Positions 1 through 64,000 of a stretch of 64,000 nucleotides of DNA are shown here, one piece after another; positions within the stretch are counted from its first letter, which is position 1; each line of letters opens with the position of its first letter. The notes beneath the pieces are model-generated. The model ran no database searches and had not been told where the DNA came from. It worked only from the letters and a program-made list of their open reading frames with translations. The position numbers and the translations under genes are program-made. The DNA is taken from the sequence record KJ019142.1. One strand, given 5' to 3'.

Positions 1-20
1 AGAATATCAGTAAGGCAGGT

Positions 21-227
21 GTGAAGTATCTACTAGCAACCACCTTTCCAGGTTTACCTAAGAACGAAGAACTCACTCCTAAGAAATATGACGGTTGGGG
101 ATTCAGACCAATCAATCTGGATATCGAGCCTTATAATATGAAAGATTATTGTATCAATGATTTCAAGGAAACGACAGCCCCTAACAGAGGATACTATCGT
201 CATGTCTATTTGTATGAGGTAAAATGA
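21..227 (+). CDS. hypothetical protein (start uncertain, near window edge)
   Basis: 68 aa ORF from the track; it overlaps the next ORF by ATGA. Confidence 0.45.
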   Translation: MKYLLATTFPGLPKNEELTPKKYDGWGFRPINLDIEPYNMKDYCINDFKETTAPNRGYYRHVYLYEVK

Positions 228-376
228 AGATCGAAATTGAACTATCTAAAGATGTAGAATACAAAGGAGAGAAACTAGGTGAGTATATCTGGAACCTAGA
301 AGAGGGAATTAATCATGTTACTGGTTTTGGTGATTCACTTGAGGAATGTTTTAAGGAAATTGTGAGGTTTAGATGA
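224..376 (+). CDS. small hypothetical protein (50 aa)
   Basis: Manually read ORF MKIEIELSKDVEYKGEKLGEYIWNLEEG...; ATGA overlaps at both ends. Confidence 0.6.
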   Translation: MKIEIELSKDVEYKGEKLGEYIWNLEEGINHVTGFGDSLEECFKEIVRFR

Positions 377-1104
377 AGAAAGTAGCTATTATCTTTATTG
401 GAACAGGTAGATACCTAGAGTTTCTACCAAAGTATTATGAACAGGCAGAAGCAAACCTCTTCCCTGACAGACCCAAACACTACTATGTGTTTACTGATGG
501 TGACTTAGGTAATGAACTACCTGACAATGTAACTGTATACGAACAGGAACATCTTCAATGGCCATACATCACCCTCTATCGTTTCGGTATTATCCAGAAA
601 CACCTAGAGGAGATTGAGAAGGAGTGTGGTTTCCTACTCTTTATGGATGCTGATACACAGGTAGTATCCCCTGTATCGTTCGATGAAGTATTCAGGAAGG
701 GAAAACCCTATACAGGTGTTCATCACCCCTGCCACGCCCTGAATATGCCACCACACAATGAGTTTCCTGGTAGTCTAGAAACTAATACAGCATCCAAGGC
801 AGCATGTAAACCTGGTGATGACTTCTCTGTATATTGGCAAGGTTGTGTATGGGGTGGAAACATAAAGGGTGCTCGTAAGATTATTGATACTCTCCACCAC
901 AGAACTAAACAAGATGAGGAGAATGGAATCATTGCCAAGTGGCATGATGAAAGTCATATCAATAGATACTTCCTTGATAACAAAGATAAGGTGAATACCC
1001 TATCACCTAGTTTCGCATACCCAGAGTCCTTCACTGAGTATATGGAAGACTACGAACCTAAGATTGTACACCTAGCAAAAGAGAATTCTAAGTATCAGGT
1101 ATGA
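373..1104 (+). CDS. family 6 glycosyltransferase (ABO/alpha-1,3-Gal(NAc) transferase-like)
   Basis: IFIGTGRY start, DAD motif, HHP, and WHDESHINRY, the GT6 WxDESHLN signature. Confidence 0.85.
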   Translation: MKKVAIIFIGTGRYLEFLPKYYEQAEANLFPDRPKHYYVFTDGDLGNELPDNVTVYEQEHLQWPYITLYRFGIIQKHLEEIEKECGFLLFMDADTQVVSPVSFDEVFRKGKPYTGVHHPCHALNMPPHNEFPGSLETNTASKAACKPGDDFSVYWQGCVWGGNIKGARKIIDTLHHRTKQDEENGIIAKWHDESHINRYFLDNKDKVNTLSPSFAYPESFTEYMEDYEPKIVHLAKENSKYQV

Positions 1105-1724
1105 GTTACTTCACAGATTATGACAACGAATTCACAGTATTTGAGGCACCAAAGAACGGGGGAACTACTCTCCGTCTTTGGATATACTACGCAGGAACAG
1201 GGGAGTTGGTGAAGTCAGCGGAGTCTGAATACTACGCTGGCACTGGAGAAACATACAAACAACTCCAAGAGTGGGGTTATGTGAATGGGGAATACGAGAA
1301 CCCCAAGACCCAGATGGTATGTATCAAGAGAGACCCTGTAGATAGGTTTGTAAGTGCCTTCTATGATAAGGTAATCAAAGAGGGGAGAATCAAAGTAACC
1401 ATCGATGAGTTTCTCTCAAACTATGAAGAGATACTTGATAAGTCTACCCTCAAGATGAATGATGGTAAGACTAACTTCATGAAGTTTCACTTTGAGTCAC
1501 AGACATATCACTTTGGTAAAGATAGAGATCTATATCATAAGGTCTTTGATATCTCAGAGGTTGGTACTGGTCTGAAGAAGTATCTGGAGAGTAAGTGGAA
1601 TATAGAACTACCTGATGTCCATGCTAGAAATAGTGGTGGTGGTAGAAAGTTTGATCTCTCCAGGGGACAACTGAATAAGGTAAAGGAAATTTACACACAG
1701 GACTATTATAATGGGTGGTACTGA
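1101..1724 (+). CDS. sulfotransferase family protein
   Basis: 5'-PSB-like PKNGGTT and 3'-PB-like RDPVDRFVS motifs. Confidence 0.75.
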   Translation: MSYFTDYDNEFTVFEAPKNGGTTLRLWIYYAGTGELVKSAESEYYAGTGETYKQLQEWGYVNGEYENPKTQMVCIKRDPVDRFVSAFYDKVIKEGRIKVTIDEFLSNYEEILDKSTLKMNDGKTNFMKFHFESQTYHFGKDRDLYHKVFDISEVGTGLKKYLESKWNIELPDVHARNSGGGRKFDLSRGQLNKVKEIYTQDYYNGWY

Positions 1725-2496
1725 AGGATATATCCTGATAGGTATTGGTGATAGGTATCTACAGATGACAGAGAACCTCACTAAAACTCTAAAGAAACAT
1801 GGAGATAATAGAGGATCCCTAACTATCACAAGATCGGATAATAGGGAACTCTATAGTGAGTGTAACACTGAGTTTGAGAGGAATGGAACTCTACCTAAGA
1901 TTACCTTAGATAGATACTTACCTTTTGATCACAATATATTCCTAGATGCTGATATGTTATGTGTAGGTGATACACAACATGTATGGGATCTATTCAGGAG
2001 TAGTGATCAGTTTGTTCAACAGGTAGGATGTTTGGGAAGAGATCCTAACTTCCACGCTCACCAGTATGAGAGTGAGTTGGGTTTTGAGATTCCTAGAGTC
2101 CATGGTGGTTGTATCTACATCAATAGAGAGAAACTAGACCCAGGGTTCTTTCCCTATATGAGAGAGTGTTTCCTAAACTATAAACAAATATTTCATAATA
2201 GTGGTCTAACCTATAAGAATAGTAGACCAGATCAACCACTATACGCTCTAGCAAATGGTATGTGGGGATTTAAACCTGTGGATCTATACACTAACCCTAT
2301 CATGACTATTGTGAATGATAGTACCCCACCCCCACTAGATAGTGTGTTCTTCAATAAGAAGAGGGGTCCTAAGTTAGATACTCCTGTTCCCTTTGTTCAT
2401 GTATTCCGTGGAGAAGAGGGTATGTCTAGGGGTTATACTAGAGGTGACCAGAAGATGTTGTTGTCCCATTATGATTACTACCTGAACTATGAATAA
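1711..2496 (+). CDS. putative GT-A fold glycosyltransferase (GT8-like)
   Basis: PKITLDRYLPFDHNIFLDADML (DxD) and a later DQP motif. Confidence 0.6.
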   Translation: MGGTEGYILIGIGDRYLQMTENLTKTLKKHGDNRGSLTITRSDNRELYSECNTEFERNGTLPKITLDRYLPFDHNIFLDADMLCVGDTQHVWDLFRSSDQFVQQVGCLGRDPNFHAHQYESELGFEIPRVHGGCIYINREKLDPGFFPYMRECFLNYKQIFHNSGLTYKNSRPDQPLYALANGMWGFKPVDLYTNPIMTIVNDSTPPPLDSVFFNKKRGPKLDTPVPFVHVFRGEEGMSRGYTRGDQKMLLSHYDYYLNYE

Positions 2497-3277
2497 AACT
2501 ATATGGATGTGTTGGTTCCAGGGTTGGGATAAGGCACCAGAGATTACAGAGAAGTGTTTAGAGTCCTGGAAACACTACAATAGTGATTGGGATATTGTTC
2601 TACTAGATGAATCCAACTACAAGGATTACATCTCCATTGATAAAGAACTACCAGGACTGAAGACAAACTATATCTCACTGGGTGATATCCTTCGTCTCTT
2701 TCTACTAAAAGAGCATGGTGGAGTATGGGCAGATGCAACTATCTTCTGCAACAAACCAGTGGATTGGGTTTTGGATTATGAGGATTCTTTCATCTTCACC
2801 AGGAAGGATAAGATGATTGCCTCTTGGTTTGTTGCTGCTCAGAAAGATTCCCATGTTGTAGATGTATGGTATAATAAGATGTTAGAGTTCTGGAAGTATC
2901 GTATGGAAAATACAGATACTTTCGAGCAACAATATGGTTGGATACACGCTTTGTTCCGTCAGTCCTACGCTCAGGATAGGGGGTTCAGGGATATTGTAGA
3001 TAGTATGGATAAGATTGATTGCATGAGTGATGGTCAATCTAGAGGTAAGGGTCCGCACTTTTTTGCACCCTACAGTAAATACTTCTACAACCCTATCAGT
3101 GACACGATAAAGAATCGTATAGACTCTAAAGTTGATCCACTATATAAGTTGTCTTACAAGGCAAACACAGACTGGAGAAGTCCAGAGAACAGGGGTATCC
3201 ACCCAGCAGACCAAAAGATTATGTTGGAATATCCAACTAATAGTGAACTACATTATCTACTCAACACATTAAAATGA
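2489..3277 (+). CDS. capsular polysaccharide synthesis / GT32-like glycosyltransferase
   Basis: IWMCWFQGWDKAPEI, GDILRLFLLKEHGGVWADAT. Confidence 0.8.
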   Translation: MNKTIWMCWFQGWDKAPEITEKCLESWKHYNSDWDIVLLDESNYKDYISIDKELPGLKTNYISLGDILRLFLLKEHGGVWADATIFCNKPVDWVLDYEDSFIFTRKDKMIASWFVAAQKDSHVVDVWYNKMLEFWKYRMENTDTFEQQYGWIHALFRQSYAQDRGFRDIVDSMDKIDCMSDGQSRGKGPHFFAPYSKYFYNPISDTIKNRIDSKVDPLYKLSYKANTDWRSPENRGIHPADQKIMLEYPTNSELHYLLNTLK

Positions 3278-4179
3278 CAAATAAATCATTGGTTACCGGT
3301 GGCGCGGGTTTCATCGGGTCACATATTGTGGACCGACTTATTACACTAGGACATCAAGTCGTAGTGATTGACAATGAATCCTCTGATGGTCATGATGAAT
3401 ACCATTGGAACAGAAGCGGACAAGTACAAAACCATAAGGCAGACATTCGTGACTACGATGCAATCAAACACTTGTTTGGTGGAGTCAATAATGTTTTTCA
3501 CCTTGCCGCTAAAGCATCAGTACAGGCGTCAGTAGATAACCCCCTACCAACTATTGCCACACAGGTAATGGGAACCGCCAATGTATTGGAGGCAGCACGA
3601 CAATCTGGTGTGAGTAAGTTTGTATATTCCTCTACTAGTGCTTGTTATGGTAACAACAACCCCATTCCTAATGTAGAAACGATGAGAGAAGATCCTCTCA
3701 ACGCCTATGCTATTGGTAAGTTATCTGGGGAACAACTAGTTCGTGCCTATCACTACCTCTATGGTATGAAGACGGTGGCATTCCGTTATACCAATGTGTA
3801 TGGGGAGAGGGCAAGACACGTAGGACACTACGCTCCTGCTGTTAGTAAGTTCCTAAAGATGAGAGCACAGGGAGAACCTCTAACTATCTTTGGTGATGGC
3901 GCCCAACGCCGAGACTTTATTCATGTATCTGATGTAGTCAACGCTAATTGCTGTATTACCTATGAGGAACTAGAGCAGTGGGGTGAGACCTATAACATTG
4001 GTTATGGTAAGAACTGGAGTATCCAAGAGATCGCAGACTCTATCAGTCAGGAACAGATTCACCTATCTGCTCGTACTGGTGAGATGCGTGAGACGCTTGC
4101 TGATATTGGGAAGGCAAAGGCAGAGTTGATGTGGAAACCAAAGACTGACATCATGGATTGGATTAGGGTACAACTCTGA
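3274..4179 (+). CDS. NAD-dependent nucleotide-sugar epimerase/dehydratase
   Basis: GGAGFIG Rossmann motif, YxxxK (YAIGK), RYTNVYG, RDFIHVSD. Confidence 0.9.
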   Translation: MTNKSLVTGGAGFIGSHIVDRLITLGHQVVVIDNESSDGHDEYHWNRSGQVQNHKADIRDYDAIKHLFGGVNNVFHLAAKASVQASVDNPLPTIATQVMGTANVLEAARQSGVSKFVYSSTSACYGNNNPIPNVETMREDPLNAYAIGKLSGEQLVRAYHYLYGMKTVAFRYTNVYGERARHVGHYAPAVSKFLKMRAQGEPLTIFGDGAQRRDFIHVSDVVNANCCITYEELEQWGETYNIGYGKNWSIQEIADSISQEQIHLSARTGEMRETLADIGKAKAELMWKPKTDIMDWIRVQL

Positions 4180-4796
4180 TGCCAGTATTTCAGAAGGACA
4201 ACAAGAAAGTTCTATTCATCCATGTTCCCAAGACTGCAGGAAGTTCTGTGAATAAACTCTTTGTGAATAATGGATATGAAATGTCCTACTATTCTGAGAG
4301 TTCTAAAGATCTATACAATGGATTATGTGGACCACAACATCTGGACTCACTTCTATTGGAAGATGAGTTCCAAGATTTCTCTCAGTTTGATTATATCTTC
4401 TCTATCTTCAGAGACCCAGTAGACAGACATCTATCTGAGTTCACCTGGGCACCCTGGGGACTAATGGGTAGAAACATCTACACACCAGAAAGATTTGATG
4501 AGTGGTGTCCTAAGATATTCAGAGCGTATCAGGACTCACCATATAGGATGGATAATCACATTAGACCTCAACATGAGTTCTATGTCAATGGATGTGATGT
4601 GTATGACTATGAAAATATCAATACACTCACAGAGAAACTATGTGATAAAATAGGTCTAGATAATAAAGAGATGCCATATGAAAGGTCTTCACGATATGAT
4701 AGTGAGGATTATGTCATCTATGAAGATACTTACAATTGTATTACTGAATTTTACAAAGGAGACTATCAATGGCAAAAGGATTCAGTCCTGTTGTGA
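4179..4796 (+). CDS. sulfotransferase family protein
   Basis: FIHVPKTAGSS and FRDPVDRHLSEF motifs. Confidence 0.8.
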   Translation: MPVFQKDNKKVLFIHVPKTAGSSVNKLFVNNGYEMSYYSESSKDLYNGLCGPQHLDSLLLEDEFQDFSQFDYIFSIFRDPVDRHLSEFTWAPWGLMGRNIYTPERFDEWCPKIFRAYQDSPYRMDNHIRPQHEFYVNGCDVYDYENINTLTEKLCDKIGLDNKEMPYERSSRYDSEDYVIYEDTYNCITEFYKGDYQWQKDSVLL

Positions 4797-5647
4797 CTAA
4801 GGATAAGAACAAGTCCCAGTTCAAACTACAGGGTGTTCCTAGGATTTACTACATCAGTTTAGATGATCATGCTCATCGTCAAGACTATATGGAGTCCCAG
4901 TTTGAAGACTGGGGCATCACTAACTTCGAAAGAATCTCTGCTCATGATGGTAGAGGTGATAATGATCTGAGTGATATTCTCAAAGGATCTTATCCAAAGA
5001 TGATGAGTTCTGGTGAGGTTGGTTGTGTAACCTCTCACCTAAAGGCACTAAAACACTGGTTAGATACTACAGAGGGTGAAGAGTTTCTCCTTATGATGGA
5101 GGATGATTGTGATATCTCCACTGCTGCCCACTGGGGTTTCTCCTGGAGGGAGTTTATTGGGAATATTCCATCCCATGTAGATTGTGTTCAGTTAGCAGTT
5201 ATCAACCCATCAGAACTACATATCAAACTCCATATCAGGTTTGTGAATGATTTCTCCACTGCCTCATACCTAATCCGTAGATCACACGCAGAGAAGTTAG
5301 TTAGACTCTATTGTAGGGGTGATAAGTATAAACTTGATAGTGATATCAAACCCAGAGCAGTTGCTGATGATCTTATCTACAACTCTGGTGTGACTCTTGC
5401 TATGCCTCTATTTGCCTTCAAGATTGCACTAGGTTCCAGTATCCATGATGTCCATATCAATACCTTCCACAAGAGTAGTCATGATGGTATCTGGGAGTTT
5501 TGGAAGAAAACAGCACCAACTATTGAGAACTGGAAACCATTCTTCAACTATGATGCCTATCTGGGAACCCTACCACCCAATGTTGTGGTTCAACAATGGC
5601 AGCAAAAACAGGAATCCAAAGCAAAAGATTCAGGGGCTTCGCAATAG
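4769..5647 (+). CDS. family 25 glycosyltransferase
   Basis: IYYISLD..HRQ, FERISAHDG, GEVGCVTSHLKA, LMMEDD. Confidence 0.85.
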   Translation: MAKGFSPVVTKDKNKSQFKLQGVPRIYYISLDDHAHRQDYMESQFEDWGITNFERISAHDGRGDNDLSDILKGSYPKMMSSGEVGCVTSHLKALKHWLDTTEGEEFLLMMEDDCDISTAAHWGFSWREFIGNIPSHVDCVQLAVINPSELHIKLHIRFVNDFSTASYLIRRSHAEKLVRLYCRGDKYKLDSDIKPRAVADDLIYNSGVTLAMPLFAFKIALGSSIHDVHINTFHKSSHDGIWEFWKKTAPTIENWKPFFNYDAYLGTLPPNVVVQQWQQKQESKAKDSGASQ

Positions 5648-5666
5648 AACATATATATGTTATAAT
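5638..5666 (+). promoter_or_regulatory. sigma70-like early promoter for hli/petF
   Basis: TTCGCA-N17-TATAAT with extended -10 TG. Confidence 0.55.
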
Positions 5667-5691
5667 ATTTACATTCACCCATGAGGTTATT

Positions 5692-5811
5692 ATGAAATTT
5701 GGTTTTACCCCCGAAGCAGAAATCCTAAACGCTCGTTTGGCAATGTTGGGATTCGTTATCGCCGTAGGCACTTACTTGACCACAGGTCAGATTATTCCAG
5801 GAGTTCTTTGA
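5692..5811 (+). CDS. hli: high-light-inducible protein
   Basis: [21 protein letters not shown]...TGQIIPG; ExxNxRxAMxG motif. The track start at 5596 is too far upstream. Confidence 0.92.
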
Positions 5812-6104
5812 TGGCGTTTTCTGTAACACTTAGATCACCTACTGGTGAAGATAAAGTTGTAACAGTGGAGGGAGATCAATACATCCTAGATGCCGCAGAG
5901 GAAGCGGGTGTAGATCTCCCATATTCATGTAGAGCTGGTGCTTGTTCATCCTGTGCAGGTAAGATTGTATCTGGAAAGGTGAATCAAGAAGACCAGTCAT
6001 TCTTAGATGATGATCAGATCGAAGCAGGTTTCGCACTCTTATGTGTAGCTTATGCCGAATCTGATTGTGTGATTGAGACGGAAAAAGAGGAAACCCTTTA
6101 CTGA
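5811..6104 (+). CDS. petF: plant-type [2Fe-2S] ferredoxin
   Basis: [13 protein letters not shown]...LLCVAY. Confidence 0.95.
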
Positions 6105-6109
6105 GACTG

Positions 6110-6259
6110 ATGTCTAATCCAAACGCTCTATATGAAGATATGGAGAAACTGAATGCCCTCTACGAAGAACTTTGTTGGGGGCATAACGATGAACTACAAT
6201 TTTCCCATGACGGGGAGAGCATTATTATTACCAATAAAACCCAGGAGAAACAAAAATGA
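6110..6259 (+). CDS. small hypothetical protein (49 aa)
   Basis: Manually read MSNPNALYEDMEKLNALYEELCWG...; ATGA overlap with the next hli. Confidence 0.7.
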   Translation: MSNPNALYEDMEKLNALYEELCWGHNDELQFSHDGESIIITNKTQEKQK

Positions 6260-6465
6260 CAGTAACAACTGAAGACGGCGGCCGCACAAACATGTACGCC
6301 ACTGAACCCACTATGTTTATTGATCCTTCTTACACTGAGAAGTATGGTTTAGAAACACACGCGGAACGAGCTGAAACAGCAAACGGGCGTTGGGCAATGA
6401 TTGGATTTGTTTCTGGTATTGTATCCTATGTTATTACTGGTAACTTCTTCTTTGGTGTTATCTAA
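6256..6465 (+). CDS. hli: high-light-inducible protein
   Basis: AETANGRWAMIG motif followed by a hydrophobic helix. Confidence 0.9.
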   Translation: MTVTTEDGGRTNMYATEPTMFIDPSYTEKYGLETHAERAETANGRWAMIGFVSGIVSYVITGNFFFGVI

Positions 6466-6471
6466 TATTAG

Positions 6472-6499
6472 AAGGAGGGTTTGATACCCTCCTTTTTTT
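6472..6499 (+). terminator. rho-independent terminator
   Basis: AAGGAGGGT-ttgat-ACCCTCCTT followed by a T run. Confidence 0.85.
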
Positions 6500-6506
6500 G
6501 TGCTCC

Positions 6507-6514
6507 CATAAATA
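6507..6514 (+). promoter_or_regulatory. T4-type late promoter
   Basis: CATAAATA upstream of the fibre gene. Confidence 0.55.
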
Positions 6515-6546
6515 CCTTCTAGGCACCCACACACCTTCGTATCAAA

Positions 6547-8862
6547 ATGGCATTTAAGATTAATGGCGTAGTACGCATTGATAATAGTGGCAACGGTTTT
6601 CTGGGAATTGTAACCGCTACCGACGCTAATATCACAGGAGTTCTCACTGCCACTGAGGTGGATGCGAAAGTATCATCTAAGGCAATAACTGAACAAACAG
6701 ATGGAACCGTAGATGATGTAACTGGTGCAGATGAACTATTACTATTAGATGCTGAGACTGGTGGATTACTAAGAGTATCAATAGATGAGTTCGTGCAGGG
6801 TTCAGGCATTGGAACTCTAGTAACGGACTTTGATAACTTAACTGTTACTGGTATCACAACCGTTGCCACCCTCAAAGGTATTGGATCTAATAACATCAGT
6901 GTAGGGAGCACACTTTCCTTTGCTGATGGTACAGAGATCATCATGGGTGACTCTGGTGACTTCAGTATTCATCATGATGGTGACCATACTTACCTAGATG
7001 AGACGGGGCAGGGTAATCTAAAACTCCGTACAAATAACTTTAGAGTAACAAATATAGCAGAAACAAAACCAGCTATTACAGCACAGGTTACTTCTGGTGT
7101 TGAGTTGTATTTTGATGGTAATAAGAAGATAGAAACTACAAATACTGGTGTTCTTGTGAGTGGTATGCTCACTGCTGATAGATTAAGATCAGGTGATATT
7201 GCTGCTAGAAATGTAATCACACTGGGTATTACCACTATCCAAGATCATTTGGAAGTGAATGATAGTACTGGTTCTGGTACGGAATATAATCTTAATGTTA
7301 AGACTAATGGTAGTTCTACCTTTGGTGTCTTAGGTAATGGAAATATTCTACTTGGAAACAGTTCCGGTGCTCCATTCATGGCGACGAATGATCACCACGC
7401 AACTTCCAAGAAATATGTAGATGACGCCATCGCTGATGATCCTAGCGGTGCTGCGGCTTGGGGTACTGTTGCCTCAAACAACAGTGGTGGTGCTAGTAGT
7501 ATTACTTTACTGGGTGGGATGAATGTAGCAAGTGTCACAGCTGGCACATCAAATGCAAAAGGAAATTTCGTGGTTACATTTGCCACTCCAATGCCTGATG
7601 CAAACTATTCAGTAACCGCTAGTTATAATAACGCTAATGTTAACACATATGGGGATATTAGTGTAGGTTCTAAAACAGCAAGTAGTTTTGAGGTTCAAAC
7701 TTTTGAATCATCAAATCTGCCTGACTGGCAGGGGTTTGGATTTGTCGTCTTCGCAACCAATGCCCTCCCACCAACAGGCGGCACCGGCACAGATAGCTGG
7801 GCAGCTGTAGATCAAACTATTGTTAATGGTGCTTGTAATGTACCAGCTAGCTTTAATGTTGCGTCAGTAACTAGAACTGGACTGGGCCTATATGACGTGG
7901 TGTTTACAACGCCGATGCCTACTGATAAATACAGCGTTGTGGGTAGCATTACCCGAGACACATTTTCTAATTTCTGTACTTCTAATAGGTCGGCTACTGG
8001 CTTTACAGTAAAGAACACCTATCAGAATCGCGATAACGGTGCTACTCAGTATGCAGACAACCCTTTCTCCTTCACCGTCAACGCCACCAACGCAACGCTA
8101 CCTGAAACTATTACAACGGATCAGTTTACCTCTGCGTTTAATGCTCCTACCTTCAAAAACATTCTCATCAATGGAAATCTGACAATTAATCAACGTAATG
8201 TTAATATTACATCTGTTTCTGCCGGTGAATATGGTGAAGATCGTTGGAAAAAGACATTAGGTGGGATGACGCAGATTGTTGAAGATGGTAATTATCTACC
8301 AAGTTCTTCTTACACTTTATCTGGAACAGGTATTACTACAACTACAGCAAACTCACCTGCTTCTGGTGACTGGGACATCTCAACAACCTTTGGTGATATT
8401 CCTATTACTGCTCGTTCTATCCAACTTGAATATGGCAACGTAGCCTCAGCGTTTGACTTGAGACCGGTTGGGGTGGAGCTGAGTTTGTGTCATCGTTATT
8501 TTTATAGAATAATAAGGTCCGTCAACAGCACTCCTTTTACTATTAAATCTAACAGTAACTCAAACGACATTCCCGCTGTAGGCTCGATCGAGTGTTCTTA
8601 CAGTGTAGTTTTTCCAGCCATAATGAGAACCCAACCTACTGGCTCAAATTACAGTAACAACGGAGCAAATAACTATTTGGCAATTCCAGGATATAGGGCT
8701 ATTACTAACTCTTTTCTGGCAAGCGATGTAAGTTTTTCATACGCATCCTCTGAAGCCGCAGTAATTTTAGTGGATACGACCTTAGGGAGCATCGGAGTAG
8801 TTCAAGGAGCTGCGTTCCCGCTAGAGGCGGCTTTTAGTTATGACATCGACGCCGAACTTTAA
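6547..8862 (+). CDS. tail fibre-like structural protein (771 aa)
   Basis: G/T/S-rich; two tandem AWGTV/SWAAV...NVASVT...VxFxTPMPxxxYSV modules; C-terminal KNILINGNLTINQR module typical of cyanophage fibres. Confidence 0.7.
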   Translation: MAFKINGVVRIDNSGNGFLGIVTATDANITGVLTATEVDAKVSSKAITEQTDGTVDDVTGADELLLLDAETGGLLRVSIDEFVQGSGIGTLVTDFDNLTVTGITTVATLKGIGSNNISVGSTLSFADGTEIIMGDSGDFSIHHDGDHTYLDETGQGNLKLRTNNFRVTNIAETKPAITAQVTSGVELYFDGNKKIETTNTGVLVSGMLTADRLRSGDIAARNVITLGITTIQDHLEVNDSTGSGTEYNLNVKTNGSSTFGVLGNGNILLGNSSGAPFMATNDHHATSKKYVDDAIADDPSGAAAWGTVASNNSGGASSITLLGGMNVASVTAGTSNAKGNFVVTFATPMPDANYSVTASYNNANVNTYGDISVGSKTASSFEVQTFESSNLPDWQGFGFVVFATNALPPTGGTGTDSWAAVDQTIVNGACNVPASFNVASVTRTGLGLYDVVFTTPMPTDKYSVVGSITRDTFSNFCTSNRSATGFTVKNTYQNRDNGATQYADNPFSFTVNATNATLPETITTDQFTSAFNAPTFKNILINGNLTINQRNVNITSVSAGEYGEDRWKKTLGGMTQIVEDGNYLPSSSYTLSGTGITTTTANSPASGDWDISTTFGDIPITARSIQLEYGNVASAFDLRPVGVELSLCHRYFYRIIRSVNSTPFTIKSNSNSNDIPAVGSIECSYSVVFPAIMRTQPTGSNYSNNGANNYLAIPGYRAITNSFLASDVSFSYASSEAAVILVDTTLGSIGVVQGAAFPLEAAFSYDIDAEL

Positions 8863-8904
8863 ACTCCTTAATTCCTTACAATAGAACTATCACACTTTAA
8901 AACT

Positions 8905-9147
8905 ATGGCTTATACTTACGCATTTACTGATGCTGATAACAACAGCATCAAACGCACTGATGAAGACGGTAACGTTGCATTCGTTCCAGTCGCAGAAGGC
9001 AATCGTGACTACGCAGAATATCTATCCTCTGGTATCACTGCCGATGCATACGTAGCACCACCGGAACCAGAACCCCTTACTCCAGAAGAGAAACTAGCCA
9101 ACTCTGGACTGACAGTTGATGAGCTAAAGAGTTTGTTAGATCTATAG
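8905..9147 (+). CDS. small fibre-associated protein
   Basis: FVPVAEGNRDYAEYL resembles the PxDxxNxDYxxYL motif of small ORFs that follow phage fibre genes. Confidence 0.6.
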   Translation: MAYTYAFTDADNNSIKRTDEDGNVAFVPVAEGNRDYAEYLSSGITADAYVAPPEPEPLTPEEKLANSGLTVDELKSLLDL

Positions 9148-9177
9148 GTGTGACAGCCAGCAAACTGGCACAGGGGG

Positions 9178-9219
9178 TTGGCACCCTGGGGAATCTGTGT
9201 TATAATAAACACATAAATA
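9178..9219 (+). promoter_or_regulatory. dual early and late promoter for psbA
   Basis: TTGGCA-N17-TATAAT (9178-9206) followed by CATAAATA (9212-9219). Confidence 0.75.
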
Positions 9220-9249
9220 AGATATGTAAAGTTCTTATTACAACACTTC

Positions 9250-9364
9250 CATCTAACCGAGACCTACGGGGAAGTAAAATACGTCTCTAATACCTACACC
9301 GGAGGGTGGTGTAGGAATAATACTATCGTCAGCTCCCCCTGGCACTACTTACCCTTTTTACACA
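9250..9364 (+). ncRNA. PhotoRC-II-like structured psbA leader RNA
   Basis: Stem GAGAC/GTCTC (9259-9287); hairpin CCTACACC/GGTGTAGG (9293-9315) whose loop AGGGT complements ACCCT at 9351-9355; lies directly upstream of psbA. Confidence 0.6.
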
Positions 9365-10444
9365 ATGGCTTCAACACTTACACGCCGTCAAGGCGCATCT
9401 ATCTGGGATCAGTTTTGTTCCTGGGTCACATCAACCAACAATCGTCTTTACGTCGGTTGGTTCGGTGTTCTAATGATTCCTACATTGTTAGCCGCAACTG
9501 TATGTTTCATTATCGCTTTCGTGGGTGCTCCCCCAGTGGACATCGACGGAATCCGTGAACCAGTAGCTGGTTCACTCATGTATGGAAACAACATCATCTC
9601 TGGTGCAGTTGTTCCTAGTTCAAACGCAATCGGTCTACACTTCTACCCAATCTGGGAAGCAGCCACACTCGACGAATGGCTCTACAACGGTGGTCCTTTC
9701 CAACTAGTTGTCTTCCACTTCCTTATTGGTATCTACGCCTATATGGGACGTGAGTGGGAACTCTCTTATCGTTTAGGTATGAGACCTTGGATCTGTGTAG
9801 CATACTCTGCACCAGTTGCAGCAGCTTCAGCAGTATTCCTAGTCTATCCTTTCGGTCAAGGTTCATTCTCAGACGCGATGCCCTTGGGTATCTCTGGAAC
9901 ATTCAACTACATGTTGGTCTTCCAAGCAGAACATAACATCTTGATGCACCCCTTCCACATGTTGGGAGTCGCAGGTGTCTTCGGTGGTTCATTGTTCTCA
10001 GCGATGCATGGTTCACTTGTTACCTCTTCACTTGTCCGTGAGACAACTGAAACTGAGTCACAGAACTATGGTTACAAGTTCGGCCAAGAAGAAGAGACCT
10101 ATAACATCGTGGCAGCCCATGGCTACTTCGGTCGTTTGATCTTCCAATACGCTTCATTCAACAACTCACGCTCACTCCACTTCTTCTTAGCCGCATGGCC
10201 AGTTGTGGGTATCTGGTTCACCGCACTTGGTGTTTCCACAATGGCATTCAACCTCAATGGTTTCAACTTCAACCAGTCTGTTATCGACGGACAAGGTAGA
10301 GTATTGAACACCTGGGCGGATGTTCTTAACAGAGCTGGTCTTGGGATGGAAGTAATGCATGAGAGAAATGCACACAACTTCCCACTAGATTTGGCAGCAG
10401 CTGAGTCCACACCAGTGGCTCTAATTGCACCATCTGTTGGTTGA
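9365..10444 (+). CDS. psbA: photosystem II D1 protein, uninterrupted
   Basis: Full-length D1 sequence; MGREWELS (Glu130 form), [17 protein letters not shown]. Confidence 0.99.
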
Positions 10445-10465
10445 TCACTCAACCTGTGGTATGAT

Positions 10466-10499
10466 AAAGGGGGACTTCGGTCCCCTTTCTTTTTCTTTT
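10466..10499 (+). terminator. rho-independent terminator
   Basis: GGGGAC-TTCG-GTCCCC followed by a T-rich tail. Confidence 0.9.
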
Positions 10500-10514
10500 G
10501 TAATGTAAAGTTTT

Positions 10515-10745
10515 ATGTCTCACGATCTAATCGAATTGCTCACTTACTATGTGATCGGTGGTGCCCTTATCATAGGACCACCCGCTATCTTTCTCATCAT
10601 TGCTATGATGGCAGCACTCCAAAATACGAAAGGTCGCATGGTTGGATACAAAGATCACAAAACTTATGGTGATTCATCCATCTACGATCCGGCACCAAAA
10701 TTGCCAGTAGATCAAACAAAATTCTTCCTGGAACTTAACAACTGA
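10515..10745 (+). CDS. small membrane hypothetical protein
   Basis: 76 aa with one TM-like segment. Confidence 0.7.
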   Translation: MSHDLIELLTYYVIGGALIIGPPAIFLIIAMMAALQNTKGRMVGYKDHKTYGDSSIYDPAPKLPVDQTKFFLELNN

Positions 10746-10756
10746 GGTAAACAAAA

Positions 10757-10804
10757 ATGACGACAAGTACACTTACAACACCACAAAGGGGGTGTATTCG
10801 TTAG
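10757..10804 (+). pseudogene. psbD: orphaned 5' fragment of psbD
   Basis: GAGG RBS then MTTSTLTTPQRG(CIR*), matching the usual cyanophage D2 N-terminus (MxxSTLxxxxRGWFD) up to the Trp codon. Confidence 0.7.
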
Positions 10805-10838
10805 TCTGGAAGCAACTGACACAAATACCATAGGGGTA

Positions 10839-10868
10839 TTGGCAAAACCCAAAAATATGTGTTATACT
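10839..10868 (+). promoter_or_regulatory. sigma70-like promoter
   Basis: TTGGCA-N18-TATACT with extended -10. Confidence 0.5.
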
Positions 10869-11112
10869 GGGTAGGGATAGGTAGAGTATTCAGGGGTGAA
10901 AAGACTACCTATACCCCCCAATAATACACAGCAATAATACACAGAGAATACTTATAATAAAACCCCTACGGGGTTTGCCTACGGGCAACTGAAAGAGATA
11001 TATGTATAGGGGCAACTGATATAACTGCTATGCCCGCTACGCCAACCTGAAAAACCACAAAGGTAGTATAACACCAGAAGTAGTTATTGGCAACTATCTA
11101 GAAACTATCTAG

Positions 11113-11141
11113 TTGCCGCAGGGGTTTTTATGCGTTATAAT
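11113..11141 (+). promoter_or_regulatory. sigma70-like promoter of the acidic ORF-HNH pair
   Basis: TTGCCG-N17-TATAAT. Confidence 0.7.
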
Positions 11142-11164
11142 AATAATACCCTGAATACAAAACT

Positions 11165-11329
11165 ATGAGTATGATAAAACAGCGCCTGTATGAGGTAGAT
11201 ATTGCCCCAACAGAAGAAGATATGGCAGAGTATGAGTTATACTGCTACTACCAAGATATGGTAGAGCGGTATAATACTACCGCCCCAGAGAAGTTTTTAG
11301 AAGAGGCGTTTGGTGAAGAGGTAGAGTGA
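11165..11329 (+). CDS. small highly acidic protein (54 aa)
   Basis: Manually read MSMIKQRLYEVDIAPTEEDMAEYELYCYYQDMVERYNTTAPEKFLEEAFGEEVE; GTGA overlap with the HNH start. Confidence 0.7.
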   Translation: MSMIKQRLYEVDIAPTEEDMAEYELYCYYQDMVERYNTTAPEKFLEEAFGEEVE

Positions 11330-11958
11330 AGCAACTAATACAAAACCCAAACAACTATACAATAACCCCAGAGGGGGTTGTATTATCTAACAAATACAAA
11401 CGCCCCCTATCACTACAATATGATAGAGGGGGCAACCCCTTCTACCAGATAAAACGCCTAGGGGGTGGTAGTAGGCAACAACTATACCAAAACAAACTAC
11501 TACCCCAACACTACCCCTTCTACTGGATAAACCAGTTAGAAGAGGGTGAAGAGTGTAGGAATATAACTTATATCTACCAACACCCTATGCCCCCCTACAA
11601 ATACTTTATAACCAACAGAGGTAGGGTTTGGAGCAACATATCTAATAGGTTTTTAGAAACCCAACACAACTATGGTAGGGGTGGATACTATGATAGAATA
11701 ACCATAGATACACACTCTGTGAATACACACTGGTTGGTAGGTAGATACTTTTTAGAGAACTGGTATGCTGGTTGCTTTGTTTGCCATAGGTGTGAAACTC
11801 TACCCTACCCAAACAGAAACTACCCTACTAACCTGTGGGTAGGCAACAACAGCAGCAACCAGTTAGATAGTGAGAGCAAGCAGAGAACACTACACAGAAG
11901 AAAGAGAGTGAGTGAGTGTATGAGAGGCAACCAAAACTGGCGGGGCAAACACAAATAA
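11326..11958 (+). CDS. HNH homing endonuclease (NUMOD4/I-HmuI-like)
   Basis: Two YxITxxGxVxS NUMOD4-like segments, HWLVGRYF, VCHR...NYPTNLWVGNNSSN HNH core, basic C-terminal tail. Confidence 0.8.
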   Translation: MKQLIQNPNNYTITPEGVVLSNKYKRPLSLQYDRGGNPFYQIKRLGGGSRQQLYQNKLLPQHYPFYWINQLEEGEECRNITYIYQHPMPPYKYFITNRGRVWSNISNRFLETQHNYGRGGYYDRITIDTHSVNTHWLVGRYFLENWYAGCFVCHRCETLPYPNRNYPTNLWVGNNSSNQLDSESKQRTLHRRKRVSECMRGNQNWRGKHK

Positions 11959-12015
11959 CACACAAACTCTGTATAACTGCTCTACTACGCTTTCTAACCT
12001 AGCACTTTGTTGCTC

Positions 12016-12057
12016 TGGACTAACAGGGAGTTATGTGTTATAATATAAACATAAATA
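12016..12057 (+). promoter_or_regulatory. dual early and late promoter for psbD
   Basis: TGGACT-N17-TATAAT (12016-12044) and CATAAATA (12050-12057); same layout as the psbA promoter. Confidence 0.65.
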
Positions 12058-12077
12058 CATATAACTTCACAAAAACT

Positions 12078-13136
12078 ATGACTGCTTCACTTGCACCCCC
12101 AAAAAGCAACGGGGGTTGGTATGATATTTTAGAAGACTGGTTGCAGAAAGATAGGTTTGTCTTTATTGGCTGGTCTGGATTACTACTTCTTCCCACTGCT
12201 TATCTTGCCATTGGCGGCTGGCTTACTGGCACAACTTTTGTCACGAGTTGGTACACCCATGGTCTTGCTTCTTCCTATCTTGAGGGTGCTAACTTTCTCA
12301 CGGCGGCTGTCTCGACTCCTGCTGATGCTATGGGTCATTCTCTTCTTCTACTTTGGGGTCCTGAATCTCAGGGCGACTTCCAGCGGTGGCTCCAACTTGG
12401 AGGGCTTTGGTCCTTTGTTGCTCTCCACGGTGCCTTCGCTTTAATTGGATTCATGCTTCGTCAGTTTGAACTGTCACGACTCATTGGTATCCGTCCCTAC
12501 AACGCTATTGCATTCAGTGGTCCTATCGCTGTATTTGTCAGTGTGTTTCTTCTATACCCACTAGGTCAATCTTCCTGGTTCTTTGCCCCCTCCTTTGGTG
12601 TGGCAGCAATCTTTAGATTCCTATTGTTTCTTCAGGGTTTCCACAACTGGACACTGAACCCCTTCCATATGATGGGAGTTGCTGGTATACTAGGTGGAGC
12701 ACTACTATCTGCAATCCATGGCGTTACTGTTGAAAATACCCTATATGAAGATGGAGAACAGAATAACACCTTCACTGCGTTCGATTCCACCCAGGAGGAA
12801 GAGACCTATTCGATGGTTACTGCGAACCGCTTCTGGTCGCAAATCTTCGGGGTTGCGTTTAGTAATAAGCGTTGGCTTCACTTCTTTATGTTGTTTGTTC
12901 CTGTCATGGGTCTTTGGGTCTCAAGTATTGGGATCATTGGGCTTGCTCTTAATCTTCGTGCTTATGATTTTGTGAGCCAAGAGATTAGAGCAGCAGAAGA
13001 TCCTGAGTTTGAAACTTTCTACACAAAGAACATCCTTCTTAACGAAGGACTAAGAGCATGGATGGCACCTGTGGATCAACCACATGAGTCATTTGTATTC
13101 CCAGAAGAAGTTCTACCTAGAGGTAACGCATTGTGA
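12078..13136 (+). CDS. psbD: photosystem II D2 protein
   Basis: Full D2 from [34 protein letters not shown] to [10 protein letters not shown]. Confidence 0.98.
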
Positions 13137-13378
13137 TTAACGCACTCTTCACTTTTATATTTGCTGCGGTGATGTGGGTGCAAGTCCCACAGTGGCAGGA
13201 TGATTGGTCTAAGTGCGCAGTAGATGTACCTGATGTTCAATGTCATTGGTATATCACAGCACCCGATAGCACCATGGGTGAAGGATTTAGTTGGGCGAAT
13301 GCCCCTTGGTTCAGTGCTGAAGGTCTCCTTGATATTGGAGAACTTCACAACACAGTTCAATCACTTCAGGAGGCATGA
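13133..13378 (+). CDS. hypothetical protein with hydrophobic N-terminus
   Basis: 81 aa; overlaps the psbD stop. Confidence 0.7.
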
Positions 13379-13590
13379 TGAATATATTATTTTTAGTATT
13401 ATACTTCGTCTGTTTCTGTCTCATTGCAGGTGGTGCCGCAGCTATGATGTATGCAAACATACAATCTATCTGGAACACACCACCCGCTCCACCTAAACCA
13501 ATTCATCCTGAGGCACCTGTAGCAGGTGAAGAGGTTATGTATGTCGATCTAACAAGAGAAAAACTGGAAGATTTGTACCATGAACATTGA
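13375..13590 (+). CDS. small membrane hypothetical protein (DUF2973-like)
   Basis: TM helix then HPEAP..GEEVMYVDL. Confidence 0.6.
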   Translation: MMNILFLVLYFVCFCLIAGGAAAMMYANIQSIWNTPPAPPKPIHPEAPVAGEEVMYVDLTREKLEDLYHEH

Positions 13591-13702
13591 ATACCTTTTA
13601 GGTTGGGTTGCTATTCTTGTTTTGTTTATAGCAACACAGAATACTGATGATGACGATGATCCAGAAGGTGGTATGATGGTTCCTTCCACTCAATCTACAT
13701 AA
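13580..13702 (+). CDS. small membrane protein (40 aa)
   Basis: Manually read MNIEYLLGWVAILVLFIATQNTDDDDDPEGGMMVP. Confidence 0.65.
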   Translation: MNIEYLLGWVAILVLFIATQNTDDDDDPEGGMMVPSTQST

Positions 13703-13710
13703 CAAAACTA

Positions 13711-13740
13711 CAAGGGGATTGCTAACAATCCTCTTTTTTT
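13711..13740 (+). terminator. rho-independent terminator
   Basis: AAGGGGATTG-ctaa-CAATCCTCTT followed by a T run. Confidence 0.75.
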
Positions 13741-13824
13741 GTATCGTTATTTTGTTTGATTGTTATATATTGTGTGTATTCTCACACAAACCATATACAT
13801 AGAGTGTAGAACAAGAGGAGTATT

Positions 13825-14025
13825 ATGTTATCACATAATCTTATTTCGCATAACCAATTAGAAGGTTGGCGAGAATCTTTTCAGAAGATAGATAAATCTA
13901 CCAATAGAACAACAGACGAACTAAACCTAATTAATGATTACTATGATTGCTTAATAGAGTGTGATGATAACCAATCAGCATGTAAGCGTATCTGTAAACA
14001 TGTATTGACATCTCCACCAATTTAA
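13825..14025 (+). CDS. small Cys-motif hypothetical protein
   Basis: MLSHNLISHNQL...DYYDCLIECDDNQSACKRIC. Confidence 0.7.
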   Translation: MLSHNLISHNQLEGWRESFQKIDKSTNRTTDELNLINDYYDCLIECDDNQSACKRICKHVLTSPPI

Positions 14026-14037
14026 ATATGTTAGAAT

Positions 14038-14064
14038 GGAGGGTATAACAACCCTCCTTTTTTT
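14038..14064 (+). terminator. rho-independent terminator
   Basis: GGAGGGT-ataaca-ACCCTCC followed by a T run. Confidence 0.8.
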
Positions 14065-14238
14065 ATGCGATTCGATCTTTCAATAGAGGATTATACTATC
14101 ATCCTCAATGCCCTACATTACTACAAAAAGAAGACAGTAGAGAAGCGGGGCAACTTCAAACAGTATAGCGAGGAGCGAGTCAACGATCTTAGGGACCGAA
14201 TGGCCCACCAAATCGTCTGGGAACAGGGTGAAGAGTAG
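14065..14238 (+). CDS. small hypothetical protein (57 aa)
   Basis: Manually read MRFDLSIEDYTIILNALHYYKK... Confidence 0.65.
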   Translation: MRFDLSIEDYTIILNALHYYKKKTVEKRGNFKQYSEERVNDLRDRMAHQIVWEQGEE

Positions 14239-14353
14239 CAAATACCACCGTTTTCAGGAACCTCTCACCAAACCTTTGGGATACACTATGGAAAAACGGG
14301 TTGTTGATCGCCTATAATAAGGGGGTAGAACACAACTGGAGAGAAAATCCACT

Positions 14354-14737
14354 ATGAAAATCCAACAATCAATGCTTCGTCGTCTCGCCGCTAAGAAGGG
14401 GAAGAAGCAGAACGGATTCACACTAATTGAACTGATGGTGGTTGTTGCTATCGTTGGTGTATTGTCGGCTGTTGGTCTCCCTCAGCTATTGAAAGCACAA
14501 GACCGAGCAAAGATCTCAGTAGCACAACAGGAAGCAGTCAACTACGCTAAAGAGTGTTCTATCTCCATCCTTACAGGTGGTGATGGTCCTGTCGTTGCTA
14601 ACTTTTCAACAGTTCCTGCCGACCAAACCTGTGCCGCTGGTACTGATGTAACCGCTTTATCTGATACTGAGACAGTAGTAACCTGGACAGTAGAAATGGA
14701 AGGCGGCATCCCTGGCGTTCCTTCTTCCGATGAGTGA
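14354..14737 (+). CDS. pilA: type IV pilin (prepilin with class III signal)
   Basis: Basic 21 aa leader, then G|FTLIELMVVVAIVGVLSAVGLP with Glu at +5; two Cys. Confidence 0.9.
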   Translation: MKIQQSMLRRLAAKKGKKQNGFTLIELMVVVAIVGVLSAVGLPQLLKAQDRAKISVAQQEAVNYAKECSISILTGGDGPVVANFSTVPADQTCAAGTDVTALSDTETVVTWTVEMEGGIPGVPSSDE

Positions 14738-14743
14738 TCTATT

Positions 14744-15307
14744 ATGAACCTAATGTCCACCATGGTGGGACTTAGCATCATGGGGGCTTCTGCCCCCGCT
14801 ATGATGAAAATGTCCATGGCACCATATGAAGCACAACTAAGAGCACAAAACCTAGGTGTAGCCGAAACTGCTGCTGTAGTATTCGCCGCTACTTACGAAG
14901 GTAAGCTCGAACTCCCAGAAGATACAGACACCTGTGTATCAAAACTACGTGAAGGTACTGCAAACGCTTTTAGCGTTACCTGTACTGAAGGTGATGGTAG
15001 GTATGTTCAGTCTGTAACTCGTGCATTCCGTCTAGCTGTTCCCGATGAAGGACTAGACGGTGGTAATGCAACTGATACAAGCAGAGAGTTTGCATTTGAA
15101 ACTCCTACTCGTTTCTCAGGACACCAATGTCCTGGTTATGATTCCTGGGGAGTCAACGGTTACAATGACAAAAACTACTCTGCCTTAGGTGGAGCTTGTA
15201 TTCCTAACGATGGATGGAATCAAACTAATTATCAGTTCTCTGATCCAGACGCTTGGCTTTATGACATCAACAACCGTAATGGTTGGGGAGCACATCCTGA
15301 CTACTAA
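14744..15307 (+). CDS. pilin-like / pilin-associated secreted protein
   Basis: Hydrophobic N-terminus MNLMSTMVGLSIMGASAP, then AQLRAQNLGVAE and four Cys; directly follows the pilin. Confidence 0.5.
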   Translation: MNLMSTMVGLSIMGASAPAMMKMSMAPYEAQLRAQNLGVAETAAVVFAATYEGKLELPEDTDTCVSKLREGTANAFSVTCTEGDGRYVQSVTRAFRLAVPDEGLDGGNATDTSREFAFETPTRFSGHQCPGYDSWGVNGYNDKNYSALGGACIPNDGWNQTNYQFSDPDAWLYDINNRNGWGAHPDY

Positions 15308-15489
15308 TGATTGAGTTACTCGCATCTAGCATTATCATTTACGGTAATGCCAACGGGGTGTGGTCTCCCTCACATCCCGATATTTATCCTTATTCAGAAC
15401 CACCTACACGAGTAGAAAAACCTGAAACTCCAAAAACATCTACGACTAGCGGAAATGGAGATATCATTTTCCCTCAACTATTAGAATAA
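15307..15489 (+). CDS. hypothetical protein
   Basis: 60 aa; one-base overlap with the preceding stop. Confidence 0.55.
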   Translation: MIELLASSIIIYGNANGVWSPSHPDIYPYSEPPTRVEKPETPKTSTTSGNGDIIFPQLLE

Positions 15490-15510
15490 CTAAAACTAGG
15501 AAACACACAC

Positions 15511-15534
15511 AGGAGGGCAACCCTCCTTTTTTTG
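15511..15534 (+). terminator. rho-independent terminator
   Basis: AGGAGGG-caa-CCCTCCT followed by a T run. Confidence 0.8.
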
Positions 15535-15548
15535 TGCTATAATTACTA

Positions 15549-15848
15549 GTGAGTTGTGAGACTACTATGGATGAAAGAATAAGAACTTTATATGTCTTTC
15601 AGTCGGATGATCGTCTCATAACTCATGACGGGCATGTTCAACTAGGTTGTCACAACATGACTATGGAAGAGTTTATGTCTTTCGATAGGGAGAATATCCG
15701 ATACATCGAAACCTACTGGTTGCCTGATGTATTTGGAAATAGGTATAAGCGTTCTAACTTCCAAGCACACCAGAGGGTATCTGGGGAGAAGGGTGTATTA
15801 GAACTATCTAATAACCAACCAGGAAACAGACTTGATAGGTCTGTATAA
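15549..15848 (+). CDS. hypothetical protein
   Basis: 99 aa ORF downstream of a GTGCTATAAT -10 box. Confidence 0.6.
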   Translation: MSCETTMDERIRTLYVFQSDDRLITHDGHVQLGCHNMTMEEFMSFDRENIRYIETYWLPDVFGNRYKRSNFQAHQRVSGEKGVLELSNNQPGNRLDRSV

Positions 15849-15876
15849 GGCACCTATATACACAAAAAGGATTCCT

Positions 15877-16086
15877 ATGGGACCTATAATTGTATTTGCT
15901 TGTTTTCTACCTATAGTTGCTATATTCATTGTAATAAAACTAGCTGTTTGGGTAGAAGCTGTTAACTCCGAAACAAACTATGTCAGAGAAGAACCTTCAA
16001 GACAACGAGGACCTTGGGTGGAAAACCCATATGAGGATATTGATGTTGAGGAAGAGGAGTATGGAGATCGCACAGACTATCGATGA
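15877..16086 (+). CDS. small membrane hypothetical protein
   Basis: MGPIIVFACFLP...; N-terminal TM helix. Confidence 0.6.
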   Translation: MGPIIVFACFLPIVAIFIVIKLAVWVEAVNSETNYVREEPSRQRGPWVENPYEDIDVEEEEYGDRTDYR

Positions 16087-16213
16087 AGCGATTAACGACT
16101 ATTATTCGCTTCATGGACTCCCTGTTCCCGATTGGAAACTGAAAAAGAATCCAGACTGGTGGATTGAATACTTACTTTCTCTTGGATTAACTGATAACAA
16201 TGAACCCCTTTAA
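16061..16213 (+). CDS. small hypothetical protein
   Basis: MEIAQTIDEAINDYYSLHGLPVPDWK..., with GAGG upstream. Confidence 0.6.
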   Translation: MEIAQTIDEAINDYYSLHGLPVPDWKLKKNPDWWIEYLLSLGLTDNNEPL

Positions 16214-16370
16214 GATACTCGGACCTTTCCTAAACCTATTGGTGGTGTATAGTCTATGGTATTCTGACTTATACAGTAGGAATCGATACTACGCATATGG
16301 TATTGTATTACTACACATTCTCGTACTGGCATCAATTCCAACCATACCCGCAATTCTATATTGGTATTAA
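16200..16370 (+). CDS. small membrane protein (56 aa)
   Basis: Manually read ORF with two hydrophobic segments; fills the gap before talC. Confidence 0.45.
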   Translation: MNPFKILGPFLNLLVVYSLWYSDLYSRNRYYAYGIVLLHILVLASIPTIPAILYWY

Positions 16371-16372
16371 TT

Positions 16373-17023
16373 ATGAAGATCTTTTTAGACACTGCTGACT
16401 TGAATGAGATCAGAGAAGCATCATCCACTGGTTTGATTGATGGGGTGACTACCAACCCAACACTCATTCTAAAGAGTGGTAATGACCTATACTCCACTGC
16501 AAAACTATTACAACTAGAATACCCCACATTTGAGAGTATCTCCACTGAGGTGGTTGCAGACACCGCAGAGGAGATGGTAGAGCAGGCACGTCAGTATCTT
16601 AATATTGGATCTGCAATCACTGTTAAGGTTCCTTGTACTGTAGAGGGTCTTAAGGCGTGTAGAACACTCTCAGAGGAGGGTGTGAAGACCAATGTGACCC
16701 TTGTGTTCTCTGTATCCCAGGCTATCCTGGCAGCTAAGTCAGGAGCCACCTATGTGTCTCCCTTTGTTGGTAGGGTGAATGATAACTCCTTCAGTGGAGT
16801 TGCACTTATCCAAGCTATCTCAGAGACCTTCTCCCTACACAGGGTGAAGACAGAGGTATTGGCAGCTTCAGTTCGTGAAGCAAACCAAGTAGGACGTTGT
16901 TTTGCAGCTGGTGCTGACATTTGCACCATCCCAACCAAAGTATTCTGGAAGATGTACGAGCACATTCTCACAGAGAAAGGTTTAGAACTCTTCCAAAAGG
17001 ACTGGGAGAACTCAGTACGATAA
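16373..17023 (+). CDS. talC: transaldolase (TalC type)
   Basis: MKIFLDTADL, GVTTNPTL, VKVP, NVTLVFS, YVSPFVGR, LAASVR. Confidence 0.95.
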   Translation: MKIFLDTADLNEIREASSTGLIDGVTTNPTLILKSGNDLYSTAKLLQLEYPTFESISTEVVADTAEEMVEQARQYLNIGSAITVKVPCTVEGLKACRTLSEEGVKTNVTLVFSVSQAILAAKSGATYVSPFVGRVNDNSFSGVALIQAISETFSLHRVKTEVLAASVREANQVGRCFAAGADICTIPTKVFWKMYEHILTEKGLELFQKDWENSVR

Positions 17024-17051
17024 AGTGTGAATATCCACACTTTAAGTATTA

Positions 17052-17059
17052 TATAAATA
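17052..17059 (+). promoter_or_regulatory. T4-type late promoter
   Basis: TATAAATA preceded by a perfect 9 bp hairpin TAAAGTGTG/CACACTTTA. Confidence 0.6.
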
Positions 17060-17086
17060 TTAAAGAATACATATTTCTTTGCATAA

Positions 17087-17293
17087 ATGAAACGTCCAGC
17101 CTTTTATTTGGTTGCGAGTGTTGTTATTGTTCAGATGTTAATGGCGGCGGGGGTATTATTTGGTTGTTTTGCACGACCGGATCCCCGTTGTACCGGAGAT
17201 AAGGCATCTGATTTACTGAATAATATTATTGTACAAACTTTCGCACTCTATGCGGCTGAGAAAGTTTCCCATAAAGATGATAAACAAGTATAG
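17087..17293 (+). CDS. small membrane hypothetical protein
   Basis: 68 aa with hydrophobic N-terminus. Confidence 0.6.
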   Translation: MKRPAFYLVASVVIVQMLMAAGVLFGCFARPDPRCTGDKASDLLNNIIVQTFALYAAEKVSHKDDKQV

Positions 17294-17332
17294 TGTGGTA
17301 GAATAGGGGAGAACACCTCCACCTATTTTTTT

Positions 17333-17821
17333 ATGCCTATCAATAAAGAGTATTATGATAAATGGTATGGGATATGGAGTTCCCAATCAGAAGATGTATT
17401 GGAAGTTACTGCCTTAGTTAGAGCTATTGAATGTACTAATGGGTGTATTCAGTGGGCGTTTAGGGACGATGATGACAGGTCACTACCCATTGAGAAGACC
17501 AGAGAGGCTATGAAACTCTCCATGGGTGTGATGAAGAATAAGGTTTTACCATTCCCTGATGGTGGGAAGTTTGTTATCCCAGAGGATGTAGTTCCCCTCA
17601 TGGATAAGTCCAGAGATATTTACATTAGAGGATTCAAACAAGGTGATGAGGATGCCTACCAAGAGTTTATGGCACTATCCAAGTCACACTTTGTTGTAAT
17701 GGGTAGAGAGAGGATGGATAGAAACTTCCAGAAGGTGAAGGATCATTTCATAGATGTGTTTAGTGACTACTGGATTGAGATGGGTAGGGGATATGTTTAT
17801 GCCCTTGGGGAGTATGTATAA
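17333..17821 (+). CDS. hypothetical protein
   Basis: 162 aa ORF. Confidence 0.75.
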   Translation: MPINKEYYDKWYGIWSSQSEDVLEVTALVRAIECTNGCIQWAFRDDDDRSLPIEKTREAMKLSMGVMKNKVLPFPDGGKFVIPEDVVPLMDKSRDIYIRGFKQGDEDAYQEFMALSKSHFVVMGRERMDRNFQKVKDHFIDVFSDYWIEMGRGYVYALGEYV

Positions 17822-17845
17822 ATATCTGGTATCGCTTCTCCTCCA

Positions 17846-18037
17846 ATGGACGAAAATAGTGCATCACGTATTTTAGATTCAGCAGGAAAAGGTGGGCATG
17901 TTAATCCTACCGCCCTGGCTGTTACCATACGTGCCGCAGTGAAGGAATGTCTAGACCATAATGGTATGGTTAGTATGTCATCCCTCTACGAACTCAGTTG
18001 TCAGTTGGAAAAGAAGGGAAAAGAGTGGTATGATTAG
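17846..18037 (+). CDS. hypothetical protein
   Basis: 63 aa, preceded by TATAAATA at 17817. Confidence 0.55.
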   Translation: MDENSASRILDSAGKGGHVNPTALAVTIRAAVKECLDHNGMVSMSSLYELSCQLEKKGKEWYD

Positions 18038-18057
18038 TAAACTTATTTGGTGATGTC

Positions 18058-18258
18058 ATGAGTGAAAAACTTTGGGTGAAGATGGCGGAAGTATTCTACA
18101 ATAAGGATGCCGAGACCGCAGAGCGAATGGGAGTTGAGAACTTCTTCAATAAAGCAGCATCTAGAATGATTGCAGTTGTTGCTGAGAGTATTGATGGGGA
18201 GGAGAGACTATACCTAGAAGAGCAATCCAAAATAGCAGAGGCTGAGCAACGAGTATGA
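18058..18258 (+). CDS. hypothetical protein
   Basis: 66 aa ORF. Confidence 0.55.
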   Translation: MSEKLWVKMAEVFYNKDAETAERMGVENFFNKAASRMIAVVAESIDGEERLYLEEQSKIAEAEQRV

Positions 18259-18482
18259 ACACTTACTATGTGATAGTATACACACTAGTATTCTTTGTTG
18301 GTGTGTGTATTATTGAACCCAACCTACTCAAGTGGATAGAACTCCAGTTTAAGTGGGCAGGTATAAACGTTAGAAGAGCTATACTTATCGTTCAATTTCA
18401 TCCACGTAACTTTGTTACCAACTGGATAATTCGTAGGAAGTTTCAGAAGATTATCAGAGAACATAGTCAACCTAAAGAGTAG
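18255..18482 (+). CDS. hypothetical membrane protein
   Basis: 75 aa with N-terminal TM helix. Confidence 0.6.
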   Translation: MNTYYVIVYTLVFFVGVCIIEPNLLKWIELQFKWAGINVRRAILIVQFHPRNFVTNWIIRRKFQKIIREHSQPKE

Positions 18483-18491
18483 GAGTTAGTT

Positions 18492-18668
18492 GTGATTGAG
18501 ACTTTGGCATTTGTTTTCCTTTCATGCCAAGATGCACGTCAGGTTGCAGATCGTGCAATGAATACTGAGAGTATTACCAAAGAAGTAGCCATAGAAGTTA
18601 TTATTGAACTTGATATAGCTTCTGGCGGCAAATGTAACTTACCTGGAATAACTGATGGGCATGTTTGA
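18492..18668 (+). CDS. small hypothetical protein
   Basis: GTG start after AGGAG; MIETLAFVFLSCQDA... Confidence 0.45.
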   Translation: MIETLAFVFLSCQDARQVADRAMNTESITKEVAIEVIIELDIASGGKCNLPGITDGHV

Positions 18669-19044
18669 TACTATAAGATGCTCCTATGATATTGGAGAAC
18701 TCACTGATGTAGAATGTCAGTCTAAGAATATAGATGATTGGGGAGGCACTATGTCTTTCTATTGGGTAGATCCTAATGGGAGGTTGTGGTCTCCCAGTTA
18801 TGCTGGAACCTATGACTTTGTTCCTGAAGAGGGACCCTTCCCTGAGCTCGGAAAGGGGAAGCTTAGTCATGTACAATATTTGGGTACTACACCTAATGGA
18901 ACTCATGGGAAGTATCAGTTCGTATCTATGACAAGATGTATAGAGATATATGATACAAAAACACATGCAGATGGGTATGTAGAGTTTGTGACATGTTATT
19001 TGTCATTCTACCAAGGACTACTGAGAGATTACTTTTATAAATAA
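18655..19044 (+). CDS. hypothetical protein
   Basis: 129 aa, MGMFDTIRCSY... Confidence 0.7.
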   Translation: MGMFDTIRCSYDIGELTDVECQSKNIDDWGGTMSFYWVDPNGRLWSPSYAGTYDFVPEEGPFPELGKGKLSHVQYLGTTPNGTHGKYQFVSMTRCIEIYDTKTHADGYVEFVTCYLSFYQGLLRDYFYK

Positions 19045-19069
19045 GTCCATACAGAGTTGTTTTTAACCA

Positions 19070-20607
19070 ATGGATCTCCAATCATATATCCAACTTAAAG
19101 AGGCGTACACCAACGTCCACTCCCCAAAGGTAGAAGTCACTAGAGAAGAAGTTGATTCTTTCATTGATGCCTTATTGGAAGAAGGATACGATCTAAGTGA
19201 GTTTACTTGGGAAGAAGTCCGTGATGCTTACCTAGAAGAGGGTATTGCTAATAATCCTCGTTATGGAGTTATTGGTCAAGGTGCAAGACTTCTTCAGAAA
19301 GGTTTTGGTAACAAACAACAGGGAGATGCTGCTAGGGATTATGAGACATCTGTAAATAATATTAATAGTCGTAGAAATCAAAATTCTAGTACATCAACTG
19401 CAACTGCTAACGAGATTGCAGCAGAAACCAAAGGTAGGAAAGCTCAGACAGGTGGTGGATCTAGTTCTAGTGGATCTAGTTCTAGTGGATCAGGTGGATC
19501 AGGTGGATCAAGTCTCTCTGATTCTGTTGCTAGAAAACAGAAAGAGGCTGATGCCAAACGCGCAAGACAAAGGGAGACTGGTGGAACTGGAGCCACCGAC
19601 AATAAGCCCGCTGGTGGTTCTGGTGGCTCCGGTGGCTCCGGTGGCTCCGGTGGTTCTGGTGGCTCCGGTGGCTCCGGTGGGGTGGCTCCGGTGGCTCCGG
19701 TGGTTCTGGTGGATCCGGTGGCGGCAGTAATAGACCAGTAGCAAAGGCTAAGCCAGTACAGACAGCACAACAGAAGGCAGACTCTTCTACTAACGCACAG
19801 TATGACAAGTTGAGGAAGTCTGATCCAGCTGCCGCTAAGAAGTTTGGTATGGCTGCATCACAGAAGAAGTTTGGTAATCAACTAAAGCCAAAGACTCCAA
19901 ATCCATTGATGAGGGGTATGAATACTGCTTCTACTAAGCCAGCAACTACTCCCAAACCAGCAACTACTCCTAAGCCAACAACTCCAGTAGCAGACTCATC
20001 TCCTGTTAGGGCAATGAGTAAGACTACCCCCACACCAGCTGCCTCCAAGCCAAAGGCAACACCTATCAAGTCAAGTCGCCTAAACAAGGCACTATCCAGT
20101 GTTGGTGAAGCAGTGGAATTTGATTCCTTTGATATCATCCTAGAATACCTAGTTGATTCTGGTTTCCCACAACAGGAAGCTCTCGTCATCATGGCGGAAA
20201 TGCCTGAAGAGAAGCGCGAAGAGATTCTCGAAGCTATGAAGCATCGTGACGCCAAGACTGGTGAAGTCACAGACAAGCCTGAAATTGGCAAGACATACTA
20301 CCCCCATGGTGAGCGTCAGAAGTCTTCTGTAGCTCTTCGCAAAGAGAAGGAGAGGGCAGATGCTAAAAAGAAATCAGTGAAGGAGGATAGAGCTTCCCTC
20401 GCAGATGCCTATCGGGCAGTTTATTCTGAGGAAGCTTCCGATACTAAAAAGGATAAGCACCTAGAGCGTGGTGGTCACTCTGCTAAGACTGACTATAGTA
20501 AGCCACCTTCTACTGGTAACACCTTCGGTAAGAAGCCATCTATGAGTGAGGAAGATCGTAGTGAGGCTATGGCTAAGATTGTGGCTAGAATGAAAGGTAA
20601 GAAATAA
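19070..20607 (+). pseudogene. late low-complexity protein split by a frameshift (ORFs 19070-19741 and 19681-20607)
   Basis: The GGS repeat frame continues after a truncated unit at 19676-19680 into the 19810 ORF; late promoter TATAAATA at 19036. Confidence 0.65.
19614..19724 (+). repeat. 9 bp tandem repeat GGTGG(C/T)TC(C/T) encoding GGS
   Basis: About 12 units visible, one truncated to GGTGG. Confidence 0.9.
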
Positions 20608-20619
20608 TAGTGTTATAAT

Positions 20620-20652
20620 AACCCCATAGGTCCATTCCCATGGGGTTTTTTG
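20620..20652 (+). terminator. rho-independent terminator
   Basis: AACCCCAT...ATGGGGTT followed by a T run. Confidence 0.7.
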
Positions 20653-20685
20653 TTATGAATACATAAAACTAAATGGACTTACTCC

Positions 20686-21060
20686 ATGAATACATATGGT
20701 TCTCCCGAAGGTTATCTCTTTAACCTTCATACCTGCTCAGCATCAGAAGCGAAGCGAATGTGGAAAGAATCTATAAAGAATGATTGGAAACATAAATGTG
20801 CTTATTGTGGATCAGAACATGAAATTACTTTAGATCATATAGTACCCAAAGCAAAAGGGGGCACTAGTCACACAACCAATATCGTAGCCTGCTGTCGTTC
20901 TTGTAACGCCAGTAAGGCATATGAGGATTGGATTATCTGGTATATTCAACAGCCATTCTTCACTGAAGAGAGGAGGGAGGCTATTGAAAAGTGGATGGAG
21001 AAGGGTCTCCTCAACAATAACTTAGTTGCATATCCACCCAGAAGAAATGTCGTTTATTGA
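20686..21060 (+). CDS. HNH endonuclease (McrA-like, Zn-binding)
   Basis: CAYCG...TLDHIVPKAKGG...NIVACCRSCNASK. Confidence 0.9.
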   Translation: MNTYGSPEGYLFNLHTCSASEAKRMWKESIKNDWKHKCAYCGSEHEITLDHIVPKAKGGTSHTTNIVACCRSCNASKAYEDWIIWYIQQPFFTEERREAIEKWMEKGLLNNNLVAYPPRRNVVY

Positions 21061-21066
21061 GTCTTT

Positions 21067-21195
21067 ATGGATTCCTATCACCCGTCTAGGGCAGATCAAG
21101 AACTAGAACTAGAACAGCAAGAACTAAAAACAATCATAGGAGGATCTATATTATCCTTCTTCACTGTACTTATACCTTTTATTATACTTCTCTAA
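21067..21195 (+). CDS. small membrane protein (42 aa)
   Basis: Manually read ORF with C-terminal TM helix. Confidence 0.45.
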   Translation: MDSYHPSRADQELELEQQELKTIIGGSILSFFTVLIPFIILL

Positions 21196-21214
21196 AACCT
21201 TTCAGTTCAGGCGA

Positions 21215-21222
21215 TATAAATA
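21215..21222 (+). promoter_or_regulatory. T4-type late promoter
   Basis: TATAAATA upstream of the 3967 aa gene. Confidence 0.7.
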
Positions 21223-21276
21223 AACCTAAGAAGAGTATATGCGTTCTTCGTCGGATAGCCTGAATCGACAAAAGAG

Positions 21277-24200
21277 ATGATCTCAACAGCGACTAAGATT
21301 AAATTTAAAAGGTCTGGTGTAGCCGGACGTAGACCCTCCTTAGCTGATCTTCAGTTAGGTGAATTGGGGATCAATTATAACGATGGTAAACTATTTTTCC
21401 GACAGGAAAATGAAGTAGTTGGCTCTCGTATCATTGAACCTGGACAGGGTGATGTAATCGGTAAGACTATTTTCGTATCCACAAAGGGTAACGATAACAA
21501 TAGTGGTCTTAACGAAAGGGATGCCAAGAGAACTGTTAAAGCGGCCGCCGCAGTAGCAGAACCTGGTGACTCCATCAAACTGTATCCAGGTCAGTACATC
21601 GAAGATAACCCTATCGTATTTAAGGATAGGGTATCTGTAGAGGGTATGGAGCTTCGTAACGTTCTCGTTACTCCAGCCAACCCCAGTAAAGACTTGTATC
21701 AAGTTGGTGAGGCGTTCCACGCTACCAACCATTCCTTTGTGTCCAATAGGGATTCAACAGATGGTGCCTCTATTATCACCTATCGTCCTCTAGAGGGAAC
21801 TGCGTCTGACAGGTATTTTGACGCGGCTAGACTCATCAGGGACAATCTTAGCTTCATTGCTAACGAGACAGTAGGTTTCCTAACCAGTGGATATTCAGGC
21901 TTTGCCGCTGGTCAGAGATCACAGGACGCTGCTCGTGCTCTAGAACTAAACAAGAACTTCATAGTAGAAGAAGCATTTCAATATATCAACTCTCCTGATT
22001 ATACAGGAGCCACATACTTCAACCCAGACCCAGCACAGTGTAAGAGAGACCTAGGAAATATCATTGATGGTTGGAGATATGATCTCATCTCTGATGGTAA
22101 CACCAGATCTACTGGTCTTGGTCTAACCTACTACGCACCTATTCCCTTTGTGAATAGTGCTAATGTTGCTGACCTTGTATACAACAGAAATAACGGTGAT
22201 GTTCTAATTGAAACCGACGTAGATACACAGGTTTCAGTTGGTGAGAAGATCAAACTACAGGATATCAGACTAGAGTGTGGTTCCTACAATAACGACTTCT
22301 TTATCACTGGTTTCAAGTATGATAACACCAGTGGTATTGGAACAGTTAATCTACCCTTTATCCATAACGTCAAGGTTGGAGACCTTGTTAAGTTTGATGG
22401 TTTAGAGTTTGATTGTCCTGCCTATGGTGCCATTGAATATGGTATCCAAGACTTCAAGTATAATGAAACTACTGGTGGAAGTGTTGTCACACTCACCGAA
22501 GATCATGATCTAAAGATTGGTGACACCATTGAACTAAGAGACCTTCAGTTCGATTGTCCCGCCTATGGTGGTGACTTCACTAACATCATCAACCTAGAAT
22601 ACAATAAGACCAGTGGTCAGGGTGTTATCACATATGACAAACCCGCCGATCTCAAGTCTGGTGACGTTGTTATCCTCTATGACCTCACACTAACTTGTGA
22701 TGCTTATGGTAACGCTATCTCAGTTACTGATTTCTCTTATGATAACTTCACTGGTATCACTGAAGTAGAAGTAAATAGACCCCACAACCTCCGTCCCGGA
22801 GACCTAATCAAACTAGAGAACCTTAAGTTCTCTTGTGATTCCTACCTTAATGAAACATACAAGGTCTCTAACTTTGTATATAATGAGAGCACTGGTGATA
22901 GTGTCCTCACCCTAACTGAACCACATAGTTTAGTTGCTGGTAAGAACGTCAGACTTGCTGACCTAGTTTTCTCCTGTAACTCCTATGTTCCAACCGCTAA
23001 AGCAATCTCTGATTTCCAGTATGATGAAGTAGTTGGTATCTCTACTATTACTCTAGCATCTCCACACAACTTATCAGTTGGTGAGCAGTTCAGACTAGAG
23101 GATTTAGTATTCTCCTGTAACTCATATTCCTTCACTGATATTCCTATCATTGATGCACCATATGATAATGTAACTGGTTATGTAACCCTATCGTTCTCTG
23201 GTGACCACGGACAACAGGTTGGTGAGAGAGTAAGACTCAGAGATATTGAGTACTCCTGCCCTGGTGGTTCAGGTATCACTACAACCTTGTTCCCTGATGG
23301 GACCTTTGGTTATGAGTTTGAAATCCTAAGTGTTCCAAACACTAAGAAGATGATTCTTAATGTTGGCACCTCCACTATTGAACACTCCTATGTGAGTGGT
23401 GGTACTGCTACCGTTGGTATTACAACTACTATCTTCCCTGATGGAACACAAGGTTTCGACTTCAATGTATCCAGTGTTAATAGTTCCACTGTTATCGAAG
23501 CAAGTGTTGGTATTTCTACCATCGCTCACAACTATGTTTCTGGTGGATCATTATTCGTTGGTTTCACTACCACAGTATTCCCCGATGGAACACAAGGTGA
23601 TACCTTCAGAGTTAATTCTATCCCTTCTAGCACTCAAATCAGTGTTAATGTTGGTGTATCTTCTATCGCCCATACTTTCGTATCCGGTGGTACAGCAACT
23701 GACCTAGACTCTTTCATCCCTGTATCTGGTTTCACCTACAATGAAGGTGACGGAACTGGACTAGTATCCCTAGACAAGGCACACAACCTAGTGGTTGGTG
23801 ACTCTTTTGTTCTAGAGGATCTTAAGTTCAACTGTAACTCCTACAGAACAGGTGGTACTTCTACTATTGATATCACTAACTTTGAGTATGATAAGGTAAC
23901 CGGACTATCTACAGTCACACTATCTTCTTCACACAACCTACATGTTAATGATACCGTAGCACTATATGATATCAAGTTCTCTTGTCCTGGTGGTTCAGGT
24001 ATTACAACTAATATCTTCCCCGATGGAACCAGAGACAACTTCTATGATGTAGTTGCTGACCTAAACCCCAACCAGATTATTGTTCGGGTTGGTAAGTCTG
24101 ACATTACTCACACATACGCTAGTGGTGGTAGTCTATCCGTTGGTATCACTACTAACATCTTCCCTGATGGAACTAGACCTTCTGGTGACTTCTTCCAGGT

Positions 24201-27200
24201 TATCTCTGTTCCTTCTACCAAGTCTGTTCTAACTCAGGTTGGTCTATCCTCTATCGCTCACTCATACGCAAGTGGTGGTAAGTTCTACACTGGTATCACT
24301 ACTAATGTATTCCCACAGGTATTCACTGACCCCAACATCAAGGTAACCAACGCTGTATATGACGAAGTATCTGGTGTTATCACCATTACTACTAACAAGG
24401 CACACGGACTTACCGCTACCGCACCTGTTCTACTACAGGACCTAAACTTCTCTTGCCTCTCTGGTGGTGTAGGAAACACCCCAGGCAACCTTGTATTCCC
24501 CAGGAACCAGGAAGTTTATGATGTTGTGTCCGTTCTATCTACTACACAATATACGATCAATGTAGGTCCTTCTGACTTCGCTCACGCATATGTTGATGGT
24601 GGTACTTCTACCACACAGAACATCACTAAGGCATCCTACAACAAAGGAACTGGTGATCTAACAGTAACCCTAGACAAGCAACACGGTTATTCAGTTGGTG
24701 ATCGTGCTAGTGTGGTTGATCTCCTCTTCTCCTGTCAGTCTGGTGGTCCTAACAACCAACCTGGAACACTTCTATTCCCCAGACCTACTGATGAGTATGA
24801 AGTTCTATCTGCAAGTGGTAAGACACTCACAGTTAATGTTGGAGCGTTCCCATCACTAGTTCATACCTATAAGAATGGTGGATCACTAACCTATAGTTCT
24901 ACTGTACTTCCTGTAAGTAACGCAGTTTATGATCAATCAACTGGAGTTCTAACACTTACCACATCAATTGCACTAGGGGCACCTGTTGGTTCTACCATTA
25001 AGATGCAGGGTCTAAACTTCTCCTGTGCCTCTGGTGGTCCTGGTAATGACGCTGGTGCTATTGTATTTCCAAGACTAGACACTCCTACCTTCAAGGTGAA
25101 GGAAGTCAAGAGTGGTGTATCCTATGTTATCAATGTAGGAACCTCTACACTCTCACACACATATACATCTGGTGGTTTCTCCTCACTCAAGAAGTTGAAG
25201 AACGACCCCAATATTTTCAAAGTTATCGACACCCCAACACCTAGTAAGGTTATTACTAATGTCGGTGTATCCTCTATCGCTCATGACTATGTGAGTGGTG
25301 GTAATATGTTCGTGGGTATCACCACTAATGTATTCCCTGATGGAACTCGCCCTGATGGAAGTAGGTTCGAAGTTATCTCCGCCCTATCACCCAACCAGGC
25401 ACTCATCAACATCGGTGTTTCTACTATCACCCACAACTACGATAGTGGTGGTAGGATGCAGTATGGTACTACCAATGAGAGACCTGTTCTAGACTTCCTA
25501 TACGATGGTCAGACTGGTATCTCCACTGTAACTATTAGAGGAACTCATGGTTTGAACCAGGGTGACCTAGTGAAACTCAGAGGTCTTGAGTTCGCTTGTA
25601 CTAACTCACCTGGTATTACAACTACTATCTTCCCAGATGGAACTGCCGCTGGTCTCAATATCTACAAGGTTACTGAGATTATTAGTAACAGTACCTTCAA
25701 GACAAATGTAGGTAGAGTTGGATTCGATCATACTTACATCCAAGGTGGTTCCGCTTTCGTTGGTATCACTACTAACATCTTCCCAGATGGAACACAAGGT
25801 TACAACTATACAGTTGCCGCCATTCCTAATAAGAATCAGGTAACAGTTGATGTGGGTATCTCCAGTATCCAACATGATTATATTCGTGGTGGATCACTAT
25901 TCTCTGGTAAGACTAACGAGAGAGATATCGCAGACTTCAAGTATGATCACATCTCTGGTGATGCGGTTCTTACCTTCAGAAAGGCACAGAACTTATTCAC
26001 ACAAGATCTAGTAAAACTTAAGAACCTTCAGTTTGATTGTCCAAACTCTACTGGTATCACTACTACTCTCTTCCCAGACGGAACCAGAAGTAACCTCTTC
26101 CTAATCAAGGAGAGACTAAACCCAACACAGTTCAAACTCAATGTTGGCACTTCACCATTCGGTCATGACTATGTGAGAGGAACAGGTCAGGCATTCGTTG
26201 GTATCACTACTAACATCTTCCCTGATACCAAGACACAACCAAGTAAGTTATTCAAGGTTGTTGATGTCCCAACTCCTACTACTATCTCCGCCAAGATTGG
26301 TGTATCCACTATCTCCCACTCATATGTTAAGGGTGGTAAGGTATTCGTTGGTATTAACACTGATATCTTCCCTGGAGATGAGCAAGTATCACCACTAGGT
26401 GACACATATACAGTTCAGAGTATCACCAAAGATGGTGAGTTGGTTATCAATGTTGGACTATCTTCTATCAGTCACTCTTATGGTGGCGGTGGTAAGGTTC
26501 TATATGGACAGAGTTCTGGTAACAACCTACAACATATCACTGGTCCTGGTGTCCTAGATGCAACCATCGCCGCTGTGGACTTCGAGAAACAGGTAGCAAT
26601 CAACGCACTAAACAACAGACCTTGGGGTTCATTCGTTCCTGAAGAGACTGCTGTTGTGGAGGCGTTCGCCTATGATAACCAGACTGGTTTCGGAACAGTA
26701 ACTGCTAGAGGAATCAACGTCAACACTGGTGACACCATCAGAATGAGTGACATTCAGTTTGTTTGTTCTGAGGAGTACGCCGGTGTAACCACTACCTTCT
26801 TCCCTGATAATACTAGACCAGAGGGTCAGTACTTTAGAGTAGAAAGAAGAATCAACATCGATGAGTTTGAAGTTAATATTGGTGTTTCTACTATCAAACA
26901 CGTATTCAACTACGAAACAGGTGGTAACGTATATCGTTACAGACAGTCTATTCTAGATGTTAACTACGATAGATCCAGTGGTATCACTAGTATCCGAGCA
27001 ACCAAGCATGGTTACAAGGCGAAAGATATCGTGGAACTAGGTGATATCGAGTTCGATTGCCCCGTATTCAAACCTCAATATGATATTGAGAACTTTGTTT
27101 ATGATAACACAACTGGTCTATCCACAGTTACTACTACTGTAGATAACACCATCAAGGTAGGTGACAATGTAAAACTAGCAGACATCAAACTAGAGTGTCC

Positions 27201-30200
27201 TCCATATGGTAACCAGAGAGTTATTGATAACTTTGTTTATGATAATAAGAGTGGTCTTTCCACCATATCACTAACAGCAGCACACGGACTCAACCTAAGA
27301 CCTAGACCTTCTGTTTCTATCTCTACCGCCCTCTATGATAACCAGACTGGTATCCTAACCGTTACCACCAATGCTGACATCAACTTCACCGATAGAAGTG
27401 GTCAGGGTGTTCAACTCAGTGGTCTAAGGTTCTCCTGTGACTCCGCTGGTTTCCCTGGAACTCTCACCTACCCTGAAGAGAATCTAGTTTATGATATCCT
27501 AGAGATTCAGTCTCCTAGTAAGTTTAAGATTAATGTTGGTCTCTCCACTATCGCTCACGAGTATGTGAATGGTGGTGCCGCTACTAAGGTTGATAGATTC
27601 GATGTGAAACTACAGGGTATCAAGTTTGATTGTCCCGCCTATGGAAACACAATCGATGTTACTAACTTCCTATACGATCAGAGAAGTGGTAACTCACTAG
27701 TTACCGTAGATAAGGCACACAAACTATCTGTTGGTGATAACATCAAACTAGCGGATCTCAAGTTCCAATGTGCTCCATATGGTAACGATTACAATGTTCT
27801 AAACGCAGATTACGACAACACAACTGGTATTATTACAGTAACCACTAACCAAAACATCAACGGTGTTGGTGTTGGTGATACTATTCGCCTCTCCAGACTA
27901 CAGTTTGATTGTGTAGGTAGTGGTCCTGAGTATAATATCACTAACGTATTCTTCAATACTGGTAACAGATCAGTTATTCTCACAGTTCCCGAAAGACCAA
28001 TTGGTCTAAACCCAGGTGATGACATTAAACTAACCAATATGTCATACCTAGAAGGTGGTAGTGGTAATGTAGTTGCGTATCCAGATGGAAGAGATTCAAG
28101 TCTAAACATCTTCCGTATCAATGATGTTCAACCTAACTCCATTCTCCCTGGATACTTCGATGTAACCACAGCGTTCCCCAATGTTAAGGATCCTTTCGCG
28201 ATCTTCAACAATACTGGTAGACTAACCACTGGTATTACTACTAACATCTACCCTGAGAATGTAGGTGCTGAAGGTGGTTTCTATGAAGTTATCCGCCTAA
28301 GACAAGATAACCAGTTTGAGATTCAGGTAGGAACCTCTACTATCACTCACAACTATGTGAGACAAGGACAGATGTTTACTGGTGTAACCACCAACTTCTT
28401 CCCTGGTAACCTACAGAACTCACCTAGAGGAAACATCTTTGAGATTGTGGAAGTTCCCACAGCAACACAGGTGAGAATCAATGTAGGTGTATCTTCTATC
28501 TCTCATAGTTATGATAGTGGTGGTCAGATGTTTGTTGGTATTACTACTAACATCTTCCCTGATGGAACCAGAGGTAACCTATTCCCAGTTGTTGGAGTGG
28601 CAAATACTCTCACCCTAAGAATCGACGCGGGTGTATCCAGTATCCCCCACAACTATGTTTCTGGTGGAGAACTATTCGTAGGTATTACAACTAATATCTT
28701 CCCTGGTAACTCACAGAACTCACCAAGAGGTAGTATCTTCAAGGTTCTATCTAAGGATAACGAGTGTGGTGCTGATAGATTCACTATCAATGTTGGTGTA
28801 TCTTCCATCACTCACGGTTATGTTGAGGGTGGAACAGTAACCACTGGTGTTACAACTAACAAGTTCCCTGATGGAACACACGGATTCAAGTTCCCTGTTA
28901 TCGATGTTCTAGATGACAACTACTTCACCGTGAATGTTGGTACTTCTACTATCACTCACAACTATATCTCTGGTGGTTTCACTAGAAGACTTGAAGTTCC
29001 TATCAATAGTTTCGTATATGATAGAGTTTCTGGTCTATCCACAGTGGGTATCCAAAGTCACAGAATGAATATCGGTGACCTTGTGAAACTTCGTGATGTG
29101 AAGTTCAACTGTGATCCATATGGTGGAGAAAAGACTATCTCTGGTGTTGTTTATGATAATACCTCTGGTAGAATGACCGTTAACACCACTGGTTCTCATA
29201 GTCTAAACATCAATGATGTTGTGAAACTCTCCAATATTCAGTTGGATTGTTCCCCATATGGTAACGAGAGAACTATTACCGCCGCCACCTACAACAGAAA
29301 CAATGGAAACCTAAGTGTTCAGGTATCTGAACCTCACAACCTCAAGATTAGTGAGAATGTGAAACTTAAAGGTTTGGAGTTCTCCTGTTCCTCAGAACAC
29401 GCAGGTGTGACAACAACAATCTTCCCAGATTCAACCGCACCTTCTCTAAACATCTACGCTATTGAGAGTATCACCAACTCCACAACCTTCATGGTTAATG
29501 TTGGAACCTCTACTATCAGTCACAACTATGTTTCTGGTGGTTCCGCTTTCGTAGGTATCACAACTAACATCTTCCCAGGTGATAGCCAGAACTCCCCCAG
29601 AGGTTCTTTCCTCAGTGTGGTAGATATCCCAGCATCAGACGCCTTCGTGGTGAATGTAGGGGTTTCTACTATCTCTCACGGGTATGTTAGAGGTGGATTG
29701 GTTCAGACAGGTATTACAACTGATGTATTCCCTGATGGAACACAGAGTGATTTCTTCAAGATTGAAGATGTCCCTAGTAATAATACAGTTGTAATCAACG
29801 CAGGTATCTCTTCTATCATCCACAGATACAACTCTGGTGGTTTCGCCGCCAAGTATGTTACCTATCAGTCCAATAACTCACAACTACTTGATAGTTCTGT
29901 TATTAGAGTGAGTGGTGATTGTATGGCAGTTGGTGAGAGAGTTGAAGAACTCGCAGGTATTGTTACCTCCATCATCAAGAATGGTCCTTCAATCGCACCT
30001 GGTGGTATTCCAGTAGATGTGGTAAGTGCATCCTACGACCAGTCTGGTGGAGCACTATCAGTCACAGTCAAAGACGCAATTGACCTCACACCAACTAACA
30101 TAGTTAGAATCGAAGGTCTTATCTTCGAGTGTGAGTCCTCTGGTGTAACAAACACTCGTGTATATCCTGACAATAAGGTATTCAACTATGAGGTTCTATC

Positions 30201-33180
30201 AGTTCAGTCTCCAACAACCTTCACTATCAATGTAGGTTCTCAGGCAGATATCCCACACACATATGTGAATGGTGGAACTGTAAGACCAGGTAACAAGTTT
30301 GATGTGGCAACCGCAACCTACAATACTGAAAATGGTATTGTTAGAGTTACTACCACTGAAGATAACTACTTGGTTCTTGGTAGAGGAGTTAACCTACAGG
30401 GTCTAAACTTCTCCTGTACCTCTGGTGGTCCTAACAACAAACCTGGAACACTAACCTTCCCCGACAAAACACCAACCAATGTAACCGCCGCCACATATGA
30501 TAGTGTGACTGGTGTATTACGTATCACAACCAACAGACCTCACCAAGCATACAAGGACGCGTTTGTATCCCTAAACGGACTAACCTTCACTTGTGATCCA
30601 GGTGGTCCTCTAGTATTCCCTAGAAACCCTGATACTAAGTCCTTCAGAGTTACTAAGAGAGTTGATGACTACACATATGAGTGTCAGTTGGCACCGACCA
30701 ATAAGGTTCATACTTATCTAAGTGGTGGTACTTCCTCCACAGGAAACGGAAACTTCAGAGTTTCTCGTCTCATTGATACAAAGACCTTCGAAGTCACAAT
30801 GGTTCCTCTAGATCTACCACATACCTATGTAAATGGTGGTTCCGCCGCTAGTGTATTCACTAGACAGATCATTGATGGAATCAACATCAACACTAGGAAG
30901 TGTGCTAGAGACGTTAGACGTATCTACCTCGCAGTGGCACACGATATCACTCGTGGTGGTAACTGGAAGTGTGTTGAAGGAGCGAAACTCTACTACGATA
31001 ACGTGGGTCAAACCAAGTTTATCTCTGGTGGTGAAGTAAATCAAACCGTTGAGGCACTTGACTTCTCCCTAAACATTGTTAGATGTTTAATCAACAACGT
31101 AACATGGGGTGGAGTTCCAAGAGGATATCTCACTAAGGGTGAGAGAAGTGAACTAAGAATTCCATCTTCAGCTAAGACTTCAGTGGTTGGTTTCAGACAA
31201 CAACTACTTTCCAACCAATACACTACTCAGAAGAAGAGTATTTCTGGTATGGTATACGATAACCTTACGGGTATCGCAACCGTCACCACTAAACTCTCAC
31301 ATGAACTCATCAAGTATGATGGTATTCAACTCTCAGATATTGAGATGAGATGTACTGGTAGTCCAAGGATTACCACCAATGTATTCCCTGATGGAACACA
31401 AGGTGAGATCTTTGAGGTTATGGAAACTCTAGATGATAGAGTAGCATACATCGTAACTGACGCGTCATACACCAACACCACTGGTAAGTTGGTAGTAACA
31501 ACAACAGGAAACAATGATATTCCTGTTGGATCAAGAGCAAAACTAGATGGTTTACTCTGGACTTGTTCATACGATCCTTCAAAACAACTTAAGTTCCCAG
31601 AGAACAGGAAGTTCCGTTATGAGGTTATCGCAAAACCAGATGGTACAACACTAGAGTTCAATGTTGGTATCTCTACGATTCCACACACATTTGTTCCAGC
31701 TCCTATAGATGTTGAATACACAGTCAAGGAGGATCCAGTTAAGTTTAAGGTTCATGTTGGTACAGTTTCCTTCCCACACACCTACTTCGGTGGTGGAACA
31801 GTATGGCACAAACTACCATTCACTCCACCTTTCACCCAAACACAGATCAAGGACGTATCACAACAGAAAGATCCAGTCCAGTTCTCTAACAATACTCCTA
31901 ACGGATGTGCTAATGTATTCTCCGCTATCAGTAATTGTATTGGTGTTGTTACTAGTATCGTAGCAAATGGATTAGAAGGATCAGGTATCTCCACAACTTA
32001 TCCAGGTAATGATGGTAAAGGTGTTCCAACTATGGATGAGATGCCTTCACAGGGTGTTGGTAACATTATCAAAGGTCCATACATCAGAAACTGTACGAAC
32101 TTCGTTCCCAAGTCTATTGGTATGAGAATGGATGGTTTCGACGCGGAACCTGGTGATGAAATCTCCAATGGTGTTCAAGGTTCATCTAACGTTGACTCCT
32201 TCACCCAGTTCAACCCTGGTGGTGTTGGTTGTTCCATCTCTAACGGAACCTACCAACAGTTGGTTTCTATCTTCACTATCTGTTGTGACGAAGCAATCGT
32301 ATGTGACTCTGGAGCACAACTCGACCTCACTAACTCCAACTCTTCCTTCGGTAGATTGGGTCTAGTCGCAAGAGGTATTGGTGACAAACTCTCCAAGTGT
32401 ATCGATAGATATACTGGTATCGTCGCCAAAGAGGCATCAATCGAAGATGACCTAGTTGTTGTGAAGGGTATTGGTGATAAGAGACCCTACGATGGTCAGG
32501 GTATTTTCTTCGGAGAACTCTTCAGGGATGTGGTTAGTATCGAAGTTCTGGACGGTGGTTCAGGTTACAACGATGATATTCCACCTAACGCGTTTGTCGC
32601 AGAACCTACTGGTCCCGCTGGTATTAAGGCGGAAGTTTCACCAACAGTCAGAGATGGTGTTGTTGTTTCTATCGAGGTTATCGCAAATGGTAACCAATAC
32701 AGAGAGAAATTCCCTGAGGTTGTAATATCACCTCCTAAGAGTCCTCTTGGTAGAACCGCAAAAGCAAGGGCAATTACCGAACCTCTCTACTATAATGTAG
32801 AAAGTTCTTCCCCACCTGAAGAGGGTACAACTAGTATCATTTTCAAACAGCGTCTAAATAATACCGTATCGGTAGGCACAACTGTATTCTTCTCTAGATT
32901 AAGTCTACAGATTGCCTCCTCTCACTCCTTCGAATACATTGGTGCTGGTAACAGCATTAACGGAGCAAGACCTTCTGAAGGTGGAGTTCCAATTAAGGAA
33001 AATGAGATCGTGAAGGAAGACGGTGGTTCAATTGTCTATACCTCCACTGACCAGGCAGGTAACTTTAACATTGGTGACGATTTCGTTATCAACCAGTTCA
33101 CTGGTACTATCACTGGTAGATCGTTCGATCAATCAGTCCTAAATAAAGTTACTCCACTCATCATCGCCCTAGACAGTTAA
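21277..33180 (+). CDS. giant virion structural/fibre-like protein with nested beta-domain repeats (3967 aa)
   Basis: N-terminal KIKFKRS...LGELGINYNDGKLF fibre-type module, FVSTKGNDNNSG, about 31 repeats, helical repeats; late promoter. Confidence 0.85.
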   Translation: MISTATKIKFKRSGVAGRRPSLADLQLGELGINYNDGKLFFRQENEVVGSRIIEPGQGDVIGKTIFVSTKGNDNNSGLNERDAKRTVKAAAAVAEPGDSIKLYPGQYIEDNPIVFKDRVSVEGMELRNVLVTPANPSKDLYQVGEAFHATNHSFVSNRDSTDGASIITYRPLEGTASDRYFDAARLIRDNLSFIANETVGFLTSGYSGFAAGQRSQDAARALELNKNFIVEEAFQYINSPDYTGATYFNPDPAQCKRDLGNIIDGWRYDLISDGNTRSTGLGLTYYAPIPFVNSANVADLVYNRNNGDVLIETDVDTQVSVGEKIKLQDIRLECGSYNNDFFITGFKYDNTSGIGTVNLPFIHNVKVGDLVKFDGLEFDCPAYGAIEYGIQDFKYNETTGGSVVTLTEDHDLKIGDTIELRDLQFDCPAYGGDFTNIINLEYNKTSGQGVITYDKPADLKSGDVVILYDLTLTCDAYGNAISVTDFSYDNFTGITEVEVNRPHNLRPGDLIKLENLKFSCDSYLNETYKVSNFVYNESTGDSVLTLTEPHSLVAGKNVRLADLVFSCNSYVPTAKAISDFQYDEVVGISTITLASPHNLSVGEQFRLEDLVFSCNSYSFTDIPIIDAPYDNVTGYVTLSFSGDHGQQVGERVRLRDIEYSCPGGSGITTTLFPDGTFGYEFEILSVPNTKKMILNVGTSTIEHSYVSGGTATVGITTTIFPDGTQGFDFNVSSVNSSTVIEASVGISTIAHNYVSGGSLFVGFTTTVFPDGTQGDTFRVNSIPSSTQISVNVGVSSIAHTFVSGGTATDLDSFIPVSGFTYNEGDGTGLVSLDKAHNLVVGDSFVLEDLKFNCNSYRTGGTSTIDITNFEYDKVTGLSTVTLSSSHNLHVNDTVALYDIKFSCPGGSGITTNIFPDGTRDNFYDVVADLNPNQIIVRVGKSDITHTYASGGSLSVGITTNIFPDGTRPSGDFFQVISVPSTKSVLTQVGLSSIAHSYASGGKFYTGITTNVFPQVFTDPNIKVTNAVYDEVSGVITITTNKAHGLTATAPVLLQDLNFSCLSGGVGNTPGNLVFPRNQEVYDVVSVLSTTQYTINVGPSDFAHAYVDGGTSTTQNITKASYNKGTGDLTVTLDKQHGYSVGDRASVVDLLFSCQSGGPNNQPGTLLFPRPTDEYEVLSASGKTLTVNVGAFPSLVHTYKNGGSLTYSSTVLPVSNAVYDQSTGVLTLTTSIALGAPVGSTIKMQGLNFSCASGGPGNDAGAIVFPRLDTPTFKVKEVKSGVSYVINVGTSTLSHTYTSGGFSSLKKLKNDPNIFKVIDTPTPSKVITNVGVSSIAHDYVSGGNMFVGITTNVFPDGTRPDGSRFEVISALSPNQALINIGVSTITHNYDSGGRMQYGTTNERPVLDFLYDGQTGISTVTIRGTHGLNQGDLVKLRGLEFACTNSPGITTTIFPDGTAAGLNIYKVTEIISNSTFKTNVGRVGFDHTYIQGGSAFVGITTNIFPDGTQGYNYTVAAIPNKNQVTVDVGISSIQHDYIRGGSLFSGKTNERDIADFKYDHISGDAVLTFRKAQNLFTQDLVKLKNLQFDCPNSTGITTTLFPDGTRSNLFLIKERLNPTQFKLNVGTSPFGHDYVRGTGQAFVGITTNIFPDTKTQPSKLFKVVDVPTPTTISAKIGVSTISHSYVKGGKVFVGINTDIFPGDEQVSPLGDTYTVQSITKDGELVINVGLSSISHSYGGGGKVLYGQSSGNNLQHITGPGVLDATIAAVDFEKQVAINALNNRPWGSFVPEETAVVEAFAYDNQTGFGTVTARGINVNTGDTIRMSDIQFVCSEEYAGVTTTFFPDNTRPEGQYFRVERRINIDEFEVNIGVSTIKHVFNYETGGNVYRYRQSILDVNYDRSSGITSIRATKHGYKAKDIVELGDIEFDCPVFKPQYDIENFVYDNTTGLSTVTTTVDNTIKVGDNVKLADIKLECPPYGNQRVIDNFVYDNKSGLSTISLTAAHGLNLRPRPSVSISTALYDNQTGILTVTTNADINFTDRSGQGVQLSGLRFSCDSAGFPGTLTYPEENLVYDILEIQSPSKFKINVGLSTIAHEYVNGGAATKVDRFDVKLQGIKFDCPAYGNTIDVTNFLYDQRSGNSLVTVDKAHKLSVGDNIKLADLKFQCAPYGNDYNVLNADYDNTTGIITVTTNQNINGVGVGDTIRLSRLQFDCVGSGPEYNITNVFFNTGNRSVILTVPERPIGLNPGDDIKLTNMSYLEGGSGNVVAYPDGRDSSLNIFRINDVQPNSILPGYFDVTTAFPNVKDPFAIFNNTGRLTTGITTNIYPENVGAEGGFYEVIRLRQDNQFEIQVGTSTITHNYVRQGQMFTGVTTNFFPGNLQNSPRGNIFEIVEVPTATQVRINVGVSSISHSYDSGGQMFVGITTNIFPDGTRGNLFPVVGVANTLTLRIDAGVSSIPHNYVSGGELFVGITTNIFPGNSQNSPRGSIFKVLSKDNECGADRFTINVGVSSITHGYVEGGTVTTGVTTNKFPDGTHGFKFPVIDVLDDNYFTVNVGTSTITHNYISGGFTRRLEVPINSFVYDRVSGLSTVGIQSHRMNIGDLVKLRDVKFNCDPYGGEKTISGVVYDNTSGRMTVNTTGSHSLNINDVVKLSNIQLDCSPYGNERTITAATYNRNNGNLSVQVSEPHNLKISENVKLKGLEFSCSSEHAGVTTTIFPDSTAPSLNIYAIESITNSTTFMVNVGTSTISHNYVSGGSAFVGITTNIFPGDSQNSPRGSFLSVVDIPASDAFVVNVGVSTISHGYVRGGLVQTGITTDVFPDGTQSDFFKIEDVPSNNTVVINAGISSIIHRYNSGGFAAKYVTYQSNNSQLLDSSVIRVSGDCMAVGERVEELAGIVTSIIKNGPSIAPGGIPVDVVSASYDQSGGALSVTVKDAIDLTPTNIVRIEGLIFECESSGVTNTRVYPDNKVFNYEVLSVQSPTTFTINVGSQADIPHTYVNGGTVRPGNKFDVATATYNTENGIVRVTTTEDNYLVLGRGVNLQGLNFSCTSGGPNNKPGTLTFPDKTPTNVTAATYDSVTGVLRITTNRPHQAYKDAFVSLNGLTFTCDPGGPLVFPRNPDTKSFRVTKRVDDYTYECQLAPTNKVHTYLSGGTSSTGNGNFRVSRLIDTKTFEVTMVPLDLPHTYVNGGSAASVFTRQIIDGININTRKCARDVRRIYLAVAHDITRGGNWKCVEGAKLYYDNVGQTKFISGGEVNQTVEALDFSLNIVRCLINNVTWGGVPRGYLTKGERSELRIPSSAKTSVVGFRQQLLSNQYTTQKKSISGMVYDNLTGIATVTTKLSHELIKYDGIQLSDIEMRCTGSPRITTNVFPDGTQGEIFEVMETLDDRVAYIVTDASYTNTTGKLVVTTTGNNDIPVGSRAKLDGLLWTCSYDPSKQLKFPENRKFRYEVIAKPDGTTLEFNVGISTIPHTFVPAPIDVEYTVKEDPVKFKVHVGTVSFPHTYFGGGTVWHKLPFTPPFTQTQIKDVSQQKDPVQFSNNTPNGCANVFSAISNCIGVVTSIVANGLEGSGISTTYPGNDGKGVPTMDEMPSQGVGNIIKGPYIRNCTNFVPKSIGMRMDGFDAEPGDEISNGVQGSSNVDSFTQFNPGGVGCSISNGTYQQLVSIFTICCDEAIVCDSGAQLDLTNSNSSFGRLGLVARGIGDKLSKCIDRYTGIVAKEASIEDDLVVVKGIGDKRPYDGQGIFFGELFRDVVSIEVLDGGSGYNDDIPPNAFVAEPTGPAGIKAEVSPTVRDGVVVSIEVIANGNQYREKFPEVVISPPKSPLGRTAKARAITEPLYYNVESSSPPEEGTTSIIFKQRLNNTVSVGTTVFFSRLSLQIASSHSFEYIGAGNSINGARPSEGGVPIKENEIVKEDGGSIVYTSTDQAGNFNIGDDFVINQFTGTITGRSFDQSVLNKVTPLIIALDS

Positions 33181-33184
33181 GATC

Positions 33185-33535
33185 ATGGCAGCAGTTGCTT
33201 TAAATACGTTCAAAACGGTCAGGCATTTAGTTTCTGATTCCAATGTGGGGATTTATACATCCCCCATTGGTGTTGCCTCTATTGTCCTATACGCTCAGGC
33301 GACACACGTTGCGAACGATGAAAGTGTATATTTCATTAACTTTTCACATGCTCGTCCCGACGAGGATCCTGTGCAGTTTGAAATCATTAAGGATGGTCCA
33401 GTTATCCCTAATGACGCACTAAACCTATTAACAGGTAGATTAGTTCTCGAAACTGGAGACGAACTTAGAGTATCAGGAAATACGACCGGAGATGTGAAGG
33501 TTGTTGTTTCTATTCTAGAGACTGCAAAGTCTTAA
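33185..33535 (+). CDS. small structural-cluster protein
   Basis: 116 aa, beta-rich, between giant genes. Confidence 0.7.
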   Translation: MAAVALNTFKTVRHLVSDSNVGIYTSPIGVASIVLYAQATHVANDESVYFINFSHARPDEDPVQFEIIKDGPVIPNDALNLLTGRLVLETGDELRVSGNTTGDVKVVVSILETAKS

Positions 33536-33567
33536 TAGCATAACACACACACCCAAAGCGTAGACCA

Positions 33568-36500
33568 ATGCCTCTAAATTATCTTACCGGAAGAGTAAGT
33601 AGATTACAAGTTGGATTTCCAGGGTTTTCAACAGCAAAGGACCTTACAGTTGATGTAGCAGGTGCCATTGGTATTGATACCCAAAACCCAAGAGCAGCTG
33701 CCGACTTCCCAGATGTCAGTATCCGTGGTGATATTGTTGACTCTGTTGGATTTACCGGTGGTATTGGGTATTTTCTAGCGCAAGATGTTCAGGGTGTTCG
33801 GTGGGTAGAGGCTCCACCTATCAACTCTAATGCCATCTTAGTGTTAGACAATGGAGTTATCGTTGGTGCTGGATCATTCATTGGTCTAAACTTTGACTCT
33901 GGTAAGGATGAGGACTTCCTCTCGGTTGTTCCTGACCCACTAAACCCACAGATTGCAAAGATTGCATATGATGTTCGTTGGGTAAGATATAATTACGGTA
34001 ATAATAAAGGTATCTCCACAGGTTTTGGAGATAATGGTGACTACTCCTCTATCCCTGGTTATGGAACCACAGAGGCAGTTGGTGTTACCTCAGTTGGTAT
34101 TGGTACTAACCAACCACTAGATGACTTCCAAGTTGGTATTGGATCTACTGGTGTTACTATCAACGGACCTCTAGGTCTAGTTGATGCAGAAATTATTAAA
34201 GCAAAATCAATCTCGGTTGAAGGAAACCTAGAGGTTGAATCACTTATTGTTAGACCTGGTGTTGCCACTCTAACCACTCTAGATGTATTGAACGAGGCGT
34301 TCATACCAGTAGAGTATGTTGGTTTCTCCAGCATTCAAGATGCAAATATTGATGCTCTCTTTGCTAATCAGTTACTAGCAGGTATTACTACCCTAGGTTT
34401 CGGTGGTGAAGATGTATTCATCCTCAACGACTTATATGTTCAGGGTGGTTTAGGTACCTTCGATGGCGACGTATTCGTTGGTGGAGACCTAACTGTTAAG
34501 GGTGAGACGTTCTTCAACCAGATTAACGCAGTCAACTTATCAGTATCTGGTATTGCCACTATCGTCCAAGCGGAGATAGCTGTTGGTTTAGTTACCGATC
34601 TAAAAGTATCTGGTTTCTCTACACTATCAGATTTCTCATTCAACATTGGTGTTGGTACATACCTAGAACTAGAAGATCTAGATGTATCTGGTGTTGGTAG
34701 TTTTGGTGTTGTCAACTCTGGTGATATTAATGTTAGTGGTGGTTTAACCGCTAGTGAGATTGATGCAGATAAGGGATACATTGGTATTCTCACAGCAGAC
34801 TCTATTGTATCTGGTGCAGGTACTATTGGTTCTATCGAGTCTGATGGGAACCTAACAACACTTAATGATATTATTGTTGGTGGTGCTTCAACCTTCGTTG
34901 GTTTGGGTACTTTCCAAGACGATCTCTTTGTTGGTGGTGACCTCTTTGTTAGAGGTGATGTTACCTTTAAGAATATTAATGGTGAACAACTACTAATCAG
35001 TGGTATTGGTACCATCAAGGAACTAGTCTTTGATAGTGGTATTGGAACCTCACTAGAAGTGAGAGATCAGATTACGACTGGTATATCTACGATCAATGAA
35101 GCAGATATTCAAGATGCCGCTGTTGAGAGACTCACTGTTGGTGATGCAGAGATCATCGGTATCGCAACTATTACCGAGATTGATGTAGATAGAGGTAGAG
35201 TTGGTATCCTAACTGGTACAGACCTCTCCTATGCTGGTATCGGTACTATCACGGAGATTGATGTTGACCAGGGTAGAGTTGGTCTAGTCACTGGTGACAC
35301 ACTACTATACTACGAACAGTCTAGGATCAATAGAGTTACCTTCTTTGATAACTACCTATCAGTTAATCAGAGTCTAAGAGTTTCTGGTCTCTCCACCTTT
35401 GTTGGAACAGGTACATTCTTCAATGACTTGTATGTTGGTGGTGACCTATATGTTGCTGGTGAACTAAACTTCAAACAACTCAATGGTGAGAACCTATACC
35501 TAACTGGTGTTGGTACCATCTATGATCTACGTAACACCGTTGGTTTCATCACCAACCTATTTGTAGAAGAGTCTGTAACTGGTTTAGCAACCATCAGTAG
35601 TCTAGTTGGTTCTTCCGCTACCATCACAGACTTCACTGGACAGTCACTACTCATCCAGAATCCATTCAACCCAATGCCTTTGGATCCAACTGGGATCCCA
35701 GGACAGGGTGTTATTGATAGTCTCCTAGTTAGAAACCTAACTTCTTCTAACAACATTCTAGCCAATGACATTGATGCCAACTTCGTTGACACCGATGATC
35801 TAAAGGCTGGTGTTGGTACTATCACTGACCTAGAGTGGACTACCGCTGTTGGTGATGACACTACTACCAATACTCTACAGGTTACTGATACAGCAACCAT
35901 TAACATCATCGATGCCAATCAGATCGATGCCGAAGATGCTAATATTGGAGTTGCCACCCTCTCTAGTCTCCTAGTAACTGGTGTCACTACCTTCAAGGGT
36001 CAGGTTGATATTGAGGATATTGAGTTCGTTGACCAGAGTGTCACCGGTATTTCCTCTATCAACATCCTCAAGTTCAATGTTGGTTATGGAACCTACCTAG
36101 AGGTTACTGACTCAGTAACTGGTGTTGGAACTATTGGTCTTGCCAGTATCACAACCGCTCAGGTATCTTTCCTAGATGTAAGAGATGAGGTAGTTGGGGC
36201 ATCCACTATTGGTGTTCTATCAGTAACTGAAGGATTTGCAGTATCTGGTTTCTCCACCTTTGTTGGTTTCACTACCTATAAAGGAGATGTATTTGTTGAT
36301 GGTAACTTAACTGTTACTGGTTTCGTTAGTTTCACACAACTAAACGCTGATCAATCACAGATTGGTATCCTAACTGTATTCGATGCGTTAGACGCCAGAA
36401 CTGGTGTTGGTACATTCAAACACCTAGAGACAGTAGATAGTGCAGTTCTATCGGGTGTATCTACCATTGGACTCACAACCTTCAAGAATGGTGATGTTAA

Positions 36501-39174
36501 TATCAACCGCAACTTAACAGTTGGTGGTATCACTACCTTCATTGGTAATGTTTTCATTGAAGATACTGAGTTTGTAGAACTAAGTGTTACCAATCAGGCT
36601 AACATTAACAAACTATTTGTAAACTCTGGTGTTGCAACTCAGTTCAGTATCGGTGTTGCCACTATCACCCAGTCACTAACAGGTATCGCCACTATTGGTG
36701 ACCTCAATGTAACTGGTCTTTCTACCTTCGTTGGTCTCGCTACCTTCAAGGGTGACGTTAGTATTGATAGTTACCTAGAAGTATCTAAGGATGTTGTAGT
36801 TGGTTCAGCACTAACAGTTCCTAACCTCACATTTACTGATGGTGATGGACAGTTCCTCAATATTCAGGAAGAGGTTGTTGGTGTATCCACTATTGGTTTC
36901 GCTAGTATTACAGATGAGATAGTAGGAACTTCCACTATCTTTAGATCCAATATTCGTGACCTAGCAGTATCCGGTCTCTCCACCTTTATTGGTGATGTGT
37001 TGATGGGTTCCAACCTAGATGTGGTTGGTGATATATCTGGAACTAATATATCAATTGCACAATCAGTAACTTCTGACACCCTATTCACTAGGTTTGCTGA
37101 TATTGAGGGATCCAATACTGGTGTTGCTACTATTGGTTTCGCCACTATAACCGAACTCTTCACTGAGGATCTAACGGTTGTAGGAACCTCCACCTTCGTT
37201 GGTTTCACAACGATGACGGGAGACCTAAACATTGAGGGTAACCTTAATGTAACTGGTGTTGTTACCTTCCAACAGTTAGACGCAACTCAGTCACAGATTG
37301 GTATCCTAACGGTATTCAACTACCTAGACAACCAAGGAGACCTAAGAGTAGTTGGTTTCTCCACACTCGGTGACTTCTCAGCCAACTCCGGTATCCTTAC
37401 CAGTATTGAATCTGGTGAGATTGATGTAACCGGTGATGTTTCTATCGGTGGAACACTAGGTGTTGCTGGTGAAGTTGGTTTCTCTAGTAACTTCTATACC
37501 GTTGGTATTACTACCCTCGCTTCTGGAACTGGTATTGTTACTACTGGTGGTGACCTCTATGTTGGTGGTAACCTATTCGTATATAACGATATTGTATATG
37601 ATGAAATCATTGGTCGTAACCTAGACATTAGTGGTATTGGTACTATCGCAGACCTCAGAGTAGGTCTTGGTAGTATCGCAGACCTTAGAGGTACAACACT
37701 CAGGTATCAGACTGGTATTATTACTTCACTCAGAGCAGAAGATTCTGAAGTTGGAAGACACATTGGTACCTCAGTTGTTGTAGAGAACATAACTGCTACT
37801 GGTCCTTCTACTTTCGTTGGTGTTGTTACTACTACTAACGAACTCTTTGTTGGAACTAACCTATTCGTAGGTAACAACGCAGATATCCAAGGTGATATCT
37901 TCGGTAGAAACCTAACACTCGAACTAAACGCCTCTGGTACTACACTAGACTTTGATTCAGGTCAGATCGATGACCTTATCTCACAGTATATACTCTCTGA
38001 TGACTTGTTTGTCACTGGTATTACTACTTCAGTTGCGGCACAAATCAACTTCCTGAATGTATCTGGTGTAACTACTTCACCTATCATTAACTCCACACTA
38101 CTAACCAACTCTGGTTTAGTTACAACTGGTAGTCTATATGTTCAGGGTCTAGCACAGGTAGAAACAACTCTACTTGTAGATGGTAACTCCATCTTCAATG
38201 GTCCAGCACTCTTCAATGATACAGTTACAGTCAATGACGACATTAATGTAACAGGTGATATCACCTTCAACGATATCAGTGGTATTAATGGTAACTTCGC
38301 TGGTATTGTTACCGCAACGAAACTCAAGTCTAACTTCCTAGAGGTTAATGGTCAAACAGCCATTACTGGTTTAGCAACCTTCTTCAGTGGATTGAATGTA
38401 AGAGGTGGTCCTCTAGTAGTAGATAATCAGATCTTCGCTAACTCTGGTTTCGTTACTACCATTCAGGGTACTGACTTAACATATACTGATGGTATTTTCT
38501 TAGGTGATCTACAGGTCAATAAGGATACAACCATCAACCAGAACCTAAGAGTTGTTGGTATCACTACCTCAACCAACTTAGATGTATCAGCACAAACTGA
38601 AACCTCACTACTAAGTGTAACGGGTGTAGGTACTATTCCAATCTTATACTCCACCAATGGTGAGTTTAAGACTTCACTCAAGACGGATCAACTCTTCTTT
38701 AATACTGGTTTAGGTACATACCTCAGTGTTACTGATCTAAATGTTGTTGGTGTTGCTACTATCCCAACACTAGACATTGAATTCCTAGAAGCTGACAGAG
38801 CTGAAATTGGTATTCTAACCGTCACAAATAGAACTGATATCAGTGATACTTCCAGTATCTTTAGTTACAGACTAACTACATCTGGATCAGCCACCAACGT
38901 AACTCTCTACGACTCCTCAGTTTATAGAAGTTTCGAGGCAAATATCCAAGTATCCACTGGTAGTAGTTTCCAATCTAGTAAGATGCATGGTTTGAGTGAT
39001 GATAACTCTACACCAAATGTACTCTTCAATGAAACTTCCTACCTCTCTAATGGTGGTGAGTTGGCTGAGTTTGATGTATCAGGTTCCGCTGGTAACAATG
39101 TTATCCTAACAGTTACTCCATATACAGTTGGAATTACAACCTATATACTTTCAGTAACCGCGGTAAGGGTCTAA
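33568..39174 (+). CDS. long fibre-like protein (1868 aa)
   Basis: Repeats SGxSTFVGxGTFxxDLxVGGDL; C-terminal YRSFEANIQV...FNETS domain. Confidence 0.8.
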   Translation: MPLNYLTGRVSRLQVGFPGFSTAKDLTVDVAGAIGIDTQNPRAAADFPDVSIRGDIVDSVGFTGGIGYFLAQDVQGVRWVEAPPINSNAILVLDNGVIVGAGSFIGLNFDSGKDEDFLSVVPDPLNPQIAKIAYDVRWVRYNYGNNKGISTGFGDNGDYSSIPGYGTTEAVGVTSVGIGTNQPLDDFQVGIGSTGVTINGPLGLVDAEIIKAKSISVEGNLEVESLIVRPGVATLTTLDVLNEAFIPVEYVGFSSIQDANIDALFANQLLAGITTLGFGGEDVFILNDLYVQGGLGTFDGDVFVGGDLTVKGETFFNQINAVNLSVSGIATIVQAEIAVGLVTDLKVSGFSTLSDFSFNIGVGTYLELEDLDVSGVGSFGVVNSGDINVSGGLTASEIDADKGYIGILTADSIVSGAGTIGSIESDGNLTTLNDIIVGGASTFVGLGTFQDDLFVGGDLFVRGDVTFKNINGEQLLISGIGTIKELVFDSGIGTSLEVRDQITTGISTINEADIQDAAVERLTVGDAEIIGIATITEIDVDRGRVGILTGTDLSYAGIGTITEIDVDQGRVGLVTGDTLLYYEQSRINRVTFFDNYLSVNQSLRVSGLSTFVGTGTFFNDLYVGGDLYVAGELNFKQLNGENLYLTGVGTIYDLRNTVGFITNLFVEESVTGLATISSLVGSSATITDFTGQSLLIQNPFNPMPLDPTGIPGQGVIDSLLVRNLTSSNNILANDIDANFVDTDDLKAGVGTITDLEWTTAVGDDTTTNTLQVTDTATINIIDANQIDAEDANIGVATLSSLLVTGVTTFKGQVDIEDIEFVDQSVTGISSINILKFNVGYGTYLEVTDSVTGVGTIGLASITTAQVSFLDVRDEVVGASTIGVLSVTEGFAVSGFSTFVGFTTYKGDVFVDGNLTVTGFVSFTQLNADQSQIGILTVFDALDARTGVGTFKHLETVDSAVLSGVSTIGLTTFKNGDVNINRNLTVGGITTFIGNVFIEDTEFVELSVTNQANINKLFVNSGVATQFSIGVATITQSLTGIATIGDLNVTGLSTFVGLATFKGDVSIDSYLEVSKDVVVGSALTVPNLTFTDGDGQFLNIQEEVVGVSTIGFASITDEIVGTSTIFRSNIRDLAVSGLSTFIGDVLMGSNLDVVGDISGTNISIAQSVTSDTLFTRFADIEGSNTGVATIGFATITELFTEDLTVVGTSTFVGFTTMTGDLNIEGNLNVTGVVTFQQLDATQSQIGILTVFNYLDNQGDLRVVGFSTLGDFSANSGILTSIESGEIDVTGDVSIGGTLGVAGEVGFSSNFYTVGITTLASGTGIVTTGGDLYVGGNLFVYNDIVYDEIIGRNLDISGIGTIADLRVGLGSIADLRGTTLRYQTGIITSLRAEDSEVGRHIGTSVVVENITATGPSTFVGVVTTTNELFVGTNLFVGNNADIQGDIFGRNLTLELNASGTTLDFDSGQIDDLISQYILSDDLFVTGITTSVAAQINFLNVSGVTTSPIINSTLLTNSGLVTTGSLYVQGLAQVETTLLVDGNSIFNGPALFNDTVTVNDDINVTGDITFNDISGINGNFAGIVTATKLKSNFLEVNGQTAITGLATFFSGLNVRGGPLVVDNQIFANSGFVTTIQGTDLTYTDGIFLGDLQVNKDTTINQNLRVVGITTSTNLDVSAQTETSLLSVTGVGTIPILYSTNGEFKTSLKTDQLFFNTGLGTYLSVTDLNVVGVATIPTLDIEFLEADRAEIGILTVTNRTDISDTSSIFSYRLTTSGSATNVTLYDSSVYRSFEANIQVSTGSSFQSSKMHGLSDDNSTPNVLFNETSYLSNGGELAEFDVSGSAGNNVILTVTPYTVGITTYILSVTAVRV

Positions 39175-39193
39175 AACACCTCTCCCACTCCCT

Positions 39194-39201
39194 CTATAAA
39201 T
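39194..39201 (+). promoter_or_regulatory. T4-type late promoter
   Basis: TATAAATA. Confidence 0.7.
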
Positions 39202-39245
39202 ATCTGTATATCTAACACTGCAGATTATAGGGGGAATGTGAACCC

Positions 39246-42200
39246 GTGGCGAATCAGAATTTTCGTGTCAAAAAAGGTATAGAAGTTGGCTTAGGTGCCA
39301 CTTTTCTATACGCAGACGACAGTGGAGTTGGCATTAATAGTGCTAGCCCACGATCAAACCTAGACGTTCGAGGTAGATCCCAAACAGAGGAACTACTGGT
39401 AGACAACTATGCAGAGGTGCAAGGACCCTCTACATTCGTTGGACTAGGTACCTTTGGGGGTGATCTATATGTTGGGAATGATCTATATGTAAAGGGCAAC
39501 CTATCATTCACCAGTTTTGAATCTGAGACTGGTAATGTAACAGGTGTTCTTACCACAAGAGACTTTAATGTAACCGGATTATCTACGTTTGCGGGAGACG
39601 CCACCTTCCAAAGTGACGTAAATATCTCTGGTGCTTCTTCAATTACTGGAAACTTAGTAGTTTCTGGTGCCTCTACGCTCACAGGTATCGTCACAACTGG
39701 CGATGACCTCTATGTAGGTGGTAGTTTATATGTATTCAATGATATCTTCTATGATGAGATTACTGGTAGAAACCTCAGTATCTCTGGTATTGCCACACTC
39801 AGACAGTTAGAAATCCAACAGGACCTAGAAGTTGCAGGTCTCTCCACATTTGTTGGTTTAGTATCGTTCAGAGATGCAGTAGGTACAAACCTAACAGTTT
39901 ATAATCTTTCCGCCAATACTGGTAACTTCGTAGAGATTAACGTCGATGGTGGAGGCGGCGGCGGTGGCGGTACTGGTATCGATAGTACCTCCGTCAATAC
40001 CGAGTTCTTAAACGTCACTGGTGTTGCAACATTTAACAATGGTATTGCCACCAACTTCAGCGCAGAGTTTATTGACGCTGGTGTAACCACAACTACCGAC
40101 CTCCACTTCACTAATGGTTACGGTGTCAATCTCAATATGAGTGGCATCACAACTGTTGGTATTCTAACAGTCTATGAGAATATCTATGACTCTAGAAACC
40201 AAGTTGGCTATGGTGACTCACTACTAGTCACACAGGGTGGGAAACTAGTATGGACTAGACCTGATATTGCAGGTATTGCCACTTCATTCCAACCAGGTTC
40301 TACCTTCTATGTAAGTGAGAATGGTAGTAATACCAATGATGGTAGAAGTCCAGAGAAAGCATGGAGCTCTATTGCATATGCCGTATCACAGATTGGAGAT
40401 ACTTCTCACGATATTCTAGAGGTTACTGCTGGTGAATACACAGAAACCTTCCCTATCACAGTCCCTAAAGGTCTAACCATTTCTGGTGCTGGACAAAGGG
40501 CAACCATTGTCAGACCGTCACAGGCAACCGAAACCAATGATGGTTTCCTACTAAACGATAGATCCACTATCCATAACATCACAGTTACTGGATTCTACAA
40601 ACCACAAGGTTCTATCAACTACGCCTTCAAGTTTAGTGTTGGAGCAGCAATCACCAGTAGAAGTCCTTATGTTGATAAGGTCACGGTCATCAACAAAGGT
40701 ACTCAGACAAGTGCCAGTGACCCATATGGTTATGGTTCAGCTGACTCCTACCCAACCACAGCACCTGGTGGTGCTGGTGTTTTAGTTGATGGTAGTGTAG
40801 TTGCAACCAACTCACTAGAAGCAGCAATTCTCCTCAATGAGGTTACACTATTCACTGCTGGCAACCAAGGTATTAAGATTACCAATGGTGGTAGAGTAGA
40901 GTGGTTGAATGGTTTCATCTACTTCGCTTCTGAAGCACTTGTAGGTCTTAGTGATAAGACTACTGGTTTAGCGGGTGCTGGTAAGGCAAGACTAACCCTA
41001 GAGAACGCCTCTGGTGGATTGGTTGGTGGTAATACCGTTCAATACTATGATAGTGATGGAACCACAGTTCTTGCTTCTGGTACCATTGATAATGTATCTG
41101 GTAGTTATGTAACACTAACCAACGCTGGTGTTGGTACATTCACAACTCCTAGAAATAGAACAGCCAAGAAGGTTGACTTTGTTAATGGAGCACAACTATC
41201 CACAGCACAGGCAAGGTTCGGTACATCCTCACTAGATGTAACTGGTGCCGGAACTGATAACATCACAGTTGATTCCACTTCAGACTTTGGGTTTGGAACT
41301 GGAGACTTCACCGTTGAATTCTGGATATACAGAACTGGTAATATTAATGGTAAGGTAATCTGTGACTTCAGAGATACCGCCGCTACAGATCAGGCAATTA
41401 CTATCCAAGGTGATGGTGGTAATGAGACTGATGTTTATATTGGTACTACATCCGTTGTCACTGGTACAGTTCCTACCACACTGAATGCTTGGAACCATAT
41501 CGCTGTTTGTAGAGTTGGTTCTACCATCACTCAGTATATTGATGGTGCTGTTTCTGGTAGTGGAACTGCTGCTACTGATCTAGGTGTTGCTAGACAACTA
41601 ACCTTTGGTGATAGGTACGACAATAGTAACAACGGTCCTACAGCATACCTAGATGAACTTCGTGTCACTAAGGGAGCAGCAAAATACACAGGAGCATTCA
41701 CTTCACCTTCAGTAGCACTCACAGGTGATAAGGATACTTCCATCCTACTACACTTTGATGGTATCAATGGAGCAACCTCCACTACAGATGATATCATTGT
41801 CCTCCAGGATATTCGTATCACTGGTGGCAACACAGCAGATAAAGTTACCCTAGCAGACTACAGTCAGTTTGGTGCTGACCTCAGGTCTATCGCTTGTGCC
41901 ATTGAATATGGTAACCAGGGTATGATTGGTGATGGTGATGGAGTAACTCTCCGTGCTATCTCTATCAACTTCAACCATGTAGGTGCTCTTGGTGATATCA
42001 CTAACGATCCTAACCTAGCGATTCAATCGAACGAGGTTATCGAACTCAATGGTGGTCAAGTATCCTATGTAAGTATTGACCAGAAGGGTGACTTCAGAGT
42101 TGGTGAAGCGTTCTATGTGAATCAGGAGACTGGTGAAGTATCCTTTACAGATACTGTAACAGACCTAACTGCCCTATCCTCACTCACTATTACTGATGGC

Positions 42201-45200
42201 ACTAACAGTAGTATCATTACTCCTACTTCCGGTAGGTTTGGTAATGTTCTTATCAGTGGTCAGAGTGTAGAGAGTGTAACCGGAGACCTCAACATTAAGA
42301 CTGGTGGTTCCGGTGAGATCAATATCTTTGGTAACACCAATGTTATTGGTATTCTAACCGCTCAGATCATTGAGATTAATGCTATTCAGAAGGGCGATAC
42401 AGCAATCGCTCTAGATGATACTGGAACTGATGGGACTATCCGTTTCATCACAGACGGACAAGAAGCACAACGTATTACAAACCAACAGAGAGTTGGTATT
42501 AACACCACCACCCCAGTTACTCAGTTAGAAGTTAAGGGTGGAACACAACTAGAGAACTTAAATGTAACTGGCATTGCCACACTTAATGGTGTTGGTATTG
42601 CTACTATCGGTGGTGATCCTGACTTCAGAAACTTAAATATCACTGGACTATCAACGTTCGCTGGTGTTGGTACTTTCCTCAGTGACTTGTATGTTGGTGG
42701 TAACCTCAGTGTCCTAGGTGATATCAAGTTTGATGAAGTTGATGCGAGAAACGCCAACATCACTGGTATTGCCACAGTTGGTTTCGCCTCTATCACAGAT
42801 GCCAGAGTTGGAAGTGCCCTCACTAACTTGGGTCACACTCAACTCAATACTCTGAATGTAAGTGGAGTATCTACACTATCACTACTAGAAGTCAGTGGTA
42901 ACTCAGTATTTACTGGTATCTCTACCTTCAATAACAATGTAACTATCAATGGTGACCTCACCATTAATGGTTCTCAGAATGTAGATAGTTTTGGAACTGG
43001 TGATTTAATAGTTAGTGGTATTGCTAGTATCAACCAGGCGAAGATCGCCACTGGTATTGTTACCACACTAACTGCCACTAGAACAGAGTCAGCAGAACTA
43101 AAAGTAACTGGTCTCTCCACCTTTGTTGGTGTTGCTACCTTTGCTAACGATGTATTCGTGGCAGGTAACCTCAATGTTCTAGGAGATATTGCATATGATG
43201 AAGTCACTGGTAGAAACCTAAACATCTCCGGTATCGCAACCATCGGGTTCGCCTCTATCACAGACGCCAAGATTGGTGTCGCCACTATTACAAAACTTGA
43301 TGTCACTGAGATCAATGTAGATGGTGGAACAGGTATTGATGATAACTCAGTAACTACAGAGAACCTAGTTGTTAGTGGTATCGCTACCATCAACTCAGGT
43401 ATCCTCACAACCCTCCAGGCGGAGGTAGGAAGTATCACAAACCTCACCGCTGGTGTTTCTACCTTTACTGGTATTGTAACCACTACAGAGGATCTATACG
43501 TTGGTGGAAACCTCTACGTATTCAATGATATCTTCTATGATGAAATCACTGGTAGGAACCTTTCTATCTCTGGAGTATCTACATTAGGTTTCGCTTCTGT
43601 TAGAGATCTAAGAGTATCTGGTGTCGCTACATTCCTTGGTGATGTGGAGATCAGTGGATCACAGATTGTTGACTCACTAATAACTGGTGACTTGGAAGTT
43701 ACTGGTGTTACTACAACTAAGGAACTAAGATTTACAGACGCTGTTGGTACTGGTTTAACACTCACCAACCTAGTTGTAACTGGTAACGCAGAACTCAATG
43801 GTTCTGGTATTGTTACCGCTGGTCAAGACATCAACTTCAGAAACCTAGAAGTTGCTGGTCTATCAACCTTTGTTGGTCTCCAGTCCTTCAGGTCAGCAGT
43901 TGGAACGGCACTCACAGTTTATAACCTAAGAGTTCCTGAAAATGGTATTGTTTCACTACCTGGTATTCCTGTTCAGGGTGGGGACGCTGAGTTTAGAAAC
44001 GTCAATGTAACTGGTGTATCTTCCTTCAGTGGAGTATCAACTTTCGGTAGTGACCTCTATGTGGATGGAAACCTATTTGTTTCTGGTCTAGACTTCAGAG
44101 AGACACTTGCTGGTGAGAACCTATTAGTTGCTGGTGTTGGTACTGTTAATAATCTCAATAGTAATATTGGTATTATCACTCATCTACAGGCAGGTATATC
44201 AACCTTCACTGGTATCACCACCTTCCAGAGTGATGCCTCCTTCTTGAGTGATGTATATGTAGATGGAAACCTTAATGTTACGGGTGACATCAGATATGAT
44301 GAGGTGAATGGTAGGAACTTGAATATCAGTGGTATCGCTACCATTGGTTACTCCTCTATCACAGACGCCAAGATTGGTGTTGCTACTATCTCCACACTAT
44401 CCTTTGGTGATGGTGTTGGAACAGCACTCACACTTACAGACCTCACGGTAACAGGTGACGCCAACCTCAATGGTTCTGGTATTGTAACCGCTGGTTCTGA
44501 TGTAGCGTTTAGAAATCTAGAAGTAACTGGACTATCTACCTTCACTGGTGTTGGTACTTTCCTCAGTGACTTGTATGTTGGTGGTGACCTCTTTGTATTC
44601 AATGATATCAAGTATGATGAGATTAATGGTAGAAACCTAAACATCTCTGGTATCTCCACACTTGGTTTCACTTCTATCTCCGACATCAGAGTATCTGGTG
44701 GTTCTACCTTCTTAGGTAATGTAGAGATTGATGGAAACCTAGATGTAACTGGTGACCTAACCTTTGATGAGTTTGATGCCACTAACGCTAACATCACTGG
44801 TATTGCCACTATTGGTAATCTACTAGCGGGTGTAGGAACTATCACCACACTATCATCTACTGATGGTGAGATTACAACACTAACCTCTACTGATACTGTT
44901 GTTGGTACTCTAACCGCCACTGATGCAACTATCACTACACTAGGTGTTACTGATAGTGTAGTTGGAACCTCTACCATTACAACACTCAGTGTTACTGATA
45001 GTGTAGTTGGAACTTCTACTATCACAACACTCAACTTCACTGATGGTGTTGGAGTAGCACTCACACTCACTGACCTCAATGTTCTAGGTGAAGCTAACCT
45101 CAATGGTTCTGGTATCGCAACCGCTGGTTCTGATATAGAGTTTAGGAACCTCAGTATTACTGGTCTCTCCACCTTTGTTGGTGTAGCAACCTTCCAAGAT

Positions 45201-46802
45201 GACTTGTATGTGGCAGGTAACCTGAATGTATTGGGTGACCTAACCTATGATGAAGTGAATGGTAGAAACCTTAACATCTCTGGTATCGCTACCATTGGTT
45301 TCGCCTCTATCACAGACCTAAGAGTATCTGGTGTAACTACCTTCCTCGGTCCTGTTAATATCGATGGTGGTCAGCAAACCGACTTCATTCAAACCACAGA
45401 CTTGATTGTCACTGGTGTTGCCACTATTGGTTACGCAACTGTCACTAAGTTGATCGCTGATCACAGTGATATGAGGAACCTGAATGTATCAGGTATCGCC
45501 ACTATTGGTAGTCTCGTATCAGATGGTAATGGTGGAATCATTGTAGATGGTGCTGTATCCATTAGTGGTATTGTTACTATTGGTGAAAACTCTATCATTC
45601 TCGATGGTAGAAAGGATGTAGAAGCGATCTACTTGGGTGATACTGGAAGAGCAATCGTCTCTGGTATTACTACTGATGGTAAGAGAACTTATGTCAAATT
45701 TGATGATGGTAGATTTGATAGACTAAATGTATCTGGTATCTCTACCTTCAATGATGTAGTATCCACATCATCTACTATCACTAACCTAGATGTAACCACA
45801 GCAACTGTTGGTTTCCTAACCGCAACTCAGGGTTATGTTGGAGTTCTAACTGTAGGAACATTCACCAATGATGGTGGTGGTTCTGTTATTGGTGACGATA
45901 TCACAACCAGAAACCTGAATGTAACTGGTGTATCTACCTTCGCAGGTATTGTTACTACTACTGGTGACCTCTATGTGGGTGGTGACCTCTTTGTATTCAA
46001 TGATATCTTCTATGATGAGATCAATGGTAGAAACCTGAATATCACGGGTGTCGCCACTATCGGTTACTCCTCTATCACTGATGTTAGAGTATCTGGTGTA
46101 GCAACATTCCTAGGTGATGTGAATATCTCTGGTGTTACTTCTGTAACCACACTGGAGGCAACTGGCATTGATGCCTATCGGGTTACTACTCAGAGATTGA
46201 TCGTACCTGATGATGGTTTCGTACAACTACCTGGTATCCCAGTTAGTGGTGGTTCCGCTGAGTTCTCAGAACTATTAATAACTGGTATATCTAGTTTCGT
46301 TGGAGTCGCCACCTTCAAGGATGATGTGTATATCGATGGTGACTTTATTGTTGGTGGATCTCAGGTTATTGATAATGTTGCTACTGAGAACATTATCATC
46401 AGTGGTATTGCTACAATAAGAACAGGTGAGATCACTGAACTAAATGTAGGAATTGCTACAGTTGGATTCCTCACAGCCACTGATGGATACATTGGAGTTC
46501 TAACAGCTCAGAACTACACTTCACTCTCTGATGAGAGACTCAAGTCTAACATTGAAACTATTGATGATGCTCTAGCGGGTGTTCTCAGACTCGATGGTGT
46601 AATGTTCCAGTGGAATAATACTGGCAAAACTGATATGGGTGTTATCGCCCAACAGGTGGAGGCGGTATTCCCCGAGATCGTACATGGGGATGATACAAAG
46701 GGAGTCAATTATAACGGTCTTATTGGTGTACTGATCGAAGCAGTCAAGGAACTCAAAGTAGAAAACGATAGTCTCAGAGAGAGACTAGACAGACTGGAGT
46801 GA
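39246..46802 (+). CDS. long tail fibre with LamG-like domain and C-terminal peptidase S74 chaperone (2518 aa)
   Basis: MANQNFRVKKG start; GTGDFTVEFW...WNHIAV...YLDELRVTKG; SDERLKSNI...GVIAQQVE. Confidence 0.85.
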   Translation: MANQNFRVKKGIEVGLGATFLYADDSGVGINSASPRSNLDVRGRSQTEELLVDNYAEVQGPSTFVGLGTFGGDLYVGNDLYVKGNLSFTSFESETGNVTGVLTTRDFNVTGLSTFAGDATFQSDVNISGASSITGNLVVSGASTLTGIVTTGDDLYVGGSLYVFNDIFYDEITGRNLSISGIATLRQLEIQQDLEVAGLSTFVGLVSFRDAVGTNLTVYNLSANTGNFVEINVDGGGGGGGGTGIDSTSVNTEFLNVTGVATFNNGIATNFSAEFIDAGVTTTTDLHFTNGYGVNLNMSGITTVGILTVYENIYDSRNQVGYGDSLLVTQGGKLVWTRPDIAGIATSFQPGSTFYVSENGSNTNDGRSPEKAWSSIAYAVSQIGDTSHDILEVTAGEYTETFPITVPKGLTISGAGQRATIVRPSQATETNDGFLLNDRSTIHNITVTGFYKPQGSINYAFKFSVGAAITSRSPYVDKVTVINKGTQTSASDPYGYGSADSYPTTAPGGAGVLVDGSVVATNSLEAAILLNEVTLFTAGNQGIKITNGGRVEWLNGFIYFASEALVGLSDKTTGLAGAGKARLTLENASGGLVGGNTVQYYDSDGTTVLASGTIDNVSGSYVTLTNAGVGTFTTPRNRTAKKVDFVNGAQLSTAQARFGTSSLDVTGAGTDNITVDSTSDFGFGTGDFTVEFWIYRTGNINGKVICDFRDTAATDQAITIQGDGGNETDVYIGTTSVVTGTVPTTLNAWNHIAVCRVGSTITQYIDGAVSGSGTAATDLGVARQLTFGDRYDNSNNGPTAYLDELRVTKGAAKYTGAFTSPSVALTGDKDTSILLHFDGINGATSTTDDIIVLQDIRITGGNTADKVTLADYSQFGADLRSIACAIEYGNQGMIGDGDGVTLRAISINFNHVGALGDITNDPNLAIQSNEVIELNGGQVSYVSIDQKGDFRVGEAFYVNQETGEVSFTDTVTDLTALSSLTITDGTNSSIITPTSGRFGNVLISGQSVESVTGDLNIKTGGSGEINIFGNTNVIGILTAQIIEINAIQKGDTAIALDDTGTDGTIRFITDGQEAQRITNQQRVGINTTTPVTQLEVKGGTQLENLNVTGIATLNGVGIATIGGDPDFRNLNITGLSTFAGVGTFLSDLYVGGNLSVLGDIKFDEVDARNANITGIATVGFASITDARVGSALTNLGHTQLNTLNVSGVSTLSLLEVSGNSVFTGISTFNNNVTINGDLTINGSQNVDSFGTGDLIVSGIASINQAKIATGIVTTLTATRTESAELKVTGLSTFVGVATFANDVFVAGNLNVLGDIAYDEVTGRNLNISGIATIGFASITDAKIGVATITKLDVTEINVDGGTGIDDNSVTTENLVVSGIATINSGILTTLQAEVGSITNLTAGVSTFTGIVTTTEDLYVGGNLYVFNDIFYDEITGRNLSISGVSTLGFASVRDLRVSGVATFLGDVEISGSQIVDSLITGDLEVTGVTTTKELRFTDAVGTGLTLTNLVVTGNAELNGSGIVTAGQDINFRNLEVAGLSTFVGLQSFRSAVGTALTVYNLRVPENGIVSLPGIPVQGGDAEFRNVNVTGVSSFSGVSTFGSDLYVDGNLFVSGLDFRETLAGENLLVAGVGTVNNLNSNIGIITHLQAGISTFTGITTFQSDASFLSDVYVDGNLNVTGDIRYDEVNGRNLNISGIATIGYSSITDAKIGVATISTLSFGDGVGTALTLTDLTVTGDANLNGSGIVTAGSDVAFRNLEVTGLSTFTGVGTFLSDLYVGGDLFVFNDIKYDEINGRNLNISGISTLGFTSISDIRVSGGSTFLGNVEIDGNLDVTGDLTFDEFDATNANITGIATIGNLLAGVGTITTLSSTDGEITTLTSTDTVVGTLTATDATITTLGVTDSVVGTSTITTLSVTDSVVGTSTITTLNFTDGVGVALTLTDLNVLGEANLNGSGIATAGSDIEFRNLSITGLSTFVGVATFQDDLYVAGNLNVLGDLTYDEVNGRNLNISGIATIGFASITDLRVSGVTTFLGPVNIDGGQQTDFIQTTDLIVTGVATIGYATVTKLIADHSDMRNLNVSGIATIGSLVSDGNGGIIVDGAVSISGIVTIGENSIILDGRKDVEAIYLGDTGRAIVSGITTDGKRTYVKFDDGRFDRLNVSGISTFNDVVSTSSTITNLDVTTATVGFLTATQGYVGVLTVGTFTNDGGGSVIGDDITTRNLNVTGVSTFAGIVTTTGDLYVGGDLFVFNDIFYDEINGRNLNITGVATIGYSSITDVRVSGVATFLGDVNISGVTSVTTLEATGIDAYRVTTQRLIVPDDGFVQLPGIPVSGGSAEFSELLITGISSFVGVATFKDDVYIDGDFIVGGSQVIDNVATENIIISGIATIRTGEITELNVGIATVGFLTATDGYIGVLTAQNYTSLSDERLKSNIETIDDALAGVLRLDGVMFQWNNTGKTDMGVIAQQVEAVFPEIVHGDDTKGVNYNGLIGVLIEAVKELKVENDSLRERLDRLE

Positions 46803-46808
46803 TAAATA
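46801..46808 (+). promoter_or_regulatory. late promoter-like motif
   Basis: GATAAATA overlapping the upstream stop. Confidence 0.5.
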
Positions 46809-46860
46809 CAAATACGGCTCAATGAGCCCTTTTGTACGTACACAAAGGAGAAAAACCTAA

Positions 46861-49800
46861 ATGGCATATTTACTTTCTAATGGGGGCGTTATTATTAACG
46901 ACTCCAGAGAAATCGTAAATGCTGGGGTTGTAACTGCTACTGCGTTCTTTGGGGACGGTTCTGGTTTATCTGGAATCGCAACCATTTCTGATGGGGGAAT
47001 CTCCATCGGCGACGCAAACATCACTGGAAACTTAAATGTTTCTGGTATTTCTACCGTAGAATTCTTAAACGCTTCTGACATTAATGTCGGCGGTGCTTTA
47101 ACAGTCACAGGTGATCTATCTGTCGGTGGTGATTTATCTTTTGATGAGGTTTCTGGTAGAAACCTAAACATCACTGGTATTTCCACACTCGGAACAGTTA
47201 AGATTTCAAATGGCATTGTAACCGCCACTAGTGGCGTTGTTACATATTACGGTGATGGTAGCAATCTAACCGGCATTGACATCACAGATAGTGATGTAAG
47301 ACTCAGAAACCTTTCGGTTACTGGTGTCTCTACATTCACAGGTGATGTATCTTTTGGAGCAAACGCTTCTCTAGTAGGCGACCTAACTTCTGGTCGTAAC
47401 GCAAACCTTTCAGGTATTGCGACAGTAAATGATATCTATATTGATAACTTACTTTATGATTCCAACAATAATGTTGGAGCAGCTGGTTCAATTCTTGTAA
47501 CCGCAGGTGGAAAGTTACAGTGGCTACCGCCCGATCAAGCGGGTATTGCTACAGTATTCCAACCAGGAAATACATTCTTTGTTTCTAAGAATGGTGATGA
47601 TAGTAGTGATGGTCTCTCCATGGAGAAATCATTTGCTACCATTTCCTACGCTCTGTCTCAGATTTCATCAGGGACAAACAACGTTCTCTTAATCACCGCT
47701 GGTGATTATGAAGAAGTATTCCCACTATCAGTTCCCGATGGACTGACTGTTAAGGGTGTTGGACAACGTGCGGTTCTAGTTAGACCCACTTCAGCTACAG
47801 AAACCAACGATGGTTTCCAACTTGGTAACGCATCCACAGTTGAAGATTTGACCATTGGTCAGATGTTTAAACCTCAAGGTGCTTCCAATAATAACTACGC
47901 TTTCACATATAGAAGTGGTGCTACCATTTCATCTCGTGGACCTTATGTTTCTAGAGTTACGGTTCTAAACAAAGGTAGCGTAACTTCTACCTCTGACCCA
48001 TTTGGATATGGTTCAGCTGATGCTTATCCAACGACTGCCCCTGGTGGTGCTGGTGTATTGGCTGATGGTAGTGTTCTTAACTCCGCCTCACTAGAAGCCT
48101 CATTCCTACTTAACGAAGTCACCACCTTCACTGCCGGTAACATCGGTATTGATATGGTCAACGGTGCTCGTGTTGAGTGGTTGAATGGTTTCTCCTACTT
48201 CGCATCCGAGGGTGTTAAAGGTAGAGCTGACCAGTCAACTGGTTTGTATGGTGCAGGTAAGACGAGACTAAGAGTTGAGAACGCCTCTGGTGGTCTAGTC
48301 AATGGTAATACCATTGAACTCTATGATATTGATGGCACGACTAGCCTTGCTAGTGGTACTATTGACGGCACCAGTGGTGCATACACGACCCTGACTACTG
48401 GTGGTACTGGTACCTTCGATATTGCAGGAAGTCGTAAGGCGAAAGCTGCCTCATTCGTTGATACAGCCTCTCTATCTACAACACAAGCCAAATTCGGGAA
48501 TGCTTCACTAGATGTAACTGGTCAGTCTACTGATTGTATCAATGTTGATCCAAGCAGTGACTTCGGTTTCGGTACTGGTGACTTTACAGCTGAATTCTGG
48601 TTGTATAGAACATCAGCTACTGCTGGTGCTACTATTCTCGATATGAGAGATGCAGCTGATACTGATTCAGCTCTATCTATTAGAGAGAACACTAGTGATG
48701 TTATTGAAGTTCTTGTCGGCAACTCTGTTGTTCTAACTTCATCCACAAGTGCTATTGGTAATGCCGCTTGGTATCACATTGCTGTTGCCCGTTTGGGTAG
48801 CACAATGGAACTATTCATTAATGGTGCCCAGGAAGATTCAGCATCCAATTCATCTGACTTAGGTCTAAGCCAGTCACTCACCTTTGGTGCTGACTATGCT
48901 AACGCCAATGGTACTATTTCGTTCTTAGATGAACTCCGTATCGAGAAGGGTGCTGCTAAGTACACGAATCCGTTTACTCCTTCCACTGTACCCCTTGAGG
49001 GTGACCGTGGTACAGCTATCCTACTCCACTTTGATGGATCAAATGGAGCAACTGAAGCTCCTGATGATATTCAGATATTCCAGGATATCCGTATCAGTGG
49101 TGGTAACACAGCTGACAGATTATCACTTGCTGACTACAGTCAGTTTGGTGCTGAGTTGCGTTCCTCTGGTTGTGCTGTTGAGTATGGTAACAAAGGTGTC
49201 GTCGGAGACGGTGCTGGTGTTGCTCTAAGACTCATCGGTATTAACTTCAGTTTCGTAGGTGCCCTAGGTGATCTAACTAACGATCCAAACCTAGCCGTTC
49301 AGGCTAATGAAGTTACAGAAACCAACAATGCTGAGGTATCTTTCACCAGTATTGATCAAGGTGGTGACTTCCGTGTTGGTGAATCCTTCTATGTTAACCA
49401 GGAAACTGGTGATGTATCATTCAACAACACAACAACTGATCTAACCTCACTATCTAGTCTAACCATCACTGATGGTACTAACAACTCACTTATCACTCCT
49501 ACCTCTGGTAGATTTGGTAATGTTCAGATCTCTGGACAGCAAGTTGCTTCTGTATCTGGTGACCTAGACCTAGTAACCGCTGGTGGTGGTGAAGTTAACA
49601 TCTACGGTAATACTAACGTTGTTGGTATTCTAACCGCACAGGTTGTTGAGATCAACGCTATCCAGAAGGGTGATACTTCTATCGCTCTAGATGATACCGG
49701 TACTGATGGTACTATCCGGTTTAACACCGATGGTTCTGAGGCAGGTAGATTCACTAAGGATAACGACCTTGCAGTAACACACAACTTCCGCGTTGGTGGA

Positions 49801-52731
49801 ATTGGTACTATTCCAAACTTGGTAAGTACTACTGCAACCATCACAACTCTAAATGTTGAGAACCTTGTCAGTAGTGGTAGCACTAGTGGCGGTGGCGGAA
49901 CTGGTATCGGTTCTACCGCTATCAATTCACCTAACCTTAATATTTCTGGTCAGGCAAACTTCAACAACGTCAACGTTTCTGGTGTTGCCACGGTTCCTGA
50001 TCTAACTGTAACCAACTCCTTTACTAATACTGGTTATTCAACCATCACTGGTGACGCCGAAGTTGGTGGAAATCTATGGTTGAAGGGTGACCTCAATGTT
50101 ATCGGTTCCCAGAATGTTAGCGAGTTCTTCGCTACCAATATGGAGATCTCTGGTATCGCTACCTTCGGTACCGTAAAGGTCAACAGTAATGTCCATTGTG
50201 ACGATACTGTATTTGTTGGCGGTGCTGTAACAATCACTGGTCCAATCACAGCAGTGGATATCTTTGCCACTGGTATTGGAACCATTCCTGTAGCAGATGT
50301 TGGACATGCCGATGTTGATTCTATCAATGTCACTGGTATCTCTACTATCTCTCAGGTTGATATCGGTAAGATTACCGTAGGTGACTTCACTGTAACTGGA
50401 TTTGCAACTGTCACTGACGGACTTGGAGTTATCGGTCCTGTCTCATTTGGTGGTTCTATCACACAACTACCTCTACCAACTGGTCAAGGTGGTGTTTGGT
50501 TTGACAACTCTGTTGTGGGTGTCGGCACACTACTCGCCACTAATGCATCAATTAGCGGACTCCTCGGAGTTGGTAATTCATTGGGTGTTGCTGGTGATGC
50601 CTACATCGATGGAAACATCATTGGTTCTGGTGGTACTATCTCTAATTACAACGAGATTATTACACCTCTCCTAACCGCAACTGATATCGATGCAGCTACA
50701 CTCGATGTTAGTGGTAACGTAACCATTGATGGAAACGTAGACCTTGGTGACACATCTGCCGACTTCGTTAGAATCAACGGTAGAGTAAGTACTTCCTTTA
50801 TTCCTTCTACTGATAGTGCAACTGACTTAGGTAGCAATGGTCTCAGGTGGAAAGAACTCTTCGTTGATAAACTCACCCTCACAGATGATGCTGCTATTGG
50901 TGGTGATCTATCTGTTGGTGGTAGTGTATCTGCCGATTATGTAGATACTACTGAACTCAATGTCAGTGGTGTTGCAACCTTCGCTCAGATTTCAATTGGT
51001 GGTGGCGGCGGTGGTATTAGTACCAACGGCGTTATTATTAACAATGTTACTGTTACTGACCAGAGTACTCTTAACAACCTCATTGTTTCTGGTGTATCAA
51101 CCTTCGTTGGTGTTTCTACCTTCAAGGGTGATGTCTATATCGATGGTAACCTAATCATTGATGGTGATAACAGTCAGGATCTAATCAGTGGTACTAACCT
51201 ACTCGTCAGTGGTATTGCTACCATCGGCACACTAGGTGTAACTACAAACTTAACTGTTGGTGGTGATGTACTTGTCAGTGGTGCTATGACCGCTGGTTCA
51301 TACAATGGTGATGGTTCTCAGTTAGATAATCTACCTGCAGCATCAATCACAACCTCCATAACACCTACAACTAGGGTGAATGGTGATACACTACAGACTG
51401 GTGATCTATGGTATGACTCTTCTGAGTTACGCCAGTATACTTACTATGATGATGGTGGATCCGTTCAGTGGGTACCTTCAGCCCCAGAACCTACTATTCC
51501 TGATTTTACCTACGCAGGTAACACAGGTATTGGTACTCTATCCTTAGGGGATGATACTTTCTCTGTTGTTGGTGATGGTACAAACGTAGTCACTACTGCA
51601 AGTGGTGTAACTACTACCGTAACCATTTCACTATCCGATAGTGTGGCAATCGCCGGTTCTATGACCGCTGGTAGCTTCCTTGGTGAGAACCTCAATGTTT
51701 CTGGTGTATCAACCTTCGTTGGCGTTACAACCTTCAGAGGTGATGTCTTCATCGAAGGTAACCTAATCATTGATGGTGATGAGAGTCAGGATCTAGTCAG
51801 TGGTACTAACCTAATTATTACTGGTATTGCTACCATTGGTACATTAGGAGTAACTACTACTACTACCAATACTCTCACCGTACTCGATACCTTCACTCTA
51901 GATAACCCAGTCAATTCTATCGGAATTAGTTCTGATCTAGGTGGTGCCGGTGCTGCTCACACAGCTCTTGCTTCCCAGTTAGCAATCAAACAATACATTG
52001 ATGCTAATAACTCAGATCAAAACCTAAACTTCACTGGTGATACTGGTTCTGGCTCGATTGGTCTTGGTACTGAATTCCTAGAGGTTCGTGGTACAGCACA
52101 ACAGGTTACAACCATTGGTGTTGGTAACAGTGTTGTTATTGGACTACCTAACACAGTAAGAGTACCACAGAGACTATATGTTGGTGGTGGTGCCTTTACT
52201 CAGGTTATGGATGCCAACTCCGCTTCTGGTGTGGTATTTGCCAATAAGATTGTTACGATCAACAAAGGTCTAACCCTCAGTAGTAGTGACCTAACCGGAG
52301 TTCGTAACCTAGTTCAGACTGGTATTGCAACTCTCGGTACAGTTAACTTCTCTGGTGTAACAACCACTGTAGGTAACGCATTCGTTGGTAATGACTTAAG
52401 TGTCTTAGGCACAGTCAACGCTAATGACTTCAACTCTACTTCTGACGCTACTAGAAAAGAAGACGTAGTTGAGATTGAAGATGCACTCGCTAAGGTCCTA
52501 GACCTACGTGGTGTAACATTCAACTGGAAGAATGGTGAAGGATCATCTGCTGGTGTTCTTGCACAAGAAGTTCAGATGGTTCTACCTGAGATTGTTAAGG
52601 GTGATGTAGGCAATATGTCCGTTCAGTATAACGGTATTATAGCACTTCTCGTCCAAGCAGTCAAGGAACTCTCTTCTGAAGTTGAAGAACTTAAGAGAAC
52701 CAAGAGTGACAAGAGAAGGAAGAAATCCTGA
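46861..52731 (+). CDS. long tail fibre with LamG-like domain and C-terminal peptidase S74 chaperone (1956 aa)
   Basis: GTGDFTAEFW...WYHIAV...FLDELRIEKG; GDLWYDS module; SDATRKEDV...GVLAQEVQ. Confidence 0.85.
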   Translation: MAYLLSNGGVIINDSREIVNAGVVTATAFFGDGSGLSGIATISDGGISIGDANITGNLNVSGISTVEFLNASDINVGGALTVTGDLSVGGDLSFDEVSGRNLNITGISTLGTVKISNGIVTATSGVVTYYGDGSNLTGIDITDSDVRLRNLSVTGVSTFTGDVSFGANASLVGDLTSGRNANLSGIATVNDIYIDNLLYDSNNNVGAAGSILVTAGGKLQWLPPDQAGIATVFQPGNTFFVSKNGDDSSDGLSMEKSFATISYALSQISSGTNNVLLITAGDYEEVFPLSVPDGLTVKGVGQRAVLVRPTSATETNDGFQLGNASTVEDLTIGQMFKPQGASNNNYAFTYRSGATISSRGPYVSRVTVLNKGSVTSTSDPFGYGSADAYPTTAPGGAGVLADGSVLNSASLEASFLLNEVTTFTAGNIGIDMVNGARVEWLNGFSYFASEGVKGRADQSTGLYGAGKTRLRVENASGGLVNGNTIELYDIDGTTSLASGTIDGTSGAYTTLTTGGTGTFDIAGSRKAKAASFVDTASLSTTQAKFGNASLDVTGQSTDCINVDPSSDFGFGTGDFTAEFWLYRTSATAGATILDMRDAADTDSALSIRENTSDVIEVLVGNSVVLTSSTSAIGNAAWYHIAVARLGSTMELFINGAQEDSASNSSDLGLSQSLTFGADYANANGTISFLDELRIEKGAAKYTNPFTPSTVPLEGDRGTAILLHFDGSNGATEAPDDIQIFQDIRISGGNTADRLSLADYSQFGAELRSSGCAVEYGNKGVVGDGAGVALRLIGINFSFVGALGDLTNDPNLAVQANEVTETNNAEVSFTSIDQGGDFRVGESFYVNQETGDVSFNNTTTDLTSLSSLTITDGTNNSLITPTSGRFGNVQISGQQVASVSGDLDLVTAGGGEVNIYGNTNVVGILTAQVVEINAIQKGDTSIALDDTGTDGTIRFNTDGSEAGRFTKDNDLAVTHNFRVGGIGTIPNLVSTTATITTLNVENLVSSGSTSGGGGTGIGSTAINSPNLNISGQANFNNVNVSGVATVPDLTVTNSFTNTGYSTITGDAEVGGNLWLKGDLNVIGSQNVSEFFATNMEISGIATFGTVKVNSNVHCDDTVFVGGAVTITGPITAVDIFATGIGTIPVADVGHADVDSINVTGISTISQVDIGKITVGDFTVTGFATVTDGLGVIGPVSFGGSITQLPLPTGQGGVWFDNSVVGVGTLLATNASISGLLGVGNSLGVAGDAYIDGNIIGSGGTISNYNEIITPLLTATDIDAATLDVSGNVTIDGNVDLGDTSADFVRINGRVSTSFIPSTDSATDLGSNGLRWKELFVDKLTLTDDAAIGGDLSVGGSVSADYVDTTELNVSGVATFAQISIGGGGGGISTNGVIINNVTVTDQSTLNNLIVSGVSTFVGVSTFKGDVYIDGNLIIDGDNSQDLISGTNLLVSGIATIGTLGVTTNLTVGGDVLVSGAMTAGSYNGDGSQLDNLPAASITTSITPTTRVNGDTLQTGDLWYDSSELRQYTYYDDGGSVQWVPSAPEPTIPDFTYAGNTGIGTLSLGDDTFSVVGDGTNVVTTASGVTTTVTISLSDSVAIAGSMTAGSFLGENLNVSGVSTFVGVTTFRGDVFIEGNLIIDGDESQDLVSGTNLIITGIATIGTLGVTTTTTNTLTVLDTFTLDNPVNSIGISSDLGGAGAAHTALASQLAIKQYIDANNSDQNLNFTGDTGSGSIGLGTEFLEVRGTAQQVTTIGVGNSVVIGLPNTVRVPQRLYVGGGAFTQVMDANSASGVVFANKIVTINKGLTLSSSDLTGVRNLVQTGIATLGTVNFSGVTTTVGNAFVGNDLSVLGTVNANDFNSTSDATRKEDVVEIEDALAKVLDLRGVTFNWKNGEGSSAGVLAQEVQMVLPEIVKGDVGNMSVQYNGIIALLVQAVKELSSEVEELKRTKSDKRRKKS

Positions 52732-52799
52732 TAACTTGCCATACTCCTTCTGATCCTGTATAATACCTTTGTGGAGGATCAGAAGTTGGCTCTAAGCTT

Positions 52800-52823
52800 A
52801 GACCCCTTATGGGGTCTTTTTTT
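52800..52823 (+). terminator. rho-independent terminator
   Basis: AGACCCC-ttat-GGGGTCT followed by a T run. Confidence 0.85.
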
Positions 52824-52862
52824 ATGCCATAATAAATAGAAGTGATAACTCCATGAAGACAC

Positions 52863-53231
52863 ATGTCTCTTTCAATTACTACTGCCACTACTACACATGA
52901 TGGTGTAGTTACTGATGTACAATGGGCTTATACTACATCTGAAGGTATTATCTCAGGTGGTCACACAATGCAAGGAACACCTGGTAGTGTTACATTAGAA
53001 AATGTTAATGAATCTGTTATATCTGGTTGGTTAGAAGAACAGATGGATACCTCACACTTTGATAGACTTTGTTCTGAAAGAGGTTTTCCAACAGAAGAGG
53101 AAGAAGAAGACAGAACCTTCAACTTCTCAGAAACAGGTACAATGGAAGAAGTAGTTGCACCTGAGCCTGAGCCTGAACCTGAAGATAATGTTGGTATTGC
53201 AACCGATGGTTCATCTGGTATTTCAACTTAG
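52863..53231 (+). CDS. acidic fibre-associated hypothetical protein
   Basis: 122 aa; AATAAATA at 52831; ends VGIATDGSSGIST. Confidence 0.65.
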   Translation: MSLSITTATTTHDGVVTDVQWAYTTSEGIISGGHTMQGTPGSVTLENVNESVISGWLEEQMDTSHFDRLCSERGFPTEEEEEDRTFNFSETGTMEEVVAPEPEPEPEDNVGIATDGSSGIST

Positions 53232-53267
53232 AAACTTTTAATCTTCCAAAAGAACAAAATTATTCTA

Positions 53268-53942
53268 ATGTCTCAAATCAATTTCCCAAATATCCCATCA
53301 GATGGTGATGAGTTTTTGGCACCCAATGGTACAACTTACCAATATGATTCCGACACAGGTCAGTGGAAGATTCTATTAGGTCCTGGTGCCGATGGTCCCA
53401 AGGGTCCTATAGGTCCTGAAGGTGCTACTGGATCCACAGGTCCCGATGGTCCTACTGGTGCTACTGGAACGGATGCTACAAGAATAACTGGTGAGATTAT
53501 TGCATTTGGTGGAACTACTGTTCCATCTGGTTGGCTTGAATGTAATGGTCAAGCTGCTCCTAGTGCTCTTGCTGCTGTATTAGGTATATCTAATGTACCA
53601 GACTTACGTGGTGAGTTTATAAGAGGATTTGATAACGGTAGAGGTGTTGATAGTGGCCGTGCCATTCTCACCGCTCAGGGTGATGAATTTGAGAGTCACA
53701 CACACATTCAAAATTCCCATAACCATACACAAAATCCACACACTCACCAAGCAAATTACACACCCTTAACCTATGTGGCGGGGCAACCACAAGCAAATGG
53801 ATTGGTTACCGCGGTAACAGCTCTAACAAACATTTCCACAAACACAGCAACTAATATTGCAAACACAGCAACCAACCAAAGCACAGGTGGCACTGAAACC
53901 CGTCCACGCAACATATCTCTGATGTACATCATTAAAACCTAA
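53268..53942 (+). CDS. tail collar domain fibre protein
   Basis: Collagen-like GPx repeats, GEIIAFGG..PSGWLECNG, PDLRGEFIRG, HxH motifs, ETRPRNISLMYIIK. Confidence 0.85.
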   Translation: MSQINFPNIPSDGDEFLAPNGTTYQYDSDTGQWKILLGPGADGPKGPIGPEGATGSTGPDGPTGATGTDATRITGEIIAFGGTTVPSGWLECNGQAAPSALAAVLGISNVPDLRGEFIRGFDNGRGVDSGRAILTAQGDEFESHTHIQNSHNHTQNPHTHQANYTPLTYVAGQPQANGLVTAVTALTNISTNTATNIANTATNQSTGGTETRPRNISLMYIIKT

Positions 53943-53946
53943 ACCC

Positions 53947-54594
53947 ATGTCTCAAATTAATTTCCCAAATAGCCCATCCGATGGTGAAGAGTTTCTAGCA
54001 TCTAATGGAACTACGTATCGATACGATAGTTCTACGGGTCAGTGGAAGATTCTATCAGGTCCTGGTGTTCAGGGACCCGCTGGTAATACAGGTCCTACTG
54101 GATCTATTATTATGTGGGGAACTTCAACACTACCAGAGGGATATATCGAATGTAATGGTCAATCTACTTCTGGATATACAGCTTTAGCTGCGTTATATGG
54201 TTCCAATGTCCCAGATCTTCGTGGTGAGTTTGTAAGGGGTTGGGATAACGGTAAGGGTACTGATAGTGGTCGGGCTCTATTGGGTAGTCAAGGCGAATCG
54301 TTTAAAAGCCACACACACACTCAGAATTCACACAATCACAGTCAGAATTCACACAATCACACACAGAATCCCCACAAACACACGCAACAACTGGGTGGAA
54401 CTATTTCATCTGACCTTTTGCAATCCGGGAGCTATCGGATTGGTAACGCAAATTCTGCATCAGTTAGTAATACCACAGCAACCAATAAATCTACTACAGC
54501 AACCAATAATGCAGCCACAGCAACCAACCAAAGCACAGGTGATACTGAAACCCGTCCACGCAACATATCTTTGATGTATATTATTAAGACCTAG
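53947..54594 (+). CDS. tail collar domain fibre protein (paralogue)
   Basis: GSIIMWG..PEGYIECNG, PDLRGEFVRG, HxH motifs, ETRPRNISLMYIIK. Confidence 0.85.
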   Translation: MSQINFPNSPSDGEEFLASNGTTYRYDSSTGQWKILSGPGVQGPAGNTGPTGSIIMWGTSTLPEGYIECNGQSTSGYTALAALYGSNVPDLRGEFVRGWDNGKGTDSGRALLGSQGESFKSHTHTQNSHNHSQNSHNHTQNPHKHTQQLGGTISSDLLQSGSYRIGNANSASVSNTTATNKSTTATNNAATATNQSTGDTETRPRNISLMYIIKT

Positions 54595-54630
54595 TGTGAT
54601 ATAATAAATACACTGTAAGAATACTATATT

Positions 54631-54864
54631 ATGTACACCCTATACTCCAAACTAAACTGTTCTCATTGTAAAGCAATTGAGAATGTATTTGATCTAAAGA
54701 ACATCCCATACACCAAGAAAACACTAGGTCTAGACTTCACTAAGGTGGAGTTTATGGAACAATTTGGTAGAACTACTTTCCCCAGAGTAGTCAGTAATGA
54801 AGGAGTGGTATTGGGTGGTGCTAGTGAAACTGTTAAAATCCTAAAAGAACAAGGTATCCTTTAA
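54631..54864 (+). CDS. glutaredoxin
   Basis: YSKLNCSHC, TFPRV, GG. Confidence 0.85.
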   Translation: MYTLYSKLNCSHCKAIENVFDLKNIPYTKKTLGLDFTKVEFMEQFGRTTFPRVVSNEGVVLGGASETVKILKEQGIL

Positions 54865-55076
54865 TGTCTCAAATTAATTTTCCAAGTTCACCAGATAATG
54901 GTGATGAGTTTTTAGCCGGTAATGGCACAACATATCAATATGACAGTGCAACAGGTCAGTGGAAGATTCTATCAGGTCCTGGATCTCAAGGTCCTATAGG
55001 TCCTGCAGGTCCTCTTGGATCTACAGGTGCTACTGGACCTACCATTGATATTGGTGCCCTACCAGAACTTAGTTGA
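54864..55076 (+). CDS. short fibre-module protein (N-module plus collagen-like repeat)
   Basis: MSQINFP...GQWKIL as in the two collar genes, GPx repeats, IDIGALPEL end. Confidence 0.7.
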   Translation: MSQINFPSSPDNGDEFLAGNGTTYQYDSATGQWKILSGPGSQGPIGPAGPLGSTGATGPTIDIGALPELS

Positions 55077-55110
55077 TATGTTATAATGTATCATAGTAAC
55101 TCTATGATAT

Positions 55111-55869
55111 ATGGCTGCCCCTGTTGTTAAGATTTTGACTCCTGCATATATGGGTCAAGTGACCACACAATATATGCATAGTCTTATTGAATTTATACCA
55201 TATGCTATGAGTAATGGTATAAATGTAACCTTTGAGACAATGCCCAACTGTTCTCTCATCAGTTTGGGTAGGAATGTGATGCAGTCTAGAGCACTCAGAG
55301 ATCCCACATGGACTCATCTAATGTGGATTGATTCTGATATTAGATTTCCAAAGGAAGCTATTATCAGTATGTTATTTGATGATAAACCTATTATGGGTGG
55401 TTTCTATCCAAAGAAGTCACTACCCATTGACATGGCAAGTTCTCCCATGCCTGGTGGTGAAGAAACTGAGCAACTATTTGAAACTGATTATGTTGCCACT
55501 GGTTTCATGTTAATTAAACGTGAAGTCATTGAGAAGATGCAAGATTCATACCCCGAACGTAAGTTTTTCTATCAGGGTAGTGACGAATATTATGATTTAT
55601 ATGCACCTTACATCGATGAAGATTCACCTAATAGATTATTTCTCACTGAAGACTACGCCTTCTGTCGTCTAGCACGTAAGATAGGTTATAAGTCATACAT
55701 GTCCAAGAGATTTACTCTAGGTCATATTGGTGTCTATGAGTTTAATTGGAATACAGAAAAGAATCTATCACAAGCATATATTCAGAAGTATGCACAACCA
55801 AAACAAAAACTAGAAAAGGTTGAAGGTGATAGTGAAGATTACAATAAACTAGATGATCTTCCACAATAA
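55111..55869 (+). CDS. putative GT-A glycosyltransferase
   Basis: ILTPAY, HLMWIDSDI (DxD), TEDYAFC, LGHIG. Confidence 0.7.
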   Translation: MAAPVVKILTPAYMGQVTTQYMHSLIEFIPYAMSNGINVTFETMPNCSLISLGRNVMQSRALRDPTWTHLMWIDSDIRFPKEAIISMLFDDKPIMGGFYPKKSLPIDMASSPMPGGEETEQLFETDYVATGFMLIKREVIEKMQDSYPERKFFYQGSDEYYDLYAPYIDEDSPNRLFLTEDYAFCRLARKIGYKSYMSKRFTLGHIGVYEFNWNTEKNLSQAYIQKYAQPKQKLEKVEGDSEDYNKLDDLPQ

Positions 55870-55897
55870 ATACTAACACTAGAACTACCACAAACAA

Positions 55898-57052
55898 ATG
55901 TCTATAAGAACTGCTTATTACTTAATGCAAAGAAGTGGCGTTAATTATAAGGTTTCGGGATTAGATCTTATAAACAGAGACACTTCTATACTTAATGCTG
56001 GTGATGTATTTTTGGTTGAAAGGAGTGGAACTGCATACAAATTTACAGTATCACTTGATGCAGGAGGGGATGTAGATACATCTAGCATTCAAGATGATGA
56101 TCTGTTTGTTTGTTTTATTGATGGATCTGAAAAGAAAATTAATGGATTAGAGTTTAGTGCTCTAGTTAGTCCGAACGTATGGGAAACCAAAGACAGTTGG
56201 ACTCATATTATTACAGATATAGAATACGAATGGCAAAGCGTATATGGTTATGATCATGATGGTGTCTATCGATTAGATGGAACATTAATAGCTGCTGCTG
56301 CTTCCAGCACCGAGCTCACGACTGAATCAGAATTTGTGATCACTGGTAATAGTTCTACTGTGAGTGCAGGCGGCATTGATGTTAGAGTAGCGTGGCTTAG
56401 TAACATAGGCACAAGAACAGACTTAAGTCGTGCGTTCGAAGATCTACCCGATCTGACTTTATTTGATGGGTATTGGGATACGACCAACGTTACAAACATG
56501 GCACAGATGTTCTACAACGTTGGACCTTTTACAGCTGACGTTAGTAGTTGGAATACATCTAATGTGACTAATATGTCGGATATGTTCTATCGCTCGGGTT
56601 GGGGTGATTACACCTTCAATGTTACAGGGCTTTCTTCCTGGGATACAACGAATGTCACATGTATGTCGTTTATGTTTGAAGGCATTGATCTAACTGAAGA
56701 TATTACTGGTTGGGATGTTTCTAATGTAACTAATATGGCGGGTATGTTCGAGTTCGGTATCTTCAACCAAAACATTGGTGGTTGGGATGTTTCTAATGTA
56801 ACTAATATGAGTTATATGTTCCACGAGAGTAACACCTTCAATCAAAACATTGGTGGTTGGGATGTTGCTAATGTAACTAATATGGATGCTATGTTCTATT
56901 ACTATAGTGGTGGACAATTTGCTGGACAATTCAACCAAAACCTAAGTGGATGGTGTGTAACTAACATTGGATCTAAACCTAATGACTTCGATACTAATTC
57001 TGGTTTCGCAGGTCAGACCGCCCTACAACCACAGTGGGGTACTTGCCCATAA
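55898..57052 (+). CDS. BspA/DUF285-type repeat surface protein
   Basis: Six or more W(D/N)(T/V)(S/T)NVTNMxxMF repeats ending in LSGWCVTNI. Confidence 0.85.
   Translation: MSIRTAYYLMQRSGVNYKVSGLDLINRDTSILNAGDVFLVERSGTAYKFTVSLDAGGDVDTSSIQDDDLFVCFIDGSEKKINGLEFSALVSPNVWETKDSWTHIITDIEYEWQSVYGYDHDGVYRLDGTLIAAAASSTELTTESEFVITGNSSTVSAGGIDVRVAWLSNIGTRTDLSRAFEDLPDLTLFDGYWDTTNVTNMAQMFYNVGPFTADVSSWNTSNVTNMSDMFYRSGWGDYTFNVTGLSSWDTTNVTCMSFMFEGIDLTEDITGWDVSNVTNMAGMFEFGIFNQNIGGWDVSNVTNMSYMFHESNTFNQNIGGWDVANVTNMDAMFYYYSGGQFAGQFNQNLSGWCVTNIGSKPNDFDTNSGFAGQTALQPQWGTCP
56708..56885 (+). repeat. 72-75 bp tandem coding repeat
   Basis: GGTTGGGATGTT(T/G)CTAATGTAACTAATATG at 56708, 56780 and 56855. Confidence 0.85.
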
Positions 57053-57669
57053 TGAGTAAGGTTGATATTGTTATTCCTTGTCATGAGTTATATGAAATTC
57101 TTGGAGAATGTATTGAATCAGTTTTAGAAACCAAATCTCACAATCCAAATACCTTCGGTCAAGTTATTCTAGTTGATGATGACTCCTCATCAGAGGGAAC
57201 ACTAGAAGAATACTTCAGTGACAAATATCCTGATGTTAAATACGTCAGGAATCCAAACAGGATGTATTTTAGTGGAACTGTTAATCATGGTTCTGACTAT
57301 GTTACATCCAAATACTTTATGATGCTAAATTCTGATACTCTAATTGAAACTCCAAATTGGTTGGAGGTTATGGTAGAGGAATATAACTCTGATGATAAGA
57401 TTAAGATTATTAGTGCAAACTTTAATGATCGCAAACCATACTTTTCTGGAGGACCATTTGTGTGTGGTGTTTGTCTTATGATGGAGATTGATTTGTTCAG
57501 ACAAATAGGAAAGTTAAAATCTGATGGTAAATTCATTCACTGGCATAGTGATAAGAAATTACAGAATGATGTACGTCGTATGGGATATTTGAATGCTTTA
57601 TCCACTGCTAAGATAAAACATTTGGGAGGCAGATCCCGCGGATATATTCCTACTGAATTGGAAAGATGA
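57052..57669 (+). CDS. family 2 glycosyltransferase
   Basis: VDIVIPC, ILVDDDS, MLNSDT. Confidence 0.75.
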   Translation: MSKVDIVIPCHELYEILGECIESVLETKSHNPNTFGQVILVDDDSSSEGTLEEYFSDKYPDVKYVRNPNRMYFSGTVNHGSDYVTSKYFMMLNSDTLIETPNWLEVMVEEYNSDDKIKIISANFNDRKPYFSGGPFVCGVCLMMEIDLFRQIGKLKSDGKFIHWHSDKKLQNDVRRMGYLNALSTAKIKHLGGRSRGYIPTELER

Positions 57670-58658
57670 AAAGAGTTCTTGTGACAGGTGGTGCTGGTTT
57701 CATCGCTCACCATCTAATCTTAATGATATTAGAAACTACAGACTGGGAGATTATTAGTTTAGATAGATTAGACTTCAGTGGTAATTTGAATAGGTTATAT
57801 GATATTCTATTAGAATCTCCTCATAAGTCTAGAGTTAAGATAGTATATCATGACCTAAAGGCACCTATCAATCCATTGGTGGCATCAGATATTGGAAAGG
57901 TAGATTATATTCTACACCTTGCTGCTGGATCACATGTTGATCGTAGTATTGAGTATCCTTTAGAGTTTGTTATGGATAATGTTGTGGGAACCTGCAACAT
58001 ATTAGACTTTGCTAGAACACAGGATCTGATTCGGTTTATCTACTTTGGAACTGATGAAGTGTTCGGTCCCGCTCCTACAGGTGTAAGTTATAAGGAGAAT
58101 GATAGATACAACTCAACCAATCCATATAGTGCCAGTAAGGCAGGTGGTGAGGAACTAGCAGTATCATTTCAAAATACCTATGGTGTTCCAGTGTATATCA
58201 CACACACTATGAATGTATTTGGACAGAGACAACACCCAGAGAAGTTCATACCTATGTGTATTAAACGCATCAGGGACGGTCAAGTTGTAACTATTCATAG
58301 TGATGAGACTAAAACCATACCAGGATCTAGACACTACATTCATGCGGAGGATGTATCTGATGCTATTATGTTCCTCCTATCCTATGAGAGTGATGAGAAG
58401 TGTCCCAAGTTTAATATTGTAGGAACAGAAGAGTTGAATAACTTACAACTAGCACAGATCATTGCTGAAATTCAAGGAAAGGAATTAAACTATGAGATGG
58501 TTGATTTCCACACATCAAGACCGGGACATGATCTTCGATACTCATTGTGTGGGGAGAAAATGAAGTCATTGGGTTGGGAACCAAAGAATATAAGAGATAG
58601 GATTGAAGAAGTTGTTGATTGGACACTTGATAATGAACGTTGGATTAGTGTGTTATAA
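57666..58658 (+). CDS. rfbB: dTDP-glucose 4,6-dehydratase-like
   Basis: GGAGFIA, HLAAGSHVDRSI, TDEVFG, PYSASKAG, RPGHDLRY. Confidence 0.85.
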   Translation: MKRVLVTGGAGFIAHHLILMILETTDWEIISLDRLDFSGNLNRLYDILLESPHKSRVKIVYHDLKAPINPLVASDIGKVDYILHLAAGSHVDRSIEYPLEFVMDNVVGTCNILDFARTQDLIRFIYFGTDEVFGPAPTGVSYKENDRYNSTNPYSASKAGGEELAVSFQNTYGVPVYITHTMNVFGQRQHPEKFIPMCIKRIRDGQVVTIHSDETKTIPGSRHYIHAEDVSDAIMFLLSYESDEKCPKFNIVGTEELNNLQLAQIIAEIQGKELNYEMVDFHTSRPGHDLRYSLCGEKMKSLGWEPKNIRDRIEEVVDWTLDNERWISVL

Positions 58659-58704
58659 TAATGAGGTTAGGGGTATAAATAACTAAAAATAGGAGGCTAT
58701 TAAG

Positions 58705-58935
58705 ATGCTTACCGTATCAATTGTGTTTGGGGTTATCCTACTCCAAATGTTCCTCCTCCTAGGTGGTGTTATCGGGTACCTAGCTTATGGGTACCTATCA
58801 ATACAAGCCTCCCAGCTACCCAATCATCCTGAATTCTACGATGAAGAAGGAAACGTACTACCAGATGAAATTCTTGCTATTCGTTTTGAGCATAGCTATG
58901 GTCAGGATGGAGAGTGGATTGGTGAAGAGGATTAA
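58705..58935 (+). CDS. DUF2973-like membrane protein
   Basis: TM helix then HPEFYDEEG...EILAIRF; TATAAATA at 58674. Confidence 0.6.
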   Translation: MLTVSIVFGVILLQMFLLLGGVIGYLAYGYLSIQASQLPNHPEFYDEEGNVLPDEILAIRFEHSYGQDGEWIGEED

Positions 58936-58958
58936 ACTATTACTTTTTGGAAAACATT

Positions 58959-59564
58959 ATGACAGAAGCGACAGAAACCAAGAAACCGCGTAGCGCACGA
59001 AAGGCACGCAAACCAGCGGCACCCAAAGTCCCTACCTCCCTACCAAACAATCCTTTGATGTTTGAGATTCTTGACATGGCATCCCGTACTAGGGGTACTG
59101 AAAAGAAGGTAGATGTTCTCAAGAGATACGGGTGTGGTGCTCTAAAGGCACTATTCATCTGGAACTTTGATGAAACTGTAGAGTCTGCTCTACCACCAGG
59201 TGAGGTTCCCTACTCTGGATATGAAGAACAGCATGTATACAGTGGAACACTAACTGATAAGATTGAAGAGTCTTCACGTCAGATGTATGAGAATGGAAGT
59301 TTCTCATTGGGTTCTACTGATGCCAACGCTAAGACTACACTAAGGGCACAATGGAAGAACCTCTATCACTTTGTTGAGGGTGGTAATGGTGGTCTATCTA
59401 AAACACGTCGTGAGATGATGTTTATCAACCTCCTAGAATCTGTTCATCCCCTGGAAGCAGAGATCCTCATCCTAGTCAAGGATAAGGAACTTGACACCAA
59501 GTATAAGGTTCCCTTTGAGGTTGTAGAAGAAGCATTCCCCGAGATCCAATGGGGAGGACGTTGA
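58959..59564 (+). CDS. conserved cyanomyovirus-type hypothetical protein
   Basis: LFIWNFDE...LPPGEVPY, RREMMFINLLE..HP.EAEIL. Confidence 0.75.
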   Translation: MTEATETKKPRSARKARKPAAPKVPTSLPNNPLMFEILDMASRTRGTEKKVDVLKRYGCGALKALFIWNFDETVESALPPGEVPYSGYEEQHVYSGTLTDKIEESSRQMYENGSFSLGSTDANAKTTLRAQWKNLYHFVEGGNGGLSKTRREMMFINLLESVHPLEAEILILVKDKELDTKYKVPFEVVEEAFPEIQWGGR

Positions 59565-59590
59565 CATAAATACAAAGGATATGTTATAAT
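59561..59590 (+). promoter_or_regulatory. consensus sigma70 promoter with embedded late promoter
   Basis: TTGACA-N18-TATAAT; CATAAATA at 59565-59572. Confidence 0.85.
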
Positions 59591-59597
59591 ATCCACA

Positions 59598-59684
59598 CGT
59601 TCAACCCACTTCGGTGGGTCGCAAGTAAGTCGCGGAACGGATTCGTTCATCCAGGAAACTGGACGCAAACGACTGAAGGAACGG
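59598..59684 (+). ncRNA. tandem glutamine riboswitch-like element (glnA / Downstream-peptide class)
   Basis: Two CGTTCA-hairpin-CGCAA...GAACG units; E-loop-like AAGTAA/TGAAG; lies upstream of a YRG peptide. Confidence 0.75.
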
Positions 59685-59717
59685 GTTTTAACTAACCTCA
59701 ACTTCAGGAGTACTACT

Positions 59718-59885
59718 ATGAACACTCTCGCACTCATCAAAAAGCAGATCAACAAAGCTGCCGCACTTCACAACGCTCAGATTTCTCACACCGCCTATCG
59801 TGGTGTTGAGTATGATGTTAGTTGTGATCAGTCTTCCGAGACACATGGCACTTTCTGCTACCGCGGACGCACTTATAACAAGTGA
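59718..59885 (+). CDS. DUF4278-like small protein (55 aa)
   Basis: Manually read MNTLALIKKQINKAAALHNAQISHTAYRGVEY...CYRGRTYNK; AGGAG RBS. Confidence 0.8.
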   Translation: MNTLALIKKQINKAAALHNAQISHTAYRGVEYDVSCDQSSETHGTFCYRGRTYNK

Positions 59886-59904
59886 GTCCTAACTGAATAG
59901 TGTA

Positions 59905-59937
59905 GGAAAGGGAAGGACTTGTTTCTTCCCTTTTTTT
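59905..59937 (+). terminator. rho-independent terminator overlapping the next promoter
   Basis: AAAGGGAAG...CTTCCCTTT plus T run, then GTGCTATAAT. Confidence 0.7.
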
Positions 59938-59968
59938 GTGCTATAATATAAACAAGTATTCTATCATC

Positions 59969-60148
59969 ATGGACACAGACAAAGTAAAGTTTCTCATTCA
60001 ATCCATAGAGGTTCTCATTGATGAACTAAAATCAGAAGTATATGCTGAGGGTGAAACTTTTAAAGTAAGTGAAACCCAGTACTCAGAGGAATCAGAAATT
60101 CCAACGACTATAACAAACTTTTATCCTGAAGTGACGGACGATCTATGA
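59969..60148 (+). CDS. hypothetical protein
   Basis: MDTDKVKFLIQSIEVLIDELKSEVY... Confidence 0.65.
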   Translation: MDTDKVKFLIQSIEVLIDELKSEVYAEGETFKVSETQYSEESEIPTTITNFYPEVTDDL

Positions 60149-60897
60149 AACCAGTCAAGGCAGATACACTCCTCAAACTAGATCCTCACCAGAAGGTTGA
60201 GATGATCCGTTGTACTCCCAACCCACAGCAACTTGTGTTTATGGGTGGTAAGAATGACTATAGTGAGTTACCTATTGAAGACACAGACATTCCTCAAGAG
60301 AAGGAGTGTGGTGAGTGGGTTATTGAGCAACTCTTAGCGAACGAGAGAGGACACTGGGGACCCCTAGAACACCCCTCTATCACCTTCTCCTGTAGTGGGT
60401 TCGTTCATAATGTTATCGTTCAGGCAAGAACCCATAGAGTAGGTATTAGTTTTGATGTACAATCACAACGATATACCTGCAAGAGAATCATAAAAGTAGC
60501 AGAGGGGAAACTATCACCCCAGTCAGTATTCTATGTGAGACCTCCTGGTTTCTATACTAATAGGAAGGGGAAGAAGTACGAATGGATAGACGCAGACTAT
60601 CAAACTCAGTTAGGTCTCTGTCAGGCTGCAGCTGAACGATTTGCTCGTCAGTTTGAGAATGGTGTATCTGAAGAACACGCTCGTGATTATCTACCACAGA
60701 ATATTCGTCAGAACTTTGTAGTCACCTTTAGTCTTCGTTCTCTCCTACACTTCCTAGATCTTCGAGCTAAACTAGATGCTCAGTTGGAAATCCAAGCTCT
60801 ATGTGAGGCTATGATTGAACCTACTAAGACCTGGATTCCTGAAATCTTTGAATACTACTCAGAGAAAAGACTACACAGGGCAAGACTTGCCCCCTAA
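60145..60897 (+). CDS. thyX: flavin-dependent thymidylate synthase
   Basis: HWGPLEH, QARTHR..SFDVQSQRY, ARDYLPQ, LRSLLHFLDLR, AQLEI. Confidence 0.92.
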   Translation: MKPVKADTLLKLDPHQKVEMIRCTPNPQQLVFMGGKNDYSELPIEDTDIPQEKECGEWVIEQLLANERGHWGPLEHPSITFSCSGFVHNVIVQARTHRVGISFDVQSQRYTCKRIIKVAEGKLSPQSVFYVRPPGFYTNRKGKKYEWIDADYQTQLGLCQAAAERFARQFENGVSEEHARDYLPQNIRQNFVVTFSLRSLLHFLDLRAKLDAQLEIQALCEAMIEPTKTWIPEIFEYYSEKRLHRARLAP

Positions 60898-60925
60898 ATA
60901 TTTTTATGTCTAATGGAGGACTATT

Positions 60926-61168
60926 TTGGCGAAATTTGATGTGATCAATAAAGACACTGGGGAGACTAAAATCATTGATGTTAGTGTCCATGAAATCACC
61001 CAGTGGTATGAAGATAATAAACCTTGGGTTCGTGACTGGTCACAGGGATGTGCTGGTGGAGGTGAGATTGGTGACTGGAGAGACACTCTAAGAAAGAAAG
61101 CACCAGGTTGGAATGATGTATTGGGTGTAGCCGCCTCACAGAGAGGCTCCCGAGTCAAGAAGCTCTGA
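60926..61168 (+). CDS. hypothetical protein
   Basis: 80 aa, in the usual cyanomyovirus position before phoH. Confidence 0.65.
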   Translation: MAKFDVINKDTGETKIIDVSVHEITQWYEDNKPWVRDWSQGCAGGGEIGDWRDTLRKKAPGWNDVLGVAASQRGSRVKKL

Positions 61169-61193
61169 TTTTTAGTATTATTGTATAGTTATT

Positions 61194-61961
61194 ATGGCCG
61201 CTAGAAAGAAAAGAACATCTGCGAACTCCAACATTGGGGTAGGACTTACTACCAAGCAGATGAAGAGGAAGAAACCAATCAATAGTGACTTCCTCACCAG
61301 AATTGAACCCATGACGGATAACCAGAAGTTGTTATTCGATGAGTATGATAAGGGACAACACATTGTTGCCTATGGTTCTGCTGGTACTGGTAAGACCTTT
61401 GTAACCCTCTACAAGGCGTTGAAAGAAGTATTAGATGAAAGGACACCTTATGAGAAAGTATATCTCGTCAGGTCTCTTGTAGCAACCAGAGAGATTGGTT
61501 TCCTTCCTGGTGACCATGATGATAAGGTAGCTATCTATCAGATTCCATATAAGAATATGGTGAAGTATATGTTTGCAATGCAGACAGACTCTGACTTTGA
61601 AATGTTATATGGAAACCTAAAGTCACAAGAGACTCTAAGTTTCTGGAGTACCTCATTCCTTCGTGGTACTACACTAGACAAGGCAGTTATCATCGTAGAT
61701 GAGTTCCAGAACCTCAACGCACACGAACTTGATTCCATCATGACTCGTGTTGGTGAGGATACTAAGATTCATTTCTGTGGTGATGCAACTCAGTCTGACC
61801 TTACCAAGGCGTCAGAAAGAACAGGTATCATGGACTTCATGGCTATTCTAGAAAGAATGCCCTCTATCAGTAAGATTGAGTTTGGTCTAGATGATATTGT
61901 TAGATCTGGTTTGGTTAAAGAATACCTAACTGCTAAGGCAGAGTCTGGTATTGAGATCTGA
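61194..61961 (+). CDS. phoH: PhoH family ATPase
   Basis: GSAGTGKT, FLPG, FLRGTT, VDEFQN, GDATQSD. Confidence 0.95.
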   Translation: MAARKKRTSANSNIGVGLTTKQMKRKKPINSDFLTRIEPMTDNQKLLFDEYDKGQHIVAYGSAGTGKTFVTLYKALKEVLDERTPYEKVYLVRSLVATREIGFLPGDHDDKVAIYQIPYKNMVKYMFAMQTDSDFEMLYGNLKSQETLSFWSTSFLRGTTLDKAVIIVDEFQNLNAHELDSIMTRVGEDTKIHFCGDATQSDLTKASERTGIMDFMAILERMPSISKIEFGLDDIVRSGLVKEYLTAKAESGIEI

Positions 61962-61991
61962 TGTGGTATAATAGTATTGTCTTTACTATAG

Positions 61992-62672
61992 ATGATGCCA
62001 TTTATTCACAGCCCTATTGATCTACCAAACCTTGAGAGGTACCCTATCAACGGGGTTCGGTATTATAAAGTACCAGATGGAGATACACTACACACTCTAG
62101 TGTCAGTAACCTCTGTAACTTCACACTGGAAGGCAGACTTCTTCCGTAAGTGGAGAGCAAAGGTTGGTGAAGAGGAAGCTAATCGTATAACAAATAGAGC
62201 AACAACTAGGGGTACAGACATGCACCTACTAACTGAACACTATTTGAGGAACGAGACTCTACCAAAGGCAAAGGTTCCTATTGCCGATCTCCTATTCAAG
62301 ATAGCTAAACCAGAGTTGGATAAGATCAACAATATCATTGTCCAAGAACAGGCAATGTATAGTTTGAAACTTGGTATCGCTGGTACTCCTGATTGTATTG
62401 CTGACTACAATGGGGAGTTATCCATCATTGACTTTAAGACATCAGCCAGACCCAAACCCAGAGAGTGGATTGAAGGTTACTTTGTTCAGGCATCAGCATA
62501 CGCTTGTATGTTGTATGAACTCACAGGACTAAAGGCTAAGAACCTAGTTATTATTATGGCGTGTGAAGATGGTGAGTGTGTGGTATATGAAGAGCGTGAT
62601 ATAATGAAGTACGCAAGACTACTTCACCAATACATTACCAAATTTGTAAACGACAAACTAGAGGAACTATGA
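61992..62672 (+). CDS. PD-(D/E)xK exonuclease
   Basis: SVTSVT, RGTDMH, AGTPDCI, IIDFKTS, QASAYA. Confidence 0.85.
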   Translation: MMPFIHSPIDLPNLERYPINGVRYYKVPDGDTLHTLVSVTSVTSHWKADFFRKWRAKVGEEEANRITNRATTRGTDMHLLTEHYLRNETLPKAKVPIADLLFKIAKPELDKINNIIVQEQAMYSLKLGIAGTPDCIADYNGELSIIDFKTSARPKPREWIEGYFVQASAYACMLYELTGLKAKNLVIIMACEDGECVVYEERDIMKYARLLHQYITKFVNDKLEEL

Positions 62673-62932
62673 GCAAAGAAGAGTTTAATAAAGTATTGGA
62701 GGAGAAGTTTATCACCCCCATTCATTTCTCCTATGAGGTGGAGAAGATTGTATTGAAGGAAAAGGTTAACTATATTGATGGTATCCTCCTCTATTGTGAG
62801 AGGGAAAGTATTGAGGTAGAAGCTATTCCCAAACTGATGACTAAACCCCTCAAGGAGAAGCTGAAAATTGATGCCAATCGCTTGAACTTTATGAAGTCCA
62901 GAAACTTCTCTATGGCAAAGTTACCACTCTGA
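62669..62932 (+). CDS. gp33: late transcription coactivator gp33
   Basis: FSYEVEKIV...YIDGIL.YCE..SIEVE....L...LKEKL; synteny with gp59. Confidence 0.8.
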   Translation: MSKEEFNKVLEEKFITPIHFSYEVEKIVLKEKVNYIDGILLYCERESIEVEAIPKLMTKPLKEKLKIDANRLNFMKSRNFSMAKLPL

Positions 62933-62945
62933 TCTTTATTATTAT

Positions 62946-63560
62946 ATGATGTACATTCGAGGAACAGGTACAGTGAAACCATTTGAAGTTTATACAACAT
63001 ACCTGGCTCTGAAACGCCATTTTAGTAGTTCCTACGATTATTTTAAGTATAGGGGAAAAACAAGGTGTTCTGAATCTTCCTTCTACTCCCGCAAAGACCG
63101 ATACTTCTTCGAGCGCATGAGTAGGAAGCTTAGCGACGAAGAAGTAAAACTCTACTTCCTCTCTTGTTTCTTAGCAACTGATAACCCCTCTTCTATTTGG
63201 GTTGGTGAGATCATGAGAACCGGGGAGGATAACTTTAGAGAACTAGTCAAGAGGCATCAAAGTATGTCTTACATATTCACACAGGAGTGTGAAGCAATTT
63301 TTTCACAACATAAGCTCCCAGAGGCATTCGACGCCACAATGGGTCACCCCCCAATTTTGAAGGGATATCTACGGGGAGAGGTGAGTATTGAGACTTTAGT
63401 GATACTCGAAATGATCTTTGGGTTCTCCAAGAACTTAGATCGTAAACTAAAAGATCCTGTATGGGACATAGTGTGTATGAAGATGCGTAAGTACCGACCC
63501 TTCCTAAATATTGAACTAGATAAGTTTAAGAAGATTCTAAGGAATATAGTGTATGTCTGA
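62946..63560 (+). CDS. gp59: helicase loader gp59
   Basis: YLALKRHF..YDYFKYRGK...RKDRYFF, KYRPFL. Confidence 0.9.
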   Translation: MMYIRGTGTVKPFEVYTTYLALKRHFSSSYDYFKYRGKTRCSESSFYSRKDRYFFERMSRKLSDEEVKLYFLSCFLATDNPSSIWVGEIMRTGEDNFRELVKRHQSMSYIFTQECEAIFSQHKLPEAFDATMGHPPILKGYLRGEVSIETLVILEMIFGFSKNLDRKLKDPVWDIVCMKMRKYRPFLNIELDKFKKILRNIVYV

Positions 63561-63921
63561 GTTTTTCGATTCCGAACAAGTACAGAAAGCTCTAAGCGAA
63601 ATAGCTTTCCTACAGAATAAGGTGATGGCATTCACAGTTGTTGCTGCCTTCGCTGATGAAGAAGAACAGAGAGAGAATATCATGACACTCAGATTACTTC
63701 TGAGCAAACAGGAAAACATGTATAACAGATGTGCTCTGAGCGATAGTGAAGAAGCTAAAGAGTTAATGATAGAAGTGATGAAACACTTCTCTGAGCATGA
63801 TATTCCTACAAATCAACCAATGGGTGAAGTATTCAAAGCAATCCGTGAAAGGGTTGATGATATTGAAAACGATCTCAACCGGTTCATAGAAGAAGGGGAA
63901 ACAGATCCCTGGTTCTTCTAA
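63553..63921 (+). CDS. DUF1825-like hypothetical protein
   Basis: FFDSEQVQ...LLSKQENMYNR..LSD.EEA; position after gp59. Confidence 0.6.
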   Translation: MSEFFDSEQVQKALSEIAFLQNKVMAFTVVAAFADEEEQRENIMTLRLLLSKQENMYNRCALSDSEEAKELMIEVMKHFSEHDIPTNQPMGEVFKAIRERVDDIENDLNRFIEEGETDPWFF

Positions 63922-63931
63922 CACCAGTGGC

Positions 63932-63960
63932 TTGGCATCCAACCTATTATCCTGTATAAT
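63932..63960 (+). promoter_or_regulatory. sigma70-like promoter for a gene beyond the window (gp32 expected by synteny)
   Basis: TTGGCA-N17-TATAAT. Confidence 0.65.
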
Positions 63961-64000
63961 AAACAAGTTCAGCCGTTATCCAACGAATCCAAACAATCCT

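Follow-up and report, generated by a model that had tools for sequence, protein, structure and literature searches.

A Conserved Small Acidic Gene and Candidate Leader Cistron of Homing Endonuclease Cassettes in Marine T4-like Cyanophages

Introduction

Much of the mosaicism of phage genomes is driven by free-standing homing endonuclease genes (HEGs), and how such a gene is expressed safely after landing in a new neighbourhood is known only for individual cases, from work on T4. For I-TevI and segB of T4 and mobE of Aeh1, the ribosome-binding site (RBS) is sequestered on transcripts that start upstream, and transcripts from a proximal promoter escape this closure (PMC2988022). The starts of T4 HEGs may also overlap upstream ORFs (mobE/nrdA and others), an arrangement that has been read as coupling that limits nuclease synthesis (PMC2988022). 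A second described system is the promoter-early stem-loop (PeSL) of T4-type phages, a terminator-like stem-loop combined with a sigma70-like early promoter, which is found at ORFs that differ between near-identical genomes and was proposed by Krisch and colleagues to mediate modular shuffling (PMC2839356, PMC4122927); cyanophages are not dealt with in these two papers, in which the string "cyano" does not occur. F-CphI (ORF177 of S-PM2) is a free-standing homing endonuclease located between psbA and psbD (PMC6083498), and a term search of that paper found no mention of a leader gene. Finally, small ORFs that travel with HEGs are common in HEG islands and are unexplained (Barth et al., PMC10055350).

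The locus described here lies in a 64,000-nt stretch of DNA (the window), which matches Synechococcus phage ACG-2014f isolate Syn7803C11 (KJ019142.1) at 100% identity; this phage is a T4-like cyanomyovirus within the Kyanoviridae. Between psbA (9365-10444) and psbD, a small ORF for an acidic 54-aa protein (11165-11329, plus strand) precedes a nuclease gene; in GenBank the two products, AIX41313.1 and AIX41314.1, are both labelled hypothetical protein. The layout known from RBS sequestration in T4 is present at this locus, as the segment at 10886-10895 can pair with that at 11149-11158 and a predicted promoter, P2, lies between them. The locus thus resembles T4 HEG control in its upstream pairing segment, in the promoter between the segments and in a nuclease start that overlaps the upstream stop. 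In T4, however, the hairpin closes the RBS of the nuclease itself and the overlapped ORF is a resident phage gene, whereas the gate proposed here would control a small gene that belongs to the mobile unit, travels together with the nuclease and is common to unrelated nuclease families. Many of the small genes of HEG islands (PMC10055350) are fragments of cargo genes, whereas the present family, phrog_10005, is intact, conserved and fixed in position, and has a predicted regulatory RNA of its own. F-CphI shares the psbA-psbD site, and siblings of the window cassette carry nucleases with EndoVII motifs; the window enzyme is HNH_3/I-HmuI-like rather than EndoVII-like, and its cassette lies inside the first codons of psbD and gives this gene a new head.

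The reading that we favour, with somewhat better than even confidence, sees the 54-aa ORF as the leader cistron of an RNA-gated, portable expression module carried by free-standing HEGs of T4-like marine cyanophages. The occurrence of one small gene, with its promoters and RNA gate, at no fewer than five classic insertion hot spots suggests a common exchangeable expression adaptor for incoming nucleases. Natural isolates that carry the cassette and others that lack it exist, so that the adaptor idea can be tested directly. The finding also provides a function-level handle on a family of the "viral dark matter"; should the protein itself prove to temper nucleases, it would be of practical interest as a compact damper of general use.

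The small gene and its family

The small ORF begins with ATG, ends with TGA and encodes a predicted three-helix protein that matches the profile of phrog_10005, a family of unknown function, over its whole length (residues 1-54 on profile positions 1-54; E 2.5e-36); its paralogues match the same profile at E 1e-31 to 1e-40. A recount gave 15 Asp/Glu, 4 Lys/Arg and 6 Tyr, the composition reported in a previous sequence-only reading of this DNA. The pI is 4.05, and the net negative charge per residue is 0.20, as against a 95th percentile of 0.08 for the ORFs of at least 100 aa in the window.

Its pattern of codon substitution marks the small ORF as a genuine protein-coding gene, maintained by purifying selection, and not a chance frame. 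Pairwise dN/dS in the family is 0.1-0.4, with dS up to about 1-2, and the core E-Y-E-L-Y-C-Y-Y-x-D-M is retained, even in the most divergent members, despite synonymous variation of its codons (TAC/TAT, TGC/TGT, TTA/TTG/CTC/CTA and GAG/GAA). Because the DNA of the cassette is subject to additional word constraints (see below), synonymous sites are not wholly free, so that the case for purifying selection is, if anything, understated. An internal promoter (TTATACT within EYELYC) was considered as the cause of the conserved core and was dismissed in view of the synonymous changes that relatives show at these codons.

The family comprises about 20 clusters overall, every one of which is from marine cyanophages. 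A word search of 5.8 billion proteins returned 16 clusters, and a full HMMER search of 1.8 billion proteins returned 7 representatives at 50% identity. The sources of all members are marine phage isolates or marine metagenomes. A search of IMG/VR gave a single locus, from a sister isolate, and a search of the ESM Atlas with the protein gave no usable match.

The downstream nuclease and the gene junction

The gene at 11326-11958 (plus strand) encodes a basic protein of 210 aa (pI 9.7) that is assigned to phrog_12376 and is a free-standing homing endonuclease of the HNH_3/I-HmuI-like type. It matches phrog_959 (E 1.5e-6) and the homing endonuclease model of PADLOC (E 2.7e-4), and its H-N-N residues, H154, N169 and N178, do not vary within the set of relatives. 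Among these, one passes the Pfam HNH_3 model and another, from contig L017, matches I-HmuI (1u3e) at E 0.003; a Pfam scan of the 210-aa protein itself gave no match. An AlphaFold2 model of the enzyme (5 sequences) had a pLDDT of 53, and below 50 in the catalytic part, and was too poor for a fold search.

The stop codon of the small ORF (TGA, 11327-11329) overlaps the GTG start of the nuclease gene (11326) in the sequence GTGA, so that the overlap described in the sequence-only reading is real. A GAGG that resembles a Shine-Dalgarno sequence (11318-11321, plus strand), read from the sequence, precedes the GTG by 4 nt and is contained in the final codons of the small ORF. RNA folding around this start (11270-11390) revealed no significant local structure (z -1.5 and +0.5), which suggests that the gate is directed at the small ORF and not at the nuclease start. 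Expression of the small ORF and the HNH gene as one gene by programmed -1 frameshifting was rejected, because no slippery heptamer was seen at the GTGA and the junction varies among cassettes.

Genomic contexts of the family

In a survey that rests on short metagenome contigs, 13 of 14 distinct contexts have the small ORF directly 5' of a free-standing homing endonuclease gene; its stop codon overlaps the nuclease start or is 1 nt away from it. The partner nucleases are HNH_3-like, another HNH type, EndoVII-like and GIY-YIG enzymes, which represent at least two unrelated catalytic folds. The sequence-only reading had coupled the small gene to an HNH gene; the link to a nuclease holds across these contexts, but it is not exclusive to HNH enzymes, as EndoVII-like and GIY-YIG partners occur too.

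The GTGA overlap with the 210-aa HNH gene at psbA|psbD is present in the window and in eight sister isolates. The Tara metagenome contig L024 carries the only other relative of the window HNH (76% identical), and there too the small ORF precedes it with a GTGA overlap. EndoVII-like nucleases of 197 aa (phrog_1035/3322) follow an 8-nt overlap in L004, L012 and L013, the cassette of L004 being located between gp45 and gp44; the same type of nuclease is found in L010, downstream of psbA, with a 4-8-nt overlap, and an EndoVII-like nuclease follows a divergent small ORF in L031, again with a 4-8-nt overlap. HNH enzymes are represented by NUMOD4/I-HmuI-like nucleases in L016-L018 (8-nt overlap), by an enzyme of phrog_655 between nrdA and nrdB in L026/L027 (4-nt overlap) and by a Pfam HNH_3 (PF13392) enzyme before an SSB gene in L028-L030 (1-nt overlap). 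Nucleases of 220 and 210 aa with GIY-YIG motifs follow a 4-nt overlap upstream of the gp59 helicase loader gene in L011 and L015, and in L019 a complete GIY-YIG nuclease gene, the start of which was missed by the gene caller, begins 1 nt past the stop of the small ORF. P0022 (L025), which lies upstream of gp32, is an in-frame fusion in which a Lys/Glu-rich linker connects the small domain with an I-TevI-like GIY-YIG nuclease; the nuclease scores above the TIGR01453 cut-off, and the fusion is known from a single contig. The leader and its module are thus common to cassettes at five or more sites: psbA|psbD, gp45|gp44, nrdA|nrdB, next to gp32 and before gp59.

The sole copy without a co-directional nuclease gene is L003, after gp32 in isolate US42. 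Here the adjacent nuclease gene, which has a NUMOD3 motif, is convergent with the small ORF; by reading of the sequence, this nuclease gene probably starts further upstream than annotated and would then include a GIY-YIG motif. The same isolate has an HNH_3 endonuclease gene between gp59 and gp32 without a small-ORF leader, which indicates that the module is not obligatory for HEGs.

Exchange of the small ORF among nucleases

The small ORF and its upstream region recombine freely among nuclease classes. The HNH enzymes of the psbA|psbD cassettes are 96-99% identical to one another, yet they are accompanied by two alleles of the small ORF that are only 74-76% identical. In the tree of the small protein, the window allele clusters with those that accompany EndoVII-like enzymes (support 96/91) and the L024 copy, which precedes an HNH gene, groups with that of L019, which precedes a GIY-YIG gene (support 98/95), so that the phylogeny of the small protein is discordant with nuclease class. 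In metagenome contigs the nuclease partner changes at window positions 11314 and 11324, both of which fall within the final five codons of the small ORF. Together, the partner switches and the discordant tree indicate that the small ORF and its upstream region form an exchangeable module.

The upstream module

In an alignment, all close cassettes share the same module order, namely promoter P1, a hairpin, a stem followed by GTTTTT, promoter P2, a 23-nt leader and the ATG. The putative promoter P1 (10839-10868, plus strand; TTGGCA-18-TATACT, TG-extended, TGTTATACT) was found by a consensus scan and is conserved in all sibling cassettes. Its transcript would begin with hairpin 1 (10869-10926, plus strand; inverted repeats I1 and I16), the apex of which, GTATTCAGGG (10886-10895, plus strand), is designated the anti-leader because it is complementary to the leader. 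The predicted promoter P2 (11113-11141, plus strand; TTGCCG-17-TATAAT) is sigma70-like and near-identical in sibling cassettes. It is located 24 nt before the ATG, in agreement with the sequence-only description of the small ORF as the first gene after a strong early promoter. The complementary leader segment, CCCTGAATAC (11149-11158, plus strand), occupies positions -16 to -7 relative to the ATG.

The apex is the exact complement of the leader segment on the far side of P2, and this pairing covaries. At the same positions, 9-14 Watson-Crick pairs between apex and leader are found in 11 of 12 cassettes, in seven sequence versions, and the divergent L003, L004, L026 and L031 have completely different versions. 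Shuffled leaders gave runs with a mean of 5 and a maximum of 8-11 against the apex. In a cross-table, every apex fits best with its own leader (9-14 pairs, as against 4-8 with foreign leaders), which, across seven versions, points to compensatory change. The one cassette without leader pairing is L019. A search of Rfam over 10700-12100 returned nothing credible.

Between hairpin 1 and P2 lies a terminator-like stem-loop with a T-run (11089-11129, plus strand; inverted repeat I11, stem-loop 11089-11117), the 3' arm of which doubles as the -35 element of P2 (TTGCCG). Short-form cassettes have at the equivalent place a 12-bp GC-rich stem followed by GTTTTT, and the folding energy computed for the short-form module is -40.7 kcal/mol (z -4.2). 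A composite of the PeSL type is therefore present at the locus, with a stem-loop and T-run overlapping the -35 element, at an ORF that is variable between close relatives. The likeness to PeSLs extends from this composite of stem and promoter to the recombination of modules, and the contig junctions at the module ends may reflect PeSL-like recombination; the two promoters, the covarying anti-leader and the conserved protein gene are, in contrast, features of the cyanophage module.

The "long form" on the psbA side has an additional insert of 176-191 nt (10935-11111, plus strand), which appears as an alignment gap in short-form cassettes and is carried, between the hairpin and P2, by the window, its sister isolates and L010. 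Within it are a terminator-like hairpin (10959-10977) and, in inverted orientation, a second copy of the -10 region of P1, which constitutes a promoter-like site on the minus strand (11093 to 11065). Contig joints from 10912 to 11104 and from 10934 to 11111 bypass the insert.

The cassette and its borders

Comparison with the empty site, together with a contig joint from 10794 to 12150, defines a mobile homing endonuclease cassette of 1355 nt (10795-12149, plus strand) that replaces 31 nt and is present in 9 of about 57 ACG-2014f records. Its left border is the stranded original 5' end of psbD (10757-10794, plus strand), the start codon plus about 12 codons, which is identical up to 10794 to that of the cassette-less genomes L021-L023. 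On the right, psbD (12078-13136, plus strand) has a replacement 5' end from the cassette, with a new ATG at 12078 and different wording, and is preceded by a candidate promoter, P3 (12016-12044, plus strand; promoter scan), that the cassette would supply for the re-headed gene.

Metagenome contigs that connect 10794 to 12150 have 31 other letters in between. In two marine metagenomes, the depth of the empty site was 15.7 and 34.4, as against about 2-6 for the cassette form, in a comparison of 1801 letters on contigs only, which informs on presence and junctions. Since both forms were detected, empty sites and cassettes co-exist in nature.

Proposed mechanism and possible roles of the protein

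For the favoured leader-cistron reading, promoter use, termination, RNA pairing, translational coupling and the timing of expression are predicted from sequence features. RNAs that start at P1 or further upstream would hold the anti-leader, and the initiation region of the small ORF would be closed in cis; alternatively, a short RNA from P1 might close it in trans. RNAs that start at P2 would be without the anti-leader and open for translation. Ribosomes that finish the small ORF would then restart on the nuclease gene, so that a nuclease of any family would be made only upon translation of the leader, and in a lower amount than the leader product. Any nuclease placed behind the module would inherit regulated and limited expression.

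A leader function in the pure sense does not explain why the amino acid sequence is so well conserved. It is speculated that the very acidic product is a generic partner that damps the non-specific DNA binding of the nuclease, rather than acting on host restriction. The conservation of the protein, its acidity opposite very basic partners, its predicted obligatory co-synthesis and the one fusion make such a generic partner or damper the most attractive reading of the protein itself. A partner that fits HNH, EndoVII-like and GIY-YIG enzymes can work only through a generic feature. In a bolder version, which we consider possible but rather unlikely, the protein would be a universal portable "safety catch", a DNA-mimic-like subunit that sits on the basic surfaces of HNH, EndoVII-like and GIY-YIG enzymes, is made in excess through the coupling and is displaced only by the cognate target. 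If true, this would be an undescribed immunity or antitoxin principle for selfish nucleases and, in combination with the covarying anti-leader RNA, a plug-and-play expression and safety module that can be acquired by recombination.

Second after a generic nuclease partner comes a helper that acts on the DNA break, for example as an exonuclease inhibitor, and steers the cut genome to repair from the cassette donor. T7 gp5.9 and lambda Gam block RecBCD, and the 54-aa protein resembles small DNA mimics such as gp5.9 in size and charge; it could block a host or phage exonuclease, or it could mimic the acidic tail of gp32 and recruit recombination proteins. Its presence with every HEG class irrespective of catalytic fold, and a phylogeny independent of HEG class, would fit a target that all homing events share. 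Nevertheless, no target can be named, the protein has no sequence or fold similarity to any solved protein, and a factor with its site of action elsewhere would less naturally be found fused in frame to a nuclease, so that a role in homing of this kind is improbable.

It is also conceivable, and a little harder to credit, that the peptide has no function and that translation of the ORF matters only as a means of bringing ribosomes, together with the embedded GAGG, to the start of the nuclease gene. The stop/start overlap in nearly all contexts and the aim of the regulatory RNA at the small-ORF initiation region would suit such a role, and T4 HEGs likewise overlap unrelated upstream ORFs (PMC2988022). 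The low dN/dS and the invariance of the motif despite synonymous change argue against it, however, as do the retention of the motif in divergent members whose DNA is otherwise dissimilar and the retention of the domain when it is fused to a nuclease.

An anti-restriction DNA mimic carried as cassette cargo was the first suggestion of the sequence-only reading. Ocr, ArdA, Arn, T7 gp5.9 and phi29 p56 are small, highly negative, early-expressed DNA mimics, and the 54-aa protein is like them in size and charge, is strongly acidic, and is the first gene of its unit behind an early-type promoter. The comparison with DNA mimics holds for this acidity but does not extend to membership in the Ocr, ArdA or Arn families. 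A Pfam scan (E<=1) of the protein gave no family, including those of known DNA mimics, and searches of NCBIfam, PADLOC and PDB sequences were empty. AlphaFold2 (17 sequences) predicted helices at residues 3-12, 17-38 and 41-49 with a pLDDT of 77.5, so that structure prediction for the protein alone, the check proposed with that suggestion, yielded a model that resembles no solved DNA mimic. Foldseek against the PDB returned 0 matches, a search in which a helical model of 54 residues has little power, and VIA-align gave generic helices only, with a best Z of 4.4 and equally little power at this length; the BFVD match was to the protein's own family.

The distribution of the gene follows HEGs and not anti-defence loci. 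It is found only beside HEGs, is confined to mobile nuclease cassettes and is missing from 48 of about 57 near-identical genomes, which is unexpected for a general anti-restriction gene, as a phage-wide benefit should not be bound to a selfish cassette. The missing of several degenerate palindromic words from the cassette hints at nuclease-related pressure. VATB ([ACG]AT[CGT]) occurs 0 times in 10756-12178 (1422 nt), as against about 52 expected and a second-longest VATB-free gap in the window of 193 nt; [GT]TA[AC] occurs 2 times (22 expected) and RGCY once (5-15 expected). The cassette had been described as palindrome-free, which is true of such degenerate words but not of all 4- and 6-bp palindromes, whose count is at the 19th percentile and is not low, given the abundance of TATA and ATAT. 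VATB is likewise absent from sibling cassettes that carry other nucleases (L024, L016/17, L010, L012 and L019), but not from divergent cassettes. The VATB-free state does not by itself favour an anti-restriction role, and a protein that neutralised restriction would make site avoidance limited to the cassette unnecessary. The small acidic gene is thus a part of the cassette and probably not an anti-restriction weapon, a role that we regard as very unlikely.

Least probable of all is the other suggestion of that reading, a specific inhibitor of the adjacent HNH in the manner of an immunity protein or antitoxin, because, for all the likeness to type II toxin-antitoxin and colicin DNase-Im pairs in having a small acidic protein encoded upstream of a basic nuclease in overlapping, co-translated genes, there is no homology to these pairs, a near-constant HNH is paired with two dissimilar alleles, the window allele is closest to copies paired with EndoVII-like enzymes, and one small family serves several unrelated nuclease folds, including GIY-YIG enzymes that have no fold in common with HNH, which together with the discordant phylogeny is evidence against an inhibitor tailored to the cognate enzyme.

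A further peculiarity of the cassette is a four-fold depletion of the dinucleotide TC, which is confined to the plus strand.

Word avoidance and strand bias in the cassette DNA

Across the whole homing-endonuclease cassette (window 10756-12178), the word [ACG]AT[CGT] does not occur at all, as compared with about 52 expected occurrences, and no other stretch of the 64-kb window lacks this word for more than 193 nt. Every AT dinucleotide in the cassette interval falls within TAT or ATA. The words [GT]TA[AC] (2 occurrences versus 22 expected) and RGCY (1 versus 5-15 expected) are also scarce in this interval. The same avoidance is seen in sibling cassettes that carry other nucleases (L024, L016, L017, L010, L012 and L019), and it was not found in the divergent cassettes L025, L026, L028 and L031. 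The TC dinucleotide is depleted four-fold on the + strand of window 10757-12177 (14.8 versus 63.5 per 1000), and GA is not depleted on that strand. The TC depletion is thus a strand-specific bias, which is additional to the symmetric word avoidance in the cassette.

Insertion into psbD

The insertion point of the cassette lies among the opening codons of psbD. The original start of this gene, together with about 12 codons, is stranded to the left of the cassette (window 10757-10794), and on the right side the cassette supplies a new promoter together with a psbD 5′ end that is worded differently (window 12016-12149), with a new ATG at 12078. Contigs of cassette-less psbD, in which 10794 and 12150 are joined with 31 other nt between them, are 3-10 times deeper than cassette contigs in the marine metagenome runs X1 and X2. 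The cassette and cassette-less psbD alleles thus co-exist in the same samples.

Promoter-hairpin element and long form of the module

On the psbA side, the module, which comprises promoter P1, a hairpin, a terminator-like stem fused to promoter P2 and the small ORF, occurs in a long form with an extra insert of 176-191 nt (window 10935-11111). This insert contains a terminator-like hairpin (window 10959-10977) and, in inverted orientation, a copy of the P1 -10 region, which forms a promoter-like site on the minus strand (11093 to 11065). Transcripts from this site would run antisense to the P1 hairpin.

A 77-nt copy of P1 and the start of the hairpin, about 90% identical, is located at L020 2001-2077 (KJ019037.1 157642-157718), upstream of a 98-aa hypothetical ORF adjoining GDP-mannose dehydratase, and is also present in about 45 sister genomes. 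These genomes lack the cassette and carry the copy elsewhere; therefore, the promoter-hairpin element is used beyond nuclease cassettes.

Nuclease genes with and without the small ORF

No phrog_10005 leader was found at the HNH_3 endonuclease gene located between gp59 and gp32 of KJ019101.1 (216446-216913; L032 1447-1914), indicating that some homing endonucleases in this group of phages do without the module. One metagenome contig (L010 434-1658) carries, after psbA, first an 86-aa Endonuclease_7 (PF02945) ORF and next a complete module in which the small ORF precedes an EndoVII-like nuclease, so that two consecutive nuclease genes follow psbA.

Existing gene calls contain start-site errors at L003 1267-1900 (-), L019 332-820 and L025 472-1227. 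In our reading, the true start of the first, isolate US42 gene Syn7803US42_3, probably lies further upstream, such that the GIY-YIG motif is included. The L019 nuclease starts 1 nt past the stop of the small ORF, and the L025 protein, in which the small domain is fused to a GIY-YIG nuclease, starts two codons earlier than called, at MSM. Long Lys/Glu-rich tracts, in which a YY-x-x-N-K-E-like unit is repeated, are present in the GIY-YIG nucleases of L011 (439-1101), L015 (307-939) and L025 (478-1227); the tract is C-terminal in L011 and L015, and in the L025 fusion it links the small domain to the catalytic domain.

What the first reader, a model, noticed from the sequence alone, without database searches (positions are those of the whole stretch)
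22165..31815. Matryoshka protein: domain halves nested like balanced parentheses
Seen: the repeat has an A half (xxxYDxxTGxxTxTxxxxHxLxxGDxVKLxxLxFxC) and a B half (GITTxxFPDGTxGxxFxV...NVGxSxIxHxYxxGG). In places A and B are adjacent, but elsewhere they nest. Block 1 (about 22165-26520) reads A x8, B x3, A x2, B x2, one B split by three complete AB units, B, A, B, B, A, B, B, B: 12 opens and 12 closes. Block 2 (about 26650-29865) has one AB, then 5 opens (one split by a complete unit) around a central unit with 5 closes, then 3 opens and 3 closes. Blocks 3 and 4 have complete units inserted inside B halves. That gives about 31 domains, and every block balances exactly. Inference: recursive domain-in-domain insertion into a loop of a beta-barrel (FCCH-like) domain, giving a branched or hairpin-stalk virion appendage whose domains close in last-in-first-out order. 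I know of no description of nesting this deep.
Basis: partly seen in the sequence, partly recalled or inferred. Interest (0 to 1): 0.9.

Follow-up and report, generated by a model that had tools for sequence, protein, structure and literature searches.

The report
Phage fibre protein of nested barrels
One 3,967-residue tail-fibre-like protein of a marine cyanophage holds 31 small beta-barrel domains inserted into one another up to eight levels deep, which appears to be the deepest natural case of a rare architecture previously described in cyanobacterial RNA polymerase.

Summary
The region is the repeat core of one intact ORF (21277-33180, +, 3,967 aa; "hypothetical protein" of Synechococcus phage ACG-2014f).

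Five results support last-in-first-out (LIFO) pairing:
- About 150 close homologues, carrying 0 to 34 units, are all balanced and differ only by balanced sets.
- Unit-free 738-754 aa homologues match the protein with its repeat core removed.
- A/B covariation is highest under LIFO pairing; it is the best of all 120 pairings in the five-deep nest.
- An invariant Cys in A and an invariant His in B are lost together in LIFO partners (770 both, 20 neither, 1 mismatch).
- In AlphaFold2, removing the last B abolishes only the third strand of the first A.

One unit resembles the six-stranded E1 FCCH barrel. The flanks match phage tail-fibre families.

The closest known case is the Si3 insert of cyanobacterial RNA polymerase, with 8 domains and "six-level" nesting. 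This is therefore a new, more extreme variant of a known kind. No contact map or experimental structure was available.

The parts
21277..33180 (+). Whole gene: intact 3,967-aa ORF (AIX41338.1, 'hypothetical protein', Synechococcus phage ACG-2014f)
   Evidence: PHROG matches are phrog_3442 and phrog_17885 'tail fiber protein'.
21277..21426 (+). N-terminal ~50 aa motif shared with phage tail-fibre N-termini (probable attachment end)
   Evidence: aa 5-48 match the N-termini of phrog_35830, 20242, 19966 and 1699 (tail fibre and long tail fibre distal subunit families).
21454..21771 (+). N-terminal part of a probable right-handed beta-helix (aa 60-165)
   Evidence: Pfam DUF1565, E = 0.003, below cut-off. 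phrog_9851 profile positions 318-420.
21784..22164 (+). Helical segment, copy 1 (aa 170-296), immediately before block 1
   Evidence: Aligns to aa 5-252 of the unit-free homologue P0110. phrog_4527 positions 1158-1236.
22165..26496 (+). Block 1 (aa 297-1740): 15 domains, nesting depth 8. One B half (aa 1005-1022 plus 1307-1343) is split by three complete units (aa 1023-1300).
   Evidence: HMM parse. Short orthologues lack exactly a balanced eight-domain subset of this block.
26497..26655 (+). Linker 1 (aa 1741-1793), non-repeat, at nesting depth 0
26656..29844 (+). Block 2 (aa 1794-2856): 11 domains. It holds one AB unit; a five-deep nest around a divergent central unit (aa 2221-2310, lacking Cys and His), with one A half (aa 1983-2008 plus 2109-2122) split by a complete unit; and then AAABBB.
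   Evidence: Covariation ranks LIFO first of 120 pairings. AF2 models of aa 2571-2862 and aa 2571-2809.
29845..30018 (+). Linker 2 (aa 2857-2914), non-repeat, at depth 0
30019..30843 (+). Block 3 (aa 2915-3189): 3 domains. One AB unit, then a unit whose B half is split by a complete unit.
   Evidence: In S-CAM7 the orthologue of unit 2915/2955 is itself interrupted at the A|B junction by an extra unit.
30844..31239 (+). Linker 3 (aa 3190-3321): helical segment, copy 2
   Evidence: aa 3207-3279 align to aa 219-290 of the unit-free P0110. phrog_4527 positions 1198-1270.
31240..31800 (+). Block 4 (aa 3322-3508): 2 domains, with a complete unit inside a B half
   Evidence: The single unit of the S-T4 orthologue aligns to the inner unit here.
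31801..33177 (+). C-terminal region (aa 3509-3967). It contains the beta-helix C-part (aa 3538-3703, nt 31888-32385) and a C-terminal domain shared with tail-fibre and baseplate families.
   Evidence: phrog_17885 positions 630-1001, E = 9.5e-123; phrog_9851 positions 466-630. tblastn hits are annotated 'tail fiber protein' or 'putative major tail protein' in other cyanophages.

Best explanation
The gene encodes a tail-fibre-like structural protein. Its roughly 750-aa host scaffold consists of an N-terminal fibre motif, a beta-helix, a helical segment and a C-terminal domain. Into this scaffold 31 copies of one ~87-aa six-stranded FCCH-like beta-barrel have been inserted.

Each barrel is made from half A (strands 1-3, ending in an invariant Cys) and half B (a GITTxxFPDGT loop plus strands 4-6, with an invariant His). 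New barrels sit mostly in the loop between A and B of an older barrel, and occasionally in a loop inside A or inside B. The chain therefore runs outward through successive A halves and returns through the matching B halves in last-in-first-out order.

The inferred result is four tree-like projections, the largest eight domains deep with side branches. Neighbouring domains would be joined by two antiparallel connections, and both chain ends of every branch would return to the scaffold.

What is shown:
- the balanced grammar;
- its conservation, and indels that are always balanced sets;
- the existence of the empty scaffold and of 1-34-unit versions;
- LIFO-specific covariation, including Cys/His co-loss;
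- the FCCH-like fold of one unit.

What is inferred:
- the physical contacts between distant halves;
- rod-like or branched geometry;
- presence in the virion, and a role in host-surface contact or reach.
For: Grammar:
- The parse is balanced.
- 29 orthologues at 45-59% identity keep it. They differ only by a<ABa> versus a<AABBa>, AB versus AABB, AABB versus AAABBB, three versus four inserted AB units, and presence or absence of a balanced eight-domain set.

Host scaffold:
- A spliced query of aa 1-296 plus 3509-3967 finds natural 738-754 aa proteins covering 99% of it at 46-48% identity.
- It also finds a series: none (22), AB, ABAB, ABABAB, ABAABB, ABABAABB, ABABAb<ABb>.
- The syntenic S-T4 gene (836 aa) has exactly one unit.

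Pairing of the 15 non-adjacent pairs across 30 orthologues:
- Inter-half mutual information under LIFO exceeds all 500 random pairings (z = 4.3 and 7.6).
- LIFO is best of all 120 pairings in the five-nest. A cross-validated model picks the LIFO partner for 5 of 5.
- In block 1, permutations reaching the LIFO value numbered 2, 11, 23 and 0 of 600.
- The couplings are interpretable: A35 Gln with B43 Arg in exactly three LIFO pairs; A17 aromatic with B28 Ala; small A17 with Phe/Tyr at B28; A30 Glu with B15 aromatic.
- Cys at A38 and His at B39: 770 both, 20 neither, 1 mismatch. The loss patterns in P0027 and P0028 fit LIFO and not first-in-first-out order.
- A and B distance matrices are congruent (r = 0.36, 5 of 5000 permutations).

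Structure:
- AF2 of AAABBB has pLDDT 76.7 and 3+3 strands per unit.
- Removing B3 abolishes only strand 32-42 of A1.
- Foldseek finds the E1 FCCH domain 2v31 (prob 1.00, TMt 0.56) and Uba1.
- A BFVD paralogue model matches at TMq 0.63.

Function:
- PHROG tail-fibre families match both flanks.
- Neighbouring genes match baseplate wedge families.
Against: - Model coordinates and contact maps were not available, so no A-B contact was seen directly.
- In the truncated AF2 model the pLDDT of the orphan A1 stayed at about 80-87. Only its strand assignment changed.
- A coupling model trained only on adjacent units had no power to pick partners.
- Cross-validated support in block 1 was weak: rank 1932 of 40320, and worse without the junction columns.
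- Foldseek E-values to PDB are weak (0.05), and no Pfam model reaches its threshold.
- Among 86 distant cluster representatives, the automated parse was balanced in only 47. One of the others was checked and the cause was weak B detection.
- The Cys/His co-loss events come from a few related orthologues, so independent events are few (about 7 slots).
- Virion location, oligomeric state and function rest on family names only.
Confidence: 0.85

Rival explanations
1. The halves complement each other between chains. The protein is an oligomeric fibre, for example a parallel trimer, in which A halves of one chain close barrels with B halves of a neighbouring chain (domain swapping). Nesting would then describe register, not intrachain hairpins.
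For: Phage tail fibres are commonly trimeric and intertwined (general knowledge). The grammar, the covariation and the Cys/His co-loss would all be satisfied equally by in-register swapping. The flanks match tail-fibre families.
Against: A monomer AF2 model of AAABBB is reasonably confident (pLDDT 76.7), and it responds to deletion of B3 as intrachain pairing predicts. FCCH barrels in E1 enzymes and in phage tail tube proteins are monomeric domains (PMC13576161). No oligomer prediction could be run.
Confidence: 0.08
2. A and B are two independent repeat modules that fold on their own. Their equal numbers and order reflect duplication history of AB cassettes rather than physical pairing of distant halves.
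For: A runs and B runs look like ordinary tandem arrays. The orphan A1 keeps high pLDDT in the truncated AF2 model. The adjacent-trained coupling model did not recover partners.
Against: - Contiguous duplication cannot produce AABB or AAABBB from AB.
- All roughly 150 close homologues are balanced, and long linkers occur only at depth 0.
- Residue-level compensation occurs between halves hundreds of residues apart, and Cys/His are lost together only under LIFO pairing.
- An A+B unit matches a single-domain barrel.
- In S-CAM7 the orthologue of a contiguous unit is split by an inserted unit.
Confidence: 0.04
3. The nests form one continuous two-layer beta structure, a long hairpin sandwich or solenoid with an A layer facing a B layer, rather than discrete barrels joined by double linkers.
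For: The AF2 model has long terminal strands (11-13 residues) at the A-to-A and B-to-B transitions. LIFO covariation is equally compatible with this arrangement.
Against: Foldseek recognises a discrete FCCH barrel (prob 1.00). Single, isolated units exist in homologues such as the S-T4 protein. Units can also sit inside loops of A or of B, which suits autonomous domains.
Confidence: 0.05

Closest known systems
Si3 insertion of the cyanobacterial RNA polymerase beta' subunit (sandwich-barrel hybrid motifs, SBHM)
   Same: Copies of one small beta-rich domain are inserted into one another recursively. Several domains are therefore built from distant chain segments, and the whole forms an elongated (150 A) appendage whose two chain ends return to the host loop. 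It has been solved by X-ray and cryo-EM (PMC10895346). A survey of 2.7 million domains describes it as a six-level nested architecture with branching nodes (PMC13114784).
   Different: - Different fold: FCCH-like here, with no RNA polymerase among the top 50 Foldseek PDB hits.
- Different host protein: a phage fibre scaffold rather than the trigger loop.
- Much larger: 31 domains in this protein and up to about 34 in homologues, against 8.
- Deeper: 8 levels against up to 6.
- A natural series from 0 to 34 units exists at one locus.
E1 FCCH domain (Pfam PF16190; PDB 2v31), and FCCH-type decoration domains of siphophage tail tube proteins
   Same: [quoted passage not shown] It has already been seen on the outside of phage tails (PMC13576161). 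Matches here are Foldseek prob 1.00 with TMt 0.56 and a sub-threshold full-length Pfam hit in a homologue.
   Different: No Pfam hit reaches threshold. The sequence motifs differ (YDxxTG...FxC and GITTxxFPDGT...HxYxxGG). There is no link to ubiquitin activation. Known FCCH domains are single and are not nested in copies of themselves.
Cyanophage tail-fibre family phrog_17885, with the unnamed 740-1300 aa homologues (for example S-T4 gp074, 'putative major tail protein')
   Same: Same N-terminal and C-terminal regions (E = 5e-110 and 9.5e-123). Same genomic position, after psbD and talC and before a small conserved ORF and giant baseplate genes.
   Different: Those proteins carry 0-4 units, mostly side by side. 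This one carries 31 units, mostly nested.

Membership tests
E1 FCCH-like beta-barrel (Pfam PF16190, PDB 2v31) | [quoted passage not shown] | tested here: met
   AF2 gives three strands per A and three per B. Foldseek matches 2v31 at prob 1.00 and TMt 0.56 over 120 columns, and Uba1 chains at prob 0.8-0.93. This holds at fold level only and on a predicted model.
E1 FCCH-like beta-barrel (Pfam PF16190, PDB 2v31) | Sequence match to the Pfam E1_FCCH model above its gathering score | tested here: not met
   No hit in the window protein or in its 13 adjacent units. The best hit in a homologue is 18.7 bits against a cut-off of 29.5. Precomputed PF16190 hits exist for only 3 of 79 homologues.
Recursive same-fold domain insertion (type case: cyanobacterial RNA polymerase Si3) | Domains of one family interrupted by complete copies of the same family, repeatedly, with chain segments pairing last-in-first-out | tested here: met
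   Balanced grammar. Balanced indels and an empty scaffold. LIFO covariation and Cys/His co-loss. AF2 truncation test. No experimental structure.
Recursive same-fold domain insertion (type case: cyanobacterial RNA polymerase Si3) | SBHM fold and location in the RNA polymerase trigger loop | tested here: not met
   The fold matches FCCH. No RNA polymerase chain appears among the top 50 PDB matches. The host is a phage fibre-like protein.
Phage tail fibre (phrog_17885 and related) | Conserved N-terminal and C-terminal regions of the family | tested here: met
   aa 1-296 match profile positions 1-238 (E = 5.3e-110). aa 3591-3966 match positions 630-1001 (E = 9.5e-123).
Phage tail fibre (phrog_17885 and related) | Presence in the virion, and a role in adsorption | not testable with these tools
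   The only support is annotation names of homologues and a neighbourhood of baseplate wedge genes.
Right-handed beta-helix (DUF1565 / pectate-lyase-like) | Match to the family model; contiguous beta-helix in relatives | tested here: inconclusive
   DUF1565 scores 17.4 bits against a cut-off of 20.3, at aa 70-126. In phrog_9851 the segments matching aa 63-164 and aa 3538-3703 lie only 46 profile positions apart. No structure was predicted for this part.

The most novel reading that the evidence does not exclude
This may be the deepest and largest natural example of recursive self-insertion of a protein domain: 8 levels and 31-34 barrels, against 6 levels and 8 domains in the previous record holder.

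It comes with a ready-made evolutionary series of 0, 1, 2, 3 ... 34 units at one cyanophage locus. Each barrel appears to be clasped by a co-evolving Cys-His pair contributed by its two halves.

If so, folding must run last-in-first-out. The first A half would wait about 1,350 residues (A aa 297-337; B aa 1691-1739) for its partner. That implies either an unusual co-translational folding pathway or a dedicated helper, possibly the small conserved ORF just downstream. Growth of the array would also require an insertion mechanism other than ordinary tandem duplication.
Probability: 0.5. Interest if true: 0.9.

Novelty: new variant of a known kind. Interest (0 to 1): 0.78.

Why it matters
Nested domain insertion is usually one level deep. 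The record reported in a survey of 2.7 million classified domains is six levels, in one enzyme (PMC13114784). As far as I know, such surveys under-sample very long viral proteins.

This phage protein shows that the principle can be applied recursively to build a structure of more than 3,000 residues. It offers several things to work with:
- **An evolutionary series.** Homologues carry from zero to 34 units, which allows study of how such architectures arise and grow.
- **A folding test.** N-terminal halves must wait for partners made much later, so the protein is a stringent case for co-translational folding.
- **A design idea.** Doubly connected links could give stiff, branched protein rods.
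- **A practical warning.** Cutting giant proteins into arbitrary pieces for structure prediction, as BFVD did for this protein, severs the partners and gives unreliable models.

For phage biology, the protein points to an unusual, highly variable fibre in abundant marine cyanophages.

Tried and rejected
- **The search for related loci on viral contigs** with block 2 as a single protein found no relatives. MSA rows were therefore pasted from the hits of the search for homologous proteins.
- **Sequence searches** of the whole protein, of an AB-unit profile and of the unit-free homologue against PDB found nothing meaningful.
- **Pfam** on the whole protein and on 13 units gave only chance-level hits.
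- **A coupling model trained only on adjacent AB units** failed to identify distant partners (z = 0.7). Its strongest couplings were junction columns, which encode context rather than contact. It was replaced by permutation tests on mutual information and by leave-one-nest-out models.
- **Using pLDDT of an orphan A half as a readout** did not discriminate. The DSSP strand assignment did.
- **Scan of all other window ORFs** with the A and B HMMs gave no hits. The three neighbouring giant genes do not carry this repeat.
- **Automated grammar test on 145 distant cluster representatives** was only partly usable, because B halves diverge faster than A halves and many entries are fragments.
- **Was the extra unit in S-CAM7 a recent copy of its host unit?** No. 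Its nearest relatives are at most 48% identical and lie elsewhere in the protein. No recent duplication event could be reconstructed.
- **Literature searches** for nested domains in cyanophage or tail-fibre proteins found no description of this protein.
Full report
**What the region is.** The finding lies inside one intact ORF, 21277-33180 on the + strand, encoding 3,967 aa. The window is part of Synechococcus phage ACG-2014f, a T4-like cyanomyovirus of the family Kyanoviridae. The gene is annotated "hypothetical protein" and is at least 99% identical in 43 deposited genomes. It lies downstream of psbA, psbD and talC. Downstream of it come a small conserved ORF and then three giant genes matching baseplate wedge families.

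**Check of the observation.** I built separate HMMs for half A (41 positions: xxxYDxxTGxxTVTxxxxHxLxxGDxVxLxxLxFxC) and half B (45-48 positions: GITTxxFPDGTxGxxFxVxxVxxxxxFxVNVGxSxIxHxYxxGG). I parsed the protein with them and again with HMMs refined on orthologues. Writing A as "(" and B as ")", the order is:
- Block 1 (aa 297-1740): A x8, B x3, A x2, B x2, then a B half split into aa 1005-1022 and aa 1307-1343 by three complete AB units, then B, A, B, B, A, B, B, B.
- Block 2 (aa 1794-2856): AB; then A, A, an A half split into aa 1983-2008 and aa 2109-2122 by one complete unit, A, A, a divergent central unit (aa 2221-2310), B x5; then AAABBB.
- Block 3 (aa 2915-3189): AB; then A followed by a B half split by a complete unit.
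- Block 4 (aa 3322-3508): A followed by a B half split by a complete unit.

There are 31 A and 31 B, giving 31 domains. Every block is a balanced bracket string, and the maximum depth is 8, in block 1.

The domain tree of block 1 is as follows. D1[297|1691] contains D2[343|1641]. D2 contains D3[390|1495] and D15[1551|1592]. D3 contains D4[437|1346] and D14[1404|1445]. D4 contains D5[483|1005+1308]. D5 contains the chain D6[530|761] > D7[577|713] > D8[624|665], the chain D9[816|955] > D10[866|907], and three units inside its B half.

Crude nulls put equal counts plus bracket order in all four blocks at about 1e-6. The three long non-repeat linkers all fall at depth-0 junctions (6 of 61 junctions), which has probability 5.6e-4.

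**Test on homologues: are halves gained and lost in matched sets?** A search with block 2 returned 79 large homologues. Twenty-nine of them are orthologues at 45-59% identity and 3,003-4,318 aa long, including S-CAM7 gp208. All keep the balanced order. Their differences are all balanced:
- The unit inside the split A is AB or AABB.
- Block 3 begins with AB or AABB and continues with AABB or AAABBB.
- The split B of block 1 holds three or four AB units.
- Five short orthologues have block 1 as A5 B2 A B2 A B3. That is our block 1 minus a contiguous, balanced eight-domain set inside the fifth domain.

In S-CAM7 the orthologue of our contiguous unit 2915/2955 is itself interrupted at its A|B junction by a further complete unit. 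More distant giant proteins of 4,500-5,500 aa show strings such as A6B6, A5B5 and A8..B8.

**The host scaffold.** PHROG comparison of the flanks showed that aa 1-296 and aa 3591-3966 match the two ends of a 1,002-position "tail fiber protein" family, phrog_17885. It also showed that aa 63-164 and aa 3538-3703 match positions 318-420 and 466-630 of another fibre family, phrog_9851. Those two segments are nearly adjacent there.

I therefore searched with aa 1-296 spliced to aa 3509-3967. Natural proteins of 738-754 aa align over 99% of this spliced query at 46-48% identity in a single local alignment. Among the best 120 hits the parse gives:

| Units parsed | Number of proteins |
|---|---|
| none | 22 |
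| AB | 4 |
| ABAB | 26 |
| ABABAB | 55 |
| ABAABB | 3 |
| ABABAABB | 1 |
| ABABA + B half split by AB | 2 |

None of the full-length entries is unbalanced.

The syntenic gene of Synechococcus phage S-T4 is gp074, 836 aa, annotated "putative major tail protein". It has the same neighbours and exactly one AB unit, at aa 292-377.

The repeat core is therefore an insertion, or rather a series of insertions, into a scaffold of about 745 aa. That scaffold consists of an N-terminal fibre motif, a probable beta-helix (DUF1565, E = 0.003, below threshold), a helical segment and a C-terminal domain. The helical segment is present twice in our protein, at aa ~250-286 and at aa 3207-3279. Blocks 1-3 lie between the two copies.

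**Test of pairing by covariation.** For the 15 domains whose halves are not adjacent, I extracted both halves from 30 orthologues in HMM register.
- Inter-half mutual information under LIFO pairing exceeded all 500 random pairings. Total MI gave z = 4.3, and the top-30 APC-corrected pairs gave z = 7.6.
- Permuting only within a nest controls for phylogeny and for position. In the five-deep nest of block 2, LIFO was the best of all 120 pairings on four measures.
- For the eight outer pairs of block 1, the permutations reaching the LIFO value numbered 2, 11, 23 and 0 of 600.
- A leave-one-nest-out log-odds model chose the LIFO partner for 5 of 5 A halves in the five-nest. It was weak for block 1, at rank 1932 of 40320.
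- A model trained on adjacent units alone had no power, because its top couplings were junction columns.

The couplings are chemically interpretable:
- A35 Gln pairs with B43 Arg in exactly the three LIFO pairs 390/1495, 2174/2318 and 2621/2759. Chance is 0.002. The adjacent unit 1794/1835 shows the same pairing.
- The only A half with Phe/Tyr at A17 (aa 437) pairs with the only B half with Ala at B28 (aa 1346). Thr/Ser at A17 goes with Phe/Tyr at B28, in nested and adjacent units alike.
- A30 Glu goes with an aromatic residue at B15.
- A29 Phe goes with B30 Thr.

The distance matrices of A halves and of B halves are congruent under LIFO: r = 0.36, reached by 5 of 5000 permutations. For the outer pairs only, r = 0.45, reached by 13 of 5000.

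**The Cys-His pair.** The invariant Cys at the end of A (column 38) and the invariant His in B (column 39) are lost together. Over 791 LIFO pair instances, 770 have both, 20 have neither, 1 has Cys only and none has His only.
- Replacements are often paired, for example Tyr/Tyr, Tyr/Phe and Thr/Arg.
- Co-loss occurs in three non-adjacent pairs: 2174/2318, 1983/2420 and 1892/2523.
- In P0027 and P0028 the pattern of loss along the five-nest fits LIFO and not first-in-first-out pairing. A direct parse of those proteins confirms this.
- The divergent central unit of block 2 lacks both residues.

The number of independent events is small, about seven slots in a few related orthologues. Even so, this is the signature of two residues that work together across the two halves. 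Whether they bind a metal or simply pack against each other is unknown.

**Structure prediction.**
- AF2 of aa 2571-2862 (AAABBB), with a 30-sequence orthologue alignment, gave mean pLDDT 76.7 and pTM 0.52. Each A and each B has three strands.
- Foldseek against PDB found the first catalytic cysteine half-domain (FCCH) of mouse E1, 2v31, at prob 1.00 and TMt 0.56, plus many Uba1 chains at prob 0.8-0.93. E-values are weak, at about 0.05.
- FCCH is a six-stranded closed barrel already known as an outward-facing decoration on siphophage tail tubes (PMC13576161).
- Against BFVD, a paralogue from the same phage matched over the whole query (TMq 0.63), and one hit is a phage protein named as containing an FCCH domain.
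- A unit of homologue P0083 hits Pfam E1_FCCH over the whole profile, but below threshold.

The same alignment cut after B2 (A1 A2 A3 B1 B2) was predicted. All strands of A2, A3, B1 and B2 were unchanged. Strand 32-42, the third strand of A1, disappeared, and the other two strands of A1 shortened slightly. LIFO pairing predicts exactly this, because A1 has lost B3. First-in-first-out pairing or independent folding does not. The pLDDT of A1 stayed high, so the evidence is the strand assignment, not the confidence.

**Most likely working.** The protein is a fibre-like structural protein. Its scaffold carries four tree-like arrays of FCCH-like barrels. Most insertions are in the loop between strands 3 and 4 (the A|B junction). 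A few are in a loop inside A (between HMM columns 24 and 29) or inside B.
- Because each guest domain enters and leaves through the same host loop, neighbouring domains are joined by two antiparallel connections.
- Both ends of every branch return to the scaffold.
- This should give stiffer, branched projections than beads on a string.
- It also means barrels can close only from the inside out as the chain is made. The first A half (aa 297-337) must wait for a partner at aa 1691-1739.

These geometric and folding consequences are inferences. The role in host contact rests on family names and on gene neighbourhood.

**Rivals.**
- In-register complementation between chains of an oligomeric fibre would satisfy all the sequence evidence and cannot be excluded here.
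- Independent A and B modules are disfavoured by every test.
- A continuous two-layer sheet rather than discrete barrels is disfavoured by the FCCH match and by isolated single units in homologues.

**Comparison with what is known.** Recursive insertion of one domain family into itself is documented for the Si3 insert of cyanobacterial RNA polymerase. Si3 has eight SBHM domains, four of them discontinuous, and forms a 150 A rod solved experimentally (PMC10895346). A 2026 survey of 2.7 million domains describes it as a six-level nested architecture and as its most complex case (PMC13114784).

The present protein works the same way but differs in four respects:
- the fold is FCCH-like rather than SBHM;
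- the host is a phage fibre scaffold;
- it has about four times as many domains;
- it is deeper.

I found no description of it in the searchable literature. No Pfam or PDB sequence relative exists. The unit occurs in 586 clusters at 50% identity among 1.84 billion representatives.

An automated grammar check on 86 flanked distant representatives was balanced in 47. The rest mostly showed an excess of A. In the one case I inspected, P0257, this was because divergent B halves scored below threshold.

**Verdict.** This is a new and more extreme variant of a known but rare architecture.

Noticed in passing
window 33185-33535 (+): A 116-aa ORF lies directly downstream of the giant gene and is conserved in the same position in phage S-T4 (gp073). 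It matches positions 1-113 of phrog_1276, a family whose later positions (93-168) match A-B units of the giant protein. In some phages, therefore, this small protein appears to be fused to units. It may be an assembly or folding partner.
   Followed up: partly
window 20686-21060 (+): An HNH endonuclease ORF of 124 aa (phrog_2214, E = 1e-37) sits immediately upstream of the giant gene. It may be a mobile element beside a highly variable structural locus.
   Followed up: no
window 33568-39174, 39246-46802, 46861-52731 (+): Three further giant ORFs (1,868, 2,518 and 1,956 aa) match baseplate wedge families. The last two share the same PHROG families in the same order (phrog_1469, 13163, 8215), so they look like paralogues. 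None carries the A/B repeat.
   Followed up: partly
window 27937-28206 (aa 2221-2310): The unit at the apex of the five-deep nest is strongly divergent in all orthologues and lacks both the invariant Cys and the invariant His. As the most distal domain of that branch, it could be a specialised tip.
   Followed up: partly
window 22024-22134 and 30895-31113 (aa ~250-286 and 3207-3279): The helical scaffold segment (motif CxRDxxxIxxAxxxDxxxGGN...YY) occurs twice, once before block 1 and once before block 4. Unit-free homologues have it once. The scaffold itself was therefore partly duplicated.
   Followed up: partly
BFVD entries A0A0E3G4F4_1 to _3 (same protein): The public predicted-structure set holds this protein cut into three arbitrary pieces of about 1,322 aa. 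The cuts separate A halves from their B partners, so those models are likely to be unreliable for the outer domains.
   Followed up: no
elsewhere in the ACG-2014f genome (BFVD A0A0E3G2L9, A0A0E3G351): At least two other proteins of the same phage carry the same domain: one of about 2,574 aa and a 1,436-aa 'tail fiber-like protein'. The first matches the AAABBB model over its whole length (TMq 0.63). Neither is in this window.
   Followed up: no
window 373-20607: This stretch holds host-derived auxiliary genes (psbA, psbD, two hli genes, ferredoxin, talC, heptose epimerase, glycosyltransferase) and a separate 771-aa tail fibre gene at 6547-8862, as annotated in the GenBank record.
   Followed up: no

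Follow-up and report, generated by a model that had tools for sequence, protein, structure and literature searches.

Very few riboswitch classes are known from phages, and those that sense glutamine are among them. The Glutamine-I family (glnA, RF01739; Weinberg 2010, Ames and Breaker 2011, Klahn 2018) sits in 5' leaders ahead of DUF4278-type genes, closes its P2 helix with a loop of ~4 nt and contains a one-base-pair pseudoknot, the linchpin, which has both covariation and crystal support (PMC12510878). The Glutamine-II family (Downstream-peptide, RF01704), whose counterpart of the linchpin is C19:G41 (PMC6698751), has a core of CGUUCA, a hairpin and CGCA, a further hairpin that encloses GGAACG, and YRG peptides downstream; in the crystal (PDB 6QN3) it forms a dimer in which 5' and 3' strands are swapped between molecules, an arrangement that was regarded as non-physiological (PMC6698751). 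The presence of glnA RNAs in cyanophages and their occurrence in tandem have already been published (PMC2864571, PMC5066625, PMC9481103). These tandems, common in marine metagenomes, are described as adjacent aptamers; a 2022 review counts 157 doublets and classes them as pseudo-cooperative (PMC9481103), and in the Weinberg glnA alignment, where junction strings identical to those found here occur 53 times, each unit is aligned as a separate match. According to Ruff 2016 (PMC5066625), which cites Ames and Breaker 2011, the aptamers of a tandem lie a few nucleotides apart and are noncooperative in vitro, and no platform or benefit is known for them. The tandem glycine riboswitch likewise joins two similar aptamers, with contacts between them, to a single expression platform.

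The locus considered here lies in a 64,000-nt stretch of sequence record KJ019142.1, which we call the window; its positions 59540-59960 are 100% identical to Synechococcus phage ACG-2014f (Kyanoviridae). It holds a genuine, intact glutamine riboswitch in the known tandem form, within a self-contained cassette (59561-59937) of promoter, glutamine riboswitch, 55-aa YRG peptide and terminator, whose small ORF appears in the RefSeq record as hypothetical gp282, with no RNA element annotated. A DUF6433 gene (58947-59564) adjoins the cassette on one side, and a 59-aa ORF followed by thyX on the other. The perfect sigma-70 promoter reported in an earlier note, made from the letters of this DNA, is indeed there on the plus strand (59561-59590): TTGACA (59561-59566) and TATAAT (59585-59590) match the consensus at 12 of 12 positions across an 18-nt spacer with TG, and promoter-like TTGAC..TATAAT recurs at the same spacing from CGUUCA in the majority of related loci. 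Transcription is predicted to start at ~59597, so the RNA would begin at the aptamer. At the far end, also on the plus strand, an intrinsic-terminator-like hairpin and U run (59904-59937; core GGGAAG 59910-59915 with CUUCCC 59925-59930, U run 59931-59937) folds at -19.8 kcal/mol (z -2.6); a consensus terminator scan missed it because its loop and stem fall outside the scan rules. We picture it as an autonomous, early-type cassette of a T4-like cyanophage.

The DUF6433 gene upstream ends within the promoter, its stop codon (59562-59564) lying in the -35 hexamer, and sequence inspection reveals an inverted repeat, GGATAT/ATATCC (59577-59594, no strand assigned), around the -10 box. Of 82 unique upstream regions, 54% have arms of at least 6 nt, compared with 7% of shuffles, and the sequences of the arms vary from locus to locus.

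The leader that follows is an 87-nt structured element made of the two CGUUCA-hairpin units that had been noticed before. All the motifs that the note gave, with their positions, prove accurate. Unit 1 (59598-59639) runs through CGUUC-A, a hairpin (59604-59619), CGC-AAGUA, AGUCG-CG and GAACG; unit 2 (59644-59683) runs through CGUUC-A, a hairpin (59650-59663), CGC-AAA, CGACU, GAAG and GAACG. AAGUA is restricted to unit 1 and GAAG to unit 2, there is no P2 hairpin within either unit, and neither unit alone is a complete aptamer. AGUCG (59628-59632) and CGACU (59670-59674) are exact complements, as the earlier note had said, and with these strands paired, the CGUUC of unit 1 (59598-59602) would pair with the GAACG of unit 2 (59679-59683), giving the canonical Glutamine-I fold.

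Rfam places the element in the same way. RF01739 (Glutamine) matches 59596-59687 at 41.1 bits, above the gathering score of 35 (E = 1.6e-5 over the 64-kb window), and does so over the full model (1-53), the 5' half of the model lying on unit 1, the 3' half on unit 2, and a 41-nt insert in the P2 loop. Every element of Glutamine-I can be pointed to in this outer fold, all of it on the plus strand. P1, which is present in the Rfam alignment, in the RNAfold minimum free energy (MFE) structure and in the RNAalifold prediction, encloses a three-way junction with the P1a hairpin (hairpin 1, ACCCAC-UUCG-GUGGGU, in both the Rfam alignment and the MFE). There follow the CGC triplex/linker strand and the 5' half of the E-loop (together 59620-59627), the 5' strand of the cross-unit helix that serves as P2 and, on the 3' side (59670-59684, from the Rfam alignment and covariation), the partner strand of P2, the 3' half of the E-loop, the 3' strand of P1 and G59684. 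The two E-loop strands, AAGUA (59623-59627) and GAAG (59675-59678), are both invariant and flank a P2 helix that covaries, and the long-range single pair, the linchpin, is C59622-G59684. By sequence, then, the outer fold is a member of the Glutamine-I family, with glutamine binding predicted, and the earlier note rightly recognized a glnA-type glutamine riboswitch carried by a phage. RF01739 has no match in the nearest virus record, an 86%-complete fragment. RF01704, which the note had also named, fails: unit 2 reaches 32.1 bits where the gathering score is 33, P2 is not formed, its columns being non-canonical in the alignment, and we have rejected Glutamine-II membership.

Relatives of the element are numerous enough to let pairing be judged by comparison. 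From IMG/VR we took 80 loci by way of the neighbouring DUF6433 protein, a route that is blind to the RNA, and 118 by way of the junction pattern; the two-unit element could be parsed in 107 viral loci, among which the cross-unit strands occur in 52 distinct combinations. For an alignment of the 26 distinct versions with short hairpins, pairs were counted for two explicit structures. Both sides of the cross-unit helix change at all 8 of its alignment positions; the helix is a clean 5-bp AGUCG/CGACU here and reaches as many as 8 positions elsewhere, and many relatives have recurrent A.C or C.A mismatches at positions 3 and 6, which counts against the nested model. With units nested rather than side by side, 95.2% of the pairs form and the covariation score is 0.305, against 0.095 in column shuffles (none of 500 as high) and at most 0.081 with the partners slid by 1-3 columns. 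Hairpin 1 covaries at 4 of its 4 basal pairs and hairpin 2 (UCCAG-GAAA-CUGGA, 59650-59663, from the MFE) at 3 of 4, which makes 7 of 8 for the two together. Covariation is seen in the cross helix, in each of the two hairpins and at the outer linchpin, and the coupling of the units that had been proposed from complementarity is borne out at every position of the helix. The single glnA-type fold offered earlier as an alternative state is the one that covariation backs, and it is most likely the conserved fold.

The linker between the units measures 3-6 nt in the parsed loci, the size of a hairpin loop. There is one exception, a locus in which a 580-nt insert with an ORF sits exactly in the inter-unit linker. 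Triplet elements were absent from these loci. A unit-junction pattern scan of cellular genomes was flooded by chance matches where genomes are rich in GC, and we replaced it with a search for RF01739 in 151 cyanobacterial genomes, 20 of which have matches above the cut-off. Each of the 29 cellular loci that were read is a singlet, complete with a P2 hairpin of its own and a linchpin of the CGG..C type, G-C; the linchpin of the KJ019142.1 stretch is C-G, as in Glutamine-II, and its setting is a phage genome.

What do two such units make when they are folded together? Our answer, which we hold with fair though far from complete confidence, is a glutamine-responsive translational ON switch for the YRG peptide whose sensor is one nested, strand-swapped double aptamer; of the arrangements that we weighed, the folding of the two halves as one nested, strand-swapped double sensor is the most likely. 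The outer aptamer would comprise hairpin 1, the CGC triplex strand, the AAGUA/GAAG E-loop, the C59622-G59684 pair and the AGUCG/CGACU helix as P2, and that P2 would be capped, in place of the ~4-nt loop of Glutamine-I, by a second aptamer that is circularly permuted. In the inner aptamer, the GAACG of unit 1 (59635-59639) would pair with the CGUUC of unit 2 (59644-59648) across GAUU (59640-59643), a hairpin (59634-59648, with G-GAACG at 59634-59639) that appears in both the MFE and the RNAalifold structure and whose sequence does not vary at all. The rest of the inner ligand-site bases would come from hairpin 2, from CGC (59664-59666, the start of a CGC-AAA segment, 59664-59669) and from G59640, the inner linchpin base, whose proposed partner is C59666. 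Read from CGUUC at 59644, the inner module would pass through hairpin 2, CGC, AAA and one strand of the shared helix, and then from the other strand into C-G-GAACG-G; its P1 would be closed by a loop, its P2 left open and its E-loop absent. More tentatively, at somewhat less than an even chance, the tandem sensor may be regarded as a single pseudo-symmetric RNA with a permuted inner site, one fold of which could gate three ORFs in opposite directions.

Is the inner module a sensor, or is it only a cap? If glutamine is bound by the outer Glutamine-I aptamer alone, the inner module would be a structural cap for P2, for example the remnant of a duplication, and the outer fold would be all that Rfam needs, as in fact it is. 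The inner unit has no E-loop and its linchpin does not covary, some phages carry a singlet aptamer at the same locus, and no cooperativity was reported in vitro (Ames and Breaker 2011, in so far as PMC5066625 relays it). A cap that is purely structural could covary freely, however, and this one does not: CGUUCA, CGC and GGAACGG of the inner unit are constant in all sequences while the ordinary helices next to them drift. Moreover, the bases of Glutamine-II that contact glutamine or form its triplex, namely C1, G2, G18, C19, C39, G40 and G41 (PMC6698751), all have counterparts in the inner module, and these are invariant in the 26 unique sequences and the 107 loci. Because ligand-site counterparts stay fixed beside helices that drift, we think that the inner module is a putative second binding site rather than a spacer, and we find a single sensor with a structural cap unlikely. 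We infer ligand binding at both sites, along with whatever coupling there may be between them.

The nested model also depends on which P1 strands pair, and here the strands themselves are no help. All four are invariant (the outer 5' strand is unchanged in 26 of 26 sequences and so shows no covariation), a relaxed search for P1 variants within tandem elements gave no usable ones, and the P1 strands therefore cannot decide the arrangement; the choice of partners rests on one covarying pair, on topology and on thermodynamics. The competing arrangement is the one in which the literature has cast these RNAs, two side-by-side aptamers, each closing its own P1 (59598-59602 with 59635-59639, and 59644-59648 with 59679-59683), the cross helix being a kissing contact or not formed. 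It agrees with the treatment of the units as separate glnA matches in the Weinberg 2010 alignment, with the counting of doublets in reviews (PMC9481103, PMC5066625) and with the 32.1 bits that unit 2 earns by itself on Glutamine-II, a match that nevertheless stays below the cut-off with P2 unformed.

The covarying pair is the outer linchpin. The third base of the CGN that follows hairpin 1 is able to pair with the base just 3' of the unit 2 GAACG in 107 of 107 loci, as CGC..G in 72 and CGG..C in 35, without exception; in the RNA-blind set of 50 loci the same complementarity holds, with C-G in 28 and G-C in 22. Plotted on the tree of the neighbouring protein, the linchpin needs 8 changes of state, and well-supported branches force no fewer than 4 of these. 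In unit 1, GAACG is followed by G without fail, and unit 2 shows CGC as its CGN throughout, so that side-by-side folding would leave G.G and C.C at the linchpins of the CGG-type loci, 35 of the 107 relatives, and 7 of the 26 unique sequences are unpaired at each linchpin in that fold. In the KJ019142.1 stretch both linchpins would still be C-G pairs, and its own sequence is compatible with side-by-side folding. The inner linchpin of the nested fold, G59640-C59666, is G-C in 26 of 26 sequences, an invariance that is consistent with the nested model and does not amount to proof of it. Topology speaks against side-by-side aptamers as well, given units that have no P2 hairpin of their own and E-loop halves that are split between them, and so does thermodynamics. 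For the aptamer, RNAfold gives the nested fold as its MFE structure (-30.5 kcal/mol), the evaluated energies being -30.2 for nested and -21.7 for side by side, a deficit of 8.5 kcal/mol before any pseudoknot term, and RNAalifold independently predicts the outer P1 together with the inner GAACG-loop-CGUUC hairpin. We judge two self-contained neighbours to be quite improbable. Least credible of all, to the point that we would be surprised to see it, is the two-state interlock of the earlier note, in which signalling would involve a switch of the RNA between side-by-side and nested pairing of P1: identical P1 strands make both arrangements possible in the KJ019142.1 phage, and unit 1, which is transcribed first, could close on itself transiently, but the side-by-side state has no comparative signal, and the conserved alternative partner of the aptamer 3' half is the Shine-Dalgarno region and not the other unit, so that the switching for which there is support is aptamer against anti-Shine-Dalgarno pairing.

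That switching appears when the nested aptamer is folded along with the rest of its leader. The whole-leader MFE (-45.2 kcal/mol, z -3.9) differs from the fold of the aptamer alone; it keeps both hairpins and the inner hairpin and replaces the outer aptamer. CUGAAG (59673-59678) now pairs with CUUCAG (59702-59707), which overlaps the Shine-Dalgarno sequence AGGAG (59706-59710), GGGUU (59683-59687) pairs with AACCU (59694-59698), and GUUCA (59599-59603) pairs with UGAAC (59719-59723) at the start codon. We place the candidate expression platform at 59694-59710 on the plus strand, on the basis of this fold and of complementarity in 83 unique leaders. There, the aptamer 3' half pairs with the 24 nt upstream of the start at a mean of -10.5 kcal/mol (mean z -1.8 against shuffles; 64% of leaders below -1.64), and the partner in the platform tracks the aptamer, ACUGAAG occurring with CUUCAGG or CUUUAGG and CCCGAAG with CUUUGG, while in CGG-type loci the C-UCUUU right after P1 matches AAGGAG. 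The complementarity to the Shine-Dalgarno region is conserved.

Given this complementarity between the 3' half of the outer aptamer and the Shine-Dalgarno region, the element is probably a translational ON switch. When glutamine is absent, the aptamer 3' half (59673-59687) would pair with the leader around the Shine-Dalgarno sequence, and in the KJ019142.1 phage the 5' strand of the aptamer may pair with the start codon too; glutamine, once bound, would lock the aptamer and free the ribosome site. The ON direction is borrowed by analogy from glutamine riboswitches that have been tested, and the leader pairing agrees with the ON mechanism proposed for gifB (PMC6212724). One number does not sit comfortably with this. 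The predicted OFF state lies 9.4 kcal/mol below the ON state in a nearest-neighbour model that leaves out tertiary contacts and co-transcriptional folding, and such a gap is large for a ligand at millimolar concentrations and counts against an ON switch.

The gene that would be switched follows the aptamer directly. It encodes (59718-59885, plus strand, identified as an ORF and by profile matches) a peptide of 55 aa with YRG motifs at residues 27-29 and 48-50, a motif described in the supplement to Weinberg 2010. The peptide belongs to phrog_545 (E = 1.4e-35) and has homologues in at least 451 marine clusters, the best 120 of which carry no functional name. Through both YRG motifs it can be aligned with the shorter peptides found after the element in other phages; among 33 aligned peptides Y27, R28, G29 and R49 never vary, and Y48 and G50 hardly ever do. 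Had the earlier note been right to call it DUF4278-like? As to the position after the element and the two YRG motifs, yes; as to Pfam, the peptide itself falls short of DUF4278 (PF14105), with 21.7 bits where the gathering score is 25.3 (E = 2.7e-4), while 31 of 33 relatives' peptides at the equivalent position match that family at E <= 0.01 (best 1.2e-7).

The likeness to IF17 (gifB) is plain enough, as IF17 also has a DUF4278-type N-terminal YRG region and is under glutamine-riboswitch control. In the 55 aa of the phage peptide, by contrast, Pfam finds the DUF4278-like stretch and no IF7-like C-terminal part, and picocyanobacterial DUF4278 peptides are reported to lack the IF7-like C-terminal region, whose arginines are required for inactivation of glutamine synthetase (PMC6212724). 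The counterpart of DUF4278 in IF17 is the N-terminal part, reportedly dispensable for that inactivation (PMC6316151). We set aside the peptide as a glutamine synthetase inactivating factor, and any role that it might have in the control of that enzyme, as had been suggested, is therefore a guess.

Our object, then, is the same one that the literature knows as the tandem glutamine riboswitch, with its paired units a few nucleotides apart, and the evidence favours describing it otherwise, as a nested swap with a shared helix and a candidate anti-Shine-Dalgarno platform. The literature that we searched has no description of a nested or permuted glutamine aptamer, and the nested, strand-swapped architecture is new if it has not already been published. 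Its CGUUCA-hairpin-CGCA core, its C:G linchpin and the YRG peptides that follow are those of Glutamine-II as well, and it lacks a hairpin enclosing GGAACG; the swap that occurs between molecules in the Glutamine-II crystal would occur here within one. The aptamers of the tandem glycine riboswitch are complete and meet by tertiary docking, whereas the phage units would share helices by strand exchange, one of them permuted.

If the nested reading is true, it explains structurally why the linker is fixed at a few nucleotides, accounts for the incompleteness of each unit alone, pinpoints the bases to mutate and provides a candidate anti-Shine-Dalgarno platform. It would also be a natural instance of a circularly permuted aptamer, with a strand swap otherwise seen only as an artefact of the Glutamine-II crystal, and it would explain an arrangement that is well known and poorly understood, one for which no benefit or expression platform has been known since 2010-2011 (PMC5066625). 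In biological terms, it indicates that many T4-like cyanophages sense host glutamine, and hence nitrogen status, early in infection and adjust the dose of a YRG peptide.

The tentative reading in which one fold gates three ORFs concerns the hairpins of the relatives. A tblastn search of the 64-kb window with the ORFs embedded in those hairpins gave no significant match. In most relatives, both sensor hairpins are read as carrying small putative protein genes, with start codons in the hairpin stems, and the gene in hairpin 2 would have as its stop codon the UGA of the E-loop.

In most of the 107 related viral loci that we parsed as the same two-unit glutamine riboswitch, inserts of 140-320 nt stand in the place of aptamer hairpins, and each of these inserts encodes a small ORF (50-68 aa) in which two cysteines are conserved. 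The hairpin of unit 2 carries an insert in 59 of the 107 loci and that of unit 1 in 44, while the short form of both hairpins, as it occurs in the window, is found in only 27. Examples, all of them outside the window, lie at L024:2494-2924, L042:2496-2714 and L060:2540-2965.

How closely are these genes woven into the RNA? The AUG lies 3-5 nt inside the hairpin stem, and in hairpin 2 the reading frame runs across the conserved CGCAAA and the strand of the helix that pairs the two units, ends in ...DAKAD or ...WDAND, and takes the UGA of the E-loop as its stop codon. Folding of the aptamer and translation of the embedded ORF must interfere with each other. The ORFs were assigned to phrog_504, phrog_6471 and phrog_13397, and comparison of them with Pfam gave no match.

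A different insertion is seen at L009:2235-2814, where 580 nt with a long ORF fall precisely within the linker of 3-4 nt that forms the loop of the inner P1 hairpin, and the tandem element is otherwise intact; this looks like a putative mobile gene of the homing-endonuclease type. At three loci (L052:2495-2543, as well as L041 and L044), the same place, upstream of a YRG peptide, is held by a singlet Glutamine-I aptamer, and P1, otherwise invariant, is CGUUG/CAACG in L052, a compensatory change.

The downstream peptides vary too. In those of L042, L288, L302 and L318, a helix segment (LIKEQIEKE..AAQ) follows the first YRG and the second YRG is absent, unlike the 55-aa peptide of the window, in which the helix segment precedes the first YRG; from these sequences, module order appears to have been shuffled within this small family.

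Upstream, an inverted repeat encloses the -10 box (window 59577-59594, and the equivalent site in related loci). Its arms vary among phages (e.g. GGATAT/ATATCC, AGGTCTAT/ATAGACCT, GGAGTAT/ATACTCC); of 82 unique upstream regions, 54% have arms of at least 6 nt, compared with 7% of shuffles. The repeat could form a hairpin at the 3' end of transcripts that read through from the upstream gene, or it could be a feature at the level of DNA.

The window also holds a PhotoRC-II RNA (RF01717; 9233-9328), a known photosystem-associated motif of cyanophages; its score is 69.4 bits, where the cut-off is 39.
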